In this document: positions 1 through 64,000 of the stretch, in pieces | Position numbering within the stretch: position 1 is the stretch's first letter | Layout: every line of letters begins with the position of its first letter | DNA from: an uncultured Methanoregulaceae archaeon | Lineage (GTDB): Archaea > Halobacteriota > Methanomicrobia > Methanomicrobiales > Methanospirillaceae | Direction: 5' to 3' | Assembly (NCBI GenBank): GCA_963737635.1 | Contig: CAVTTL010000001.1 | Span: 992,001-1,056,000, forward strand | DNA: 64,000 nucleotides | Notes under the pieces: generated by a model | The model's input: only the letters and a program-made list of their open reading frames with translations | Told to the model about the DNA's origin: nothing | Database searches by the model: none | Position numbers and translations under genes: made by a program

Positions 1-1
1 G

Positions 2-3000
2 TTCGGGGAGAAGAACAATGACGAGATCCTCGACCACTCCATACGTACCGCGATGGCCCTTCTGACCGAAGGTGTGGTCTCCGCCCCGACTGAAGGGATT
101 GCAAAAGTCGGTGTTGGCAAAAACGATGATGGCAGCACCTACCTCAAAATTTATTACGCAGGACCTATCCGGAGCGCTGGCGGGACGGCACAGGCACTCT
201 CAGTGCTCGTCGGTGACTATGTTCGGCAAAAACTCGGGATCGATCGCTATCGTCCCCGTCAGGTCGAGGTCGAGCGGTACATCGAGGAGATCCGCCAGTA
301 TAACTCCATCATGAACCTCCAGTACCTGCCAAGCGAAGCGGAGATCCGGTTGATTGTGGAGAACTGCCCGGTCTGCATCGACGGCGAAGCGACGGAAAAA
401 GAGGAGGTCTCCGGGCACCGGAACCTTGATCGCGTCGAGACAAACGCCGTGAGAGGCGGAATGGCACTGGTCCTCGCAGAAGGTATCGCCGGGAAAGCCC
501 GCAAGCTCAAGAGCAAAGTCGAGAAAATGAACATGGATGGGTGGGACTGGCTGGACAAGCTTATCGCCGGATCGGCCAAACCCGGGGCTGATGAAAATTT
601 CCTTGGGGTCAAGCCTCTGGATAAATACCTCCGGGATCTTATTGGGGGAAGGCCGGTCTTTTCCTACCCGATGCGCAAAGGAGGATTCCGGCTCCGGTAC
701 GGCCGTTCGCGCAATACCGGCTTTGCGACTGCCGGGTTCAATCCGGCGACGCTTCATTTGCTGGGTGGATTTCTTGCGGTGGGCACCCAGATGAAACTTG
801 AGCGTCCTGGTAAGGCCTGCGGTGTTGTCCCTGTTGATACCATCGAAGGGCCGACCGTGCGTTTGACCGGCGGCGAAGTTATCCGGGTGGATGATGAAAA
901 GACCGCTCTTGCCGTCTTATCGAAAGTGGAGAGAATCCTCGATGTCGGTGAAATCCTGGTAGCGTATGGGGACTTTCTGGAGAACAACCACCCGCTGGTG
1001 CCCGCCGGATACTGCGAGGAATGGTGGCTGCTCGATCAGGGTCCGGGTACAAAACCTCCGCGTGACGAAACAGAAGCGCTTGCGGTTGCCGGGACAGGTG
1101 GATACCTTCACCCGGCCTATACCTGGTTCTGGGATGATATCTCTGCTGACCAGATCCAACTTCTCGTCGGTGCAGTTTCAGGTACCGGGAAAATCGACGA
1201 CGGTGGGCTGGTCATCGCTCTTGACCCGAACGTAAAAGAGGCCCTCGAGACCTTGCTCATTCCTCACAAGGTGAGTGGGGGGATGATACGGATCCGGACA
1301 TTCCGGGCGTTTATCGCCTGCCTCGGGCTTGATGAACACTTAAAAAGACGTGCTACCTGGACCACGGCACCTTCTGATGCTTTGCCGCTTGCCCTTGTTA
1401 TGCACCTGAGCGGCCTGCGGCTCCGGTCACGCTCCGGGCTCCGGATAGGAGGCCGGATGGGCAGGCCCGGAAAGTCTAAGCCGCGCAAGATGAGCCCCCC
1501 GCCGCATGCGCTTTTTCCGCTCGGGGAATCCGGGGGTGCCCGGCGATCGTTTCAGGAAGCGTCGATCCACACCGAAGAATCGGACGCCCATGCGACCGAG
1601 ATCGATTTCCAGAAAGAGGGTGGGATCATCGAGATCGAAGTCGGGCGCCGCCGGTGTTCCGGCTGTGGTGAGATCACCTACCTGAACCGGTGCCAGAAGT
1701 GCGGGAACCATACGACCCCGGTAAACACCTGCCCGAAATGCGGGCACGAGGTGGCGACCGAGCGTTGCCCGAAATGCGATGTCCCGGCTACCTGCAGCCA
1801 GAGGATCAGCCTGAACGTGAAAGCGGAGTATGCGCAGGCGATGGAGCGCCTCGGGATAAAAAGAGAGAGTATCGCGCTGGTCAAGGGGGTTAAGGGCGTT
1901 ATTTCCCGGGAGAAGACGGTCGAAGCGATGGAGAAGGGCATCCTCCGCGCCCAGCAGGACATCTATGTTTTCAAGGACGGCACTACCCGGTTTGACATGA
2001 TCGACCTTCCGCTCACCCACATCCGGCCGGACGAGATACGGGTTCCGGTTGAAAAGATGCGCGAGCTCGGGTACATAAAAGATATCAACGGCTACGATCT
2101 CCAGAACGGGAAACAGATTGTCGAGATGCACCCGCAGGATCTCCTTGTCTCGGACTCGTGTGCGGACTATATGGTGAAAGTCGCGCAGTTTATTGATGAC
2201 GAGTTGACCCGGCTCTACGGCCTTCCTGCCTTCTACAATTTGAAGACCCGGGAGGATCTGGTTGGCCACCTTGTTATTGGTCTTGCTCCTCACACGAGCG
2301 CAGGGGTATTGGCCCGGATCATCGGGTTTACCCGGGCAAATGTCGGGTATGCCCACCCGTTCTTCCACGCGGCTAAGCGACGGAACTGCTTCTACGGCGA
2401 TACCGAGATAGAAGTCTACGATGGAAAAACATGGTCGCGCCTGCCCATCCGAAAATTTGTGATGGAGAACTTCGATGTGAGCCAGCCCGGGCTCGACCGT
2501 CTGGGCACGTATTATTCAGACCCGGTGCGCCCGTACTTCACAAGAACCGTGGATACGTCGGGCATGATGCACCTGCGCAGGATCACCTCCGTCTCTATCC
2601 ACCGGGCGCCGGCACACTTGATCCGGTTTGTTACCGCTAGGAACCGGCAGCTGACGGTCACCCCGGACCACGCGATGGTCGTCTGGGATACCGGGTACTT
2701 ACGGAAGATAAAGGCGCTGGAAGTCAAGGTCGGGGATGCCGTACCAGTATACGAGGGCGGAGGGGTGATTGCCGACCGGATCAGCTCAGCTGAAACAGTT
2801 ACCTCCCTTGAGGATCGGGTGTACTGCCTGACGGTGGCAGAGGATCATACCCTTGTTGCAAATGGCATTTTTACCGGCCAGTGCGACGGCGACGAGGACT
2901 GCATCATGCTTCTCATGGACGGTCTTTTAAACTTCTCCCGCTCGTTTTTGCCCCAGAACCGTGGCGGTACGATGGATGCGCCGCTTGTGCTCACCAGCCG

Positions 3001-3652
3001 CATTGACCCGGCAGAGATAGATAAGGAGTCCCTCAATGTGGATGTCGGGCCCGGTTACCCGCTCGAGCTTTACGAGGCCGGCCTTGTATATGCCAAGGCA
3101 AAAGATGTCGAGCCGCTCATCGACCGGGTCGAACGGAGATTGGGAACTCCTCAGCAGCTTGAAGGCTTTTTCTTCACGCACGATACCTCGGACATCTCGG
3201 CAGGGCCGCTCGAGTCCACCTACACCCAGCTCAAGACCATGAGCGAGAAACTCGAGGCAGAGCTTGACCTTGCTGAGAAGATCCGGGCGGTCGATGCCGA
3301 CGATGTGGCGGAGCGTGTTCTCAATACGCATTTCATCCGCGACCTGATGGGAAACCTCTCCGCGTTCTCCAAGCAGAAGTTTCGGTGTACAAAATGTAAT
3401 ACCAGTTACCGCAGAATGCCTTTAGCCGGCAAGTGCACGAAGTTTAAGGGCAAAGGAATCTGCAACGGCAATATCATTCCGACAGTACATGAAGGCTCGG
3501 TCAAAAAGTATCTCGAAGTGTCCCGCAAGATGGTAGAAAAGTATAAGGTATCCGAATACACCCGCCAACGGGTTGAAGTGCTCGACCTTGCCATCGAGTC
3601 GACCTTTGGCGAGGAGAAGCAGGAACAGCTGGGCCTTGCAGATTTCATGTAA
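2..3652 (+). CDS. polC: DNA polymerase II (PolD) large subunit DP2, 5'-truncated by the window edge, intein-containing
   Basis: Frame is open from nt 2 ([18 protein letters not shown]...). DP2 motifs: [39 protein letters not shown][intein]CDGDED catalytic site, Zn fingers, C-terminal [11 protein letters not shown]-like box. Confidence 0.97.
2387..2881 (+). other. Mini-intein (165 aa, no homing endonuclease) in DP2
   Basis: Interrupts KRRN|CDGDED. Starts CFYGDT (block A), has VTPDH (block B) and VYCLTV (block F), ends NGIFTGQ before +1 Cys. Confidence 0.95.
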
Positions 3653-3706
3653 TCGTGCGATCAGGTACCTTATTTATTTCTCACACCAACATAATCCAAC
3701 ACGGGA

Positions 3707-3791
3707 GCGAGGGTATCCAAGCTTGGCCAACGGAGGCAGACTCAAGATCTGTTCTTGAAGAAGTTCGCGGGTTCAAATCCCTCCCCTCGCA
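3707..3791 (+). tRNA. tRNA-Leu (anticodon CAA)
   Basis: Acceptor stem GCGAGGG/CCCTCGC plus discriminator A; anticodon arm GCAGA-CTCAAGA-TCTGT; long variable arm; GGTTCAAATCC T-loop; CCA not encoded (TCA follows). Confidence 0.93.
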
Positions 3792-4042
3792 TCAGGCCAA
3801 ATAGTACCAGACTTTTCTTTCTCGGCTGACCGTTTTACACTCGGAACCGACACTTCGATCGATTAAGCGAATCAAGTGGATAAGGCGGAATAATTATCTC
3901 TGAACCGAGCAGTAAAAATCATTCGTAAATTATTAACCTTCTCATCTCTCTTTTCTATTAGATTTCTCAATAGTTCGACTGTCAATCTTTTCTCCGATTC
4001 AATACTTGCATTTGATTACCCCGGTATCTGATCAGAAAAAAT

Positions 4043-4070
4043 AAAAAATCAATCCTAAAAAATCAATCCT
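4043..4070. repeat. Perfect 14-bp tandem repeat (AAAAAATCAATCCT x2) upstream of the VWA gene
   Basis: Read directly at 4043-4056 and 4057-4070. Confidence 0.7.
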
Positions 4071-4179
4071 GACAAAAAACCGGCTTTGTTTTCGAAAAAA
4101 AAGAGAAATTCGCCCCTATAAAATATAGAAAATTTTATATATGAAATAGTACCATATTTACCGTTTGGAGATATGAGGT

Positions 4180-7100
4180 ATGCGGATATTTATCTTAATC
4201 TTTTTTATTATTGGCCTAATATGCCTTGTTGGCGGGGCTTTTGCAGATGACCTTTCCCAGTCTAATATCGGCTCCAGCCAAGTATGGGTGATCGCAAACG
4301 GCAATTCCCAGTCGACAATCACGGTAACGGCTTTGGATTCCAATGATGTGCCTCAATCCGGGATACCGGTAACCTTTTCTCTGGCGCCTAATTCTGCCGT
4401 TATGGGAACACTCAGCCAAACAAGCGCTCTGACCAATTCCATTGGCGTCGCGACAACTACGTTTACCGTCAATAAAACGAGCGGCAGTGCAACCATCAAT
4501 GCAGCATTGAAGAATACGACTGGCGTCGTCACCAATCTCGTTTACGTTCAGCAAATCGATCACGATACCCCGTTCTACTATACAGTTACTTCACCATCTC
4601 AGGGATCGGTGGGTACTCTGACCTCTTTCAATATCTCCTATACTGACGAATGGGGCAATGTAATTGACCACCGCAATCCCGCCGATCTTAATAATATCTC
4701 GCTCCAAATCGGTTCTGTCTCTGGAAATGCTGCTTTTTTTATTAATGGATCCTACGTGACGACCACAACCCGGCAATTGAATAGTGTAACGGGATCGGTA
4801 TCGGTTTCAGTATTACTCGATTACGTTGCAGGACAGAACAATATCGCCATACAACCCTTCGGTGCAATCCCGACTGTATACCCGTCCATTCTTGGTGTTG
4901 CAAATGGGATTCCCGCATCGATTACCCAAACTGTAAACCCCATTCCGCCGATGGTGCCAGCAGATGAAACTCATACCATTTCCATATTATACACTCTTTA
5001 TGACAAATATGGCAACCCTACCATTGGCCAGAATCTCTCCGTTCAGACGAGTTTAGGCGAAAATTATCCGAATTTGGCGTCAAATAACTTCGGCCAGGTG
5101 GGATTGACGTACGGTCCGAAGGGTACTGCCGGAAACATTACCATTACGGCAACCGCCGCTAGCAATTCCTCGGTCACCTGCAACCAGACTGTGACATTTT
5201 ATAGTACCGCACCTACTAACTGGGCGCTTGCCGCAGATCCTCAAACTATGCCCAGTTTTGACGTAAATAATAAGACCGTGGCAAATATAACGGCACAGGT
5301 CACCGATATCATGGGAAATCCTGTCTCCAACCAGACGGTGACGTTCAGTCTTGGTACGCCCTCTTATGACAAAAGTACTGATGTCATAACTTCTGCACCA
5401 ACGCTTACCAGTACCAGTGCCGTGACCGATAACAACGGTAATGCCATCGTCCAGTTCATTCCGGGCGGTTTTACGACAAATTCGTCAAATGTGTACTATA
5501 ATCCATCGGCTACCGGTAACTGTTCTGTAACCGCAATGTGGAATGGCACGCAGCAAAGCGTCCTTCTTACATGGAAAAACTATCCCTATCTCAGTGCCTT
5601 TACGAGCGTCTCCCCATCAACTGTCCCGGTCAACGGAACGGTTAACGTGACCGTTAAACTGACCGGGGACGGGTGGGCACTCACGACCAACCCAATCGAC
5701 GTCGTCCTTCTTTTTGATCGATCCGGAAGTATGGGAGACGAGATGCCAGATCACAATACGGAGATAGTGGATGCGAGAAACGGTGCAAACACTTTTATCA
5801 GTCTGGTAAATTCTTCGGACGACCGGATGGCCGTAGTCTCATTCGCCGGCGATGACTCTGGCGCAAATGTTGATACCACGGTCAACCAAAACCTGACTGC
5901 CAATTCTGCAGCAGTTAAAACTGCAATTCAGGGTTTGAATCCCAACGGAGCTACCGGAACCCGGGATGGTCTCTACCAGGCTATCAACCTGATTTTAGCG
6001 AATCCGAATTCCAACCCTCGGGCGGTGCGAGCAATTATTCTCCTGACTGACGGGGATTACAACTGGCTGGGAGATTTCCTTGGCAGGGGAACCGGCTATT
6101 ATCCCCCTCCCCCCACAGGATATACCGGGTACAGCCCACAAAATCTTGAACCGGAAGAATATTTATATTACCCCGGCTTGGGCGGTTCCCTTATACCTGT
6201 GGCCTATTTTACTGCCACGAACAGCAAGCTAACAGTCCAGTTCACGGATAAGTCGTTGGGCAACCCAACTTCATGGAACTGGAGCTTTGGTGATGGTTCT
6301 CTCGTCAACGCGACTATGCAGAATCCGGTCCATACCTATGCTTCCGGCACTAAAAATTATCAAGTTTCGGAAAAAGTGACCACTTCTGCAGGAAGTAATA
6401 CAGCGACATCGAACTCAAATTATGTCCAAGTCTCGGGTTCGAGTTTAACTATAGCCGGTTCAAATGTACCATCAGTACCTCCGTATTATACTACGGCACC
6501 CGATGAACAACTTACCAACCAGAACCTGTCTGTCTACGCTTACAACAATGGTATCCGGGTCTATACGATTGGGTATGCCAATTCGTTTGATTCCCAGGCC
6601 GTTACCGATATGAACGTATTATCAAATGCGACCGGTGGCTTTTATGCACCGGCGCCTACCGCGGCCCAGCTCCAAACGATCTATACCCAGATTGCCGGGA
6701 ACCTTCAGATTGCAGCCGGTGTGAACACCCAGATGACCATGAACTTCCAGAATGTGATGCTCAATAATGTTTCAGTGCCGAATGCTAACGCCTTTACCTA
6801 TGTAGCTGCAAATCCCGGGTCTACGGATATCACGTGGCAGAACGGCGTGACGAACAATACGAACCAGATGGCTCAATGGCAAACTAACAAAACACTTATC
6901 TTTAATATCGGAACCATAAATCTCGGCCAGACTTGGCAGGCAGTATTCGAGCTCAATATAACACAAGCCGGTGATTTCCAGCTCTTTGGCAACCAGTCTG
7001 GAACCATCACGTTTAACAACGGAACGAGTTTTCTGCAACTTCCGGGTACATCTTTTACGGCGCTCGCTAATCTTACGAATGATGGTGCGACAGAACAATC

Positions 7101-7470
7101 AATTCTTCTCTCACCGATTCAAGCACCACAGTCCGAGATAGTCACCGATTTCATACCATTACAATGGAGTACGACTATGCCGGCAACAGCTACTGCACCC
7201 GACGAGGAACGTCTCTATTATTCGACCTCTGAACAGCCCGCCTCGACATGTGGCAATGCACCATGGGTAGGCCCCTTTGACACGCAGCAAGGCATTCCTA
7301 TTGGTACTCTTTCGACCCAGAACTCGAGCCTTGATGTCCGCAGTCTACCCCCGGGCACTTACTATGTCTGCGTTGATGCCACGGCAGGCAATGCGTACCC
7401 CGCAACAGCTGAAACTATTTCTGGGGTAACAGTCAAAGAGTCAGGAAAAACGTACATTCAGCTCCAATGA
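4180..7470 (+). CDS. Secreted Ig-like (Big_1/invasin-type) + VWA + PKD domain surface protein, probable adhesin
   Basis: N-terminal signal peptide; repeated Ig-like modules (ITVTALDSNDVPQSGIPVTFS, TAQVTDIMGNPVSNQTVTFS); VWA MIDAS DRSGS...T...TDG; PKD motif WNWSFGDG...NPVHTY; many N-x-S/T sequons. Confidence 0.85.
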   Translation: MRIFILIFFIIGLICLVGGAFADDLSQSNIGSSQVWVIANGNSQSTITVTALDSNDVPQSGIPVTFSLAPNSAVMGTLSQTSALTNSIGVATTTFTVNKTSGSATINAALKNTTGVVTNLVYVQQIDHDTPFYYTVTSPSQGSVGTLTSFNISYTDEWGNVIDHRNPADLNNISLQIGSVSGNAAFFINGSYVTTTTRQLNSVTGSVSVSVLLDYVAGQNNIAIQPFGAIPTVYPSILGVANGIPASITQTVNPIPPMVPADETHTISILYTLYDKYGNPTIGQNLSVQTSLGENYPNLASNNFGQVGLTYGPKGTAGNITITATAASNSSVTCNQTVTFYSTAPTNWALAADPQTMPSFDVNNKTVANITAQVTDIMGNPVSNQTVTFSLGTPSYDKSTDVITSAPTLTSTSAVTDNNGNAIVQFIPGGFTTNSSNVYYNPSATGNCSVTAMWNGTQQSVLLTWKNYPYLSAFTSVSPSTVPVNGTVNVTVKLTGDGWALTTNPIDVVLLFDRSGSMGDEMPDHNTEIVDARNGANTFISLVNSSDDRMAVVSFAGDDSGANVDTTVNQNLTANSAAVKTAIQGLNPNGATGTRDGLYQAINLILANPNSNPRAVRAIILLTDGDYNWLGDFLGRGTGYYPPPPTGYTGYSPQNLEPEEYLYYPGLGGSLIPVAYFTATNSKLTVQFTDKSLGNPTSWNWSFGDGSLVNATMQNPVHTYASGTKNYQVSEKVTTSAGSNTATSNSNYVQVSGSSLTIAGSNVPSVPPYYTTAPDEQLTNQNLSVYAYNNGIRVYTIGYANSFDSQAVTDMNVLSNATGGFYAPAPTAAQLQTIYTQIAGNLQIAAGVNTQMTMNFQNVMLNNVSVPNANAFTYVAANPGSTDITWQNGVTNNTNQMAQWQTNKTLIFNIGTINLGQTWQAVFELNITQAGDFQLFGNQSGTITFNNGTSFLQLPGTSFTALANLTNDGATEQSILLSPIQAPQSEIVTDFIPLQWSTTMPATATAPDEERLYYSTSEQPASTCGNAPWVGPFDTQQGIPIGTLSTQNSSLDVRSLPPGTYYVCVDATAGNAYPATAETISGVTVKESGKTYIQLQ

Positions 7471-7790
7471 ACCATCGTTAAATCAGGTTCCTGATGGAAT
7501 CTCTCCGGGTCGATGCTCCCGGATAATTCCGAATTTTCCCTAAAAATACTTCAGATCTCATTTTTAGACCAGAGCTGGAATTTCCAGATTTCAGCCCAAT
7601 CCACCACTTTTATCGCGTAATGATATCTGGGCAACTGGCAGAAAGAGAAAGGCCCCGGTGCCAAAAGAGTTCTTGAAAAAATTCTATTGATTGTGAATAA
7701 ACGGTAGTCTTTTGGGGCATGTTTTGAAAAATAAACCGACGACTTCATGCAAAAATAGTGGTTGTAGCGATATACTTGTGTCCCGGGAAT

Positions 7791-8579
7791 TTACACAGAA
7801 TTTACAACGATTTGGTATTGGTAGACCACAAGTGTACTAACAGGTGGGAACGCGTATCCATTACTTCCGGCGCTCATCCCCAGTGTGGTGGTGAAGTAAT
7901 TTTGCCAGGCTGCAGAATAATCGACAGTTGAATTTGGAGTATATTCTACCGAGATTGTGTGTTGGGGTTGAAAATTATATACGGAGTAGTTGGTCTGGCC
8001 AAGGGCCATGTTCACCGTGCCGATACCACTGCGTGCCAGGACATTTGTGGTATTGAACCCGATCAGGTAAATGACAGCCGTGCTGGTCGGGCCATCGTAG
8101 AACCAGCGGGGTTCGGCAAGCATCGTGGAGCCATTTTCTGCGAGCATCCGCATGACCACAGCACCGTTTTCTAGTGAAATATCGGTATCGGCGCTGGTGG
8201 ATTCATACCGCATATCTCCTGAATAGAACGGTTGACTCAGTCCTGAGAGTGGTTGACCATTGTCAAAAATGGTGAAATTTGAAGACGAAGTGCTGTAGCT
8301 CATATTGTACACGGTCAGAGCCCCTCCTCCTACATTGAGTGAGGTCTCAGTGTACGGTACCATGTTATAAGAGAGGCCCTTGAGATCATTTTGCAGCACG
8401 ATCATGTTCTTTTCCATGATCCTCTCGTTTGCAGTGGACTGCTGCTGCATGAGCATCGGGTAACCGTACATTGTCACAAGCCCAATACCGGCTATAATGA
8501 TAGTGAATATGAGTATGAAACCGATTGATTCAGATATACCATCATCGCTCATGTGTCCGTTGGTCTCAATAATACTCAT
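7791..8579 (-). CDS. Archaeal pilin-like protein (class III signal peptide)
   Basis: DDG|ISESIGFILIFTIIIAGIGLV: short charged leader, Gly, then hydrophobic helix. Confidence 0.7.
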   Translation of the reverse strand: MSIIETNGHMSDDGISESIGFILIFTIIIAGIGLVTMYGYPMLMQQQSTANERIMEKNMIVLQNDLKGLSYNMVPYTETSLNVGGGALTVYNMSYSTSSSNFTIFDNGQPLSGLSQPFYSGDMRYESTSADTDISLENGAVVMRMLAENGSTMLAEPRWFYDGPTSTAVIYLIGFNTTNVLARSGIGTVNMALGQTNYSVYNFQPQHTISVEYTPNSTVDYSAAWQNYFTTTLGMSAGSNGYAFPPVSTLVVYQYQIVVNSV

Positions 8580-8581
8580 AA

Positions 8582-9043
8582 TTAAAACCCATTCGAATTG
8601 TATGTGATCATGTTTATCCCACCGCCGGTAGTATTCCCGTTGGCTGCTCCTTGTGGTGTAAGATCAATCTCGGCAAGGCTGATATTGCTCGAAATAGTAT
8701 CCCGCCACACCACAATATCCTGATCGTTCGGATTGCTGCCCGGCTCAATATCTACAAAATAATTCAATCCTCCAACATCCTCTGGAATGGTGAAATAAGT
8801 CGAAAGTGTTCCGTTCTGCGGGGCAATACTGTATACATCGACCATCCGGGTTGATATACCGTTACCGATATCGGTAAACGCATAAAAGCTCAGGGTGTCG
8901 GCCGGTCCAGTCATGATATTAGTATTCACCAGCAACAGCATGACAACAAAGAGAACCATGAGGATACCGCTCACCATCACGTACTCGATAAGAGTCACTA
9001 CTCCGGGTTCATTGTGACGGTCACGGCGACGCCCAAGTCTCAT
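8582..9043 (-). CDS. Archaeal pilin-like protein (class III signal peptide)
   Basis: RRRDRHNEPG|VVTLIEYVMVSGILMVLFVV; overlaps the neighbouring gene. Confidence 0.7.
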   Translation of the reverse strand: MRLGRRRDRHNEPGVVTLIEYVMVSGILMVLFVVMLLLVNTNIMTGPADTLSFYAFTDIGNGISTRMVDVYSIAPQNGTLSTYFTIPEDVGGLNYFVDIEPGSNPNDQDIVVWRDTISSNISLAEIDLTPQGAANGNTTGGGINMITYNSNGF

Positions 9044-9383
9044 TGTATATCGTCACCCCGTTATTGTAATGCATGTTAATATAGGTGTAGTTGCCCTGCA
9101 CGTAACTCGAATACGTCACTATAGCACCTTTTCGTGCCAGTTCAATGGCCACTGTATCGTTGTATACGACGAGAGGATCATTGACCGGGTCTTCGTAAAC
9201 TGAGTTAATGATCGCTGCCCGCACGTCACGGATGTCATCCTTTGGAAAGTCCAGGACGCTTTCTGCAGTGGTCTGGCCAACGATTGTGGACTGGTTGAGG
9301 ATCGTCGCCAGGAAGAAGAAACTAAAACTTACCACAAATCCCATGAGGATAATCCACTGTGCATCTTCATTCAATCCCGCCAT
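9021..9383 (-). CDS. Archaeal pilin-like protein
   Basis: NEDA|QWIILMGFVVSFSFFFLA; translationally coupled within the operon. Confidence 0.65.
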   Translation of the reverse strand: MAGLNEDAQWIILMGFVVSFSFFFLATILNQSTIVGQTTAESVLDFPKDDIRDVRAAIINSVYEDPVNDPLVVYNDTVAIELARKGAIVTYSSYVQGNYTYINMHYNNGVTIYNETWASP

Positions 9384-9877
9384 AAGAGCACCTCCACGAG
9401 AACCACTCTATTTTCTTTCTTGTTATCTCCTTGCAACTGTTTGTTAATAACTACCCATTCTGTCACTCTTACCGGATGTTCGGTCCCGGTAAGATTACGG
9501 TTGGATGCAAGCGGGTAATTCCAGACGGTATTATCGGTCAGGTTATAGTAAGAAACCGTGGCACTGTAGTGCAGGTTATCTGTTTCTGATCCCGTCCTAT
9601 TATTCGTCAGATTCGTGAAAATCGTGTTGAAGGTAGAGCCGCCATTTGGTTGTTCGATGATGGTCTGCAACGGGCTCTCCGACTGCAACCCATTAACCGG
9701 CATGTTCATCGCCCGTAATGAATCTGTCCCGAGTTGTTCAAGCTGCATATCCGTAATGTGGGCATCCCCGGGCGTATATACGGTAGTCGTACTCATCACC
9801 AGATAAGCGGTAAAAATCATGAGCAAACCCGCGGCAACGCCTTCAATCGTATATAACTGCCCACCATTATCTACCAT
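9371..9877 (-). CDS. Archaeal pilin-like protein
   Basis: DNGG|QLYTIEGVAAGLLMIF; ends ...VLVEVLLW. Confidence 0.7.
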   Translation of the reverse strand: MVDNGGQLYTIEGVAAGLLMIFTAYLVMSTTTVYTPGDAHITDMQLEQLGTDSLRAMNMPVNGLQSESPLQTIIEQPNGGSTFNTIFTNLTNNRTGSETDNLHYSATVSYYNLTDNTVWNYPLASNRNLTGTEHPVRVTEWVVINKQLQGDNKKENRVVLVEVLLWRD

Positions 9878-11022
9878 ACTGAAACCTCCATTACGCCACT
9901 TTGTAAACTGGGCTGAGTTACGTTTGCAGGATTGTAGTTATAACTGAACGGGGGGCTCATCGTATTATTAAGGTACCAATCTGGTTGGGAAAGTTGGAAG
10001 GCGAGCCTGACATACAGCTGGGTCGTCGTATCTTCCTGGTAAACGTTATTATTTCCCATCTGGTAAAAAAAACCCGGTGTGAACGTCAGAGACAGGTTAC
10101 TGGTGACATTAACAGGAAGCGCAGAGATAGGTGTAGAATTACCATCAACATATAAATAAAAGGGTGGGGTGGTGGAAAGATTGCCTCCGTTGACACTGCT
10201 GGTGAAATTATCAAGAACTGAGAAGGCCGGGTAGGGGTACGGTTGTGATTGTTGTGCTCTAAGTATAGTGATAGCAGATACGTTGACAGTGGGATAATGC
10301 GGTGGTGGTCCTTGATCATAATTGGTATCATAAAGGGTACTCAGATTGGTAAGATTAACCGTAATCTGATCGTCCCACGGATCAATCTGGTACAGGGGAT
10401 TGGTGCATGCAGGATTCGTGGCGTTAGCCAACAGGTCTGTGGAGTTTATCTGTATGGTGAAGAAATGGGTCGTGACGTTAGCTGTTGACTGGTATCTCTG
10501 TTGCACGTTTCCGCTGTCGATCGTGGCGTTACTCGGTACTTTCAATTCGACAACCCGCCGGACGTATCCATATCCGTCTGGCAGGACATCTCCGATTGAT
10601 TCTGTTGCTGGGTTGCCGGCAAACTGAAGAGAGATATTAAATAAGTACGGGTAATTGCCAAAAACGGCCCGTGAACGATAATCTCCGGGATACATGAATT
10701 CCGTGCTGCAGAAAAACCGGTTTAATTTTTGCTGAGAAAGGATATTGGGGGTGTCTTTTGAGAGAGCGAGCCCAAACCGGATGCCATTCGTCTGTATATA
10801 GTAATCAGGATAGATGCCCGGGTTCTCCCAGGATACCGGCGCACCGGGATCTTCCACCAGAATGACACCGGTGCGGTACGCGACTGCATTATAATCGATG
10901 GTGCTACTCTGAAGACCAAGCAAAAGACTTGGAATCAGGCTGGCAACGTAGATAAAAGCAACCATAAATATGGTGAAACCGGCTAAGAAATCAAGAGAAA
11001 GATTCGCGGTATCATCCATCAT
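9871..11022 (-). CDS. Large archaeal pilin-like protein
   Basis: DDTA|NLSLDFLAGFTIFMVAFIYV; ends ...VMEVSVW like its neighbour; many sequons. Confidence 0.7.
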   Translation of the reverse strand: MMDDTANLSLDFLAGFTIFMVAFIYVASLIPSLLLGLQSSTIDYNAVAYRTGVILVEDPGAPVSWENPGIYPDYYIQTNGIRFGLALSKDTPNILSQQKLNRFFCSTEFMYPGDYRSRAVFGNYPYLFNISLQFAGNPATESIGDVLPDGYGYVRRVVELKVPSNATIDSGNVQQRYQSTANVTTHFFTIQINSTDLLANATNPACTNPLYQIDPWDDQITVNLTNLSTLYDTNYDQGPPPHYPTVNVSAITILRAQQSQPYPYPAFSVLDNFTSSVNGGNLSTTPPFYLYVDGNSTPISALPVNVTSNLSLTFTPGFFYQMGNNNVYQEDTTTQLYVRLAFQLSQPDWYLNNTMSPPFSYNYNPANVTQPSLQSGVMEVSVW

Positions 11023-11320
11023 GGAAAGAGATCAGAGCTCCGTTACTGCAGTGAAAATATGCATCATCCATGAACGTCCGTGCGTCGCTTTCCGGATAAT
11101 AAATTCACCTCAAGAAGGAGAATCGAATGCATAAAATTCCTTAAAAGCGTATTAACGGGGCAAGAGATATAAATTTGGTTTTTTCTGGAATGCCACAGTG
11201 TAGTTTTTCCGGGAATTACTGTAACAGCCGGAGGAATTTATTGTGCGCCGGCCTACCCAGGAAAATCTGTAAAAAGAATTCTCGCGTCAAAAAACCGTCG
11301 TAGTTTCCATTTTTCGGACT

Positions 11321-12194
11321 TTACGGTACAGATCTTTGTGATCGGAATCTCGAGAATATCTTCAGCCCCGCACGCTTTGAGCTTTGGGATCAGCCCGTTG
11401 ACCGCACTTTTCTGTACCACCGTCTGGACGCTGTAATAATCGAGACCGTGGAGCCGGCTTACGGTCGGCTTTTTCATGGCCGGGAGCGCCGAGACGATCT
11501 TCTCCAGCGCTGCTGTCGGCACATTCATCGTAAGGAGTACCTTATGCCGGGCTTCGAGCACCCCGAAAAGGAGGGTCGTAATCTCTTCTATCTCGCGCCT
11601 TTTTTCTGGATCTGCCCAAGCTGCATGGTTTGCGATAATCACCGTGTGTGATTCCATGATCTGCCCTATGATTTTAAGGCCGTTTTTCCGCAGGGTCGTC
11701 CCCGTTTCCGTGAGGTCGACAACCACGTCCATGAGATCGGGTACCTTTGCTTCCGAGGCCCCGTACGAGTGGAAGAGCTGGACAGGAATATTCTGATCGG
11801 CAAAATATTTTTTCGTGAGCTCCGGGTATTCCGTCGTCACCCGGCTGCCGGGCCGGATTTGCCCGGCTGCTTCTATGGGTTCGTCGCGATGGACAGCGAT
11901 CACGATCTTCACGTTACCTTCCCCGGTTTTGCTATAGGAAAGAGCCGCCACCTCAACGACATCAGCACCAGTCTCCCTGACCCAGTCAAGCCCGGAGATA
12001 CCGAGATCGAAATAGCCCTTGTCCACAAACGTTGGGATTTCCTGTGGTCGGAGGATTTTTACCTTGCCAATCCGGGTGTCATCAATCCGGGGATTATAGT
12101 CGCGGTCCGTACGCCTGACCTCAAGATCCGCTTCCTTGAAAAGCTGGAGCGTCTGCGCTTCGAGGCTGCCCTTCGGGAGTGCAAGGGTGATCAT
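11321..12194 (-). CDS. hisG: ATP phosphoribosyltransferase (long form); 1-nt insertion near 11330 extends the ORF to 11253
   Basis: LALPKGSL, RPQEIP, DLGISGLD, DVVVDLTETGTTLRKNGL and C-terminal regulatory domain. Removing one T restores ...TKIVP*. Confidence 0.93.
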
Positions 12195-12250
12195 ACCATA
12201 TCACCAGCGACGGCAAAACCGATAAAGGTACAGGGTAATTGCTTGGAGGA

Positions 12251-13516
12251 TTACCCAAACGGGTGGATGACAAGTCCGCTTAGGAGTTTGGGTTCAAACC
12301 ATGTGGATTTGGGGGGCATGACGCCCCCGGCATCGGCAATCGAGAGAACCGTTTCTACCTGCACCGGCTGCATGGCAAACGCGAGCCGGTAGGTACCGGC
12401 ATCTACGAGCCGTTCGATATCGGCAACCGGCCTCGCACCGCCAAGATACTGGAGCCGGGCATCGCCCCGGGGATCGGTAATGCCAAGCATCCCTTCGAGC
12501 ACGAGCTTCTGGAGCAACGCGACATCGAGAACATCGAGCGGGTCTGCACCCGGATTGATCGGGCGCGTGCATTCGTACCATTTTTCTTCGAGGTAAAGGT
12601 GCATGACATGGTATTTTTCCGGGTGTGCTATGTGCGGCCTGATATTGTACCCGCACCCATCAACCGCCCCATACGGAGTCACCGTGTACCATTTCCTGAG
12701 TTCGTTAAGGAAAGTCTCTTGGTCAAATGTACCGATATCGGTCAAAAGCCGGCTGTAACCATGGATCCTTACTCTGTTGTGGGAAAAGAGCACACCCATG
12801 AACCGGCCAATCTCACCATCAGCAGGAAGACCGGACGCACGCATCCTGTCGGCCAGGTTGACTGCGGCTTTGGCCCGGTGGTGGCCGTCGGCAATATAGA
12901 GGCTGGCCACGTCCCGGAAACGGTGTTCAACCGCGTCGAGTGCTACCGTGTCGGTGATAGCAAAGATCTGGTGGATGCAGCCTTCCGGGGTATGAACCTC
13001 CGCATCCGGGGTTTTGTTTCCCGCTATCAGCGATTCGATGAATGAAAAGAGTGTACCGGGATCCCGGTAGAGGAGCACGACCGGGCCGTCGTGGGCCTTG
13101 ACCGCGTCGATATGCCGGGTCCGGTCCTCCTCTTTGTCGTACCGGGTCAGCTCGTGGCGCCGGATCCTGCTCCTGCGATAATCTTCGGTGTCAAGGCAGC
13201 AGCATACGCCGACAAACGTTTCTCCGTTCTGCTGGATCCTGTATACATACATCGCGGGGCTTCTGTCCTTTTTCAACCGGCCATTTGCAAGAAACGCATG
13301 GAAATTGTCACGTGCCCGCTCATAGACCTTGGTATTATCCGGCGGAACGTCAGGGAGTTCCGCATCGGACCGGCTTACGGTCAGGAAACTCTCCGGGTTT
13401 GCTTTGATGATCGAACGCGCCTCGTCACCGGTCACAACATCGTACGGGACGGCTGCAATGGACTGGGCCTCACCCGGTGCGGGGCGCACCGCGGCAAAAC
13501 GATAGACGGTTACCAT
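12251..13516 (-). CDS. DUF1015 family protein
   Basis: AVPYDVV, IRRHELT, LYIADGHHR and MPPKSTWFEPKLLSGL motifs. Confidence 0.85.
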   Translation of the reverse strand: MVTVYRFAAVRPAPGEAQSIAAVPYDVVTGDEARSIIKANPESFLTVSRSDAELPDVPPDNTKVYERARDNFHAFLANGRLKKDRSPAMYVYRIQQNGETFVGVCCCLDTEDYRRSRIRRHELTRYDKEEDRTRHIDAVKAHDGPVVLLYRDPGTLFSFIESLIAGNKTPDAEVHTPEGCIHQIFAITDTVALDAVEHRFRDVASLYIADGHHRAKAAVNLADRMRASGLPADGEIGRFMGVLFSHNRVRIHGYSRLLTDIGTFDQETFLNELRKWYTVTPYGAVDGCGYNIRPHIAHPEKYHVMHLYLEEKWYECTRPINPGADPLDVLDVALLQKLVLEGMLGITDPRGDARLQYLGGARPVADIERLVDAGTYRLAFAMQPVQVETVLSIADAGGVMPPKSTWFEPKLLSGLVIHPFG

Positions 13517-13690
13517 GATACCAACCAGAGCCCCAAAAAAGGGCGACCTTTCTCATACATTTGGGCGAGGTCACATATATAATCAAAGACATCCTGTCCG
13601 GTAACACGAACCGGATACATCTTTAGCTGGGACGCAATGCTTATCGCACCGTGAGGTAACTGATGATACTACGAAAAAAGGACCTAGTTC

Positions 13691-14179
13691 ATGATCCGTT
13701 CTCCCCCTCTTGCGGTCCCTCCGGCGGTCCCGTTTATCCGACGTGCCGTACCTGCCGACGTGCCGGCAATTGTTGTCATCGAGCAGGAGGCTTTTGCTGA
13801 TCCGTGGGATGCAGGGATCTTCACTGAGGCCCTTTCCTATTACCCGACCACCTATTTTGTCGCGGTTTGCGAAGGAAAGATTGCCGGGTTTATCGTCGGG
13901 GCGCTTGAAGATACTGGGGAAAATATCTACGGTCATATCTGCAACTTTGCCGTAACTGCACCCTTCCAGCGCAAAGGGATAGGCCGGCAGCTCGTGCTCC
14001 GTCTCGAACACCAGTTTGCCGTGGAGAGCGCAAGCGGCTCCCAGCTTGAGGTCAGGGAATCAAATGTACCTGCTCAGAGGTTCTACCGGCGCCTCGGTTA
14101 TGAGAATGTCTTCCAAGTCGGCGGCTATTACGCAAACGGCGAGGACGCGCTCGTAATGATGAAGTGGTTCCGGTTCTGA
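13691..14179 (+). CDS. rimI: RimI-like GNAT N-acetyltransferase
   Basis: NFAV...FQRKGIG, LEVRESN..AQRFYRRLGY, YYANGEDA. Confidence 0.85.
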   Translation: MIRSPPLAVPPAVPFIRRAVPADVPAIVVIEQEAFADPWDAGIFTEALSYYPTTYFVAVCEGKIAGFIVGALEDTGENIYGHICNFAVTAPFQRKGIGRQLVLRLEHQFAVESASGSQLEVRESNVPAQRFYRRLGYENVFQVGGYYANGEDALVMMKWFRF

Positions 14180-14225
14180 ACAGCCAGCTTTATTCCCTAG
14201 TGATTTTCAAAAAAACTGGTATATC

Positions 14226-15513
14226 TTACCTTTTCTCTCCTCGTCCCAGTTCCTGGTGGGCGCGGGCGAGGTGCTGGGCGGCAAGCGCGCCGATGAGCGA
14301 AAGTTCACCGGCAAGAACGCCGGCCCCGATAATTTCCGCGAGTTTCTTTGCGTTCGCTCCCGGGGGAGTCCCGCCACCGGCAACGCCGAGGATTTTCAGG
14401 CACTCATTCTGGGTATCAACGCCAGTCCCGCCGCCAACCGTGCCCACCGGGAGCGAAGGGAGCGTGACTGCGACGTAAACTCCCGACTCGGTAGCATCAA
14501 TCGTGGTCATGCAGGTGCTGCCATCGATCGCGTGAGCGGCATCCTGACCGCAGGCGATAAACATCGCAGCGACGATGTTCGCTGCATGGGCGTTGAACCC
14601 CATCGCGCCCGCCCGTGCCGAGCCGACGAAGTTCTTCCGGTAGTTCACTTCGATCATTGTCTGTGCATCGGTCTTGAGGACCATCCCAATCAGCTCGTGG
14701 GAGAGAGCGACACCAGCCACGACGCTGCGCCCCCTGCCCATGATACCGTTGATGGCTGCCGGTTTCTTGTCGGTACACATATTCCCCGAGAGTGCGATCA
14801 GACGGGCGCCGGTGGTTACCGCAATTTCATCAGCGATTTTCGCACTGGCGATGGTAACCATATTCATACCCATTGCATCTTTGGTGTCGAATTCGAGTCG
14901 GATAAAGACGCTCGTGCCCGCGATAAAGGGGACAAGGCCAGTCATCTTTCCATGTGAGGTAGTGGTCTGTGCTATCGCGGCAAGATCGTTCGTGTGGGCC
15001 TCTGCCCAATCGGCAATCTCTTTTGCATGACCGACGCTCTTTGCGGCAAAGACGGGGGCCCGGGTCATACCCTCGTGGAGGATACGCACTTCTGCTCCTC
15101 CGGCTTTTGTGATCGCGCCCGCCCCCCGGTTCGACTGAGGCCACCAATGCCCCTTCGGTGGTCGCGAGGGGCAGCCAGAACGACCCCTTCGCATACTCGC
15201 CGTTGATGGCAAGCGGCCCGGCAACTCCGACCGGTACCTGGACCGTACCGATCATATTTTCGCAGTTCCTGGTTGCCGCCCGGTCAACGTCTATCGAAAA
15301 GATCCCGATGTTTTCGAGCTTCGAGCTGGTTTCCTGTTCGATGAACTCCCGGCGCACCCTGACGGCATCGACCGGAGGGAGCTGTTTTTCAAGTTCGTAG
15401 AGCTTGATGGATCCATCCCTGAGTTTTGCCCTGATCTCTCCTTCGTTTCCGCGATCCGGTCCGTCCTTTGCACGACTCTTTTCCGGATCGCGGTGCCCGT
15501 CATCACCAGCCAT
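14226..15513 (-). CDS. hmgA: HMG-CoA reductase (NADPH, class I); frameshift near 15132
   Basis: CENMIG, PLATTEGALVAS(V)NRG, DAMGMNM, GTVGGGT and LARAHQELGR, split over two frames. Confidence 0.93.
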
Positions 15514-15561
15514 GAATACCTGTTGTACGTATACTATTATCAGTGCAGTGGTTTTGCGTTC

Positions 15562-16479
15562 ATGACGACTGAACAGTGGGGTATGCGGGTACCGGCAAAA
15601 AAAGGCGAAGAGATCCGCCAGGCACTCCTCCGCGAGGGTGAGCTCGATCTTACGCTCAAGGTACTGCATGATGGGGACTCTCTTATCTTCCCGGTAACTG
15701 TGGAACGCGAGGAAAGCGTACGGTATATTTTTGAGGAACAGCCCAATCGCATCGAACTTCCCCGTCACGAATTGGTTGGTGGGATTGCAATCATGCAGGA
15801 GAACGATCCCGCCGGGGCTGACGTGATCCTTGCATCCCGTCCCTCTTTACACACCGTACTTTTCCCGACGAGCGAAGTCTCCGGTGAGTACCGGACTCGC
15901 GAGTATGCGGTGCTTGCCGGGACACCTACAACACGTACAGACGTCGTCGAACACGGCTACCGGTTTGCAGTCGATCTTGCCGGCGCGTATTTTTCCGCCC
16001 GGCTCTCAACTGAGCGCCGGCGTATTGCGGGAAAAATGACTAATGGCGAACTGGTGCTCGATATGTTTGCGGGGGTGGGACCGTTTGCAGTCACGCTTTC
16101 GCCTCAGGCAGCACTTGTTGTGGCAGCAGACCTCAACCCCCATGCGGTCCTCCTGATGATCGAAAATTGCCGGAAGAACCGGGCAGCCAATGTCCTCCCC
16201 CTCCTTGCGGATGCCCGAAGGCTTGAGAGATTCCTGCCGTGGAAATTTGACCGGATCGTCATGAACCTCCCGCTTGCCGGGACTGCGTTTTTACCGGCAG
16301 CGTTCCGGCTTGCCCGGCCCGGCGGTATAATTCATTTCTATTCGCTGGTCTCACGCGAAGGCGAGCACCTTGACCGGATCTGCGAGCTGGGTGGCACGGG
16401 GATTACCGAACGCGTCGTGCGGTCATATTCGCCCGGCCAGTGGCACGCGGTGTACGACATCGTGGCAGGGAAAATCTGA
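15562..16479 (+). CDS. trm5: Trm5/Met-10+ family tRNA (guanine-N1) methyltransferase
   Basis: YFSARLSTER, VLDMFAGVGPF, RIVMNLP. Confidence 0.8.
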   Translation: MTTEQWGMRVPAKKGEEIRQALLREGELDLTLKVLHDGDSLIFPVTVEREESVRYIFEEQPNRIELPRHELVGGIAIMQENDPAGADVILASRPSLHTVLFPTSEVSGEYRTREYAVLAGTPTTRTDVVEHGYRFAVDLAGAYFSARLSTERRRIAGKMTNGELVLDMFAGVGPFAVTLSPQAALVVAADLNPHAVLLMIENCRKNRAANVLPLLADARRLERFLPWKFDRIVMNLPLAGTAFLPAAFRLARPGGIIHFYSLVSREGEHLDRICELGGTGITERVVRSYSPGQWHAVYDIVAGKI

Positions 16480-16518
16480 CGATTTCATGCCGGAACGGAC
16501 GTAATTCCCGTTCCGTTT

Positions 16519-16977
16519 TTATTTCTGTTCCCTCGAGACCGGCCCGGCTCCAGCAGCATCCTCCTGACGGCTGAGTCCACCTTTCTTGAGGAAGTAATAC
16601 CCGGAACAGAGTGCGAAGATGATGGCGGCTATCCCAAACATTTTCGCCGGATTTGTGCTCCCGGTATCAAGGAGGATGACACTACGGACGATCGCGATGA
16701 TAGCGATCATGATCACTACTTCGACGTGGATCACCTTCTCGTTGACGTACGCCGATACGGTCGCCAGCAGCTCGACACCGATCAGGACAAGGAGGAAATA
16801 CCCGAACAGGCCGAGGAGTTCGTTATTTTCCAGGAGAAGCGGGGAGTTGACGAAGAGCGAAACATAGAGGATATAAATCAGTTCCCCGATAGAGAAAGCG
16901 ACGATGATCGCGAAAAGGGTAATAAGAATGAGATAAACCGCAGTCTCATATTTTTTTAAGATAGTGCTGGCGTCCAT
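16519..16977 (-). CDS. Phosphate-starvation-inducible PsiE family membrane protein
   Basis: Four TM helices; LLVLIGVELL...IHVEVVIMIAIIAIVR. Confidence 0.75.
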   Translation of the reverse strand: MDASTILKKYETAVYLILITLFAIIVAFSIGELIYILYVSLFVNSPLLLENNELLGLFGYFLLVLIGVELLATVSAYVNEKVIHVEVVIMIAIIAIVRSVILLDTGSTNPAKMFGIAAIIFALCSGYYFLKKGGLSRQEDAAGAGPVSREQK

Positions 16978-17113
16978 AGTAGCATGTAATAAAACAACGG
17001 ATAAATAATCTATGGCGGCAAATTCTGGCTATTCCTGTTTTGTTGATCTTCTCCAAGCGCAGAGATGTTTTACCGATGACTAAGCACCAGTGATCCTGAT
17101 CACCCCAACCTTT

Positions 17114-17136
17114 ATTATTAGGTAAACCCTAACTAA
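17114..17136. promoter_or_regulatory. Putative MarR operator box 1 (imperfect TTAGTTAGG-N5-CCTAACTAA)
   Basis: ATTATTAGG-TAAAC-CCTAACTAA just upstream of marR; the same motif recurs upstream of lon. Confidence 0.55.
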
Positions 17137-17149
17137 CAAGGATCGATCT

Positions 17150-17569
17150 ATGGTGGACCGGCGGGAGCAGTTGTTCTCTGAGTTTGAAAAACTTATCAGG
17201 ATCAGAAATGAGTGCTCCTGCAGGATCTTCTCCGAGTGCGGCCTGCCGGATATGACCGTCAGGCAGGTCGCTTATCTCAGAACCATCGATGGACAGGGAG
17301 ATGTGACCTTTTCGCGGCTTGCGGAGATCACTCAAAACTCAAAACCGACGATCACCGAGATGATCAACCGGTTTGTCCGGATGGAGTGCGTGTACCGAGA
17401 ATCCTGTCCCGAAGACAAAAGGATCCTGTACATCCACCTGACCGACAAAGGAAAAAAGATTGCACAGGCAGAACAAGCTGCACTGCGCCAGGTGATTGAA
17501 CAAATGACGGATTCGCTTGATGAAAACGAATTGGATCTCCTGATCGAGATCCTGCAGAAGGTCGGTTAA
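17150..17569 (+). CDS. MarR family transcriptional regulator
   Basis: Winged HTH: LAEITQNSKPTITEMINRF...EDKRILYIHLTDKG. Confidence 0.9.
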   Translation: MVDRREQLFSEFEKLIRIRNECSCRIFSECGLPDMTVRQVAYLRTIDGQGDVTFSRLAEITQNSKPTITEMINRFVRMECVYRESCPEDKRILYIHLTDKGKKIAQAEQAALRQVIEQMTDSLDENELDLLIEILQKVG

Positions 17570-17586
17570 TTTTTTTGTCCCGGGCT

Positions 17587-17609
17587 TTAGTTAGGTAAAA
17601 GCAAACTAA
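17587..17609. promoter_or_regulatory. Putative MarR operator box 2
   Basis: TTAGTTAGG-TAAAA-GCAAACTAA between marR and lon. Confidence 0.55.
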
Positions 17610-17624
17610 ATAAATGGAGTAACC

Positions 17625-20006
17625 ATGCAATCGGAAAAAAAGGAAAAATCACCGGAAAAACTCGTCATACCCCTCTTTGAGATTGTCGCCTATCCCGGAA
17701 GCCGGACAAAGTTTCCGGTCGATAAGGCAACCGGCGAACTGCTGCTTGCATCCATGACAGATGCAGGCGGCTGGTACGCGATCGGCCTCACGGTAAAAAG
17801 CGGAACACGGCCTTCGGATCTGACTACAGAGTCGCTGTATAAAACCGGAAATCTGTTCCGGATCATGCATACGCAGCCGGCGGACGATGGATACCTGGTC
17901 TGCGCGGAAGTCGAAAAAAGGGTCAAAGTCGTTTCCCTTATTCCAAGGGAGGGACACTTCTTTGCAGCCCTCGAGCAGGTTCCTGATCTGCAGGATCTCG
18001 AAGCCGACTTAGAAGCCCGGATTCTCACCGACGTAAAAAACACCCTCCACGAGATCAGCCGTCGCTTTTCCGGCTCCGAACAGTTCACCCGGCCGATCGA
18101 CCGGATGGACTCCATCGACCGGATCATGGGCTTTGTGATGCCCTTCCTACCTGCTAATCTTTCCGAGAAGCAGGAGCTGCTTGAGATCGCTTCTGTCAGG
18201 CAACGGTATATCACGTTCCTTGAGCTCCTCATAAAAACCAGGGAGAACATCAAGATCCGGATCGAGATGGCAGAAAAAATCTCGGACCGTGTGAGCAAGT
18301 CGAACCGGGAAGCGATGCTCCGGGAGCAGCTCAAGATGATCCAGGAAGAGCTTGGCGAGAGCGCCGGGGTACCGGCGATGCCGGGTATCGTGAGAAAGTC
18401 GAATCTTCGAAGATGCCGGATGATATACGTAAGAAGGCTCTTGCAGAGGTAAGGAAACTTGAGACCGGCGGAAGCCAGAACCACGAAAGCTCGGTGATCC
18501 GGAATTATCTCGATCTCCTGCTCGACCTGCCATGGGTCACTGAGGAGAAAAAGAGCATCGATATCGGGCAGGCCCGCCGCGTCCTCGAAAGCCATCATAA
18601 CGGCCTTGAGAAAGTCAAGGAGCGGATCGTCCAGCATCTCGCAGTCATGAAACTCCGTCAGGAAAAACAAGGCTCGATCCTCCTCTTTGTCGGCCCGCCC
18701 GGCACCGGGAAAACGAGCCTTGGGAAAAGCATCGCCGAAGCTCTCGGGCGCAAGTACGTCCGAGTCAGCCTTGGCGGCGTCCGGGACGAGGCAGAGATCC
18801 GGGGCACCGGAGGACGTATGTCGGGGCACTGCCCGGAAGGATTATCCAGGGCATCCAGAAGGCCGGCACCAGAACCCGGTCTTCATTCTCGATGAGATCG
18901 ACAAACTGGCCTCTTCGTATGCGGGCGATCCGGCAAGCGCCCTTCTCGAAGTCCTCGACCCGGAGCAGAACAATACCTTCTCCGACCACTACCTTGAAGT
19001 CCCTTATGATCTCTCCGAGGTGCTCTTTATTGCAACGGCCAATTCCCTTGCGACGATCCCGGCTCCTTTGCTCGATCGTATGGAGATGATCGAGATCTCG
19101 GGCTACACGAAGAACGAGAAGTTTGCCATTGCAAAAGACCACCTCATTCCCGAGGTATTACAGGAGCACGGTCTCGATGCGGACAAACTTCGTATCGAAG
19201 ATGAGGCCCTGAAGCTGATCATCGAGAAGTACACCCGGGAGGCCGGTGTCCGGTGGCTCAAGAAACAGCTGGCGAAGATCTCACGGCATGTCTCGGAGAA
19301 AATTGTCTCCGGCACTGCTGAGCTGCCGTTTACCGTCACCCCGGACAATTTATCGGCCATTCTCGGAAAGGAGCAGATCCGGCAGGAAGTGGCCCGGAAA
19401 GAGCCTGTCCCTGGTGTCGTCACCGGCCTTGCGTGGACGCCGGTTGGCGGGGAGATCCTCTTTATCGAGGGAACGTTCATGCCCGGGACCGGTAAGCTCA
19501 CCCTCACCGGCCAGCTGGGGGACGTGATGAAGGAATCGGCAACGATTTCATCAAGCCTCATCCGGTCCCGGCTTGCCGGCACGCAGAATGGGTTTAACTT
19601 TATCACAAGTGACATCCACATCCACGTGCCCTCGGGAGCAACCCCCAAAGACGGTCCATCGGCGGGCGTGACAATCTTCTCTGCACTTGCATCGCTGATC
19701 ACCGGGAAGACTGTTGACCCGAACCTTGCGATGACCGGTGAGATTACCCTGAGTGGTTCAGTACTTCCGGTTGGCGGGATCAAGGAGAAGATCCTTGCCG
19801 CACACCGGGCGGGGATCAAAAAAGTGATCTTGCCAAAGGAGAACGAACGCGACCTTCAGGATGTGCCTGAGGATGTCCGTGGCGAATTGACGTTTGTCCC
19901 GGTTGGTACCATTGAGGAAGTTCTCAAAGAAGCGCTCAGTATCGAACTTCCCCGGGCCGTGACGGTGCATTCAGGGAACAGTTTTGTTCCTGCACAAAAC
20001 GCGTGA
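17625..20006 (+). CDS. lon: Bacterial-type ATP-dependent protease LonA; three 1-nt deletions (~18365, ~18802, ~18871)
   Basis: Lon N-domain; Walker [10 protein letters not shown]; RDEAEIRG(H)[10 protein letters not shown]; ILDEIDK; PKDGPSAG catalytic Ser; GGIKEK catalytic Lys. Confidence 0.93.
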
Positions 20007-20328
20007 ACGCCGGTAGTGATTCGGCAACGATTGCACTGCCGGGGAGCTCCTGAACTGTGTACAGGATACCCAGAACGCAACTTTTTTTCTCTTCTTCACG
20101 ATTTCCATCGTAAAGAATGGTCTACGATAAACATCCCGAATGTCCTATCCACCTGCCGGGGATCCTTTCGGTATCCACGAGGACATCAGGGACCTGTGGC
20201 CGCGGTTCGACATGTGTCCTGAACCCGAACGGCTGGCAATCGATATGCTAAACCGCATACCATGTAAGCTTTGACGCCAGTCCGGAGGACCGGGAACGCT
20301 CATAAGGTCCGGTGTCCTATGTCGTGTC

Positions 20329-21132
20329 ATGGCCCGGATCCCGGCAACACTGCTTCCTGTAGGCGACGTGAAGCTTGGGTATCACGAGTTTGGAGCGGGG
20401 TACCCGGTGATTTTAATCAATGGGCTTGCCTCACCGATGGACACGTGGAACCCGCCGGTCCTTGAAACCATCTCCCGGCACTTCCGCGTCATTACCTTTG
20501 ACAACCGGGGGACAGGGTATTCCGGGGTTTCGGACAAACCGTTCTCGGTTTCTCTCTTTGCCCGGGATACGGCCGCCTTGATGGACGCCCTTTGCATTTC
20601 CCGCGCTCATGTCCTTGGGTTTTCGATGGGGGCGTGCATTGCGCAGGAGATTGCGCTGCAATTCCCGGAGAAGATCGACCGGCTGGTCCTCGTCTCCGGG
20701 GACTGCGGAGGGTCCGAAGCCGTGAGGATGGGATCCGGGATTCTTGCCCGTCTCACGGACAAGAGCGGGACGATGCAGGAGGTGGCAGGGCGCATGTTTC
20801 CTCTGCTCTTCCCGGCTGATTGGCTTGCCACCCACGATCCCTTCCAATACTGCCCGGACGTGTACGAAACCACCGATGAAAAGAATTGTGCTCGCCAGGC
20901 TGCCGCCTTTTCTTCGTGGCCCGGATCCTTTTCCCGGCTCGGAAATATCCAGTCTCCCACGCTTATTCTTACTGGAGACGAAGATGTAGTGGTCCCGCCA
21001 CAAAACGCAGTAATACTCAGCAGCCAGATTCCCGGAGCGAAGCTCGTCACGTTCTATGGCGGAGGACACGGGGTGATGTACCAGTTCCCGGACCGGTTCA
21101 GCAGAACCGTGCTCGCGTTTCTGGAAAGGTGA
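20329..21132 (+). CDS. Alpha/beta fold hydrolase
   Basis: DNRGTGYS, GFSMG nucleophile elbow, GDEDVVVP, GGGHG. Confidence 0.9.
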   Translation: MARIPATLLPVGDVKLGYHEFGAGYPVILINGLASPMDTWNPPVLETISRHFRVITFDNRGTGYSGVSDKPFSVSLFARDTAALMDALCISRAHVLGFSMGACIAQEIALQFPEKIDRLVLVSGDCGGSEAVRMGSGILARLTDKSGTMQEVAGRMFPLLFPADWLATHDPFQYCPDVYETTDEKNCARQAAAFSSWPGSFSRLGNIQSPTLILTGDEDVVVPPQNAVILSSQIPGAKLVTFYGGGHGVMYQFPDRFSRTVLAFLER

Positions 21133-21255
21133 GGGATGGGGCAGTCGCGGAATTTTTCAAGGGGTCGCTTGGTGCCGGATATTGTTGGAGGGCTGCAGGG
21201 AAGTGGACAATCTCGTTTTATGTGAATAAAAAGATTACATATTAGTGCTCCAAAT

Positions 21256-22503
21256 TTACCCCAATTTTTCAAGGAGTTTAATTCCTCGGCGATCCCGTAA
21301 TGCCAACCCTTGTTCAACGAGTTCGTTAAGGGCATGCTTAAAATCAACATCGTTCTTGAGTGAAGTAATCGTAATAACCTCCTGCGTCGGAATCCAATAC
21401 TCTTTTCCATATGCTTCATAGAGTTCTGTGTAGAGTTTTTTCGCATTATCAGAAAGCCGGTCGTAATATTTTGAAACCAACAAAGAATCCCCCATTCTGT
21501 ATTTTGCTTTTCGGTGCATTTCTCTCCACAAATCCAATACTTCATTGACGTGTTTTACTGTGGTTTCAAGCGCTAGATTAAGACGGGTTATTGCTGCCGA
21601 AAGAGTCGGAATTGCATCTCCAAGATTTTGCCTATAGGGTACAATGCCGGATCTCCGGTACTCATCAGAAATCGCATAAACTGCATCTGTCACTGCTTTT
21701 TCCACACTTTTTAATGGATCAGGTTTGAGCATAAGGGAATCAAGAAGATAAGCTGTGGCGAATTTTTGATTGTCTTTAAGATCCTGTTTCAGGATTCCTA
21801 CATTTCCTTTGATTGATACGTCATCAAGAACGATTGGGATATCCGCCATCATTTTTTCCGGGCGTAAGTACGCAAGATTTACTTCCTCACTCTGAAGCGG
21901 GGGGAGGATTTTCTCTTTTTCAGAAAGACAATAGTAATGTTTTGAAGTTTGTCGGAAAAACTCCAGGGGAATTATTTTCATCGTTTTTTTGAAGTTGTCC
22001 CACATACTTTTTTTGGAAAGAACTGCCGCATTCACACCCCCAAAAGTATCTGAAATTGGTGGAGATGAAAAAGTATACAATGCAGAACATGTAGCGATCC
22101 TTTCGGTAATATCATCTTTTCCTCGGTATGTTTGAGCGAAATAATTTATAATTTGGTCCCGGTCGATCAATTTTTTTCTTCTGAGGATCGGTTGATAATC
22201 AAAGGGTTTCCATCCTGAAACCCTCTTTAAAACATTTTTGTACCAACCATCCCAATTTTGTTGATATACAACATCTTCCGAACTGACTTCAACTTCAACG
22301 CACACATTATTGGACGGGGGGTCGCAGGCTTCAGCGAAATAATGCAAGTGTTTTGAAGCCTTGAAACATGGGGAAGGATTAAGTGAGAATAATCTGCCAT
22401 CACCGGAAATATATTCAACAAATCCGGTATTAGGTCTATGAAAAATGAATTCCTTCTCGAATTCTGCAAATTCATATCCTCTTGACCGATCTTGTAAGGA
22501 CAT
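21256..22503 (-). CDS. Hypothetical protein, probable degenerate MCM-like protein with C-terminal winged helix
   Basis: 415-aa AT-rich ORF with segments resembling the MCM AAA+ core, lid and winged helix, but no Walker A. Confidence 0.55.
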   Translation of the reverse strand: [415 protein letters not shown]

Positions 22504-23054
22504 TCGAACCGAATTCTCCTGATATTTCGCTCCTATGCTTGCTCCTAGCTCATGAATGTCATAATCTTTATCATAAGAGTTTTGAAATTACTTTTTAAAA
22601 AAGGGATTTTGTACCAATTAGGAGGATCCAGTATGTCTACAATATCCACATATTAGAAAATCATGGGACTTCAATGTGAATCCTGTGGAAAAACATCCGA
22701 AGAGGAAGAGGCCGTTTTTTGCAAATATCGTGGATTCAGATATGAGAGATCCGAACTTGGGCTCTGTAGAAATCATTTTTCCGAGGAAAGATCTGACCTG
22801 ATGGACCAAAAGATCTAAGGTACAGTGCCTCCTTATTTTGTTATGTTCAGTAACCGTAAGGAGGCAGAATAGTGTCAGCAAACCGGTATATCAGGTTTGT
22901 TGAATTATCATCCGGATTGATCCTCTACAACATCTCGAAAATTATTCTCGCGATCTTATCTAGATCTGTTACTGAGGAATTCTACAGAGCCCGAACTTGA
23001 TGTGTTAAAAACATTCATAATTTCCTGAAAGAGAACCAGAAAAAAACAGAAAAA

Positions 23055-23447
23055 TTACTCCACCGGCACAAACTTCGTGCCGTAGTGGATGATGCCGCTC
23101 TCGCCATCGGTGGCGATCTTGCGGAAAACACTCTTCACTTTCATTCCGATCTTCGCCTTCTCGGGATTGCATACGATCTGCGTCGTGATCTGCGGCCCCT
23201 CATCGAGCTTGACGATCGCGAGCACATATGGTGTCAGCATCGAGTACTGCTCGGCTGCCGTGTGGATCACGGTGAACGTGACGACCGTGCCGGAACCTGA
23301 GAACTTGTGATCGACAATTTTTCCTGCCCGGCGGCAATCGGGGCAGAAGGTCCGGGGCGGGAAGAAGTGCCTGCCGCATGTCTCGCATTTTGTTCCCACC
23401 ATGTTGTACCGTTGGGGAAGATGTCTCCAGAACCGTGCTACCGTCAT
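23055..23447 (-). CDS. DUF35 (Zn-ribbon + OB-fold) scaffold of the thiolase/HMGS complex
   Basis: CETCGRHFFPPRTFCPDC, YGTKF; directly downstream of the thiolase. Confidence 0.9.
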   Translation of the reverse strand: MTVARFWRHLPQRYNMVGTKCETCGRHFFPPRTFCPDCRRAGKIVDHKFSGSGTVVTFTVIHTAAEQYSMLTPYVLAIVKLDEGPQITTQIVCNPEKAKIGMKVKSVFRKIATDGESGIIHYGTKFVPVE

Positions 23448-23448
23448 C

Positions 23449-24615
23449 TTATACCCTCCCGAGGATGTGAACCGCAACCGTCGCGCCGGTCCCGCCCACG
23501 TTGTGCGTCATGCCGATCTTTGCACATTCGATCTGGCGCCTGCCAGCCTCGCCGCGGAGCTGCTGGACGATCTCGTACACCTGCTTGATGCCGGTTGCTC
23601 CGACCGGATGGCCGCAGGCCTTGAGCCCACCGCTCGTGTTAACGGGGATCTTCCCGCCAAGAGTGGTTTCGCCGTCTGCGGTGAACTTGCCGGCCTCGCC
23701 TTTCTTGCAGAAGCCGAGATCCTCGATGGCGCAGATCTCCGCGATCGAGAAGCAGTCGTGCACTTCGACCATGTTGATGTCCTTATGCGAAAGGTGCGCC
23801 ATCTTGAACGCACGCTGGCTGGCGGCAACCGTAGCATCGAGCGTCGAGATATCGCGCCGGTCATGCAGCGCGATCGTGTCGCTCGCCTGCGCACTTGCAA
23901 GCACCTTAATGGGTGTATCCGTGAACTCGCGGGCCCGGTCGAACGGCGCCACGATCACCGCGGCTGCCCCGTCGGTCACGGGCGAGCAGTCAAAGAGCCG
24001 CAGCGGCTCTGCGACCATTGTCGATTTCATTACGGTGTCAAGCGTAATCTCGCTCTGGAACTGTGCGATGGGGTTCCGGGCACCGTTGAAGTGGTTCTTT
24101 ACCGCAACCTGCGCCAGCTGCTCGCGGGTCAGCGAGTACTTGTGCATGTAGTCGTTTGCGATCATAGCGTACAGGCCCGGGAACGTTGCACCCATGAAGC
24201 CTTCCCACTCACGGTCGGCCGCGCCGGTCAGCGTATCGGTACTCTCGTCTGATCCAACATCGGTCATCTTCTCGACGCCGGCTGCGACCACGATGTCCTC
24301 CATCCCGCTTGCGACCGCGATAACTGCCTGCCGGAACGCAAGTCCTCCCGATGCGCATGCCGCCTCGACACGGGTCGAGGGGATGTGCCGGGTCGCCATG
24401 CCGGCGTAGTCAGCGATCAGGGCACCGATGTGCTCCTGCCCGATGAACCGGCCTGCACTCATGTTCCCGACGTACATCGCGTCGATCTTCTCGCCCGAGA
24501 GCTGTGCGTCCTCGAGCGCAAGCGCCCCTGCCTCGACAAAGATGTCACGGAACGAGCTCTCCCACTTCTCGCCGAACTTCGTGCACCCGATCCCGATAAC
24601 TGCTACGTCTCTCAT
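23449..24615 (-). CDS. Acetoacetyl-CoA thiolase (archaeal)
   Basis: [28 protein letters not shown]. Confidence 0.93.
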
Positions 24616-25664
24616 GATTGCATCACGATCTTTCCCTTGTGTTTTGCGTACCGCGCATAGTCCAGGTAGATGGGGTCTTTGAGGAGTTGTTGCACCGAGG
24701 GTGCCGCATCGCGGCGGAAATCGCCAGAAGTGATCGCGTCAGTGACGGTAATGTCAAACGCGTCGCTGCCGGCACCGGAGCCGAAAGAGCACACGAAGAT
24801 CCGGTCGCCCGGCTTTGCAATGTCCAGTGTTGCTGCAAGACCGATAGGAGATGCGCCCGAGTATGTGTTCCCGAGCCGGGGAACAACAAGACCGGGAGTG
24901 ATCTGCTGGGTGGAAAAACCAAGATCCTTTGCCACCTTCTGCGGGAACTTCGCGTTGGGTTGGTGGAAGACCGCATAGGTGTAGTCCTTTGCGGTTGTGT
25001 GCATCTGCTCAAGGAGCAGCCGGCTTGCACCCTTCACGTGCTTGAAGTACCCGGGGTCTCCCGTGAACCTGCCGCCGTGGCGGGGGTAATCCTGCCCCTC
25101 ACGTCGCCAGAAATCCGGTGTGTCTGTGGTAAACGAGCAGGTATGGTTGATCACTGCGATAGGGTCATCGTTTCCGATCACGTACGCCGCACCGCCGGCT
25201 GCTGCCGTGTATTCGAGGGCATCGCTGGGCGCACCTTGCGAGACATCGGCACCAATGGCAAGCCCGTACGGGATCATGTTGCTTTTTACCATACCCATGC
25301 ATGTCTGGATCGCAGCCGTTCCCGCTTTGCAGGCAAACTCGTAGTCGGCCGCAGTCATGTACGGGGTTGCGCCTATCGCTTCCCCGACCGTGCAGGCAGT
25401 CGGCTTGACCGCGTACGGGTGCGACTCGCTGCCCACGTACACGGCGCCGATCTTTTCGGAATCGACGATCCTGCGTCTCAGGGCGTTTCGTGCTGCTTCA
25501 ACCGCAATTGTTGCGGTGTCCTCATCAAGATCAGGGACAGACTTTTCAAACACGCCTAGTCCTCCCGTGATATCTGCAGCGTTTGCGCCCCAGACACGGG
25601 TGATCTCTTCAACTTTGATCCGGTATTTCGGTATATATGCACCGTAAGTAATGATGCCTACCAT
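24612..25664 (-). CDS. Hydroxymethylglutaryl-CoA synthase
   Basis: [42 protein letters not shown]. Confidence 0.93.
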
Positions 25665-26369
25665 TCTTTCTCCCTCAGTGTACTCACGATCTTGTCTATT
25701 TCCATCTCTGTACAGAACACCGTGATGTGGTCCCGTTCCGCCATCTTTGCGACAAACGGGTGGACGTTCTCCGCGTCGATCCCCTGTAGGATAACGCACC
25801 GCGGCTTAAACGGTGTGACCCGGATTGCCACCATTGGCGACTTGCCGGTCGAAACGCTGGTGAAGATGAGCGCCCGTTCGGTACTCCAGCCGTAAATGCG
25901 GTTGAACTCCTCAGGCAGAGAGCTGGAGGATCGCATTGAGGCTGTCGACCACCGTATAGCCGAAAATGGTCTTGTCCGTGGGCCCGCACAGCAGGGTGCA
26001 CCCGATAGTCCCGATAAATTCACTGAGAGCGACCGCGTTCGTGTACTCGTGGATATCGAGGATCACATCATCATCGACGCCTGAAAAGAGCATGGAGGAA
26101 AATTTGTGAATGTGTTTGCCGTCGCTCTCCTCATCGATAGAAAGGAGGGTGTCGACGATCTTGCCGACCACGGCAGTTCCGGGGCTTTTTCTTCTTCCGC
26201 TCTCGTAATCGCTGATCACGGAGGGGGAGACGCCCAGACGGTCTGAGAGAACGCCTGGCGCGATCTCGAAGTTCTGGCGCCATTTTCTCAGCGCAAGCCC
26301 CGGTGAGTCCGACAGCGTAATCTCGCCCGCCATCTTCTCAGCAAGCTGGTTGCGCAATACGGATTTCAT
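25658..26369 (-). CDS. Archaeal XRE-type HTH transcriptional regulator (COG1709-like); frameshift near 25915
   Basis: [28 protein letters not shown], then [14 protein letters not shown] in the next frame. Confidence 0.8.
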
Positions 26370-26502
26370 GCTCAGTGAAGTTGACCCTGACAGTTAAATA
26401 ATTAACGAACGTTCGTTCGACAACGAACGAAACATAGTGATATCCGACGACCGATGGAATGAAGGCAATCCATAAATAGTAAGCATCTCAATTTTGATAA
26501 AC

Positions 26503-27172
26503 ATGGTGCTGGCCGAAGACCTCGAATGCCTCAAGGTGATCGCCCTGATGGGCGGATGCCGTGGGCCGGTTTTTGTCTCGTCGCAGACGCTCGCGGACGC
26601 CCTTTTCGCAAGCCCGCAGACGGCGTCACGTCGGCTCAAAGCGCTCGAAAGCCAGCGGCTGATCACCCGGACCCTGAACCCGGATGGCCAGCATATCACT
26701 GTTACTAAAGAAGGCGAGGACGAGCTCAGGCGCGAGTACGCGGAGTACTGCCGCCTTTTTGCCCACGAGGGAGGTCATTATACCCTGTCGGGTGTGGTGG
26801 TCAGCGGGCTTGGCGAGGGCCGGTATTACATGAGCCTTGAAGGCGTACAAGAAGCAGTTCCTCCGGCATCTTGGTTTTGAACCGTATCCCGGGACGCTTA
26901 ACCTCCGCCTCGCTGGATCAGATATCCCGACCCGGAAGAAGATCGAAGCAATGACCTGGATACCCATCCAGGGTTTCTCCGCCGAGGGCCGGACGTTTGG
27001 CGGGGTCCGGTGCCTGCCCTGCCGGATCAATGATATTGCCTGTGGGATCGTTGTACCCGGACGGAGCCATTATCCTGAGGATATCATCGAAGTTATCGCG
27101 CCGGTCGGGCTCCGTGATGCTCTGGGTGTAAAAGAGAGTGACCGGGTGAATGTTGAGGTGGCATATGATTGA
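26503..27172 (+). CDS. ribK: CTP-dependent riboflavin kinase with N-terminal wHTH; frameshift near 26842
   Basis: SPQTASRRL HTH; VVSGLGEGRYY, LGFEPYPGTLN, IIEVIAPVGLR. Confidence 0.9.
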
Positions 27173-27842
27173 CGATGCGATTACTGCTCTTCGTGACGGA
27201 AAGTTTATCCTGCTATACGATTTCGATGACCGCGAGGGTGAGACGGATTTTGCGATCAGGTCGGATGCGGTGACCCCCCGCCATATTTTCCAGATGCGAA
27301 AGGATGGCGGTGGGCTAATCTGTACAGCCGTCGATCCGGTTGCTGCTGAAAGGCTCGGCCTGCCATTTGCAAGCGAAGCGCTCCGGGGCATGGAGGTGGC
27401 CGAGCGGCAGGGCGATATTCCGTACGACCGCAAAAACCATTCCTCATTCTCGCTCTGGGTCAACCACAAGAATACGTTCACCGGCATCACGGATCGGGAC
27501 AGGGCGCTCACGATTACCGCGGTTGCCGAGCAGGTGAAAAAGTCGCTGAACGGTGGTGGGGCGCATTTCAGCCAGTTTTTCCGCACCCCGGGCCACTGCG
27601 CCCTTCTGCGCGCGGCCGATAACCTGCTCGACCAGAGACGCGGCCAGACCGAACTCTCGGTGGCAATTGCCCGAATGGCCAGCGTCACACCGTCGATTAC
27701 CATCTGCGAGATGCTGGATGACGAATCCGGATATGCGCTTACTAAGGCCGGTGCAAAGGCCTATGCAAAGATGCATGGACTGGTCTTTGTTGAAGGCCGC
27801 GAAGTGCTGGATCGATGGGAAGCGGAGAAGAACCGGAAATAA
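27165..27842 (+). CDS. ribB: 3,4-dihydroxy-2-butanone 4-phosphate synthase
   Basis: DDREGETD, GGGLIC, FTGITDRDR, RRGQTE, ICEML. Confidence 0.92.
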   Translation: MIDDAITALRDGKFILLYDFDDREGETDFAIRSDAVTPRHIFQMRKDGGGLICTAVDPVAAERLGLPFASEALRGMEVAERQGDIPYDRKNHSSFSLWVNHKNTFTGITDRDRALTITAVAEQVKKSLNGGGAHFSQFFRTPGHCALLRAADNLLDQRRGQTELSVAIARMASVTPSITICEMLDDESGYALTKAGAKAYAKMHGLVFVEGREVLDRWEAEKNRK

Positions 27843-27967
27843 TCCACAAGGCCACGATTTTTTTACGAATTTCTGACGCCAATACAACACCACAGTCCAG
27901 GAAAACGGGAGGGGTACCTCAATCTAATGGAATAAATTTTTTCGAGAATGTGAAAATATAAAAACGT

Positions 27968-28273
27968 TCAGCCTTTTTCTGGTAAAATGAGATTTTTGCC
28001 TAGGATACGATAAATCACCGGTTCAGCGGTGGGCATATCAGCGGGTTCGTACCAAATTTCGATCACGTTCTCTCCGAGAACCGCACGCATGTTCAGGTTG
28101 GGTTTGCGCACCAACGTGAAGAGCGGTTTTGGGAGAAACCTTAGGAGATTCACGGTTCCAAACGCTGCTAGACAACAGGCAGTTTCCTCGGTAAAGGGCT
28201 CTGAAAGCAGGTACACTTTTTTGATCCTGCCGTCAGCGCAGTGCTTGAGTGCCCGTTCAGCGACAATGGGCAT
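27968..28273 (-). CDS. Small hypothetical protein coupled to the class V aminotransferase
   Basis: Overlaps the upstream gene's stop; single conserved-looking KHCADG motif. Confidence 0.55.
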   Translation of the reverse strand: MPIVAERALKHCADGRIKKVYLLSEPFTEETACCLAAFGTVNLLRFLPKPLFTLVRKPNLNMRAVLGENVIEIWYEPADMPTAEPVIYRILGKNLILPEKG

Positions 28274-29414
28274 TTTCTGCCACCTCACAGATGTATTCTG
28301 CGGCCCGTATGCAGTCTTCTTGTGGAGTAAGTATGGACGGGCTTATTCGGATACAGCCGCGACCGGCGTCAATTTTTTCATGGATCAAAGGTGCACAGTG
28401 CAGACCGGTCCGGGTGATAATCCCGTACATGTTCCGGAGAATAAATCCCGCGTCCTCGTTCCCGAGGTCTCGCATATTAAAGGATATAACCGGGAGCTCA
28501 GGGACTGTATTGTATACCTCGATAGAATCAGTTTTGCAAAATTTTTGTAAAAATAATGCGTTCAGCGCATTGGTGCTCCGGGTAATGGCCCCAGCCCCGG
28601 TCTGCCCAAGAAATGTTATCCCTGCCATAAGCGAGATGAGACCGGGATAATTGTAGGTTCCGGCCTCAAATTTCTCCGGCATGCTCTCCGGCTGGAATGG
28701 GAACCGGGAATCCGTCCCGGTACCCCCTTGCCGGGTCGCGGCAACTCTTGCGGGGTCGCGGATATAAAAGCCACCTGTACCAGGAAAGCCGAAGAGGTAT
28801 TTATGGCCGGTGAAAACAAATGCGTCGACCGGTTCGCGTGTGATATCGAGAGGAATTAATCCGGCAGTCTGGGCTCCGTCGACAACAAAAAATATTTCCC
28901 GCTCCTGCAGGAGCTTCCCTATCGCGGTAATATCCTGCACCGATCCAAGGACATTTGAACCATGTGTCATGACTACAAGCCGGGTATCCTCCATGACTGC
29001 ATCAGATACTGCGGACGGTGCGATATGCGTTCCCGTGCAGGGAACAACAGTGATGTGGCACCGCCCTTCCGCTTCAAGGGTACGAAGTGGCCGGATCACG
29101 GAATTGTGATCCAGCTCCGTCATTATCACATGGAATGGATCGGCCTGCCTCTTTGCGAATCCCTGAATCAGCATATTGAGGGCGTCTGTCGCATTCGCGC
29201 AGAATACCAGAGAATCCGTTTCTGGCGCATGAAAATACCGGGCCACTGTCGTCCGTGCTTCGGAGACGCAGTCCGAAGAAAGTCTGCCTGCGGAACGACC
29301 CGCTTCTGAAAACGGCTGGGTTAGCGCTTCGTTCACCGCAGCGGGGACACCTGGCGGTTTCGGCCAGCTCGTCGCCGCGTTGTTAAGGTAAATGAGTGGA
29401 AGATCTTCGTTCAT
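28257..29414 (-). CDS. Class V PLP aminotransferase / cysteine desulfurase-like (group II)
   Basis: YLNNAATSWPKP, DGAQTAG, FTGHK (PLP Lys), RTGLHCAP (persulfide Cys). Confidence 0.88.
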   Translation of the reverse strand: MNEDLPLIYLNNAATSWPKPPGVPAAVNEALTQPFSEAGRSAGRLSSDCVSEARTTVARYFHAPETDSLVFCANATDALNMLIQGFAKRQADPFHVIMTELDHNSVIRPLRTLEAEGRCHITVVPCTGTHIAPSAVSDAVMEDTRLVVMTHGSNVLGSVQDITAIGKLLQEREIFFVVDGAQTAGLIPLDITREPVDAFVFTGHKYLFGFPGTGGFYIRDPARVAATRQGGTGTDSRFPFQPESMPEKFEAGTYNYPGLISLMAGITFLGQTGAGAITRSTNALNALFLQKFCKTDSIEVYNTVPELPVISFNMRDLGNEDAGFILRNMYGIITRTGLHCAPLIHEKIDAGRGCIRISPSILTPQEDCIRAAEYICEVAENAHCR

Positions 29415-29529
29415 GCTGACTGTAAGTAATAATCTTATAAAGTATTTCTCCGGCAGCAAGATAGAAGGAATGTTCCTACTATCAAATATAAATATTTGTA
29501 ATAACAACAGTGATCTGAAGAAAGGAGGA

Positions 29530-29637
29530 ATGATGCAAAAGACACTGGATACTTCGGAGGCCTCCCCGGCACACCGGGAGTCGCCTGCCATGCGGCGGCT
29601 GTGGGCCGTATCGCGTAAACTGACGCTGCCTATCTAA
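29530..29637 (+). CDS. Putative 35-aa upstream ORF in the nifH leader
   Basis: AAAGGAGGA RBS before ATGATG; MMQKTLDTSEASPAHRESPAMRRLWAVSRKLTLPI*; TATA-like TATAAATA near 29487. Confidence 0.35.
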   Translation: MMQKTLDTSEASPAHRESPAMRRLWAVSRKLTLPI

Positions 29638-29762
29638 TCTTGGGCGGAATGACGAAGGGCTTGTGCGCATGATACGGGGCCGCAGAAGCGCGTGTTTTGC
29701 ACCCCATCACCGGCGTATGAAGTTGGCAGTCCCGAACCAAGAGGTGGATACGGTAGTGGTAA

Positions 29763-30758
<996 letters not shown>

Positions 30759-30808
30759 CGTGCGGTAAACTGCATTTCGGATTGACAAAAAAAGGCGGAC
30801 GTGAGGTA

Positions 30809-31135
30809 ATGTTACTGATACGTGCAATTGTGCGACCGGAGAAGAAAGATGACGTGCTTGAGGAACTTTCTTCTGCTGGATTTAATGCAGCAACGATGGT
30901 TGATGTCGTGGGCCGCGGCAAACAGAAAGGGATTAAAATCGGTGGCTTGGTCTACGATGAGATCCCGAAGATCCTGATCCTTGTGGCTATCCAGGACGCG
31001 GACAAGGACCAGGTCATCAAAACCATTCTCAAGACTGCAAAGACTGGCAGTGAAGGGACGTTTGGCGATGGAAAGATCTTCGTTTCCCCCATCGAAGAAG
31101 TCTACACCATCTCGAAAAGTATCCAAGAGCTTTAG
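30809..31135 (+). CDS. nifI1: PII-family nitrogenase regulator NifI1
   Basis: GRGKQKG...YDEIPK...GDGKIF; lies between nifH and nifD. Confidence 0.93.
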   Translation: MLLIRAIVRPEKKDDVLEELSSAGFNAATMVDVVGRGKQKGIKIGGLVYDEIPKILILVAIQDADKDQVIKTILKTAKTGSEGTFGDGKIFVSPIEEVYTISKSIQEL

Positions 31136-31146
31136 GTGGGACTGCT

Positions 31147-31566
31147 ATGAAAGAGATTATGGCAGTAATCCGGATGAGGAGAACCGGCGCCACGAAAAAA
31201 GCGCTTATTGAGGCTGGTGTAGCCGGGTTTACGGCAGTAAAAGTATCCGGCAGAGGCAGGCTCGTCACCGATCCAGCGCAGATAGAGGAGTGCAAAATGA
31301 AACTCCTGTCGATGGGCGTCAATGATTTTGGCGGGGCGGAGGATACCGAAAAACTGGTAACGAGTTTCCTCGATGGTTCGAGGTTTTTTCCCCGCAGGCT
31401 TTTCACGATCCTTGCGCATGATGAGGATGTGCCCCGGATTATGGACGCAATAACACGTGCGAACAAAACCGAGTACGGCATCGGTGATGGCGTCATCTTC
31501 GTTATGCCTATCCTTGATGCAGTTCGTGTTCGCACCGGTGAATCGGGTGAGGCAGCGATTTGGTGA
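31147..31566 (+). CDS. nifI2: PII-family nitrogenase regulator NifI2
   Basis: MKEIMAVIRM, long T-loop, GDGVIF, VRTGESG. Confidence 0.92.
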   Translation: MKEIMAVIRMRRTGATKKALIEAGVAGFTAVKVSGRGRLVTDPAQIEECKMKLLSMGVNDFGGAEDTEKLVTSFLDGSRFFPRRLFTILAHDEDVPRIMDAITRANKTEYGIGDGVIFVMPILDAVRVRTGESGEAAIW

Positions 31567-31579
31567 GGAGACATCAGAT

Positions 31580-33205
31580 ATGGCAGACACTGAAGGTACA
31601 ATCGAAGAAATGATGATGCCGTACCCGGACACGGTAAAGAAAAACCGGAAGAAGCACCTCATTATCAAGGATGAGGAGGCTGCGTGTTGTCCCCAGATCG
31701 AAGCGAACACAAGAACCATTCCCGGCATCATATCACAACGCGGTTGTGCGTACGCTGGTTGCAAAGGTGTGGTTGTCGGGCCGATCAAAGACATGGTAAC
31801 TATCACCCACGGACCGGTCGGCTGCGGGTATTACAGCTGGGGCACACGCCGGAACAAGGCACGGGCTGACGACACAACCCCCAAGGACAAAATATACAGC
31901 CAGCTATGCTTCACCACCGACATGCAGGAGCCGGATATCGTCTTTGGCGGCGAAAAGAAACTTGCACGGATGATAGATGAGGTTGTCGCTGCATTCCACC
32001 CGCGTGCAATCAATATCTGCGCAACGTGCCCGGTGGGTCTCATCGGTGACGATTTAGGTGCGGTTGCAAAAGCGGCAGAAGAGCGGCATGGCATCCAGGT
32101 GCTTGCGTATAATTGCGAGGGATACAAAGGTGTCAGCCAGTCGGCAGGGCACCACATTGCAAACAACAATGTGATGGAGAAAATTGTCGGCAAAGGAACA
32201 GAGCGAAAGCCCGGTAGGTTCGTCATCAATCTCCTTGGCGAGTACAATATCGGCGGCGACGGGTGGGAGCTTGAGCGGATCCTTAAGGAGATCGGCTATA
32301 CCGTTAACTGTATCCTCACCGGGGATTCAAGTTATCTCGATATAAAAAATCTGCATCTCGCGGACTTAAACCTCGTCCAGTGCCATCGGTCGATAAACTA
32401 TATCGCCGAGATGATGGAGGCAAAATACGGTACGCCATGGCTGAAGGTCAACTTCATTGGCATTGACGCGACGAACCAGTCGCTCCGTCAGCTCGCCCGA
32501 TGTTTTGATGACCCAGATCTCGCCCGAAAGACCGAGGAGATTATTGAGCGGGAGACTGCCCGGGTTACCCCCATACTCGACCAGTACCGGAAGGTGTTGC
32601 AGGGCAAGACCGCCTTTGCAATTGTCGGCGGCTCCCGGAGTCACCACTATCAGTACCTCCTCCGTGACCTTGGTATGGAGATGATCATCGCCGGTTACGA
32701 GTTTGCCCACCGGGACGACTACGAAGGCCGGCAGGTAATCCCTACCATCAAGACCGATGCGGATAGTAAGAACATTCCCGAACTTCACCTCATCCCCGAT
32801 GAAAAAATGTACAAGGAACCGCACGTCCACCTGAACCTGTCAAAAAAGAAGTTTGACGAACTAAACGCCGAAGTCCCGCTCAACTACTATGAGGGCATCT
32901 ATCCGAACATGAAGAACGGGCATATTATCATCGATGATGCAAACCATCACGAGGTTGAGGTCCTGATACAGACCGCAAAACCCGACCTCTTCCTTTCCGG
33001 GGTCAGGGACAAGTATATCGTCCACAAGATGGGGGTTGCCTCAAAACAACTTCATGCCTATGACTACAGCGGCCCGTACGCGGGATACAACGGTGCGATC
33101 ACCTTTGCCCGTGATGTCGCAAAAGCTCTCACGACCCCTGCATGGAAACTGATCACCCCTCCATGGGAGAAAGAAAAAGAAACACGGAGTGAGTCTCATG
33201 CTTGA
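31580..33205 (+). CDS. nifD: Mo-nitrogenase alpha chain (group II type with ~50-aa insert)
   Basis: RGCAYAG, GPVGC, GVSQSAGHH, VQCHRS, YEFAH, QLHAYDY. Confidence 0.96.
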   Translation: MADTEGTIEEMMMPYPDTVKKNRKKHLIIKDEEAACCPQIEANTRTIPGIISQRGCAYAGCKGVVVGPIKDMVTITHGPVGCGYYSWGTRRNKARADDTTPKDKIYSQLCFTTDMQEPDIVFGGEKKLARMIDEVVAAFHPRAINICATCPVGLIGDDLGAVAKAAEERHGIQVLAYNCEGYKGVSQSAGHHIANNNVMEKIVGKGTERKPGRFVINLLGEYNIGGDGWELERILKEIGYTVNCILTGDSSYLDIKNLHLADLNLVQCHRSINYIAEMMEAKYGTPWLKVNFIGIDATNQSLRQLARCFDDPDLARKTEEIIERETARVTPILDQYRKVLQGKTAFAIVGGSRSHHYQYLLRDLGMEMIIAGYEFAHRDDYEGRQVIPTIKTDADSKNIPELHLIPDEKMYKEPHVHLNLSKKKFDELNAEVPLNYYEGIYPNMKNGHIIIDDANHHEVEVLIQTAKPDLFLSGVRDKYIVHKMGVASKQLHAYDYSGPYAGYNGAITFARDVAKALTTPAWKLITPPWEKEKETRSESHA

Positions 33206-34565
33206 ATGTGTACCGGAAGAAACGGTCAGCCACACGACCGGGAAGATCAACCCGGCAAAAACCTGCCAGCCTATCGGTGCAATGTATGCGGCTCTCGGTA
33301 TCCATGGATGCCTGCCGCACAGCCATGGCTCGCAGGGCTGCTGCGCATATCACCGCATGCACCTTACCCGGCACTTCCGCGACCCGGTGCTTGCGTCATC
33401 AAGTTCCTTTACGGAAGGAGCCTCCGTTTTTGGTGGGGCAGCGAACTTAAAGACCTCGATAAAAAATGTCTTTACGATCTACAATCCCGAGGTCATGGCA
33501 ATTCATACCACCTGCCTCTCGGAGACAATCGGCGATGATATTCCAAACATCCTCAAACAGGCCGAGATTCCCGAAGGAAAAGTGGTTATCCACGCCAACA
33601 CGCCAAGTTATGCGGGTTCGCATATCACGGGTTTCTCCAACATGTGCAAAGCGATGGTCTCCTATCTCGCCCAGTCCGATAGCGTGGACAAAAAAGAGCA
33701 GGCAAATGTCCTGCCGGGTTTTGTCAATCCCGGGGATATGCGGGAGATCCGACGCATCGTCTCGTCTCTCGGTATAAAACTGATCATGTTCCCGGACACC
33801 TCGGGGGTCCTTGACTCGCCCCTTACCAGCAGGTACCAGATGTATCCTGAAGGCGGGGCCACTGTTGCCGAGATCCGTGATTCAGGCAACTCTGTAGTCA
33901 CGCTCGCGCTTGGTGCATTCGCGTCCCACGATGCTGCCGATATTCTCCAGGAAAAATGCGGCGTTACTGGCATCCCCTTGAAACTCCCCATCGGTCTCAA
34001 GGCGACGGATGACTTTATCATGGCGTTAAAAGACTGGTTCGGTAGTGAAGTTCCCGGGACCCTGACACTCGAACGCGGCCAGGTTATCGACACACTTATC
34101 GACACACATTTCCATTACCAGGGAAAGACGGTCGCAATCTTCGGCGATCCTGATCATGTGATTGCCATGACCGAATTCGCCCTCACGATGGGTATGATCC
34201 CCAAATACCTGCTCACTGGTACGCCCGGGAAGGAGTTCGAAGCGACCATAAATGCTATGCTCGACGAAGCAGGCATTCAGGAACGACGGGTGAAAGCAGA
34301 AGGGGATCTCTTCGATCTCCATCAGTGGATCCGGGAAGAAAAAGTGGATCTCATGATTGGCACAACATATGGGAAATACATTGCCCGTGCGGAGGACATC
34401 CCTCTTGTCAGGTTCGGTTTTCCCATTCTTGACCGGGCCGTTCACCCCCTCATGCCTGTGGTTGGCTACCGGGGCTGCCTGCGCCTGATCGAGCAGATCA
34501 GTAACGCACTTCTCGAGCGCCGGGATCGCGATGCGCTTGACGAGGATTTCGAATTGGTTCTGTAA
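33198..34565 (+). CDS. nifK: Mo-nitrogenase beta chain
   Basis: INPAKTCQPIGA, HGSQGC, TTCLSETIGDD, TPSYAGSH, GFPILDR. Confidence 0.96.
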   Translation: MLECVPEETVSHTTGKINPAKTCQPIGAMYAALGIHGCLPHSHGSQGCCAYHRMHLTRHFRDPVLASSSSFTEGASVFGGAANLKTSIKNVFTIYNPEVMAIHTTCLSETIGDDIPNILKQAEIPEGKVVIHANTPSYAGSHITGFSNMCKAMVSYLAQSDSVDKKEQANVLPGFVNPGDMREIRRIVSSLGIKLIMFPDTSGVLDSPLTSRYQMYPEGGATVAEIRDSGNSVVTLALGAFASHDAADILQEKCGVTGIPLKLPIGLKATDDFIMALKDWFGSEVPGTLTLERGQVIDTLIDTHFHYQGKTVAIFGDPDHVIAMTEFALTMGMIPKYLLTGTPGKEFEATINAMLDEAGIQERRVKAEGDLFDLHQWIREEKVDLMIGTTYGKYIARAEDIPLVRFGFPILDRAVHPLMPVVGYRGCLRLIEQISNALLERRDRDALDEDFELVL

Positions 34566-34606
34566 ACAAAGAGTATTTCCTTAAAGAAAAGAGGGTGAAG
34601 GAGATT

Positions 34607-35999
34607 ATGGAAGATTCATGTTCGATCCCGGCAGGAGCGGTCGCGTGCATTGTCGAACGGCAGGATTCGATCCTGACCGCAGGCAAAAGCCGGGCCCGTA
34701 TCCATTGTGCGGATGACAGTCTTGCCGGTTCGGTCAGCCAGCGGGCCTGTGTATTCTGCGGGGCCCGGGTGGTTTTGAACCCGGTGACCGATGCGGCTCA
34801 TTTAGTCCATGGGCCTATCGGCTGCGCCACGTACACCATGGATATCCGGGGCAGCCTGTCCAGTGACTCCGAGCTGTACCGCAACAGCTTCTCAACAGAC
34901 ATGAAAGAAAGGGATGTGATCTTTGGTGGTGAGAAAAAACTTGCGGTTTGTATCGACGAAATAGCGGAAAAATACCACCCCCCGGCAATATTTGTCTATG
35001 CAACCTGCGTCTCGGGTATGATTGGCGACGATATAATCGCGGTCTGCAGAGCGGCGTCGGCACGGCATGGAATCGATGTGATCCCGGTCGAATCCAGCGG
35101 GTTTATTTCCGGCAACAAGGTCGTCGGCTACCGGGCCGCAGCTGAAGCTTTGCTCCGGCTCATTTGCCCAAAAGAGGGCCAAGTGATCGAAAAAACAAAA
35201 AAGATCAATTTCCTTGGTGAGTACAACCTCGGTGGAGAGAAGTGGGTGGTCGAACGGTACCTCAAAGAGATAGGCATTGAGATCAACGTCGCTTTCACCG
35301 GTGATTCGACCGTTGCAGCGCTCAAACGAGCACCCTCAGCATTCCTGAACTTGGTTCAGTGTACCGGTTCGATGCATTGGGTTGCAGCCAGCCTCGAACG
35401 ATCGTTTGGTACCCCATATATGGATGTAAACTTTTTCGGGCCGGAGAATACAGCGGAGAGCCTGCGAAAAATCGCCGCATTCTATAACGACGAAAACATC
35501 ACCCGCCGCACGGAAATCCTCATCGACCGGGAGATGGGCCGTATCCGCCCTGTACCTGGAGAAATACCGGAGCAAGCTTCGGGGAAAACGAGCGGCCATC
35601 TACGTGGGTGGTGCGTACAAGGCGATCGCCATCATCCGCCAGCTCCGGGGACTCGGCATGGAAATCGTGCTCTCCGGTACCCAGACCGGTAAACAGGATG
35701 AGTACGAGAGCATGGGCAGGATGCTCTCGGAAGGCACGATCATCATAGATGACGCAAACCCGGCCGAACTCGAAAAATTCCTGCTCGAAAAGAACGTGGA
35801 TGTGATGATTGGTGGCGTAAAAGAGCGCGCGCTCGCATATAAACTCGGGATCGGTTTTGTCGACCACAACCATGACAGGAAAGACAGCCTTGCCGGGTTC
35901 GATGGCGCCGTCCGGTTTGCCCACGAAGTTTCTGTCACTACGTGTTCGCCAGTCTGGGAGCATATCAGGACCCCGGTCAGAGGAGGGATCCAGCTATGA
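34607..35999 (+). CDS. nifE: FeMo-co scaffold NifE; frameshift near 35551
   Basis: SQRACVFCGA, HGPIGC, ATCVSGMIGDD, LVQC; continues AAIYVGGAYK...DHNHDR in the next frame. Confidence 0.92.
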
Positions 36000-37396
36000 C
36001 GGGCATCAAGGTTGCAACCCTGCCTGCAATTCTTCCCCGGGCAAGACAGGTCAGCGAGAACCAGTGCCATATGTGTATGCCGATCGGGGCTGTCACCGCA
36101 TTCAAGGGCATTGAGAACGCGATGGTCCTTGTGCACGGTTCACAGGGGTGCAGCACGTACATGCGACTTGCAAACATCGAGCATTACAACGAACCGGTCG
36201 ATATCGCCTCGTCTTCGCTGAACGAGAAACAAACCATCTACGGTGGCGAAGCCAACCTCAGGAAAGCCATGGATAATGTTATCAGGGTATACCAACCGGA
36301 GGTGCTGGGTATCCTGACTACCTGCCTTTCCGAGACCATGGGAGAGGATCTTGAACGCATTGTCTCTTCATATGTGCAGGAGAAAAAAATCGCCGGCGTC
36401 GACATCATCCCGGTGAACACACCCAGTTACAGCGGAACGCATACCGAGGGGTTCTGGGCGGCGACCCGTGGTGTAATCTCATACTACGCCCGACCAACGC
36501 GGCCGCACCGGCGCATCAACGTCATCGTTCCGCACATCAGTCCGGCCGATATACGGGAGATCAGACGCATCCTCGACTGTACGGGACTCTCGTATACACT
36601 GGTACCGGACTATTCGATGACTCTTGACCGCCCCTACGGGGGAAGGTACCAGAAAATACCTTCAGGAGGAACGCCGGTAAAAGAGATCGCAGAAATGGCC
36701 GGGGCACCGGTGACCATCCAGTTCGGGACAACCTGCCCCGATACCCTGTCGCCAGGCTTGTACCTGGAACAGGCGTATGGAGTACCCCTCATCAATCTAC
36801 CACTACCTATCGGCCTCAAAAACACGGATCTCTTTGTTGATACCGTCACAAAGATCAGTGGGCAGCCTATGCCGGATGAGCTTATACTCGAACGCGGCTG
36901 GCTTCTCGATGGCATGGCCGATTCGCATAAGTTCAACGCTGATGGGAGGCCGGTCATCTATGGTGAACCCGAGCTGGTGTACGCCTTTGCCACGCTTTGC
37001 GCAGAGAACGGAGCCCCGCCGGTAGTTATTGCTAGCGGCACACAAAACAGCCTGATTGCCGAACGACTCGCCTTGAGGATCGACTCGGCCGATGAAAAGC
37101 CGGTCCTCCTTGAAGGAGCCGATATTGCCGCAATCGAAGAAGCGGTGTTACGTGCCGGATCAAACATTGCAATAGGCCATTCCGGAGGAAAGTCGCTTTC
37201 CGAGCGCCACGGCATCCCGCTTGTCAGGGTTGGTTTTCCCGTCCACGACCGCACAGGAGGACAGCGGATCCTCTCGGCCGGATACCGGGGTACTCTTGCC
37301 TTTCTCGACCGGTTCACAAACACGCTTCTGGAAACCAAGTATGCCACGTACCGCAGGAAGATAAAAGAAGAACTCTGTATCACCGAAGGTGTCTGA
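35996..37396 (+). CDS. nifN: FeMo-co scaffold NifN
   Basis: ENQCHMCMPIGA, HGSQGC, TTCLSETMGED, GFPVHDR. Confidence 0.92.
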   Translation: MTGIKVATLPAILPRARQVSENQCHMCMPIGAVTAFKGIENAMVLVHGSQGCSTYMRLANIEHYNEPVDIASSSLNEKQTIYGGEANLRKAMDNVIRVYQPEVLGILTTCLSETMGEDLERIVSSYVQEKKIAGVDIIPVNTPSYSGTHTEGFWAATRGVISYYARPTRPHRRINVIVPHISPADIREIRRILDCTGLSYTLVPDYSMTLDRPYGGRYQKIPSGGTPVKEIAEMAGAPVTIQFGTTCPDTLSPGLYLEQAYGVPLINLPLPIGLKNTDLFVDTVTKISGQPMPDELILERGWLLDGMADSHKFNADGRPVIYGEPELVYAFATLCAENGAPPVVIASGTQNSLIAERLALRIDSADEKPVLLEGADIAAIEEAVLRAGSNIAIGHSGGKSLSERHGIPLVRVGFPVHDRTGGQRILSAGYRGTLAFLDRFTNTLLETKYATYRRKIKEELCITEGV

Positions 37397-37398
37397 TT

Positions 37399-37707
37399 AT
37401 GCAAAAACCCAAGCACCATATCTTTGTCTGTACCAGCTCCCGTGCGAACGGGCAGCAGAAAGGATTCTGCCACTCCAAAGAGGGCGTTGACATTATGTCA
37501 AAATTCATGGAAGAGATTGAAGAACGCGATATGGGTGGAGAGGTCTTCCTCTCCAATACAGGCTGTTTCGGGATCTGCGAAAAAGGCCCTGTCGTCGTCG
37601 TGTACCCGGACAATGTCTGGTACGGATCGGTCTCTCCAGATGACGTTCCCGTGATCCTCGACGAACACATTGAAGGGGGAAAAGTAGTGGACCGCCTGGT
37701 AATCTGA
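37399..37707 (+). CDS. Thioredoxin-like [2Fe-2S] ferredoxin (nif-associated)
   Basis: HIFVCTSSR...GFC...TGCFGICEKGP..VVYPDNVWY. Confidence 0.9.
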   Translation: MQKPKHHIFVCTSSRANGQQKGFCHSKEGVDIMSKFMEEIEERDMGGEVFLSNTGCFGICEKGPVVVVYPDNVWYGSVSPDDVPVILDEHIEGGKVVDRLVI

Positions 37708-37732
37708 AAAGGATTGCGCAGGCTGGAAGTGA

Positions 37733-38374
37733 ATGATGGCAGAAGAGATAGCAGCAATCCTTGGCGAAGATGGCGTGAGTTCCCCGTTGAACGAAAAGGG
37801 AACGGTTGTCGTATTTGTGCGCACAGAAGGGGCTTGGAAAAAAGATCGCGAGGTGTTGCTCGTCATCGACCCGGCAAAAGGCATCAAAGATATGCGGGAA
37901 AAAATGGCGGAACTCATACGATTTCTCGGTCCATGCCGGATTCTCATTACCGCGTCGGCCAGCGGAGCACTATATTTTGAGCTGGAGAAAGCCCGGTGCT
38001 CCATTTGGGAAATTTCCGGGAAGCCTCAGGAGTTTTTCAGCCAGGTTTGGGCGGAGGAAGAAAAAGAGAGATCAAAAGAAAGGATCCCTGCACAGACACC
38101 GGGAGTGTCCGGGATACCGGTACCTGTGGAAAAAACCCCGGGCACGTTCAGCATCTCGATAAAAGAAGTCCAAGGTAAGCGCCCGGATATATCAAGCAAG
38201 CAGGTGCTCCAACAGTTCATCCAGAGAGGGGGATTTCTGGTTCTTGATATCACCTGCTCCCATGTGCCACCCTGGATAGAAGTCGAGGCAGAGCGCCGTG
38301 GCTATATTCTTGAAACCGAACAGGTAGATAGCAACACCATGAAAGTCAGGCTGACGACATCTGCAAGTCGGTAA
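37733..38374 (+). CDS. AnfO-family nitrogenase accessory protein
   Basis: EIAAILGEDG, YFELEKARCSIWE, SSKQVLQQF, CSHVPPW motifs typical of AnfO-like proteins. Confidence 0.72.
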   Translation: MMAEEIAAILGEDGVSSPLNEKGTVVVFVRTEGAWKKDREVLLVIDPAKGIKDMREKMAELIRFLGPCRILITASASGALYFELEKARCSIWEISGKPQEFFSQVWAEEEKERSKERIPAQTPGVSGIPVPVEKTPGTFSISIKEVQGKRPDISSKQVLQQFIQRGGFLVLDITCSHVPPWIEVEAERRGYILETEQVDSNTMKVRLTTSASR

Positions 38375-38456
38375 AATTATATAAATCAACATCATCAGAG
38401 GGTTAGAACGAAGAAACGAACAATCTCCAGTGCTTACGAAAAAGGAAGGGAAATTC

Positions 38457-38786
38457 ATGAAGATGATTCAGGCAATAATAAGGTCCGAGAGACTGGACGG
38501 CGTTAAAAAGGCGCTCGAAGAGAAAGGCTTCATCGCCATGAGTATCATGGAAATCACCGGCAGGGGAGAACAGAAAGGCATCACCCTTGAATACCGGGGG
38601 GCAATGGTAGAAGTGGACACACTTCCCAAGATCATGCTCCAGATGGCTGTCGATGACGAGGATGTCGATCCTATCATTGCGATCATCCGGGCCGCAGGAA
38701 GGACGGGGAATTTTGGCGATGGAAAGATATTTGTCTGGCCGCTCGATCTGATGGCCAAGGTCCGGACTGATGAAGTATGGAGATGA
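38457..38786 (+). CDS. PII nitrogen regulator (GlnK/GlnB-like)
   Basis: MKMIQAIIR, GRGEQKG, EYRG...LPK, TGNFGDGKIF; own TATA-like TTATATAAA near 38377. Confidence 0.9.
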   Translation: MKMIQAIIRSERLDGVKKALEEKGFIAMSIMEITGRGEQKGITLEYRGAMVEVDTLPKIMLQMAVDDEDVDPIIAIIRAAGRTGNFGDGKIFVWPLDLMAKVRTDEVWR

Positions 38787-38860
38787 AACCCGGGTTTTGT
38801 AAATAAAGGCAATACAGAAAATTTCTGGTAGTTTCATATAGGCACGGTGAGGTCCCAGCG

Positions 38861-39838
38861 ATGCTCAAAGCAGGTGACATGGTTTGCGATTACAAAATCG
38901 TAGGATTACTGGGTCAGGGCGGGTTCAGCCAGATCTACAAGGCATATGCCCCCGATGGTACATTTGTGATCCTTAAGTTTCCGGATGTCTCCCTGCTTGG
39001 CGATCAGGCGACCTACGAACGTTTCCGGCGGGAGGTCGCTATCGGGCAGAAACTAAACCATCCCGCTATTCCGCGTGCAATCAGCTTTGTAGAGGGGTCC
39101 GATTCGGTCTTTCTCGTTATGGAATATATTGATGGGTCATCTCTGCGCACGTACCTCAGCGAAAAAGCACCTCTTCCCCTTAAGGAAGGGCTTTTTCTTG
39201 CAGACCAGCTTGCTGAGGCAATCGAGTATCTGCATTCTCACGGTGTCTATCACCGGGACCTTAAACCGGAGAATATTATTGTCGGACCCGATGATAAGAT
39301 CCATATCCTCGATTTCGGGAGTGCGTTGCTCGAAGGTTCCCGCCGCGTGACTTGGAGGTGGGCATCAAATGCCTTTGGGACACCGGACTATATGGCACCT
39401 GAGCAGATTCAGGGAAAACGGGGGGATGCACGGACCGATGTGTACGCACTTGGGATGATCGTATATGAGATGCTGACCGGGACATTACCGTTCCAGGGAG
39501 ACAATGTCCTCGCAGTCATGAACCAGCACCTGACCGGAGTCCCGGCTTCTCCCCGCGTGCTCATGCCTTCAATCCCTGAAAGCATCGAGGCAGTGATACT
39601 TAAGTCGATACGCCGCGATCCTGATGAGCGTTATCAGTCTGCGAGTGCTTTCCGGTATGATATGGAGCATTTTGTAGATCTCGATCTCTCACAATTCCAT
39701 TGGGAACCTGAGGGGGCCGCCAGCGGAGGGGTACTCACCAATCGCCAGATCTGGCTGCGGACCATCTTGGTTGTTGTCGTTTTCCTGGCAATAGCGATAC
39801 TACTTGTCCTCGCGGCATATCTGATGCATCATCACTAA
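38861..39838 (+). CDS. Hanks-type Ser/Thr protein kinase (PknB-like) with a C-terminal TM anchor
   Basis: GQGGFS, VILK, HRDLKPEN, DFG, GTPDYMAPEQ, DVYALG; terminal hydrophobic helix; no extracellular domain. Confidence 0.93.
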   Translation: MLKAGDMVCDYKIVGLLGQGGFSQIYKAYAPDGTFVILKFPDVSLLGDQATYERFRREVAIGQKLNHPAIPRAISFVEGSDSVFLVMEYIDGSSLRTYLSEKAPLPLKEGLFLADQLAEAIEYLHSHGVYHRDLKPENIIVGPDDKIHILDFGSALLEGSRRVTWRWASNAFGTPDYMAPEQIQGKRGDARTDVYALGMIVYEMLTGTLPFQGDNVLAVMNQHLTGVPASPRVLMPSIPESIEAVILKSIRRDPDERYQSASAFRYDMEHFVDLDLSQFHWEPEGAASGGVLTNRQIWLRTILVVVVFLAIAILLVLAAYLMHHH

Positions 39839-40022
39839 AACCAAACTCGTAAAGTGTATTTTCAAAATTGAATCCTTCAAGCGATTCCAGCGGTTTTCCC
39901 GCACACTTTTTGGGATCAAAACCTGCGTATCAATTGGAAAGAATCTTTCATTTTATAAATTCTGTAAGGGTAACCCCGTCACATAAAATAATAGTTCCCG
40001 GACCCTATGTTTCACGCGGTCA

Positions 40023-40457
40023 TTATACCAGCGCACTGTCGCCCTGTTCCCCGTTCCTCACCCGGATAGCGCTGACCATGGGGCAGACAAAGATCTTCCC
40101 GTCTCCATGGCGCCCCGTCTGGTTTACTGCAATAAGTGTCTTGATTACGGGAATCACATCGCCGTCGTTTGCGACGATAATCAGCATTCTTTGTGGCTGG
40201 AACCCGTATGCCCTCTCCTTTTCAGCAGGTTGGCTGCTGGTAGGAGCTGCCGACGCCGGAACGGCATCCTGCTGGAGTGGATGCCTGCCTGCATAAGGGT
40301 AGCGATCCCCCCCGGGAAGGCGGGGCAGGATCATTCCTTTCTGTAGACCTTTTCCTGTGACATGAAGGAACGTGAAGCCATGTACGCCGAGCTTCGTGAG
40401 GGCGGACTTGGTCTCTTCTGCTTTCTCATTTCTGATGATGGCGATGATCTTCTTCAT
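40023..40457 (-). CDS. PII-family protein, NifI2-like, with a long Pro/Ser/Thr-rich T-loop
   Basis: MKKIIAIIR, GKGLQKG, NQTGRHGDGKIF, IRVRNGEQG. Confidence 0.88.
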   Translation of the reverse strand: MKKIIAIIRNEKAEETKSALTKLGVHGFTFLHVTGKGLQKGMILPRLPGGDRYPYAGRHPLQQDAVPASAAPTSSQPAEKERAYGFQPQRMLIIVANDGDVIPVIKTLIAVNQTGRHGDGKIFVCPMVSAIRVRNGEQGDSALV

Positions 40458-40833
40458 ATCGGAGTACCGGTATTAGCCGGAAGGCCCCGACCGTTCCTGC
40501 GGTTTTCAGCCGTTCTGATAGTATACGCGTCTTCAACGTAGGTTATAAAGATCTTGCCGTCCCCGACAGCCCCGTGACCGGGATTCTCTTTTTGCCAAGT
40601 TCTTGCCATGGTACTGATAATTTTCACGGCACGTGCGACATCGATATCCGGGAGTACGAGCATGAGCATTTCTTTTGGAATCTCAGAATAGTTGACGGAA
40701 CCTGCCGTAATTCCTATCTCAGCTCCATGACCAGTCACGTGGAGACGTGTCATCGCGCTGATTCCGGTTTTCTCCAGTGCATCGATCACTTTTTGTGAAT
40801 ATTCCGCCGGATAATTGCCCAGATCATTTTCAT
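40454..40833 (-). CDS. PII-family protein, NifI1-like; 1-nt deletion near 40806
   Basis: MKMIWAIIR(P)EYSQKVIDALEK..., NYSEIPK, GDGKIF, YTIRT. Confidence 0.85.
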
Positions 40834-40978
40834 AGATACATCACCACAACATTCAGAATGAAGCCGGGTATCTGTTTTCCGATGGCTGGATCACCGTACC
40901 AGGAATCGTGGGTTCCTTTAACGCTCTTTTTCATGTCTGCTGGTGAATAGAGACGGTTGCGGTTCATAAAGTACCAAA

Positions 40979-41848
40979 TTACCTTTTTCCAAGGAGTGAC
41001 CGCCATGAAAACGGAATGGTTGCTTGTTTTCCGATAATATCGATATGAAACATAATGCCAGTGATGTTGTCTGGTGCTCCCCGGCTCAGCGCAAGCCGGA
41101 CCAGTTTTTCACATCCCCTGCTCATGTCATTCTCCTTTAAGGCGGACTGTATCTCCTCATCAGTAAGTTCTGACCATAAACCATCGCTGCAGAGAAGGTA
41201 AGTGTCGCCCTGCTGTACCTTCTGGTGGGTAATGTCGGCATTCATGAACGGTTCCCCGCCAACGGAACGGGTAAGCTGGTGGCGGCCCGGATGCTGTGAG
41301 GCCTGTTCAGAAGAGATCAGGTGAATCTGGAGCATGTCGCTTGCCATGGTGTGATCCCGGGTCAGTTGATCGATACGATCTTCTCTCATCCGGTAAAGGC
41401 GGCAGTCGCCAACATGGCCGATAACCAGTGAATCGTTGTCCAACACAGCGATGGTTAATGTGGTCTGCATTTTCCGGAACAACTCCGGATCGGTCTGGGC
41501 TACACAGAAAATTTTCTGGTTTGCATTTTGCATCGCCCGGCTGACTACACGGTCCGCCCCTCCTCCGTGCCATGTATGAAATTCCTCTTTTATAGCTTTG
41601 AGGGCCATCCTGCTTGCGATTGCACCGCCCCGGTGTCCGCCAAGGCCGTCAGCTACAGCAAAGACATACCGCGATGAGGACTCGGTATCGGTTTTTCCTT
41701 CGATAACGTGAGTAACCCAGTGGGCGTCTTCATTCTGGGATCTCGTCAGACCCTGATGGGTAATAGCCCGCCATGTAACGATTACGCCGACAAGATTTGG
41801 CGCCTTAACCGTAGGCACGATTACCGAATTTTCTCCCATGATGACCAC
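40979..41848 (-). CDS. PP2C/PPM family Ser/Thr phosphatase (Stp1/PrpC-like)
   Basis: RSQNED, AVADGLGG, HVGDCR, TRDH, LCSDGL, DNIT; metal-binding Asp residues intact. Confidence 0.93.
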   Translation of the reverse strand: MVIMGENSVIVPTVKAPNLVGVIVTWRAITHQGLTRSQNEDAHWVTHVIEGKTDTESSSRYVFAVADGLGGHRGGAIASRMALKAIKEEFHTWHGGGADRVVSRAMQNANQKIFCVAQTDPELFRKMQTTLTIAVLDNDSLVIGHVGDCRLYRMREDRIDQLTRDHTMASDMLQIHLISSEQASQHPGRHQLTRSVGGEPFMNADITHQKVQQGDTYLLCSDGLWSELTDEEIQSALKENDMSRGCEKLVRLALSRGAPDNITGIMFHIDIIGKQATIPFSWRSLLGKR

Positions 41849-41976
41849 ATGATTCTATCTATGATTAAAAGATATGGATACCGGATCCGGCAGATACCTG
41901 CCAAGATATGTTACCGGTACCCTTTTTCTTTTTAACTCCAGGCTGTTGTTTTATCGTCTATTGCCAATGTCAAAAA

Positions 41977-43560
41977 TTATGCATCATCCTGTTCCAGTCC
42001 GGTTGCCCGTGGCAGGTGTCCGGACATGATAGGTCGGCCCTGTTTTTTCGTGTTGGAAATGAACCAGATTGCCCCGGCTACCAGCCAAACTATGACCATC
42101 GCAATCGCAATCAGAGCATCAGTTGCTGAACTGCCTCCGGCACTGACACCGAGCCAGACAACCGCACCAAGCATGACGAAATTTGCCAAGAAACCGAGTA
42201 GTGGTACTATGCGGTGTTTCAGGAGGTTGGCATCAGAACGGTGGAAGAAGGCCCAGAGAGCAATGAGGTTTGTCAGGCCGTACAGGAGGAACGTGCCGGT
42301 GTTAGATGCAAGGGTAATCTGGGTCAGATTGTCTATGTTGAGGACTCCGTACGCGCCTAAAGCTGCAGATACAGCGACCAGGATCCAGATACCGTAATGC
42401 GGGGTGTCGTATTTACCATGCAGGATACCAAGCAGCGTAGGCATCTCTTCGTCTTTACCCATAGCGTAGGTAATCCGGACACCGGTGTTAAAGCATGCAA
42501 GGGTTGTCCCGATCAATGCGAGCACTACTGTTGCAGCCATAATTAAAACCAGCACAAATCCCGTGCCTCCTAGCATCTGGTCGCCGATTACCCGGATCAT
42601 ATCGCCGATAGGAGCTCCGGAAGCCGCCGCTGCTGTATAACCCGAGATTGCCGCTCCGGTTGCATCGGTTCCGGTTAGTTGTGGACCGACAAAATAATTT
42701 GCAGCGAAATACTCGAACAAATAGGCGAATGCACCCTGAATGATAAGAGAGAGAAGGATTGCTTTTTTAATATCCTGTTTTGGCCGGAGCGCTTCGGAAC
42801 CTAGCGATGTCACCGACTCGAAACCCACCAACAGCAGAATTGCGATGGTCGACTGGAAGAGCAGGTTCGTGAAGTTGTGCGGTATAAGGATTGTTGAAAC
42901 GGATGTGGCGTATACCAGATTGGGGTGAGTCTCTCGGTACAGAATTGCCAGTATCGAAAAACCGATAAGTGCCACCAACTGGATGGTGTTGATGACGATA
43001 GCAGTCATGGTCGAACCGGTTATTCCGCGGTATGCAATATAGCCGTTGAGAACGGCGAACAACACGGCAACAAGAATCTGTTCCGGGACTGACAGGGCAA
43101 TCCCAAAGAGGCCGAAGATATAGACAATCAGGATAGCCGAAAAGGCCACCATGATACCCGGATAAATCCAGTAATACAGATGAGATATCCAGCCTACCAG
43201 AAATTTAACGATTCGTGCCCATTTGCGATGCTCTGCTTTTTCTTTCTCGAGAAACGAGGCTTCAGCATAATAATAGGACGAACCGGCGCCGGCTTTGGGA
43301 TAGATGTTTGCCAGTTCTGCGTACGAGATTGCCGTCAAAAACGCAAGAACGAGTGCGGCTAAAAGGCCGGTCCACATCTCGCCCGCGGTCGTTACGCCAC
43401 CGTTGGTTTGCGCGGCTTGTACCTGGAATGTGGTCCAGAGAAAGGCCCCCGGGGCAATCAACGCCATGGCATTGACCAAGAGCGAGGTGAGATTTAATGT
43501 ACGTTTCATTGTTCCGGTTTTGGGAACAGTTGCCTGATTTCCTTCCTGTGATGATGTCAT
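41977..43560 (-). CDS. APC superfamily permease
   Basis: ~12 TM helices; AISYAELA..YPKAGAG, VGFESVTSLGSEA, RITYAMG. Confidence 0.9.
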   Translation of the reverse strand: MTSSQEGNQATVPKTGTMKRTLNLTSLLVNAMALIAPGAFLWTTFQVQAAQTNGGVTTAGEMWTGLLAALVLAFLTAISYAELANIYPKAGAGSSYYYAEASFLEKEKAEHRKWARIVKFLVGWISHLYYWIYPGIMVAFSAILIVYIFGLFGIALSVPEQILVAVLFAVLNGYIAYRGITGSTMTAIVINTIQLVALIGFSILAILYRETHPNLVYATSVSTILIPHNFTNLLFQSTIAILLLVGFESVTSLGSEALRPKQDIKKAILLSLIIQGAFAYLFEYFAANYFVGPQLTGTDATGAAISGYTAAAASGAPIGDMIRVIGDQMLGGTGFVLVLIMAATVVLALIGTTLACFNTGVRITYAMGKDEEMPTLLGILHGKYDTPHYGIWILVAVSAALGAYGVLNIDNLTQITLASNTGTFLLYGLTNLIALWAFFHRSDANLLKHRIVPLLGFLANFVMLGAVVWLGVSAGGSSATDALIAIAMVIVWLVAGAIWFISNTKKQGRPIMSGHLPRATGLEQDDA

Positions 43561-43644
43561 CTTAATGTATCTCCCTTGACAGGATAAGATTTTCAATTGA
43601 AGTATGGCTTTTCAGGAACGATCATCTGCTCATGAGCAACCATT

Positions 43645-43658
43645 GGAAAGTAGATTCC
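43645..43658. promoter_or_regulatory. NrpR-type operator GGAA-N6-TTCC
   Basis: GGAA-AGTAGA-TTCC, exact consensus, between a minus-strand TATA-like element (~43667-43680) and the APC start codon. Confidence 0.65.
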
Positions 43659-43865
43659 TTCTTAGCATAATAAATATATCTGTTCGAGCACAATTACTTG
43701 CATGCAAGAAAGAATCACATTTCTAGACAGGTATGTGAAAAGGAAATTGCGATCTTTGATCCGTATTCCAGCGGCATTGGTAACTAAACAGCCGGGCAGA
43801 TTATACCCGTTTTAACTCATAGTGATCTATTGTAAGAATTGCAGACCGGAGTCGAGAAATATTGT

Positions 43866-44828
43866 ATGACAAAAATACTAACTCGGATCCCCGATCATCT
43901 CGTTTATCTGGTATTAGCTACCGGGGCATTTTCCCTGCTTTTTCCCGGACCAGGTTCTTTGGTGGGATGGATCGTCACTCCCGTTCTTGCACTGATGGTC
44001 TTTTCCATCAGTTTGACCATAGACGTCAGGGATTTACTTCAGGTAACCAGGAATCCATTTACTATTGTATGGAGTGTGATCCTGCAATTTGTCGTTATGG
44101 CACTTTTTTCAATCCTACTTGGAAAAATATTTTTCTCCCACATGCCGGATTTGAATTCCGGGCAAGTACTTCTGGGGGCCCTCCCCGCTGACATCTCTGC
44201 CCCTCTCATGGTCTCCCTCGTGGGAGGCAATACGGCGCTGGGGATGACGATGCTGGTGACCGCTATGGTTCTGACGCCTTTTATTCTACCTAACATTCTC
44301 ACATTGTTTGGCGGCATAACATTGCAGGTACCAACCATGTATCTTGAGGCTGAATTAGTGGGGATTATTATAATTCCTCTTATCCTTGGTCTCCTCTTAA
44401 ACCACTACTCGGTAAAAATACGGGAAAAAAAGGATGCGTGGCCGGGGTGCGCCGCGCTGTGCTATGTCCTGCTTTTGTTTGCAGTCGTCTCATCCAACGC
44501 TGTTTCCATCATCTCATTGAGAGACTTTGCGGCAGTGATCCTTATCGTAGAATTATCGCTTAACCTCTTTGGATACGGTCTTGCCTATCTGACAAAGATC
44601 GTATTTAAACAAAAAAAGGAGACTTATCTATCTCTCTTGTTTATCGCCAGCACCAAGGAATTCGGGATCGCTCCTGCCGCTGTGGATACGATGGATTTAA
44701 ACCGGGTAATTGTTATACCCTCGGCATTTTATGCAGTTGTCCAGATGATATCATCTCCTCTCATGGTTAAAGTGGTTAATTGCCTGAAGCCAGGTGAATC
44801 CGTGAAAGAGACGTCCACTCATATGTGA
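43866..44828 (+). CDS. Bile acid:sodium symporter (BASS) family transporter
   Basis: LALMVFSISLT, ILQFVVM, GGNTALG, ~10 TM helices. Confidence 0.82.
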   Translation: MTKILTRIPDHLVYLVLATGAFSLLFPGPGSLVGWIVTPVLALMVFSISLTIDVRDLLQVTRNPFTIVWSVILQFVVMALFSILLGKIFFSHMPDLNSGQVLLGALPADISAPLMVSLVGGNTALGMTMLVTAMVLTPFILPNILTLFGGITLQVPTMYLEAELVGIIIIPLILGLLLNHYSVKIREKKDAWPGCAALCYVLLLFAVVSSNAVSIISLRDFAAVILIVELSLNLFGYGLAYLTKIVFKQKKETYLSLLFIASTKEFGIAPAAVDTMDLNRVIVIPSAFYAVVQMISSPLMVKVVNCLKPGESVKETSTHM

Positions 44829-45089
44829 AGCTGTTTGCCGATATCCTGCCTTAGTTTTTTTCCGCCGGCGCCTTGTCCACACCTCGGCACACCTTTGGAG
44901 GAACGAGACATATGAGCTTATCCTGGCCATGCATTGTTTTTTTGTGGCGCTGCTATTCCATGAGTTCCGTTTTACCATCGATATAATTATCTTTATATCT
45001 GGTAGATCGCACATTCTTTCCATAAAATTTTTATAACAACAAATGACACGCAGCTAATGTGAATGCTTTGCTACTATCCAAAGCATCTC

Positions 45090-47528
45090 ATGATGAAGGT
45101 GTATTCCATTGGGGCGTCGTCAGCTCTTTGGTCGATGATCAGGAAACAGATTAAGCCAGCCGTAATGATGTTTCTTTTACTCACGGTTCTCGTGGGCATT
45201 GTGTACCCTCTGGTTGTAACAGGTATCGCTCAGGTGATCTTCCCTGCACAGGCGAACGGGGATCTTATTGTTCATAATGGAAATATTGCGGGATCTTCTC
45301 TCATAGGCCAGCCTTTTTCGTCCCCGGATTATTTCTGGGGGCGCCTCTCCGCAACATCGCCGGTGCCCTACGACGCTGAAGCCTCAGGCGGTTCGAATTA
45401 CGGTCCACAGAACCCGGCTCTTATTACAGAGGTACAGGGACGGATAGATGCCCTTCACACAGCTGACCCGAATAACACGCAACCAATCCCTGTCGATTTA
45501 GTGACATCGTCAGGGAGCGGGCTTGATCCGGATATTAGCCCAGCTGCGGCCTACTACCAGGTCCCAAGGGTTGCACGGGAGCGGAACCTTTCCGAAAGTG
45601 ACGTTTCCATGCTTGTTGCGGCAAACACAGAGAACCCGGTGCTCGGGATCTTTGGCCAGCCGGTGGTAAATGTCCTGAACCTGAACCTGGCGCTCGATGA
45701 TCTGAGTGCCCATACAATCCCGGTTCCGCAGGCGACAATACCCAGAAGCACGCCCGCGAACACGCTGTTTGGGATAACTATCACTGACTGGGCCTTCCTC
45801 ATCCTGCTCGGTGTTATCCTCGCACTCCTTCTTGTTCCGGTTGGGGAGTTCATGTTCCGGGTTTACACGGGTAAGCCGACGTTCCTGTCCCCGGTGATCA
45901 TGCCAATAGAAGGGTGGATCCTCCGGATATGCGGTGCCGGGAGCGATGAGGAGATGGACTGGAAGCAGTTTACCGTTGCGATGATGGTCTTTTCCGTCGT
46001 CGGGATTGCATTTGTCTTCTTTATCCAGGAGGTCCAGCAGTACCTCCCACTCAACCCGCTCAGTGCCGGCCCGGTTTCGTGGGATCTCTCACTCAACACC
46101 GCGGTCAGTTTTGCTACCAACACCAACTGGCAGTTCTATGTTCCGGAAACGACCGTCAGCTATCTGACACAGTTGGTAGGGCTTGCTGTACAGAACTTTA
46201 TGTCTGCAGCGGTGGGTATGGCGGTGCTCGTTGCGTTCATTTACGGTTTCTCACGCAGGTCGACCCTTACCATCGGAAACTTCTGGGTGCTGCTCGTCCG
46301 CGGCATCTGGATTCTCCTGCCGCTCAGTTTTATCCTAGCCCTTCTCCTTGTATCACAGGGAACGCCCCAAACATTAGGTGGTCCGGTAACGGTCCCACTC
46401 CTCAATCCGGTGAATGATTCAAATGGGAATCTCGTCACCACGCAATCGATCTCGCTTGGGCCTGCGGCGTCACAGATCGCAATTAAAATGCTTGGTACAA
46501 ATGGCGGGGGTTTCTTCAATGCAAACTCAGCGCATCCCTTTGAAAACCCGACGTGGTTCTCGGATTTGATCGAGATCGTCGCTATCCTCCTGATTCCGGT
46601 ATCTCTCTGCTTCATGTTCGGTAAGATGATCGGATCGGTGAAGAAGGGAATTGCCATCCTGATCGCCATGACCCTGCTCTTTGTGCCGCTCCTGGGTCTT
46701 GGCATCTGGTCGGAGATCGGAGGCAACCCGGCCTTTGTCCCCCTCGGGATAGACCAGACGCCGTCCCATCTCCAGCCCGGCGGCAACATGGAAGGAAAGG
46801 AGGTACGCTTTGGCATTGTCCAGTCAGCAGCATTCTCCGTAATAACCACGGTAACCAGCTGCGGTGCAGTGAACTCGATGCACGATTCTTTCATGCCGCT
46901 TGGCGGTCTTGTCCAGATATTCGACATCCAGTTGGGTGAAATTGTCTATGGCGGTGTCGGATCAGGCTTGTACTGCATGTTCGTCTTTATCATCATCGCA
47001 ATGTTTATTGCCGGGCTGATGGTCGGGCGGACACCTGAACTGTACGGCAAGAAGATCGAGCCGTACGAGATGAAGCTCTCTACTATCCACATCCTCATTC
47101 CCCTCTTTTTGATCCTGATCGGGACCGCGATCGCGGTTTCAATCACCCCGGGAACAGCCGCGGTCTTCAACCCGGGACCTCACGGGTTCTCTGAGATCCT
47201 GTACGCATTCAGCTCGGTCTCCCAGAACAACGGTAGTGCATTTGCCGGGTTGTCATCGAACCAGTTCTACAACATTTCCACGGCAGTCTGCATGTTTATC
47301 GGGCGTTATGCCATCGCTATCATCACACTCGCATTGGCCGGGGCATTTGTGACAAAGAAGATCGTGCCGGCAAGCGAGGGGACGCTGCAGGACCACCGGC
47401 CGCTCTTTATCATCTGGGTGGTCTTTACTATCCTCATCATCGGGGCACTCAGTTTCCTACCTGCGCTCTCCCTGGGGCCCATCGTTGAATTCCTGATTCA
47501 GATCGGAAGGGGTGTTATCCATGTCTGA
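45090..47528 (+). CDS. kdpA: KdpC-KdpA fusion, potassium-transporting ATPase subunits C and A
   Basis: KdpC motifs ([42 protein letters not shown]) run in frame into KdpA motifs (TNTNWQ, GTNGGG, SCGAVN, GGVGSG, NNGSAF). Confidence 0.93.
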
Positions 47529-49620
47529 CCATTCAGGCCCGAAAATCCCGGCAACGGACCAGTACGCACTTTACCGGCGGGCAATTATCGATTCTTTCAT
47601 TAAACTTGACCCGAGGACACTATACCACAACGTAGTGATGTTTACCGTTGAGATCGGCAGTGTTCTTACCACCCTGCTCTGGATCCAGGCGCTTCTGGGG
47701 CATGGCGAAGCACCGGCTGGGTTCATCGGTGCCGTTTCCCTCTGGCTCTGGTTCACGGTCCTCTTTGCAAACTTTGCCGAAGCGCTCGCGGAAGGCAGAG
47801 GCAAGGCACAGGCTGAAGCCCTGCGCAAAATGCGGCAGGATACCGCTGGAAAGAAACTGAAGTCCGGGTACACAATCGTAAAGGGAAAAGAGCCGGAGTC
47901 TTCGGACTATACGGTCGTCTCTTCATCCATCCTACGTAAAAATGATGTCTTCTATGTCAAGGCCGGTGACACGATCCCGGTGGATGGCGAGGTGATCGAA
48001 GGCATCGCATCCATAAACGAGAGTGCGATCACCGGTGAAAGTGCACCCGTCATCCGTGAATCCGGCGGCGATCGCAGCGCAGTCACTGGAGGTACAAGTA
48101 TTCTTTCGGACTGGCTGATTGTCAAGGTGAGTGCGGACCCCGGCGAAGGTTTCCTCGATCACATGATCTGCCTTATCGAAGGGGCTAAACGACAGAAAAC
48201 GCCCAACGAGATCGCGCTCAACATCCTCCTTGTCGGGCTGACAGCCATTTTTGTTATCGTATCCGCGACCCTCTATGCATTCTCGGCTTACAGTGTCCAG
48301 TCAGCCGGGGCCGGGACTACGGTCACGATCACGGTCCTTGTCGCCCTCTTTGTCTGCCTCGCACCGACTACGATTGGTGGTCTCCTCTCAGCGATCGGCA
48401 TTGCGGGCATGGACCGGCTGATCCGCAGGAACGTGATCACGACTTCCGGGCGAGCCATTGAGGCCGCAGGCGATGTCGATGTCCTCCTCCTGGATAAGAC
48501 CGGGACCATCACGCTCGGGAACCGACAGGCCGTGGAATTTATCCCGGTTGACGGAATGGAAGTTATGGATCTTGCGGAAAATGCCCAGCTTGCTTCTCTT
48601 GCCGATGAAACCCCTGAGGGCCGCAGTATCGTGATCCTCGCTAAAGACAAGTACGGCCTTCGAGGCAGGACGGTAGGAGATGGATCCGGTACCGAGATGC
48701 AGTTCATCCCGTTTTCCAGCCAGACCCGTATGAGCGGCGTTGATCATGGAGACATTTGTATCCGCAAAGGTGCAGCAGATGCGATGTTCAAATACATCGA
48801 AACAAATGGCCATACGGTATCGGAGAACCTCAAACTGGTAGTGGATATGATCTCACGGGCCGGAGGAACTCCGCTTGTTGTTGCAAAAAACGGGAAAGCT
48901 CTCGGCGTTATCCACTTAAAAGATATCGTGAAGGGTGGGATAAATGAACGGTTTGCCCAGCTGCGGAAGATGGGTATCAAAACGGTCATGATCACAGGCG
49001 ACAACCATCTCACTGCAGCGACCATTGCCGCTGAAGCCGGCGTCGATGATTTCCTTGCGGAAGCCACCCCTGAAAGCAAGCTGAAACTGATCCGTGAATA
49101 CCAGACCGGCGGGAGAATGGTTGCCATGACCGGTGATGGGACAAACGATGCCCCGGCGCTTGCCCAGGCAGATGTCGCCGTCGCCATGAACACCGGGACC
49201 CAGCCGGCCCGCGAAGCAGCAAACATGGTCGATCTTGATTCCAACCCGACAAAACTCATCGATATCGTCGAGATCGGAAAGCAGCTTCTGATGACCCGCG
49301 GGGCGCTGACCACGTTCTCTATTGCAAACGATATTGCGAAATATTTCGCTATCATCCCGGTCGCGTTCGCTTCAACCTACCCGGCCCTTGGGGCCATGAA
49401 TATCCTTGGCCTGCATGATGGCATCTTGTCGGCGGTCATCTTCAACGCGATCATAATTGTTATTCTCATTCCCCTTGCCCTCCATGGCGTGAAGTACCGG
49501 GCGATGTCTGCTGAAGAATCACTGCGGAACAACATTCTCATTTACGGCGTTGGTGGGCTGATCGCTCCGTTTATTGGTATAAAAATTATCGATATGCTGC
49601 TCGTGTTTCTAGGGGTGTGA
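47521..49620 (+). CDS. kdpB: Potassium-transporting P-type ATPase subunit B
   Basis: [30 protein letters not shown]. Confidence 0.96.
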
Positions 49621-49788
49621 AAATATACGATATCACCTGTCTTTGCGCCAGAATCAGCCGGATCAGGATAACCTTCTCACACCCGTGAGAATTAAAGGGA
49701 GCGGTGCAGGAACCAGAAAAAATTTTTGTGTGTGTATTCTGGGAGATGGCCGAATTTTGGGGACGCTACTGATAGCAGCACAGACACT

Positions 49789-50136
49789 TCAGCACGTGAC
49801 GTGCAATATAGCAACGTATGATCTGTGTTCTTTTTCCATGCTCTCCAGCACTTCAGGAGTCGGCCGAATAACCGTTTCGTATTCCGCGAGAATCTCCTTT
49901 GCTTCGTCTGTGACCGGGAGATCACCGTATTGTCCTGTTCCAATATACACGACCTCGGGTTTCTCTTCCTTAAGAAATGCGAGTTCATGATCGGCAAGTG
50001 GAGTATGCCCATACAGGTTCTTGAGTTTTTTAGATTTCTTTTTTGACCGTTTCTCTATGGATGTGTCCCGGTGGACGATGACATCGTGATCGTACCGGAT
50101 ATCGCCGATCTCCACCCAGCCGAACTTTGTCTTCAT
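49789..50136 (-). CDS. Mth938-like domain protein
   Basis: FGWVEIG..RYDHDV, PEVVYIGTGQYG, C-terminal LHVTC. Confidence 0.8.
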   Translation of the reverse strand: MKTKFGWVEIGDIRYDHDVIVHRDTSIEKRSKKKSKKLKNLYGHTPLADHELAFLKEEKPEVVYIGTGQYGDLPVTDEAKEILAEYETVIRPTPEVLESMEKEHRSYVAILHVTC

Positions 50137-50232
50137 AATGGAACAGTTTGCTCTTGAGCGTTTGTACTGTACAGAATCATTTTGTACGATTCTAATAAAA
50201 TCAATTAAGATGCCAGAAGTATAAAAATTCAC

Positions 50233-50712
50233 ATGAAACTTGCAACCGCAACTATCCTCATTATCGCGATTGTTTCATTGGTGATAGTCTCTGGTTGTAC
50301 GAGCAGCCAGCCGGTAGACCAAGTAGCATCACAGCCGAACACCTCAACTACGCAATGCTCTTTAAACACATGCCCGGTTGCATCTACCCCTGCAGCCGAA
50401 CCTGCATCGCCCCCGACGGGTGCGTCCTCTGATCCTATCATAGGAGACTGGCAGTTAAAGAACGCGCCGTATTCCTGTAGTGCAGTATTCTATGGCAGTG
50501 GAACCGGGCACCTTTCATGCAGCCTCTATTTGATGAGCCAGACGAAGAATTTCTCATGGAAGAACAACGGCACTCTTGACCCTTACAACACATCTTATAT
50601 TATTACGCTTTCTGATGGAAGTGGGACGATAGCGCCTGCAGTGATGGGGCAGGATGGGCGCATCACCTCTGGTGTACTACCGACAGGATCTTACTTGATA
50701 AGAGAGGAATGA
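50233..50712 (+). CDS. Putative lipoprotein
   Basis: Signal peptide with lipobox VSGC, Pro/Ser/Thr linker, DPIIGDW beta domain. Confidence 0.6.
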   Translation: MKLATATILIIAIVSLVIVSGCTSSQPVDQVASQPNTSTTQCSLNTCPVASTPAAEPASPPTGASSDPIIGDWQLKNAPYSCSAVFYGSGTGHLSCSLYLMSQTKNFSWKNNGTLDPYNTSYIITLSDGSGTIAPAVMGQDGRITSGVLPTGSYLIREE

Positions 50713-50825
50713 TGGATACGGTTTACCTGTGGAATTCTCATGCGTTAACCAACTTTAAAGAAAATGACCTTGTCATACATTAATTTCAGTCTGGTATTCA
50801 TACATCATGGTAAGGTAAGTGGATC

Positions 50826-51302
50826 ATGAATCTCACCGAAACCCAAGAGCTGTTTACCTTATTCTTTGCAATTTATTTCGCTATGATAATAGATCGTTCC
50901 CATGAGATGTACAAACCATGGGATACATACAATGCCTGGAGAGGCAAATCTCATAACATCAGGCGTTTGCTGGCAGCATGGATTATTTTATTTGCCATAC
51001 CCCTCGTGCATTTTGCGATCTTATTTACCCTTCTTGGATCAGTTGATGTTCCCTTCGATATGACACTCAGGGGAATTGCCAATGTTGTTTTGATCGGCTT
51101 CAGTTCGTTTTTCGAGTTTGGCTATTTCAGAATATACGAATCTTTTCTGCACAGATATCCATCATCGTTTTTCTCTGATGAGGACTTGACACAAATAGAG
51201 GGTTCAGGCAAGATTCGCCCGGATTTCAAGGCTCACTTTATCCCCGGAACTTTATACGTAGTCCTGTCTATTTTGGCTATGCTGGTCGCGATTTATTTCT
51301 AA
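50826..51302 (+). CDS. Hypothetical membrane protein
   Basis: 158-aa ORF with four hydrophobic segments; AT-richer. Confidence 0.55.
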   Translation: MNLTETQELFTLFFAIYFAMIIDRSHEMYKPWDTYNAWRGKSHNIRRLLAAWIILFAIPLVHFAILFTLLGSVDVPFDMTLRGIANVVLIGFSSFFEFGYFRIYESFLHRYPSSFFSDEDLTQIEGSGKIRPDFKAHFIPGTLYVVLSILAMLVAIYF

Positions 51303-51453
51303 TACTAAATGATAGTTTAGCACCCGAACAGATCTGGTTTGGTGTCGTGGCCCAGAGAAATACCTCTCGACATTACTAGACCGGTATTTAAAGAAGTCTC
51401 GAAGATGCACCAGAACCATAAATGCATGGTCGTCCCATGGTACTGGCAGGAAT

Positions 51454-52638
51454 ATGCAGGTACCTTTACGTGAACTTACAGCCAGACTGGCCCGGTTCAG
51501 GGACAGGATGGATCGCTCCTGCCCTGACTGGGAGGTTGCAGCTATCTCGGAAAAGATTAACCTCTACTATTTTACCGGCACTATCCAGGACGGACTGCTT
51601 CTTGTGCCCCGGCAGGGAGATGCAGTCTTCTGGGTCCGGAAAAGTTACGAGCGGGCAGTGGCTGAGTCGGAGTTTCCTGATATCCGGCAGATGGCCAGCT
51701 ACCGTGATGCCGCAGCTATCATAGGTCCGATGAAAAAACCGGTCTACCTGGAACTCGATTTTGTATCGATCGCTCAGTACGGGCGCATGCAGAAGCATTT
51801 CTGCTTTACCGGGCCATTGGGAGTTGATGCTCAGGTTGCTGCGGTCCGGTCGGTAAAAAGCCCGTACGAGCTCGCCCTTATGGAGCAGGCAGGGAAAATC
51901 CACCGGCATGTACTTGAAGACATCGCCCCGGATCTCCTGGTAGAAGGAATCGATGAGGTCTCGCTTGCATCCGATCTCTATTCTGTGATGGTCCGGGAAG
52001 GCCACCAGGGGATTATCCGGTTTGGCATGTTCAACGAAATGCTCCTTGGTCAGATCGGCTTTGGGACAAGTTCTATTGCACCTACCTGTGTGGATACCCC
52101 CGGGGGGATCTCCGGGATGTCCCCTGCGGTCCCAATGGCGGGGTGCCGGGAACGGAAACTTTCCAAAGGCGATCTTGTCGTCATCGATATCGGGTGCGGT
52201 GTTGAAGGATACCAGACCGACAAAACGATGACGTACATGTTCGGGAAAGCAATTCCCGATGCGGCCATCCGGGTCCACGAACAATGCGTCGCGGTACAAG
52301 ACGAAGTAACTGAACTCCTGAAACCGGGCGCAATTCCCTCGGAGATCTATACAAGTGTCATGAACGGCCTCGCTCCTGAATTCAGAAAAGGGTTTATGGG
52401 ATTCGGGCAGAATACGGTCAAATTCCTCGGCCATGGGATCGGCCTCTGGATTGATGAAAGTCCGGTCATCGCGAAGGGATTCGACGAACCATTAGAGGAA
52501 GGGATGGTCTTTGCTGTCGAACCAAAGAAGGGCATACCGAATGTCGGTCTTGTCGGCATCGAAAATACGTTTATCGTGACACATCAGGGAGGCCGATCCT
52601 TAACCGGGACCCATCGTGGGCTGATACCGATCTATTGA
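51454..52638 (+). CDS. Xaa-Pro peptidase (M24 family)
   Basis: VKSPYEL, IDIG..GYQTD, GHGIGL..DE, AVEPK, GIENT. Confidence 0.9.
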   Translation: MQVPLRELTARLARFRDRMDRSCPDWEVAAISEKINLYYFTGTIQDGLLLVPRQGDAVFWVRKSYERAVAESEFPDIRQMASYRDAAAIIGPMKKPVYLELDFVSIAQYGRMQKHFCFTGPLGVDAQVAAVRSVKSPYELALMEQAGKIHRHVLEDIAPDLLVEGIDEVSLASDLYSVMVREGHQGIIRFGMFNEMLLGQIGFGTSSIAPTCVDTPGGISGMSPAVPMAGCRERKLSKGDLVVIDIGCGVEGYQTDKTMTYMFGKAIPDAAIRVHEQCVAVQDEVTELLKPGAIPSEIYTSVMNGLAPEFRKGFMGFGQNTVKFLGHGIGLWIDESPVIAKGFDEPLEEGMVFAVEPKKGIPNVGLVGIENTFIVTHQGGRSLTGTHRGLIPIY

Positions 52639-52735
52639 GGGCACGTTTTTTGGTAGTAAATCCGGCAGGAACGGCGATACCGGAATGCGAAGCTAAATCC
52701 ACATCTATTTATCCCGTTATGCGCTACCGCTCATC

Positions 52736-53446
52736 ATGATCGGCATCTCGACCTACTGTCTCCTTGACGAGCCGCTTCCTGTGGCACTGGACCGACTATC
52801 CGGTCTTACCGGTCTTATCGAGGTGATGGACGAGGGGCCCCATTTCGTGGACAACCCGGAACTCTTTGAAAGCTATTCCGGGGATTTCGTCCTGCATGCC
52901 CCATACCACGGTATGAATATCGCCTGCCTGTTCGAGGCTGTCCGAAGGGCAAGTGTCGAGGTGATGACCGATTGCTTCGCACAGGCCGCCGGGATCGGTG
53001 CTTCTGTGGTCCTCCATCCGGGGTATTTTGCCTGGGAACAGGAGCGCGAGCAGGCAAACCGGCAGTTTGAAAAATCTCTAGCCGCTCTTGACGGTGCCGC
53101 CCGCGAGTTCTCCGTTGAGTTCTCGTTTGAGAACATGGGAGACATGAATTATTTCAACCTGAGGACCCCGGAGGATCTTGGGATTATCCAAGATCACCAT
53201 TTTACCCTCGATGTCGGTCACGCAAACCTTAACCAATGTCTGCCGGGATTTCTCGAAACCCACTTTGTGCATTTGCATCTCCATGACAATGACGGAAAGA
53301 GGGATACTCACAGCCCTGTGGGGGAGGGAAATATCGGTTTTCCCGCTGTGATGGCCGCGATGCGGCGGGAGAACTCAACCGCGATCGTCGAAGTGAAACG
53401 CTATGAAGGGGCCATAGCAAGCCTCCGGGCGCTTGAAAGGATGTGA
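52736..53446 (+). CDS. Sugar phosphate isomerase/epimerase (xylose-isomerase-like TIM barrel)
   Basis: LHAP, LHPG, FENM, LDVGHA, HLHDNDG..DTH. Confidence 0.85.
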   Translation: MIGISTYCLLDEPLPVALDRLSGLTGLIEVMDEGPHFVDNPELFESYSGDFVLHAPYHGMNIACLFEAVRRASVEVMTDCFAQAAGIGASVVLHPGYFAWEQEREQANRQFEKSLAALDGAAREFSVEFSFENMGDMNYFNLRTPEDLGIIQDHHFTLDVGHANLNQCLPGFLETHFVHLHLHDNDGKRDTHSPVGEGNIGFPAVMAAMRRENSTAIVEVKRYEGAIASLRALERM

Positions 53447-53536
53447 CAACTTTCGTGGCAGTATTTCGAAAATAAGTGTGGATACTACCGGAATCGCCGG
53501 GCCGTCCTGAAGAAAAAGAGTGGCTCGCTGGAGAAA

Positions 53537-54136
53537 TCACATCTTGATCTGCGCCAGCGCATCGTAGACGATCTTCCGGTACACGGCCGGATCGAGAGTG
53601 GGGTAATGCTCTTTTGCCTTGAGGATATCCGGGTTCGTACCGGTGGCGAGTGCATCGAGCCGGTCGAGTGTGCGGGCTGCGGTGTCCACTACCCAAAGAT
53701 CCCGGGTCTCCTTATCCACGGCCGTGATCGATTCGACCCGGACCGAGACGAGGTACGACCCATCCGGCTTCTGGTACAGGTTTGGTTTTCCCGTCACCGC
53801 GACAAACGCGGGCGTCTCGATCTTTGCTAGTTGCTGCATGGCCTCGGGCTGGTAGCTTCCAGCCATGATAAAGAACGTGCCGGTCGGATCGATCACCCGG
53901 CCCCGGTAGAAGATGTTCTGCTCGCCCTGCCGGGTCTTCTCGGTCAGCGTACCGGCAAGGAAGATCCGGTTGGAGCGTTCCCCGGTGGGCAGGAGCACGA
54001 ACGTCGGGCTCTTTTCGTCTTCTCCGGTTTTAAACTGGTACCGGCATTCACGGAGCTCGCTTGCAAAGACCCGGCGTGCCGGCTCGCGCTCGAAACTGCC
54101 GTCACGACGACCCATTTCCGCTGCCCGGGAGCTCAT
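53537..54136 (-). CDS. RPA-associated OB-fold protein
   Basis: REPARRVFASE, LLPTGE..NR, DPTGTF..AGSYQPEA; own GGGGGTG RBS and ATG at 54136. Confidence 0.8.
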   Translation of the reverse strand: MSSRAAEMGRRDGSFEREPARRVFASELRECRYQFKTGEDEKSPTFVLLPTGERSNRIFLAGTLTEKTRQGEQNIFYRGRVIDPTGTFFIMAGSYQPEAMQQLAKIETPAFVAVTGKPNLYQKPDGSYLVSVRVESITAVDKETRDLWVVDTAARTLDRLDALATGTNPDILKAKEHYPTLDPAVYRKIVYDALAQIKM

Positions 54137-55381
54137 AGTGCACCCCCGGCCCGGTTGAGCAGCTTTTGTATGTTCGCCACTCTCATAGTGCATCCACTCA
54201 CAGCTGTTGACGAGCAGTCTGTTCTCGATCTCGCGGCCTTCGCAGGTCACGTACCGGCCGAGCACCTTATCCCGCATCTGTAAAAACACCTCGTCCATCC
54301 CAAGCGGGTTATTCTCTGCGATCTCCTTTGCCTGATCGAGGTTCATCCCGGTCAGTGCTTCGACAACATCGCGCTTCAGGAGGAGACTGTGTGTTTTCTC
54401 CCCATCGTCCAGCCATCCCTTGATCCGCAGGTCGTAGACAAAGTTTGGCTGGATCTCATGGATCGGGCAGTAGTTCTGCCGGGAAAGGGCGCGATTGCAC
54501 CCCTCGACCGGGCACCGCTTGATGATCCCGGAGCCAGGCGCGACATGCACGATGGCTCCCCGGACCTCTGCATCGCCGCCGGTTGCAGTGACGATGTCCC
54601 CTTCCTCCTGCATAATGGTCGCGCCCGTGAGATTGAGCGAGAGCCGTTCGTTGAATTCGTCGACTTGCGCATAAAAGATTGAGTAAACCGAGCCTACTGC
54701 CAGTCTCTCTTTTCCCGGATCCTTCCAGATCACAAACTTGACCGTGGCGGTCTCATCACCGAGAAGGCCGGACTGGAGCATCCGGTCGTGGGTGGCCTCC
54801 CACTCCTGGATCACTTTCGCGCGGACACTCCCGATACCTGGCTTCTGATCCTTGATCGGTAACGGCGACGGGATCAAGGGATCATTCTTGTCAATCGCCG
54901 TGATCGTAGTCCCCGAATGCACCTTAAGGTTGGGGATGTTCTTGTATTCGTCCACTACAGCAGATTCGATGTGGTACCATGACCCCTCTTTCATCTTCGG
55001 TGCATTGGCTTTTGTCCAGACGACAAACCGGATCGCGCCGGATTCGTCGGCGATAATCCCGCTCTGGGCAATCGCCGGCGACGGGGGGGTGGCAAGGGAA
55101 ACAACTTTTCCATCCAGATTTATCCAATCCCCGGGGCAGGCGTCTGCAATCGTCTTTTGCCCGGTCGCGCCACCCGTACCAGGTGATCCCTGCGGGCCTG
55201 CTGTCGGGATGTTGAACTCTTTTGCGAGCTCGTTTGAGACGCTGCGTTCCGCCTCGGCAGGCTGGACGCCGAATTCCTCGACGAGCCGGCGCAACTTGCC
55301 CTCAACCTTTTCACGGATGATCTCATGACCGCTTTTTTGGAACTTTCGGGAGATTCTCTCAGTAGCTTCGGAATAATCCAT
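54133..55381 (-). CDS. rpa: Replication protein A (multi-OB fold with Zn finger); fused to the next ORF only through a 1-nt insertion
   Basis: Repeated OB folds (SGIIADESG, SGLLGDETA); RCPVEGCNR...CPIH; removing one A gives ...HTKLLNRAGGAL*. Confidence 0.85.
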
Positions 55382-55513
55382 TCTTACATCTCCAGTCGTA
55401 CTTAGGATAGAATAACGTGTTATAACAGGTACCGTGCGCTGCGAAAGTAATCATGCTTACGCATTTGAGCGCTATGGTGAGATTTATGTCCCCGTACGGG
55501 AATTAAGTGTAGT

Positions 55514-55708
55514 ATGGCTGACTTAACCGCAGACTCTACAATCTACGATCTTCTCCAGGCGAAACCGGAATCGACCGAGGCACTCTTCAAGTTTGGCATG
55601 GGCTGTGTCGGATGTGCCATTGCCCGTGGCGAGACCATCCGTGAAGCTGCCGAAGCACATGGCATCCCACTCCCTGAGCTCTTAAAGGCTCTGGGGATTA
55701 AGGAATAA
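55514..55708 (+). CDS. DUF1858 family small CxxC protein
   Basis: GMGCVGC....ETIREAAEAHG. Confidence 0.85.
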   Translation: MADLTADSTIYDLLQAKPESTEALFKFGMGCVGCAIARGETIREAAEAHGIPLPELLKALGIKE

Positions 55709-56586
55709 CTTCCTTTTTTTGCATCTTCCGGTATCGAACCAGCTCTTCGAGCGGCGCGTCCGGATAGCGTTTTAAATAATCTGCAACTGCCGGTTCGTGC
55801 AGCAGGGCGCAGCGCGAGCAGTTCCAGATCCGGCCGTTTGTGGAGCTCGGAGACCATTCACCGAGCGTTTCATCTTTGCATGGGTAGAACGGGCAGTAGC
55901 AGAAGTCGCAGCGCTGCCCCGGGAAATGGCAGGGATAATAGGGGCAGTTAACCGGTGACCACTCAACCCAGTGCCCTCCTTCAAACCGGCTGTAGATAAA
56001 AAATGCCGGTCGTGTATGCTGCGCCCCTCCTTCGAAACGGCGGAGGGCCTCGGGTACCCCCCTGAGCACCGCGTCCCGCACCCGTTGTCCGGGTCCGGTG
56101 ATCCGCCCGGCGTACCGGTGCTTTACTGCCCCTTCGCATGCAGCGATCACGGCATCAGTGGGAGTGCCGGAGACCTGCCCGAGAGCAAGCAGGGCCTCGG
56201 CCTTAGCCTCTGTCGCAACCATGATGGTTTCAAGCAGCGCGCTATCATCCATACCCTCACTGCTGCACGCGATGATGTTGATGGTCCCGGCGCCCGCTGG
56301 TTCCTGCCGGATCCCGGCAGTCACAAAGACGGTGATAAAATCGTACTGGAGCACGCACAAGTGATGGATCGGAACGGCAGTCAAAAGCCCCAGCACGTTT
56401 GGTCCAGTACCTGGCAGCAGCCGCGACAAGCTCGACCTCTTTTTCCGGTGCCGCATGGTCCCAGCCCGCGGGAACCGTGTGGTTGAAAAGGGTAGTAACA
56501 TTCCGGATGCCGCCGGAGATCCCGGTGCTTGCGGCGCGGAATGCACCGCGAATAAAAAGGGAACCTGAATCGGTATAATATCTCAT
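55698..56586 (-). CDS. cbiZ: Adenosylcobinamide amidohydrolase CbiZ fused to a Cys-rich small domain; frameshift near 56412
   Basis: STGISGG..NHTV, GLLTAV, GTINI, TEAKA, SGTPTDAV; C-terminal CPYYPCH..QRCDFCYCPFYPC. Confidence 0.82.
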
Positions 56587-56944
56587 GCGACGGAGTATCG
56601 GATCCGGTCCTGAGCTCCTGCTGCTTGCCCGCGTTCCAGCCGGAAACGTCCTGCAGGTACCCGGTTACCCGGCTGATCTGGACGACGTCGTGGGAGCCGC
56701 ATTCGGGACAGATGGGCTTACCGCAGAGCGGGCAGTACTCGATCCCGGAGATCATCTCATGGACGCAGTGGCAGTTGTCGAGGGGGCACATGATCTCAAG
56801 CTTGGTCTCCCCGCAGTTCGGGCAGGGGTTCTGGTCAACGATGAGATGGCATGTATGGCATTTGTATTTTCGCTCAGATTCAGGAATATCCTCGAGTTTC
56901 GTGTATTTTTCCGCCATTTTCCTTTGTTCTATGCTCCAATCCAT
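56583..56944 (-). CDS. Small stand-alone NrdD C-terminal-like protein (Zn ribbons + glycyl-radical loop); 1-nt deletion near 56611
   Basis: Several CxxC pairs, then CPECGS..VVQISRVTGYL...WNAGKQQELKDR; corrected stop overlaps the cbiZ start. Confidence 0.75.
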
Positions 56945-57060
56945 ACTACTACATTGCAGAAGTGCTTAATAAATTTATAAGATGCCTTCAAGGGGGTAAT
57001 ATCGCATTCGCGGTACGTACTGGCGCGCACCGGGTGATCGGGCTATAAAATAAGAGTTGT

Positions 57061-57708
57061 TTACTCTTTCACTCTCTTGCGGATACGGGCATAAGACTGG
57101 CTCGCGGCAGCAGGATCCGGTGCATCGTAGATGGACCGGCCTACGATAATTCCGTCGACAAGTGAAGCGATTGCATCGGCGTCCCCGCCCTGCGCGCCGA
57201 TACCCGGGGAGAGAATTTTCCCGTCGCCGACAAACCCCCGCAGGACCCGCACCCTGTCTGGCCGGGTGGCTGGCGCGATGATCCCGTCAGCGCCAGCGAT
57301 AATGGCATTTCCTGCGATCTGTTCTGCAACCCCGTGGGAGAAAAACTCATTCCCGCCCGGATGGCTCATCTCGGCGACCACATAACACGCTCCCCGGTGC
57401 GCCCGCGCTGAGGCGATGCATGCCTTTACCGAGTCTATGCCGGGAAAGCCGTGGCATATAATTCCGGAGAACCCGGCAGCAAACACCTGGTCGCAGATGA
57501 GCCGGTTTGTGTTGGGGATATCGGCGACCTTGAAGTCGGCGATAAGCGGCAGGCCGGTCTTCTCGAGTTCCCCGGCGATGGAGAGGCCTGCCGAAAGCAC
57601 AAGGGGATAACCGATCTTGATCATATCAAGGTTCGGGGCGCAGGCATGAGCGATGGCAAGCGCCTTTTTCTTTTCCGTCACGTCCAACGCGAGGATGAGG
57701 TCAGGCAT
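57061..57708 (-). CDS. pyrF: Orotidine 5'-phosphate decarboxylase
   Basis: ILALD, DFKVADIPNT, EMSHPG, SPGIGAQGG, VGRSIY. Confidence 0.95.
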   Translation of the reverse strand: MPDLILALDVTEKKKALAIAHACAPNLDMIKIGYPLVLSAGLSIAGELEKTGLPLIADFKVADIPNTNRLICDQVFAAGFSGIICHGFPGIDSVKACIASARAHRGACYVVAEMSHPGGNEFFSHGVAEQIAGNAIIAGADGIIAPATRPDRVRVLRGFVGDGKILSPGIGAQGGDADAIASLVDGIIVGRSIYDAPDPAAASQSYARIRKRVKE

Positions 57709-58639
57709 GGGACAACCGCTCCATTACGGCCGCGACGAGGACCGGTAACGTGATCGTAGCGTCACCGTACACGGTCACGGCCCGTGCTTCCTCGGTGATC
57801 TTGCCCCATGACCGGGCTTCGTCAAGCGTTGCGCCTGAAAGGCCGCCAAGGTCCGGCCTGTCGCCGGTCAGCTGGATCGCGTAATCGAAGCCGTTGGGGG
57901 TCATAAGCATGCTCTGGAGGATGAAGTTTTTGGGAACACCCCCGCCCACAAGTAAAGCGCCGGCTTTCTTTGTTGCAAAACAAGTGTCGAGGAGCGCAGG
58001 CATGTCGGCAAATGCGTCCACGGTCACCTTATTGGTCTGCGAAAAGAGCCAGTACTGGAGGCCGATCATCGAGTCCTGTACCGCCGGGCAGTAGACCGCG
58101 ATCTCTTCTTTTGCGGCTGTGGCGAGGATACCGGTTTTCAGGTGCGAGCCGATATGGCGCAAGAGGCCTGAGATCGAGATGGTGCTCTTTGGCTCAAGTT
58201 CGCCGAACACGCCCTGCATGAAGGTCTCGAAGTGCTCGAAGGCTTCGTTTGGGAGATATACATCGTAGATACGGTTGATCTCGTCGTGCCGGAGCTCGAT
58301 GTCGTTACAGAAGGCGGAACCATGGAAGTGCCGGCACCCGATTGCCTCGATGATGTCGTGCGTGAGATTTGCTCCGGTCGAGACAAGGATGTCGATGTGG
58401 CCGTCCCTGATGAGATCAGTAACGATCCCGCCCATCCCCGCCGGTACCATCGCGCCGGCAAGGCCGAAGAATTTGGTTGCGTCATCATCCTGCAGCATCT
58501 GCGCGTAGATCTCTGCCGCCTGGCAGAGCGAGCCGCCGTTGTACGCCCCGGCTTTTCCCATAGCAGCCACCAGTTCGCCAACCGTCATGGCCGGCCTGAT
58601 ATGCATCTGGGTAACCGGTTTATCGCACTGGTTTTTCAT
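57701..58639 (-). CDS. dys: Deoxyhypusine synthase
   Basis: STGANLTHD, NRIYD, GGGVPKN, GGLSGATLDEARSWGK, GDATI. Confidence 0.93.
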   Translation of the reverse strand: MKNQCDKPVTQMHIRPAMTVGELVAAMGKAGAYNGGSLCQAAEIYAQMLQDDDATKFFGLAGAMVPAGMGGIVTDLIRDGHIDILVSTGANLTHDIIEAIGCRHFHGSAFCNDIELRHDEINRIYDVYLPNEAFEHFETFMQGVFGELEPKSTISISGLLRHIGSHLKTGILATAAKEEIAVYCPAVQDSMIGLQYWLFSQTNKVTVDAFADMPALLDTCFATKKAGALLVGGGVPKNFILQSMLMTPNGFDYAIQLTGDRPDLGGLSGATLDEARSWGKITEEARAVTVYGDATITLPVLVAAVMERLSHA

Positions 58640-58763
58640 CGCACATTCCCTTACTGTTTGCTGCAATCCTATTGGTGCTTGAGGCTGATAACAGTGTTTG
58701 GAAAAGGACCTGTGACTACCGGTATCAGGAAGATATTTACCCAATAAGAATGGTCTTACATCT

Positions 58764-59240
58764 ATGCAGGACGTTCGTTTGACGGTCAAGAAACGGGCAT
58801 TTCCCAGTCGCGGCCGGGTACGCCTGAATTTAGCGATCCTCCCGGATCTCGGTATTGCCGATGGAGGACATGTGGATCTGGTCAATGAGAGCACCAAAAA
58901 ATCGGTCAGCGTCATGGTAGTCGCCGATACCATGGTGCCATCCGGGCAGATCCGGATCAGTGAAGAGGACCTTAAAATCATTGGCATACATGAGGACGGA
59001 GAGGTCCTTGTCAGGAAAACACCGCCTCTCCAGGAAAAACTCTCAAAGGCAGCCGCAGAAGCCAATAAGACAATTTCGGCGGGTACACACAAACTTGACG
59101 AGGCGGCCAGAAAAACCACCGGCGAAGTAAAAAAAGAGACGAAGAAGGCCTCGGACCGCATCGAAAAGGCCGCGGCACAGACCGCAAAAGACGTAAAGAA
59201 AACCGTGAAGAAGGTAACCGGTAAAGGGGACGATCTCTGA
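58764..59240 (+). CDS. CDC48/NSF N-terminal-like double-psi beta-barrel with a Lys/Ala-rich amphipathic repeat tail
   Basis: RGRVRLN..LPDLGIADGGHVDL...GQIRISEEDLKIIGIHEDGEVLV, followed by helical ~11-mer repeats. Confidence 0.55.
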   Translation: MQDVRLTVKKRAFPSRGRVRLNLAILPDLGIADGGHVDLVNESTKKSVSVMVVADTMVPSGQIRISEEDLKIIGIHEDGEVLVRKTPPLQEKLSKAAAEANKTISAGTHKLDEAARKTTGEVKKETKKASDRIEKAAAQTAKDVKKTVKKVTGKGDDL

Positions 59241-59296
59241 ATGTGCAGCCCGTGTGCAAGAGGGGATAAAAACACCCGGAATGGGAGGTATTGAGC

Positions 59297-59690
59297 ATGG
59301 CAGACGCTGTCGTGACACCGGTTATCTCCGATACCGCGATCATCGGCATTTTAATCGTCCTTGAGCTTGGCAATCGTGTACTTCATCATCCGTGAAATAC
59401 GGATCATGAAGACGACCAACCGGTCGATTGAACTGGATCTGGAACGGGACAAGCTCAAGATCCTCCAGCAGCACGAAGCGTCAAAGATCTTCCCGTTCAC
59501 CCGGTTCTCTCATGAGCAGACGGCTGCGATAAAACAGGTCGAGGATGAGAACATGGTGATTGGGACAGATAATTTTGCAAAGGAAAATCTCCTTGACAAG
59601 CGGCTGACAAGGCTTGAAAGTATCGTAAAATCAAAGAAACTGGATCATCTCCTCACAAACGTCCAGGAACAGGAAAAGAAGGTGAAATGA
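59297..59690 (+). CDS. Membrane-anchored coiled-coil protein; 1-nt insertion near 59360
   Basis: GGAGGT RBS; corrected N-terminus MADAVVTPVISDTAIIGILIVLSLAIVYFIIREIR forms one TM helix. Confidence 0.6.
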
Positions 59691-59693
59691 CGT

Positions 59694-60005
59694 ATGTACC
59701 CGGTTATCAGCCAGAACCGGAACGAGACCGGGGATTCGTTCTGGGACCAGTTTGCGACAATCCCCGGGACAATCGAATCGCACGTACCGACGTTTGACAA
59801 ATCGCTCGATTCATATTTCGACCAGCACTTTGCTGCCATCATTGAGGAATGGGAGCTCGTGACCGAGAACGATCTTGAGACACTTGCAAATCGGCTTACG
59901 CGCATTACCGATGAGATCAGCAGTCTCTATGCGGGAAAAGCCGCAATCGAAGCACGGGTACAGCGGCTGGATGACATGATCACGTCACTGGAGCGATCGG
60001 TATGA
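59694..60005 (+). CDS. Coiled-coil hypothetical protein (EEW paralogue 1)
   Basis: LDSYFDQHFAAIIEEWELVTENDL followed by heptads. Confidence 0.65.
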   Translation: MYPVISQNRNETGDSFWDQFATIPGTIESHVPTFDKSLDSYFDQHFAAIIEEWELVTENDLETLANRLTRITDEISSLYAGKAAIEARVQRLDDMITSLERSV

Positions 60006-60223
60006 TCGGCTTGGATTCGTATCTCAATGCCTATGTGGACCGCCGGATGAAATATGTCGTCGAAGAATGGGATCTCTCCACGAGGACCGATCTTGCGGAT
60101 TTCACCGGCAGGCTGGAGGCGCTCGAACAGGAGATCCCCCGGCTCAAAGCCTTTGAACATGCCACCTCGCACAAACTCGCCGAACTGGAAACACGTGCAG
60201 GGAAACTGAAGAGGAGGACCTGA
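60002..60223 (+). CDS. Coiled-coil hypothetical protein (EEW paralogue 2)
   Basis: AYVDRRMKYVVEEWDLSTRTDL followed by heptads; ATGA overlap with the previous gene. Confidence 0.65.
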   Translation: MIGLDSYLNAYVDRRMKYVVEEWDLSTRTDLADFTGRLEALEQEIPRLKAFEHATSHKLAELETRAGKLKRRT

Positions 60224-60224
60224 T

Positions 60225-60581
60225 ATGGATCTTCTTACCTTTATCCTCCTTGTCATTATCCTCTGTGTCATCATCTTCCTCGTGTATTATTTCTTCCGGG
60301 GTGCAAAAGGTGACATTGCCCTTTCCCGCCCGGTGGAGAGCCGGGTAGACGAGTACCTTGACCGCAGGTTCCAGAGCATGGTAGAGGAGTGGCAGCTGGT
60401 CAGCCGGCCACGGCTCGCGAAGTTCCAGGACCAGCGCATCCCGGAGATCGAACAGGACGAAGCACGCATTGCCGAACTCACGTCCTACGAGACCGGGATG
60501 AAGAATACCCTCGCATCGCTGGAGGCGCGCCTTGACGCTCTGGAAAAAGAACTGGCCGGCAAAGGAAACACCAAAAAATAA
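60225..60581 (+). CDS. Membrane-anchored coiled-coil protein (EEW paralogue 3)
   Basis: N-terminal TM; VDEYLDRRFQSMVEEWQLVSRPRL; LEARLDALE. Confidence 0.65.
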   Translation: MDLLTFILLVIILCVIIFLVYYFFRGAKGDIALSRPVESRVDEYLDRRFQSMVEEWQLVSRPRLAKFQDQRIPEIEQDEARIAELTSYETGMKNTLASLEARLDALEKELAGKGNTKK

Positions 60582-60837
60582 AGGATCTGCGGATCGTATC
60601 CGTGAACTCAGGAAAGAGATCACGGTGATGCGTAAGCAGGGGGAACCGCCGGTAAAGGATCTCCACAGTTTCGCCCAGTTCACGTGCGATCTCTGCAATA
60701 CTCCCCACCCGATCTCGGAGCTCCGGCAGTGCGTGCTCTGCGGGCGCTGGGCATGCGAAACCTGCTGGAAGGACGAATATTATACCTGCCGGTCCTGCGC
60801 CGGGCTCCTGAAGATCAACCAGATCCGGGGAGACTAA
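60532..60837 (+). CDS. 8-Cys zinc-finger protein (FYVE-like spacing); start uncertain (ATG at 60628)
   Basis: CDLC-x11-CVLC-x4-CETC-x7-CRSC. Confidence 0.6.
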   Translation: MTLWKKNWPAKETPKNKGSADRIRELRKEITVMRKQGEPPVKDLHSFAQFTCDLCNTPHPISELRQCVLCGRWACETCWKDEYYTCRSCAGLLKINQIRGD

Positions 60838-60924
60838 AAAAACTCCTTTTTTTTGCATTTTCCCGGGTGTTCTTCAGCATTGCCCCAACCCATTTATCGC
60901 TGCCCGGTTCAATGATACAGTAGC

Positions 60925-61587
60925 ATGGTTCTCCCGTTCAGTTTTGTCGATATACTACTGCATTTTGACAAGTACCTCCCGGTGATCCTCCAGCAGTACG
61001 GTCTGTGGACCTACGTGATCCTTTTCCTGATCCTCTTCTGCGAGACAGGCCTCGTGATTGCTCCCTACCTGCCGGGCGACTCGCTGCTGTTTGTCGCAGG
61101 GGCAGTTGCCGGTGCCGGGATGCTCAACATCTGGGTTCTGCTCGGGAGTCTCATCCTCGCATGCGTACTTGGGGATACCGTCAACTACTGGATCGGCTAC
61201 ACCTTCGAACTGAAAGTGCTTGAATGGAAATACTCCCTCGTCAAAAAAGAGCACCTCGAAGAAACGAAACAGTATTTTGACAAATATGGCGGTTTTACCA
61301 TTGTTATAGCACGGTTTATGCCCTTTATCAGGACTTTTGCGCCATTCCTTGCTGGTGTGGGTAAGATGCGCTACTCTTGGTTCTTGGGATATAACATCCT
61401 TGGGGGCGTGATGTGGTCGTGCCTTTTCCTGCTCGCCGGTTATTTCGTGGGCAATCTCCCGATCGTGCAGCAGAATTTCACGCTCATCACGTATGGGATC
61501 ATTGCGGTCTCGCTTATTGCGCTCGTCTCAGTCTTTGTCAAAATATACCGGTCCGTGAAGAAAGGAAAAGGGATCAAGGGAGCATAG
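60925..61587 (+). CDS. dedA: DedA family (VTT domain) membrane protein
   Basis: FCETGL..PYLPGDSLLF, GDTVNYWIG, ARFMPFIRTFAP. Confidence 0.92.
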   Translation: MVLPFSFVDILLHFDKYLPVILQQYGLWTYVILFLILFCETGLVIAPYLPGDSLLFVAGAVAGAGMLNIWVLLGSLILACVLGDTVNYWIGYTFELKVLEWKYSLVKKEHLEETKQYFDKYGGFTIVIARFMPFIRTFAPFLAGVGKMRYSWFLGYNILGGVMWSCLFLLAGYFVGNLPIVQQNFTLITYGIIAVSLIALVSVFVKIYRSVKKGKGIKGA

Positions 61588-61669
61588 TCCCATTCTTTTT
61601 TGTGAACTTCGGTGTTTTTAGCGCCTAGTTCAGCAATCTTCTTGTCCCGTTCGCTCCGAGTAGTACACC

Positions 61670-64000
61670 ATGCAGAGACCCGATCCCGGCCCGGGCAAAG
61701 AGGCGATGCAGCCGTCTCCTGACGGGGCCGGGACGGTCTTTCTTTTCGATCTCTCTGAATGGCGGGGACAGCTCGCCCGGAGTATCGCCCGGAACAATAT
61801 CGGCATGAGGAGCAGTGAGATTGCTCTGGCTGTCAACCGAATCCTGTTCCGGTTCTGTATTCTCGCCATCGCGGAAGATCGCGGCCTCATCACCCCGGGA
61901 AAACTCCGGTGGATCGCCGAGGCTGAGGAGAGCAATCTCCGGCTCGGGGAATTTTTTGCGGACACCGGCGATCCCTGGGCCGGGACTGATGGAACAAAAG
62001 ACAGTAATCACCGGCACAAAGCCGTCCCGGGAATACCTCCTGTGATCGATGACGAGATCATCAGATCGATCGCCACCCGATTCTCCTCCGTGGATCGGCC
62101 ATACGATTTTTCCCAAATCTCCCTTGAGGACGTTGCCGGGGTGATCGACCAGTATCTTGCCCGAACCATCAGGCGGTCTGCTGCTCACCAGGCGGTCGTT
62201 GTCGATCGGCCGGGTGCCGGGATCGGCGCTGCCGTGGACCCGGAGATCTTAACCTATGCAGCGACAAACACTCTTGCCGCCGCCCGGGCCAGCCGTCCTC
62301 CGGAAGAACTGCTCCCGCTGCGCATCCTCGACCCCGCGTGTGGTGCCGGTGCCCTGGTACTCCGGGCATTTCACAGTCTTGTCCGGGATGAGAAGCACAC
62401 ATTTGCTGAGAGAAAAGAGATCCTGGAGCACAGTCTCTTTGGCCTCGATATCGATTCTCATGCAGTAGCGGCTGCCCGAATACTGCTTTCCTTTGGTGCC
62501 TGTGAAGGAGAGGACATCAAGACGCTGTCGGGTGGTTTTTTCGCGGTGTTCAGCGATCTGCTCCACATACTGTCGGCCACTATCCGGTGCGGGAACGCGC
62601 TTGTTGGCCCGGAGATTGCAGATGATGAATCCTGGGCGTTCTGCCCGGCGCATGAACGCCACGCGATCCAGCCCTTCGATTGGCAGGAGGTCTTTTTTGA
62701 GATTTTTGCTCCCGGCGGGTTCGATGTCGTGATCTGTTGTCCTCCCGAATGCCCGGTACCAGAACGTGAATGGCTGCAGCGGTATTTCCAGCGACATTAT
62801 GCTGTCTACGATGCCGGGACGAATCTCTCGGCGTTTTATATCGAAAAGGCACTCAGTCTCTTGCGTCCCCAGGGCGTCTTGGGTTTTGTGACCGGTGCCT
62901 GGTGGCTCCATGCAAAGGCCGGTGCACCGGTACGGGAGCTGCTCCTGACGCGGCAGATCGAGGAGATCCTGTTCTCCGGAGATAAAGAGGGCAGCTCCTG
63001 TTTTCTCCGATTGACAAATACTCTTCCCTCGCACCCGTTTGTGGTACGGCATGCCGAATCGGTTATGAGATCAGCGGAACCTGTGGGATTTCCTGTCGAC
63101 CCCCATGAGCTGTCTGCCGGGGGCTGGACGTTTCGCGATACCCGCAGGGAACGGGTGTTTAAGAAGATTTCCTTGGCCGGGACCCCCCTTGAGACATCAG
63201 TTCTCGGCGGGATCCAGTATGATCAGGGAAATGAACTCCCTGAAGTACTTGTCATCGACGCTCTCCGGCGAAAACGGCTGGTTCGCGGGGAGAGCCGGTG
63301 CAAAACCCTGGTGCGCCCGTACATTTCCGGGGAGATGATCGGGAGGTACAGCATATCATCACCCCGGAAATACGGCATTTTTATCCCGCGGGGATGGACC
63401 GGCCGCCATGCTCCGGCGCCTGGTAAGGAGTGGCAGTGGTTCAAAAAACGCTGCCCGGGCATTGCCCGCTATCTTGAAGAGCATAAGGCAGTCCCCAACA
63501 ACCGGTCGTCACCCGAGGAATATTGGTGGGAATGTACCGGCAGTCCGGATACACGGCAGGGGGAGAAAGCCCGGATTGTTTTTCCAGCCCACGTTTTTCC
63601 TCCTACGTTCACGATCGGAAGCGGCCGGGCATTGCTCGGCGGTCACACCGGGGTTATCGCCTCCGGGAGCCCGTACCTGCTTGGGCTCCTCAACAGCCGT
63701 CTCGCCGCATTCGTATTTGCCAGCCTTTCCCACAATCGCGATCGGTCCGGTGATGAATACTCGGGAATAGTTATCGGAGAGTTTCCGGTCTACACACCGG
63801 ATTCTGGACGATCCCCTGGATAAGGCCCGGTATGATCGACTGGGGACACTGGTAACCGAGATGCTTGATCTGCACCGGCATCTCAGCCGCGCAACGACCG
63901 ACAGGGAAAAACAGATTATCCGACAGGATATCGACTCTGTCGAAAAGCAGATAGATTCACTGGTCTATGGGATCTACGGGCTTTCGGTGAAGGATATTGC
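61670..64000 (+). CDS. Degenerate type IIG/Eco57I-like N6-adenine methyltransferase with TaqI-C-like region; frameshift near 63802; runs off the window
   Basis: ILDPACGAG motif I; motif IV reads CCPPE instead of NPPY; YLLGLLNS; continues ...IDSLVYGIYGL in the next frame; no N-terminal nuclease. Confidence 0.75.

Follow-up and report, generated by a model that had tools for sequence, protein, structure and literature searches.

Organization of the locus

The stretch of DNA analysed here (the window) comprises 64,000 nt of contig CAVTTL010000001.1 from an uncultured Methanoregulaceae archaeon. A preliminary description had placed six genes directly after its nif cluster, and Pfam and NCBIfam matches were found for all six at this location. 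The features are given below.

29931..38374, + strand: nifH-nifI1-nifI2-nifD-nifK-nifE(frameshifted)-nifN, a 2Fe-2S ferredoxin and an AnfO-like gene (context, directly 5' of the glnK-like gene)
38457..38786, + strand: glnK-like PII, a cassette-specific GlnK paralogue of 109 aa (P-II, 87.2 bits)
38861..39838, + strand: minimal Hanks-type Ser/Thr kinase of 325 aa (Pkinase, 183.1 bits)
40023..40457, - strand: NifI2-like PII (P-II, 78.2 bits), its start overlapping the NifI1-like stop
40454..40833, - strand: NifI1-like PII, disrupted in the assembly (P-II, 57 bits)
40979..41848, - strand: soluble PP2C (PPM) Ser/Thr phosphatase (PP2C_2, 57.7 bits)
41977..43560, - strand: divergent APC-superfamily permease (AA_permease, 56.4 bits; AF2 model and Foldseek)
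43645..43658, no strand assigned: GGAA-N6-TTCC palindrome GGAAAGTAGATTCC, an NrpR-type operator candidate conserved in 7/7 loci
43667..43679, - strand: TATA-like box of the permease operon promoter, ATATATTTATTAT on the - strand, with an A+T-rich box in the same place in 7/7 Methanoregula loci

All six genes were confirmed and the catalytic motifs are intact; the one flaw is in the NifI1-like gene. Its ORF (40454-40789, - strand) matches only profile positions 18-102. A 1-nt deletion at about 40806/40807, where GGCCGG has become GGCGG, puts its first codons (from the ATG at 40833) out of frame with the rest. The gene is intact in four orthologues. A second frameshift interrupts nifE near 35555, so indel errors of the assembly and real decay are equally likely explanations.

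Kinase, phosphatase and permease

Kinase residues K39, E58, H131-R132-D133, N138 and D151-F152-G153 were found to be invariant among 24 cassette kinases. Likewise, PP2C residues R36, N39, D41, D67-G68, G147-D148, D222-G223 and D260, which include the metal-binding aspartates, are invariant in 18 sequences (alignment A4), in agreement with the earlier statement that the motifs of both enzymes are intact. The PP2C scores 217.7 bits against the Stp1 model, below its cut-off of 230. The kinase had been described as membrane-tethered and sensor-less, and this holds for the window kinase, where the C-terminus forms a single tail-anchor transmembrane helix and no sensor domain was found. A tail-anchor helix at the C-terminus was likewise observed in 48 of the 55 clustered kinase ORFs, which are 319-348 aa long and have at most 13 residues after the helix. 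Three further ORFs (414, 421 and 609 aa) have the same anchor in a longer called ORF, three are truncated at the end of a contig and a 961-aa ORF (locus L088) has no anchor.

The permease reading frame extends back to a TTG at 43596 (41977-43596, - strand), but translation likely starts at the ATG at 43560, which is preceded by a GGGAG ribosome-binding site. Its predicted fold is APC/LeuT, and no solved chain exceeds 18% identity. In Foldseek, the AF2 model gives comparable matches to amino-acid carriers and to NKCC1 and NCC, and the fold matches include entries for the phosphorylated forms of the latter two. Furthermore, the N-terminal juxtamembrane motif M-K-[KR]-T-L-x-L-T is conserved, where position 33 is serine or threonine in 83/83 sequences and T37 is threonine in all 83.

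Operator and promoter of the permease operon

The palindrome is located 8 nt 3' of the TATA-like box and 85-98 nt 5' of the permease ATG. It is the sole perfect GGAA-N6-TTCC in the window, where 1.66 are expected by chance and at least one occurs in 78 of 100 shuffles, so the sequence is not significant by itself. However, the operator was observed to be kept behind the TATA box in all seven Methanoregula loci, rearranged ones included. Across the genome there are 156 GGAA-N6-TTCC site-orientations, only seven of which follow an A+T-rich box; four of the seven precede amt1, amt2, glnA (656.8 bits) and this permease, and the other three precede unknown or doubtful ORFs. The nifH promoter has only a one-mismatch version. 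This conservation and genome-wide pattern make the operator candidate credible, and together with the two NrpR-family (PF01995) genes in the genome they make the proposed nitrogen-responsive control plausible. In the window, the glnK-like gene and the kinase run opposite to the operator-bearing operon, which places their control outside the operator's reach.

Distribution in Methanoregula and origin of the cassette

The same gene set was found in other Methanoregula in three different layouts. The cassette lies 3' of nif in a convergent arrangement in the window and in two genomes (G086 and G512), 5' of nif and colinear in three loci (G143, G508 and L025), and about 730 kb from nif in G017. 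No nif genes were found within the 4-6 kb of flank in L024 and L026. The attachment to nif that had been claimed is therefore frequent but not obligatory. Among the 12 nifK-bearing genomes of the genus sample, seven have no permease; nifK is present in 5/6 permease-bearing and 7/35 permease-less genomes, an association that is indicative only because the genomes are related and not independent.

The genome of the window also encodes a separate canonical amtB-glnK and other kinase-PP2C pairs, and the cassette therefore adds to these genes without replacing them. The suggestion that the permease takes the place of AmtB is supported as regards position, since the permease is found where Amt lies in relatives.

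Only 4 of the 401 sampled genomes of the phylum carry the permease, all of them Methanoregula. These permeases nest within bacterial diversity in the tree, next to uncultured Chloroflexia, which indicates horizontal transfer. The closest relatives of the permease, PP2C and kinase were all found in the same two uncultured Chloroflexia loci (L027 and L059), with identities of 70-71% for the APC permease, 55-60% for the kinase and 50-53% for the PP2C. The idea of an imported cassette is supported by these observations, and a Methanoregula subclade acquired the module horizontally, most likely from Chloroflexota.

The triad in bacteria

The core of the system is a triad of divergent APC permease, PP2C and tail-anchored Hanks kinase of about 325 aa. 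We compared 79 related loci, taken from the best 80 of at least 592 confirmed stretches in GTDB species genomes; they are the most similar loci and not a random sample, and their genomes are related and not independent. Neighbours were counted in those 55 bacterial loci whose downstream flank reached at least 4.5 kb, leaving out 21 of the 76 bacterial loci (short flank) and the three archaeal loci. Within 6 kb of the permease we observed its kinase partner in 54/55 loci, PP2C in 46/55, glutamine synthetase (GS) in 36/55, PII in 11/55 and Amt in 8/55. Kinase, PP2C and APC permease are co-conserved in bacteria. The order APC>PP2C>kinase is contiguous and colinear in 39/55 loci, and GS comes next in 29. 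The usual fourth gene of the bacterial module is glutamine synthetase. The type I GS cut-off was passed by three of the five cassette-adjacent GS (six GS tested), and GOGAT was found near the triad in six loci. We found no published description of an APC-PP2C-kinase unit; the same unstudied permease-kinase-phosphatase unit adjoins glutamine synthetase in many bacterial phyla.

The identity of the APC permease to that of the window tracks both kinase identity (rho 0.61, n=65) and PP2C identity (rho 0.63, n=62). Ktedonobacter-type loci have a Metallophos phosphatase between kinase and APC permease instead of PP2C, recognized by Pfam in L082 and as homologues by clustering in L073, L080, L099 and L067, the last of which has a PP2C as well.

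The PII proteins

The glnK-like protein has a GlnK-type T-loop and an altered C-terminus, and forms its own clade of seven rows in the tree (97*), separate from canonical GlnK. It lies inside the cassette in 7/7 Methanoregula loci. The NifI1-like and NifI2-like proteins were placed with NifI1 and NifI2, respectively, in the trees. Two cassette-less Methanoregula (G119 and G139) have the order amt-glnK-NifI1like-NifI2like, which is also partly present on a G143 contig. Cassette and native NifI-like pairs form single clades (99* and 98*) and are hence orthologous. Gene order and trees indicate that the pair is native to the archaeon and amt-linked by origin.

Comparison with known systems

In the AmtB-GlnK system, a PII protein gates an ammonium channel. 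PMC3831643 and PMC3198391 deal with this pair. The cassette is similar in that a GlnK-type PII gene adjoins a membrane transporter gene under probable nitrogen control, and the same NifI-like pair comes after amt-glnK in relatives. It differs in that the transporter is APC-fold and not a trimeric Amt, a kinase and phosphatase are added, and the canonical pair is kept separately. NifI1/NifI2 switch off nitrogenase in methanogens (bioRxiv 10.64898/2025.12.07.692841). The cassette pair shares with these the clade placement, the overlapping genes and a long T-loop insert in the second protein; in the NifI2-like protein this insert is fast-evolving. However, the pair lies outside nifH-nifD and natively follows amt-glnK and not nif, it is 30-36% identical to the genome's own NifI1/2, and the NifI1-like protein has a B-loop insertion and no R38/Q39/K40 stretch.

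The cyanobacterial PII protein is phosphorylated at Ser49, and PphA is a PP2C acting on phospho-PII; the cyanobacterial PII kinase is not known to have been identified. Here too a PP2C-family phosphatase is encoded with PII in a nitrogen-regulatory setting, but the T-loop Ser49 is missing, the kinase is encoded in the cassette and PII is lacking from most members of the module. The actinobacterial PknG-GlnH-GlnX/GarA(OdhI) system senses amino acids, with a Hanks kinase controlling glutamate/glutamine metabolism. Both systems encode, besides a Hanks kinase, membrane partners and partners in solute recognition. PknG is a soluble multidomain protein with sensing by a lipoprotein plus GlnX, whereas the cassette has a permease of 12 or more helices, a tail-anchored kinase and a phosphatase.

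Eukaryotic APC-fold or ammonium transporters are switched by Ser/Thr phosphorylation of their cytoplasmic tails, as by SPAK/OSR1 on NKCC1/NCC, Npr1 on Mep2/Gap1 and CIPK23 on AMT1. The model match to NKCC1/NCC and the invariant N-terminal threonine motif would be analogous, but the cassette kinase is related to these kinases by the Hanks fold only and the likeness is one of analogy. In the LysP-CadC trigger transporter of E. coli, an APC-family permease reports its substrate to a single-pass membrane regulator. The cassette also pairs an APC-family permease with a candidate single-pass regulator, which would be a C-terminally anchored kinase and not a ToxR-like DNA binder.

Proposed function

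From the sequences, we give about an even chance that the locus is a nitrogen-limitation-induced uptake/sensing module under Ser/Thr phosphorylation plus PII. Its first part is the bacterial module of APC-fold permease, PP2C and tail-anchored minimal Hanks kinase, which in bacteria usually has a type I glutamine synthetase gene after it and often occurs among amt, PII and GOGAT genes, and its second, archaeal part is the cassette-specific GlnK paralogue with the NifI1-like/NifI2-like pair. The TATA-proximal GGAA-N6-TTCC operator would repress the permease operon and, since it is common to the amt and glnA promoters, the operon would be on under nitrogen limitation. The permease would import, or report the presence of, a nitrogen-containing solute, while the membrane-tethered kinase and the phosphatase would control phosphorylation reversibly. 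As target, the permease with its invariant N-terminal threonine motif would be the most economical choice; alternatively, the permease may be a co-sensor for the sensor-less kinase. The PII proteins may contribute a 2-oxoglutarate and ATP/ADP signal, as GlnK does on Amt. In bacteria the kinase and GS are so closely coupled that GS would be as good a candidate target as the permease. The PII T-loops may also undergo a phosphorylation cycle, but this would not be the primary role.

A somewhat unlikely alternative is that the permease is the sensor of the kinase and not its target, and that the pair acts on the assimilation machinery, with GS as output in bacteria and PII on GS or nitrogenase in Methanoregula. 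In its favour, the 36 loci given above have GS after the kinase. In 21 of 26 ORF pairs the end of the kinase touches or overlaps the start of GS (gap of at most 0 nt), GOGAT, Amt and PII genes often lie nearby, and the kinase itself lacks a sensing domain. However, five bare triads with 8 kb of flank (L035, L037, L042, L094 and L097) lack GS, PII and Amt within 6 kb, and the Methanoregula cassette has no GS, glnA being about 640 kb away.

The preliminary description had proposed a kinase/PP2C switch on the PII T-loops and/or the permease. We consider it unlikely that the pair runs a cycle on the T-loops of all three PII proteins, as in the cyanobacterial PII-P/PphA system, with phospho-PII gating the permease and/or nitrogenase. 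The kinase is directly 3' of the glnK-like gene in the window and four other loci (L021, L023, L024 and L025), and T43 and Y46 are present in the T-loop. In addition, L085 has the colinear order APC-PP2C-PII-kinase, and L062-L064 have PII in the same slot with the kinase on the opposite strand. The PII of these bacteria is of bacterial type and unrelated to that of Methanoregula, and PII thus joined the module on more than one occasion. Against this, PII is absent within 6 kb in 44/55 bacterial loci, so PII is neither the centre of the system nor an ancestral or general substrate. Furthermore, Ser49 and Tyr51 are both absent from the glnK-like T-loop, which is nearly identical to that of canonical GlnK in the same genome, the NifI2-like T-loop is hypervariable among orthologues and a poor fit to a conserved phospho-site, and the cassettes of G143 and L026 have the glnK-like gene without the NifI-like pair.

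Finally, it is improbable that the imported triad came to lie near nif and kdp simply because this region is prone to rearrangement, its adjacency to PII genes and nif in Methanoregula being without mechanistic meaning; the differing layouts, the unlinked cassette of G017, the lack of nearby nif in L024 and L026 and the permease-less nifK-bearing genomes would agree with this, but the constant presence of a cassette-specific GlnK clade, the conserved operator common to amt and glnA and the indicative nifK association among related genomes argue against it, as does an actinomycetotal locus (L045) in which a NifI1/2-like pair, a radical-SAM gene and a modABC-like transporter are joined to APC-PP2C.

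Organization of the cassette

The six genes listed in the preliminary description were recovered at 38.4-43.7 kb, in the orientations given there, by Pfam and NCBIfam searches and by translation. Four genes on the - strand converge on two genes on the + strand:

38457-38786, + strand, GlnK-type PII (glnK-like), 109 aa
38861-39838, + strand, Hanks kinase, 325 aa
40023-40457, - strand, NifI2-like PII
40454-40833, - strand, NifI1-like PII, frameshifted
40979-41848, - strand, PP2C
41977-43560, - strand, APC permease, ORF open from 43596

A Mo-type nif cluster (nifH, nifI1, nifI2, nifD, nifK, nifE, nifN, a 2Fe-2S ferredoxin and an AnfO-like gene) lies directly 5' of the cassette and an SBF-family transporter and kdp genes form its 3' flank. 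The PII trio that had been described is present, except that the NifI1-like gene is interrupted by one missing base at about 40806/40807, whereas it is intact in four orthologues. The nifE gene (34595-35999) is likewise broken by a frameshift, near 35555, whereas the compared locus L021 has an intact orthologue. The two frameshifts might either be assembly indel errors or mark a decaying nif region or strain.

Kinase and phosphatase

The kinase matches PF00069 at 183.1 bits (cut-off 31.7) over profile positions 1-257 of 263. Residues G20, K39, E58, H131-R132-D133, N138, D151-F152-G153 and P180-E181 were observed to be invariant in the alignment of 24 cassette kinases, where they cover the Gly-rich loop, the VAIK lysine, the alpha-C glutamate, HRD, the asparagine, DFG and APE; T164 in the activation loop is invariant as well. 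Every catalytic residue is kept, as had been described. The C-terminal end consists of one hydrophobic helix followed by 4-6 residues, and neither a sensor domain nor an extracellular domain was found in the kinase, which bears out the proposal of a membrane-tethered kinase lacking a sensor. Its top NCBIfam match, PknB_PASTA_kin, is confined to the kinase domain and reaches 254.3 bits where 450 are required, and the kinase is not an equivalog of PknB/Stk1 with PASTA domains. The PP2C domain scores over the cut-off (PF13672, 57.7 bits; PF00481, 52.9 bits) and its catalytic motifs also proved intact, the metal-binding aspartates D41, D67, D222 and D260 being invariant. It falls narrowly below the Stp1/IreP equivalog cut-off (NF033484, 217.7 bits against 230). 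Two further Pkinase-PP2C neighbour pairs are found in the window's own genome (C1:1333206-1334641 and C1:1940249-1941773) and therefore Hanks-type signalling is not confined to the cassette.

The permease

The permease matches PF00324 (AA_permease) at 56.4 bits (cut-off 24.6). Its AF2 model, which is of moderate quality (pLDDT 69.7), has a LeuT/APC fold and matches BasC, GkApcT, AdiC, ApcT, KimA and NKCC1 at TM 0.57-0.63, with amino-acid carriers, KimA and NKCC1/NCC matching about equally well. The closest solved relative by sequence is CAT4 (E 1.8e-7, profile search), and no solved chain shares more than 18% identity with the permease. None of the substrate-defined subfamilies includes the permease (TIGR00909, 82.5 against 556.8; BcaP, 43.9 against 690; FrlA, 25 against 800), and the ESM Atlas gave nothing beyond generic 'APC family permease' clusters. 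Judging from sequence and model, the substrate cannot be inferred. The kdp operon beside the Methanoregula cassette, found by tblastn also at the bacterial loci L072 and L086, had prompted a reading of the permease as a K+ or ammonium ion carrier. This reading is not supported by the sequence or the predicted fold: KimA fits the model no better than the amino-acid carriers do, the profile search by sequence found solely CAT4 and xCT, and the GFE-type motif of amino-acid/amine APC carriers was seen by eye to be kept in the TM6 region.

A motif just ahead of the first helix is strongly conserved, with Ser or Thr at T33 in 83/83 sequences and Thr at T37 in 83/83. NKCC and NCC are regulated by phosphorylation of N-terminal threonines, and by analogy this motif would be the most economical phospho-acceptor on the permease. 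Complex prediction of the permease with the kinase, run without controls, gave a score of 0.03 (mark 0.32), which weighs neither for nor against binding.

The permease-PP2C-kinase triad in bacteria

The permease subfamily is very conserved, Methanoregula and bacterial members being 50-71% identical. Scanning the GTDB species genomes gave 592 confirmed stretches, and the best 80 of these contributed 79 loci (76 bacterial and 3 Methanoregulaceae). According to the record titles, the bacterial loci among these best 80 of 592 belong to eleven phyla: Chloroflexota, Dormibacterota, Actinomycetota, Ignavibacteriota, Bacteroidota, Thermodesulfobacteriota, Acidobacteriota, Gemmatimonadota, Pseudomonadota, Spirochaetota and Bacillota. 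Neighbours were counted by tblastn with the window proteins and with glutamine synthetase (GS) and Amt queries in the 55 bacterial loci that extend at least 4.5 kb 3' of the permease, 21 short ones being dropped.

Table. Neighbours of the permease in bacterial loci
Kinase within 6 kb: 54/55
PP2C within 6 kb: 46/55
Glutamine synthetase within 6 kb: 36/55
PII within 6 kb: 11/55
Amt within 6 kb: 8/55
APC>PP2C>kinase, contiguous and colinear: 39/55
APC>PP2C>kinase, then GS as the next gene: 29/55

The identities to the window proteins co-vary between permease and kinase (rho 0.61) and between permease and PP2C (rho 0.63), which fits inheritance as a unit; the p-values carry little weight, as the loci are not independent. 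The form of the kinase is also kept: 48 of the 55 clustered kinase ORFs are tail-anchored at 319-348 aa, and the other seven comprise three longer calls with the same anchor, three cut by contig ends and one ORF of 961 aa without the anchor (L088). In the Ktedonobacter group a calcineurin-like (Metallophos) phosphatase stands between the kinase and the permease instead of PP2C (assigned by Pfam on L082, from the cultured Ktedonobacter racemifer DSM 44963, and by clustering for L073, L080, L099 and L067), and an ACT-domain protein and Amt lie 3' of the module. Replacement of PP2C by a non-orthologous phosphatase argues that a phosphatase is functionally required.

Glutamine synthetase surfaced through unbiased clustering of every ORF in the loci. 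Six of these proteins were tested; five adjoin the cassette kinase, of which three pass the curated cut-off for type I GS and two are just below it (407 and 370 against 429), while the sixth (L027) passes and does not directly follow the kinase. In 21/26 ORF pairs the GS frame overlaps the kinase frame or follows it without a gap, and with such tight coupling in bacteria GS remains a candidate target. A GS-like amine ligase of the PuuA, GmaS or GlnA3 type was rejected for most, the gamma-glutamylputrescine synthetase model scoring 250-296 on the tested proteins against a cut-off of 650.

The GOGAT large subunit is present in six loci. A BBP2-type porin occurs in ten, mostly from Ignavibacteriota and Bacteroidota, and in most of these it is directly 5' of the permease. 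An Actinomycetota contig has a NifI1/2-like pair, a radical-SAM gene and a modABC-like transporter joined to APC-PP2C, and in L085 and L062-L064 a bacterial PII different from those of Methanoregula separates PP2C from the kinase. The earlier proposal of a PII phosphorylation cycle does not hold as the general function of the module because most triads are without PII; such a cycle could be a Methanoregula add-on.

In the closest bacterial cassettes, at two uncultured Chloroflexia loci (L027 and L059), PP2C and kinase flank a second APC-type permease, a longer one (678-703 aa, PF13520). Two APC-PP2C-kinase sets are found within 17 kb in L027.

Distribution in Methanoregula and origin of the cassette

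In an order-wide sample of 151 genomes, kinase orthologues (77-82% identity) were observed in 3/12 other genomes of the same genus, and the next-best matches were generic kinases at 38% identity or less. The layouts of the cassette are listed below.

Table. Cassette layouts in Methanoregula genomes (G) and loci (L); some loci may belong to the same genomes, so that the rows are not independent counts
G086: layout as in the window
G017: APC-PP2C-I1like-I2like-glnKlike-kinase, colinear, beside SBF/kdp; nifK about 730 kb away
G143: glnKlike-APC-PP2C-kinase, without the NifI-like pair; directly 5' of nifH
L026: glnKlike-APC-PP2C-kinase, without the NifI-like pair; no nif gene in the available flank
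L025: six genes, colinear; directly 5' of nifH
L024: six genes; no nif gene in the available flank
G508 and G512: permease 7-8 kb from nifK

The cassette is thus kept in Methanoregula in several layouts, and so passes the synteny check that had been proposed. Its attachment to nif was found to hold in part: it adjoins nif in the window, G143 and L025, but nifK is about 730 kb away in G017. Of 41 genomes of the genus, 12 yielded nifK and 6 yielded the permease; five of these 6 have both genes, and the sixth, where nifK was not found, is 81% complete.

The permease query matched at E <= 1e-60 in only 4/401 genomes of a phylum sample, all from the window's genus, and PLSDB plasmids gave no tblastn match at E <= 1e-40. 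A maximum-likelihood tree built from 84 permeases by quick search and rooted at the midpoint places the seven Methanoregula rows in one clade (support 99), whose sister is a group of three rows from the two uncultured Chloroflexia loci (support 99). Both nest inside a group of Chloroflexota, Dormibacterota and Actinomycetota, and L027 and L059 also give the best kinase and PP2C matches. The nesting of the permease together with the narrow archaeal range indicates transfer from bacteria to archaea, which agrees with the imported cassette that had been suggested.

PII genes of the cassette

The PII genes are, judging from the trees, archaeal. In PII trees of a small sample drawn from the loci compared here only, the NifI1-like protein groups with NifI1 (support 99/96 in one tree and 98 in another), the NifI2-like protein groups with NifI2 (100/97 and 97) and glnK-like sides with archaeal GlnK, apart from the PIIs of bacterial cassettes. 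The glnK-like genes of the cassettes form their own clade (support 97), apart from the canonical GlnK that follows amt, and the window's genome also has an ordinary amtB-glnK pair without NifI-like genes.

The glnK-like protein matches PF00543 at 87.2 bits, and its T-loop and ligand-binding residues (Q39, K58, GDGKIF and the basic C-terminal residues) are readable in the alignment. PII proteins can be uridylylated at Tyr51 or phosphorylated at Ser49. The glnK-like T-loop is of the GlnK type and reads ...YRGAMVEVD, with Ala at position 49 and Val at 51 instead of Ser49 and Tyr51 in the numbering of E. coli GlnB.

The NifI-like pair does not lie between nifH and nifD, where the true nifI1 and nifI2 are found (30782-31566). 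A preprint describes NifI1/NifI2 as binding NifDK via the NifI2 T-loop and as freed by MgATP and 2-oxoglutarate (bioRxiv 10.64898/2025.12.07.692841). In the NifI1-like protein the R38/Q39/K40 stretch is absent and a B-loop insertion is present. The T-loop insert of the NifI2-like protein differs from that of the NifI2 of the same genome and is hypervariable among orthologues.

Homologues of the NifI2-like protein (43-50% identity) were found in the cassette-less Methanoregula genomes G119 and G139, in the gene order amt-glnK-NifI1like-NifI2like, and on a second contig of G143:

L108 (G119), 5502-8108, amt-glnK-NifI1like-NifI2like operon
L109 (G139), 5751-8313, amt-glnK-NifI1like-NifI2like operon
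L110 (G143 contig 16, 5 kb), 3423-4746, PII trio only; the position of amt is past the contig end

All three genomes have nifK, yet not beside the PII trio. The NifI-like pairs of the cassette and of the amt-linked operons form single clades (support 99 and 98), so that the pair has switched partner in the window's lineage, from Amt-GlnK to permease-PP2C...GlnK-like-kinase. This partner switch is the best support for the earlier suggestion that the permease stands where AmtB stands. The occurrence of the pair after amt-glnK in relatives also suggests that NifI-type PII proteins have targets other than nitrogenase. In G119, glnA is divergent and 5' of the operon, and the NifI1-like copy of G139 looks degenerate (no GDGKIF).

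The candidate operator upstream of the permease

A perfect NrpR-type operator had been described 5' of the permease. The GGAA-N6-TTCC palindrome at 43645-43658 is by itself a match at chance level within the window (expectation 1.66), but its placement is conserved: all 7/7 Methanoregula loci have one such palindrome 5' of the permease, a few bases 3' of an A+T-rich TATA-like box. This arrangement holds even where glnK-like is inserted between, and the remaining spacer has diverged. Perfect sites number 78 in the window's genome, where its composition predicts about 37. A TATA filter set before the genes were viewed (70% A+T or more and 8 or more consecutive A/T in the 30 nt 5') retained 7/156 site-orientations, which lie 5' of amt1, amt2, glnA (type I GS, 656.8 bits), the permease and three unknown or doubtful ORFs. 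The ORFs at these last three sites (C1:172113, 609840 and 1866908; 233, 84 and 101 aa) may be further members of a nitrogen regulon or chance matches. Both the operator consensus and the way in which the repressor acts are known from Methanococcus, and two NrpR-family genes are present in the genome (PF01995, 298.5 and 285.4 bits). A related palindrome, one mismatch from the operator, is found in the nifH promoter. The glnK-like and kinase genes of the window are cut off from the operator by an inversion and begin 82 nt after the AnfO-like gene, in a gap that holds a TATA-like run.

Proposed function

It is possible, although we hold it to be rather unlikely as it stands, that the triad is a widespread nitrogen-signalling device in which an APC-fold transceptor would signal the external nitrogen supply to a Ser/Thr phospho-switch. 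In bacteria of at least eleven phyla the switch would set the activity of glutamine synthetase, and in Methanoregula it would act on PII and NifI-type proteins and hence on ammonium uptake and nitrogenase. If true, nitrogen control would have a branch based on Ser/Thr phosphorylation, alongside GlnD/GlnE and the cyanobacterial system, and a Hanks kinase would for the first time be tied to PII or NifI signalling in archaea.

The picture of the cassette given here is drawn from comparative genomics. The component families are known, and in full texts outside the subscription journals we could not find their combinations described: the permease with the tail-anchored kinase and phosphatase (with or without GS), this module fused beside nif to a NifI-like pair and a GlnK paralogue, or the NifI-like pair that follows amt-glnK. 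These searches found no APC, PP2C and Hanks kinase operon, no NifI-like pairs outside nif and no PII phosphorylation in methanogens, in line with the earlier statement on the latter; neighbourhood tables that supplement PII or kinase surveys might contain such an association. A 2016 review of archaeal phosphorylation (PMC5007285) has no occurrence of 'PII' and names one studied archaeal PPM.

The module recurs in many bacterial phyla amid genes for ammonium assimilation (GS, GOGAT, Amt and PII), and it offers candidates for GS regulation, namely a kinase and a phosphatase that form a dedicated pair, together with a permease that may sense. In the methanogen, a bacterial signalling module under an archaeal repressor-type operator and merged with native PII would be a case of circuit grafting. 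Methanoregula are key producers of methane in wetlands that are acidic and poor in nitrogen, and an extra device for nitrogen scavenging or sensing tied to nif would bear on how they fare under nitrogen limitation.

Other features of the nif-kdp region

The AnfO-like gene (37733-38374; PF09582, 201 bits; below the TIGR02940 cut-off) ends an otherwise Mo-type-looking nifHI1I2DKEN cluster and is kept in loci L021 and L022. An ORF of 821 aa at 45063-47528, followed by kdpB, has KdpC (residues 31-212) fused to KdpA (249-811), and L021, L023, L024 and L025 share this fusion at 86-91% identity across 807-815 residues.

The nifH leader is about 500 nt long and its architecture is kept in three species (window, 29416-29931; L022, 9064-9800, - strand; L025, 13174-13855). 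The operator-related palindrome is followed by a ATATAAATATTTG box, a small ORF with a strong AAAGGAGG ribosome-binding site (ATG at 29533 in the window) and G+C-rich conserved blocks. No Rfam family was found anywhere in the window, this leader included. RNAalifold on the blocks predicted 42 pairs, 11 of them with compensatory change, from three sequences only, and the leader may be a candidate cis-regulatory RNA or leader peptide.
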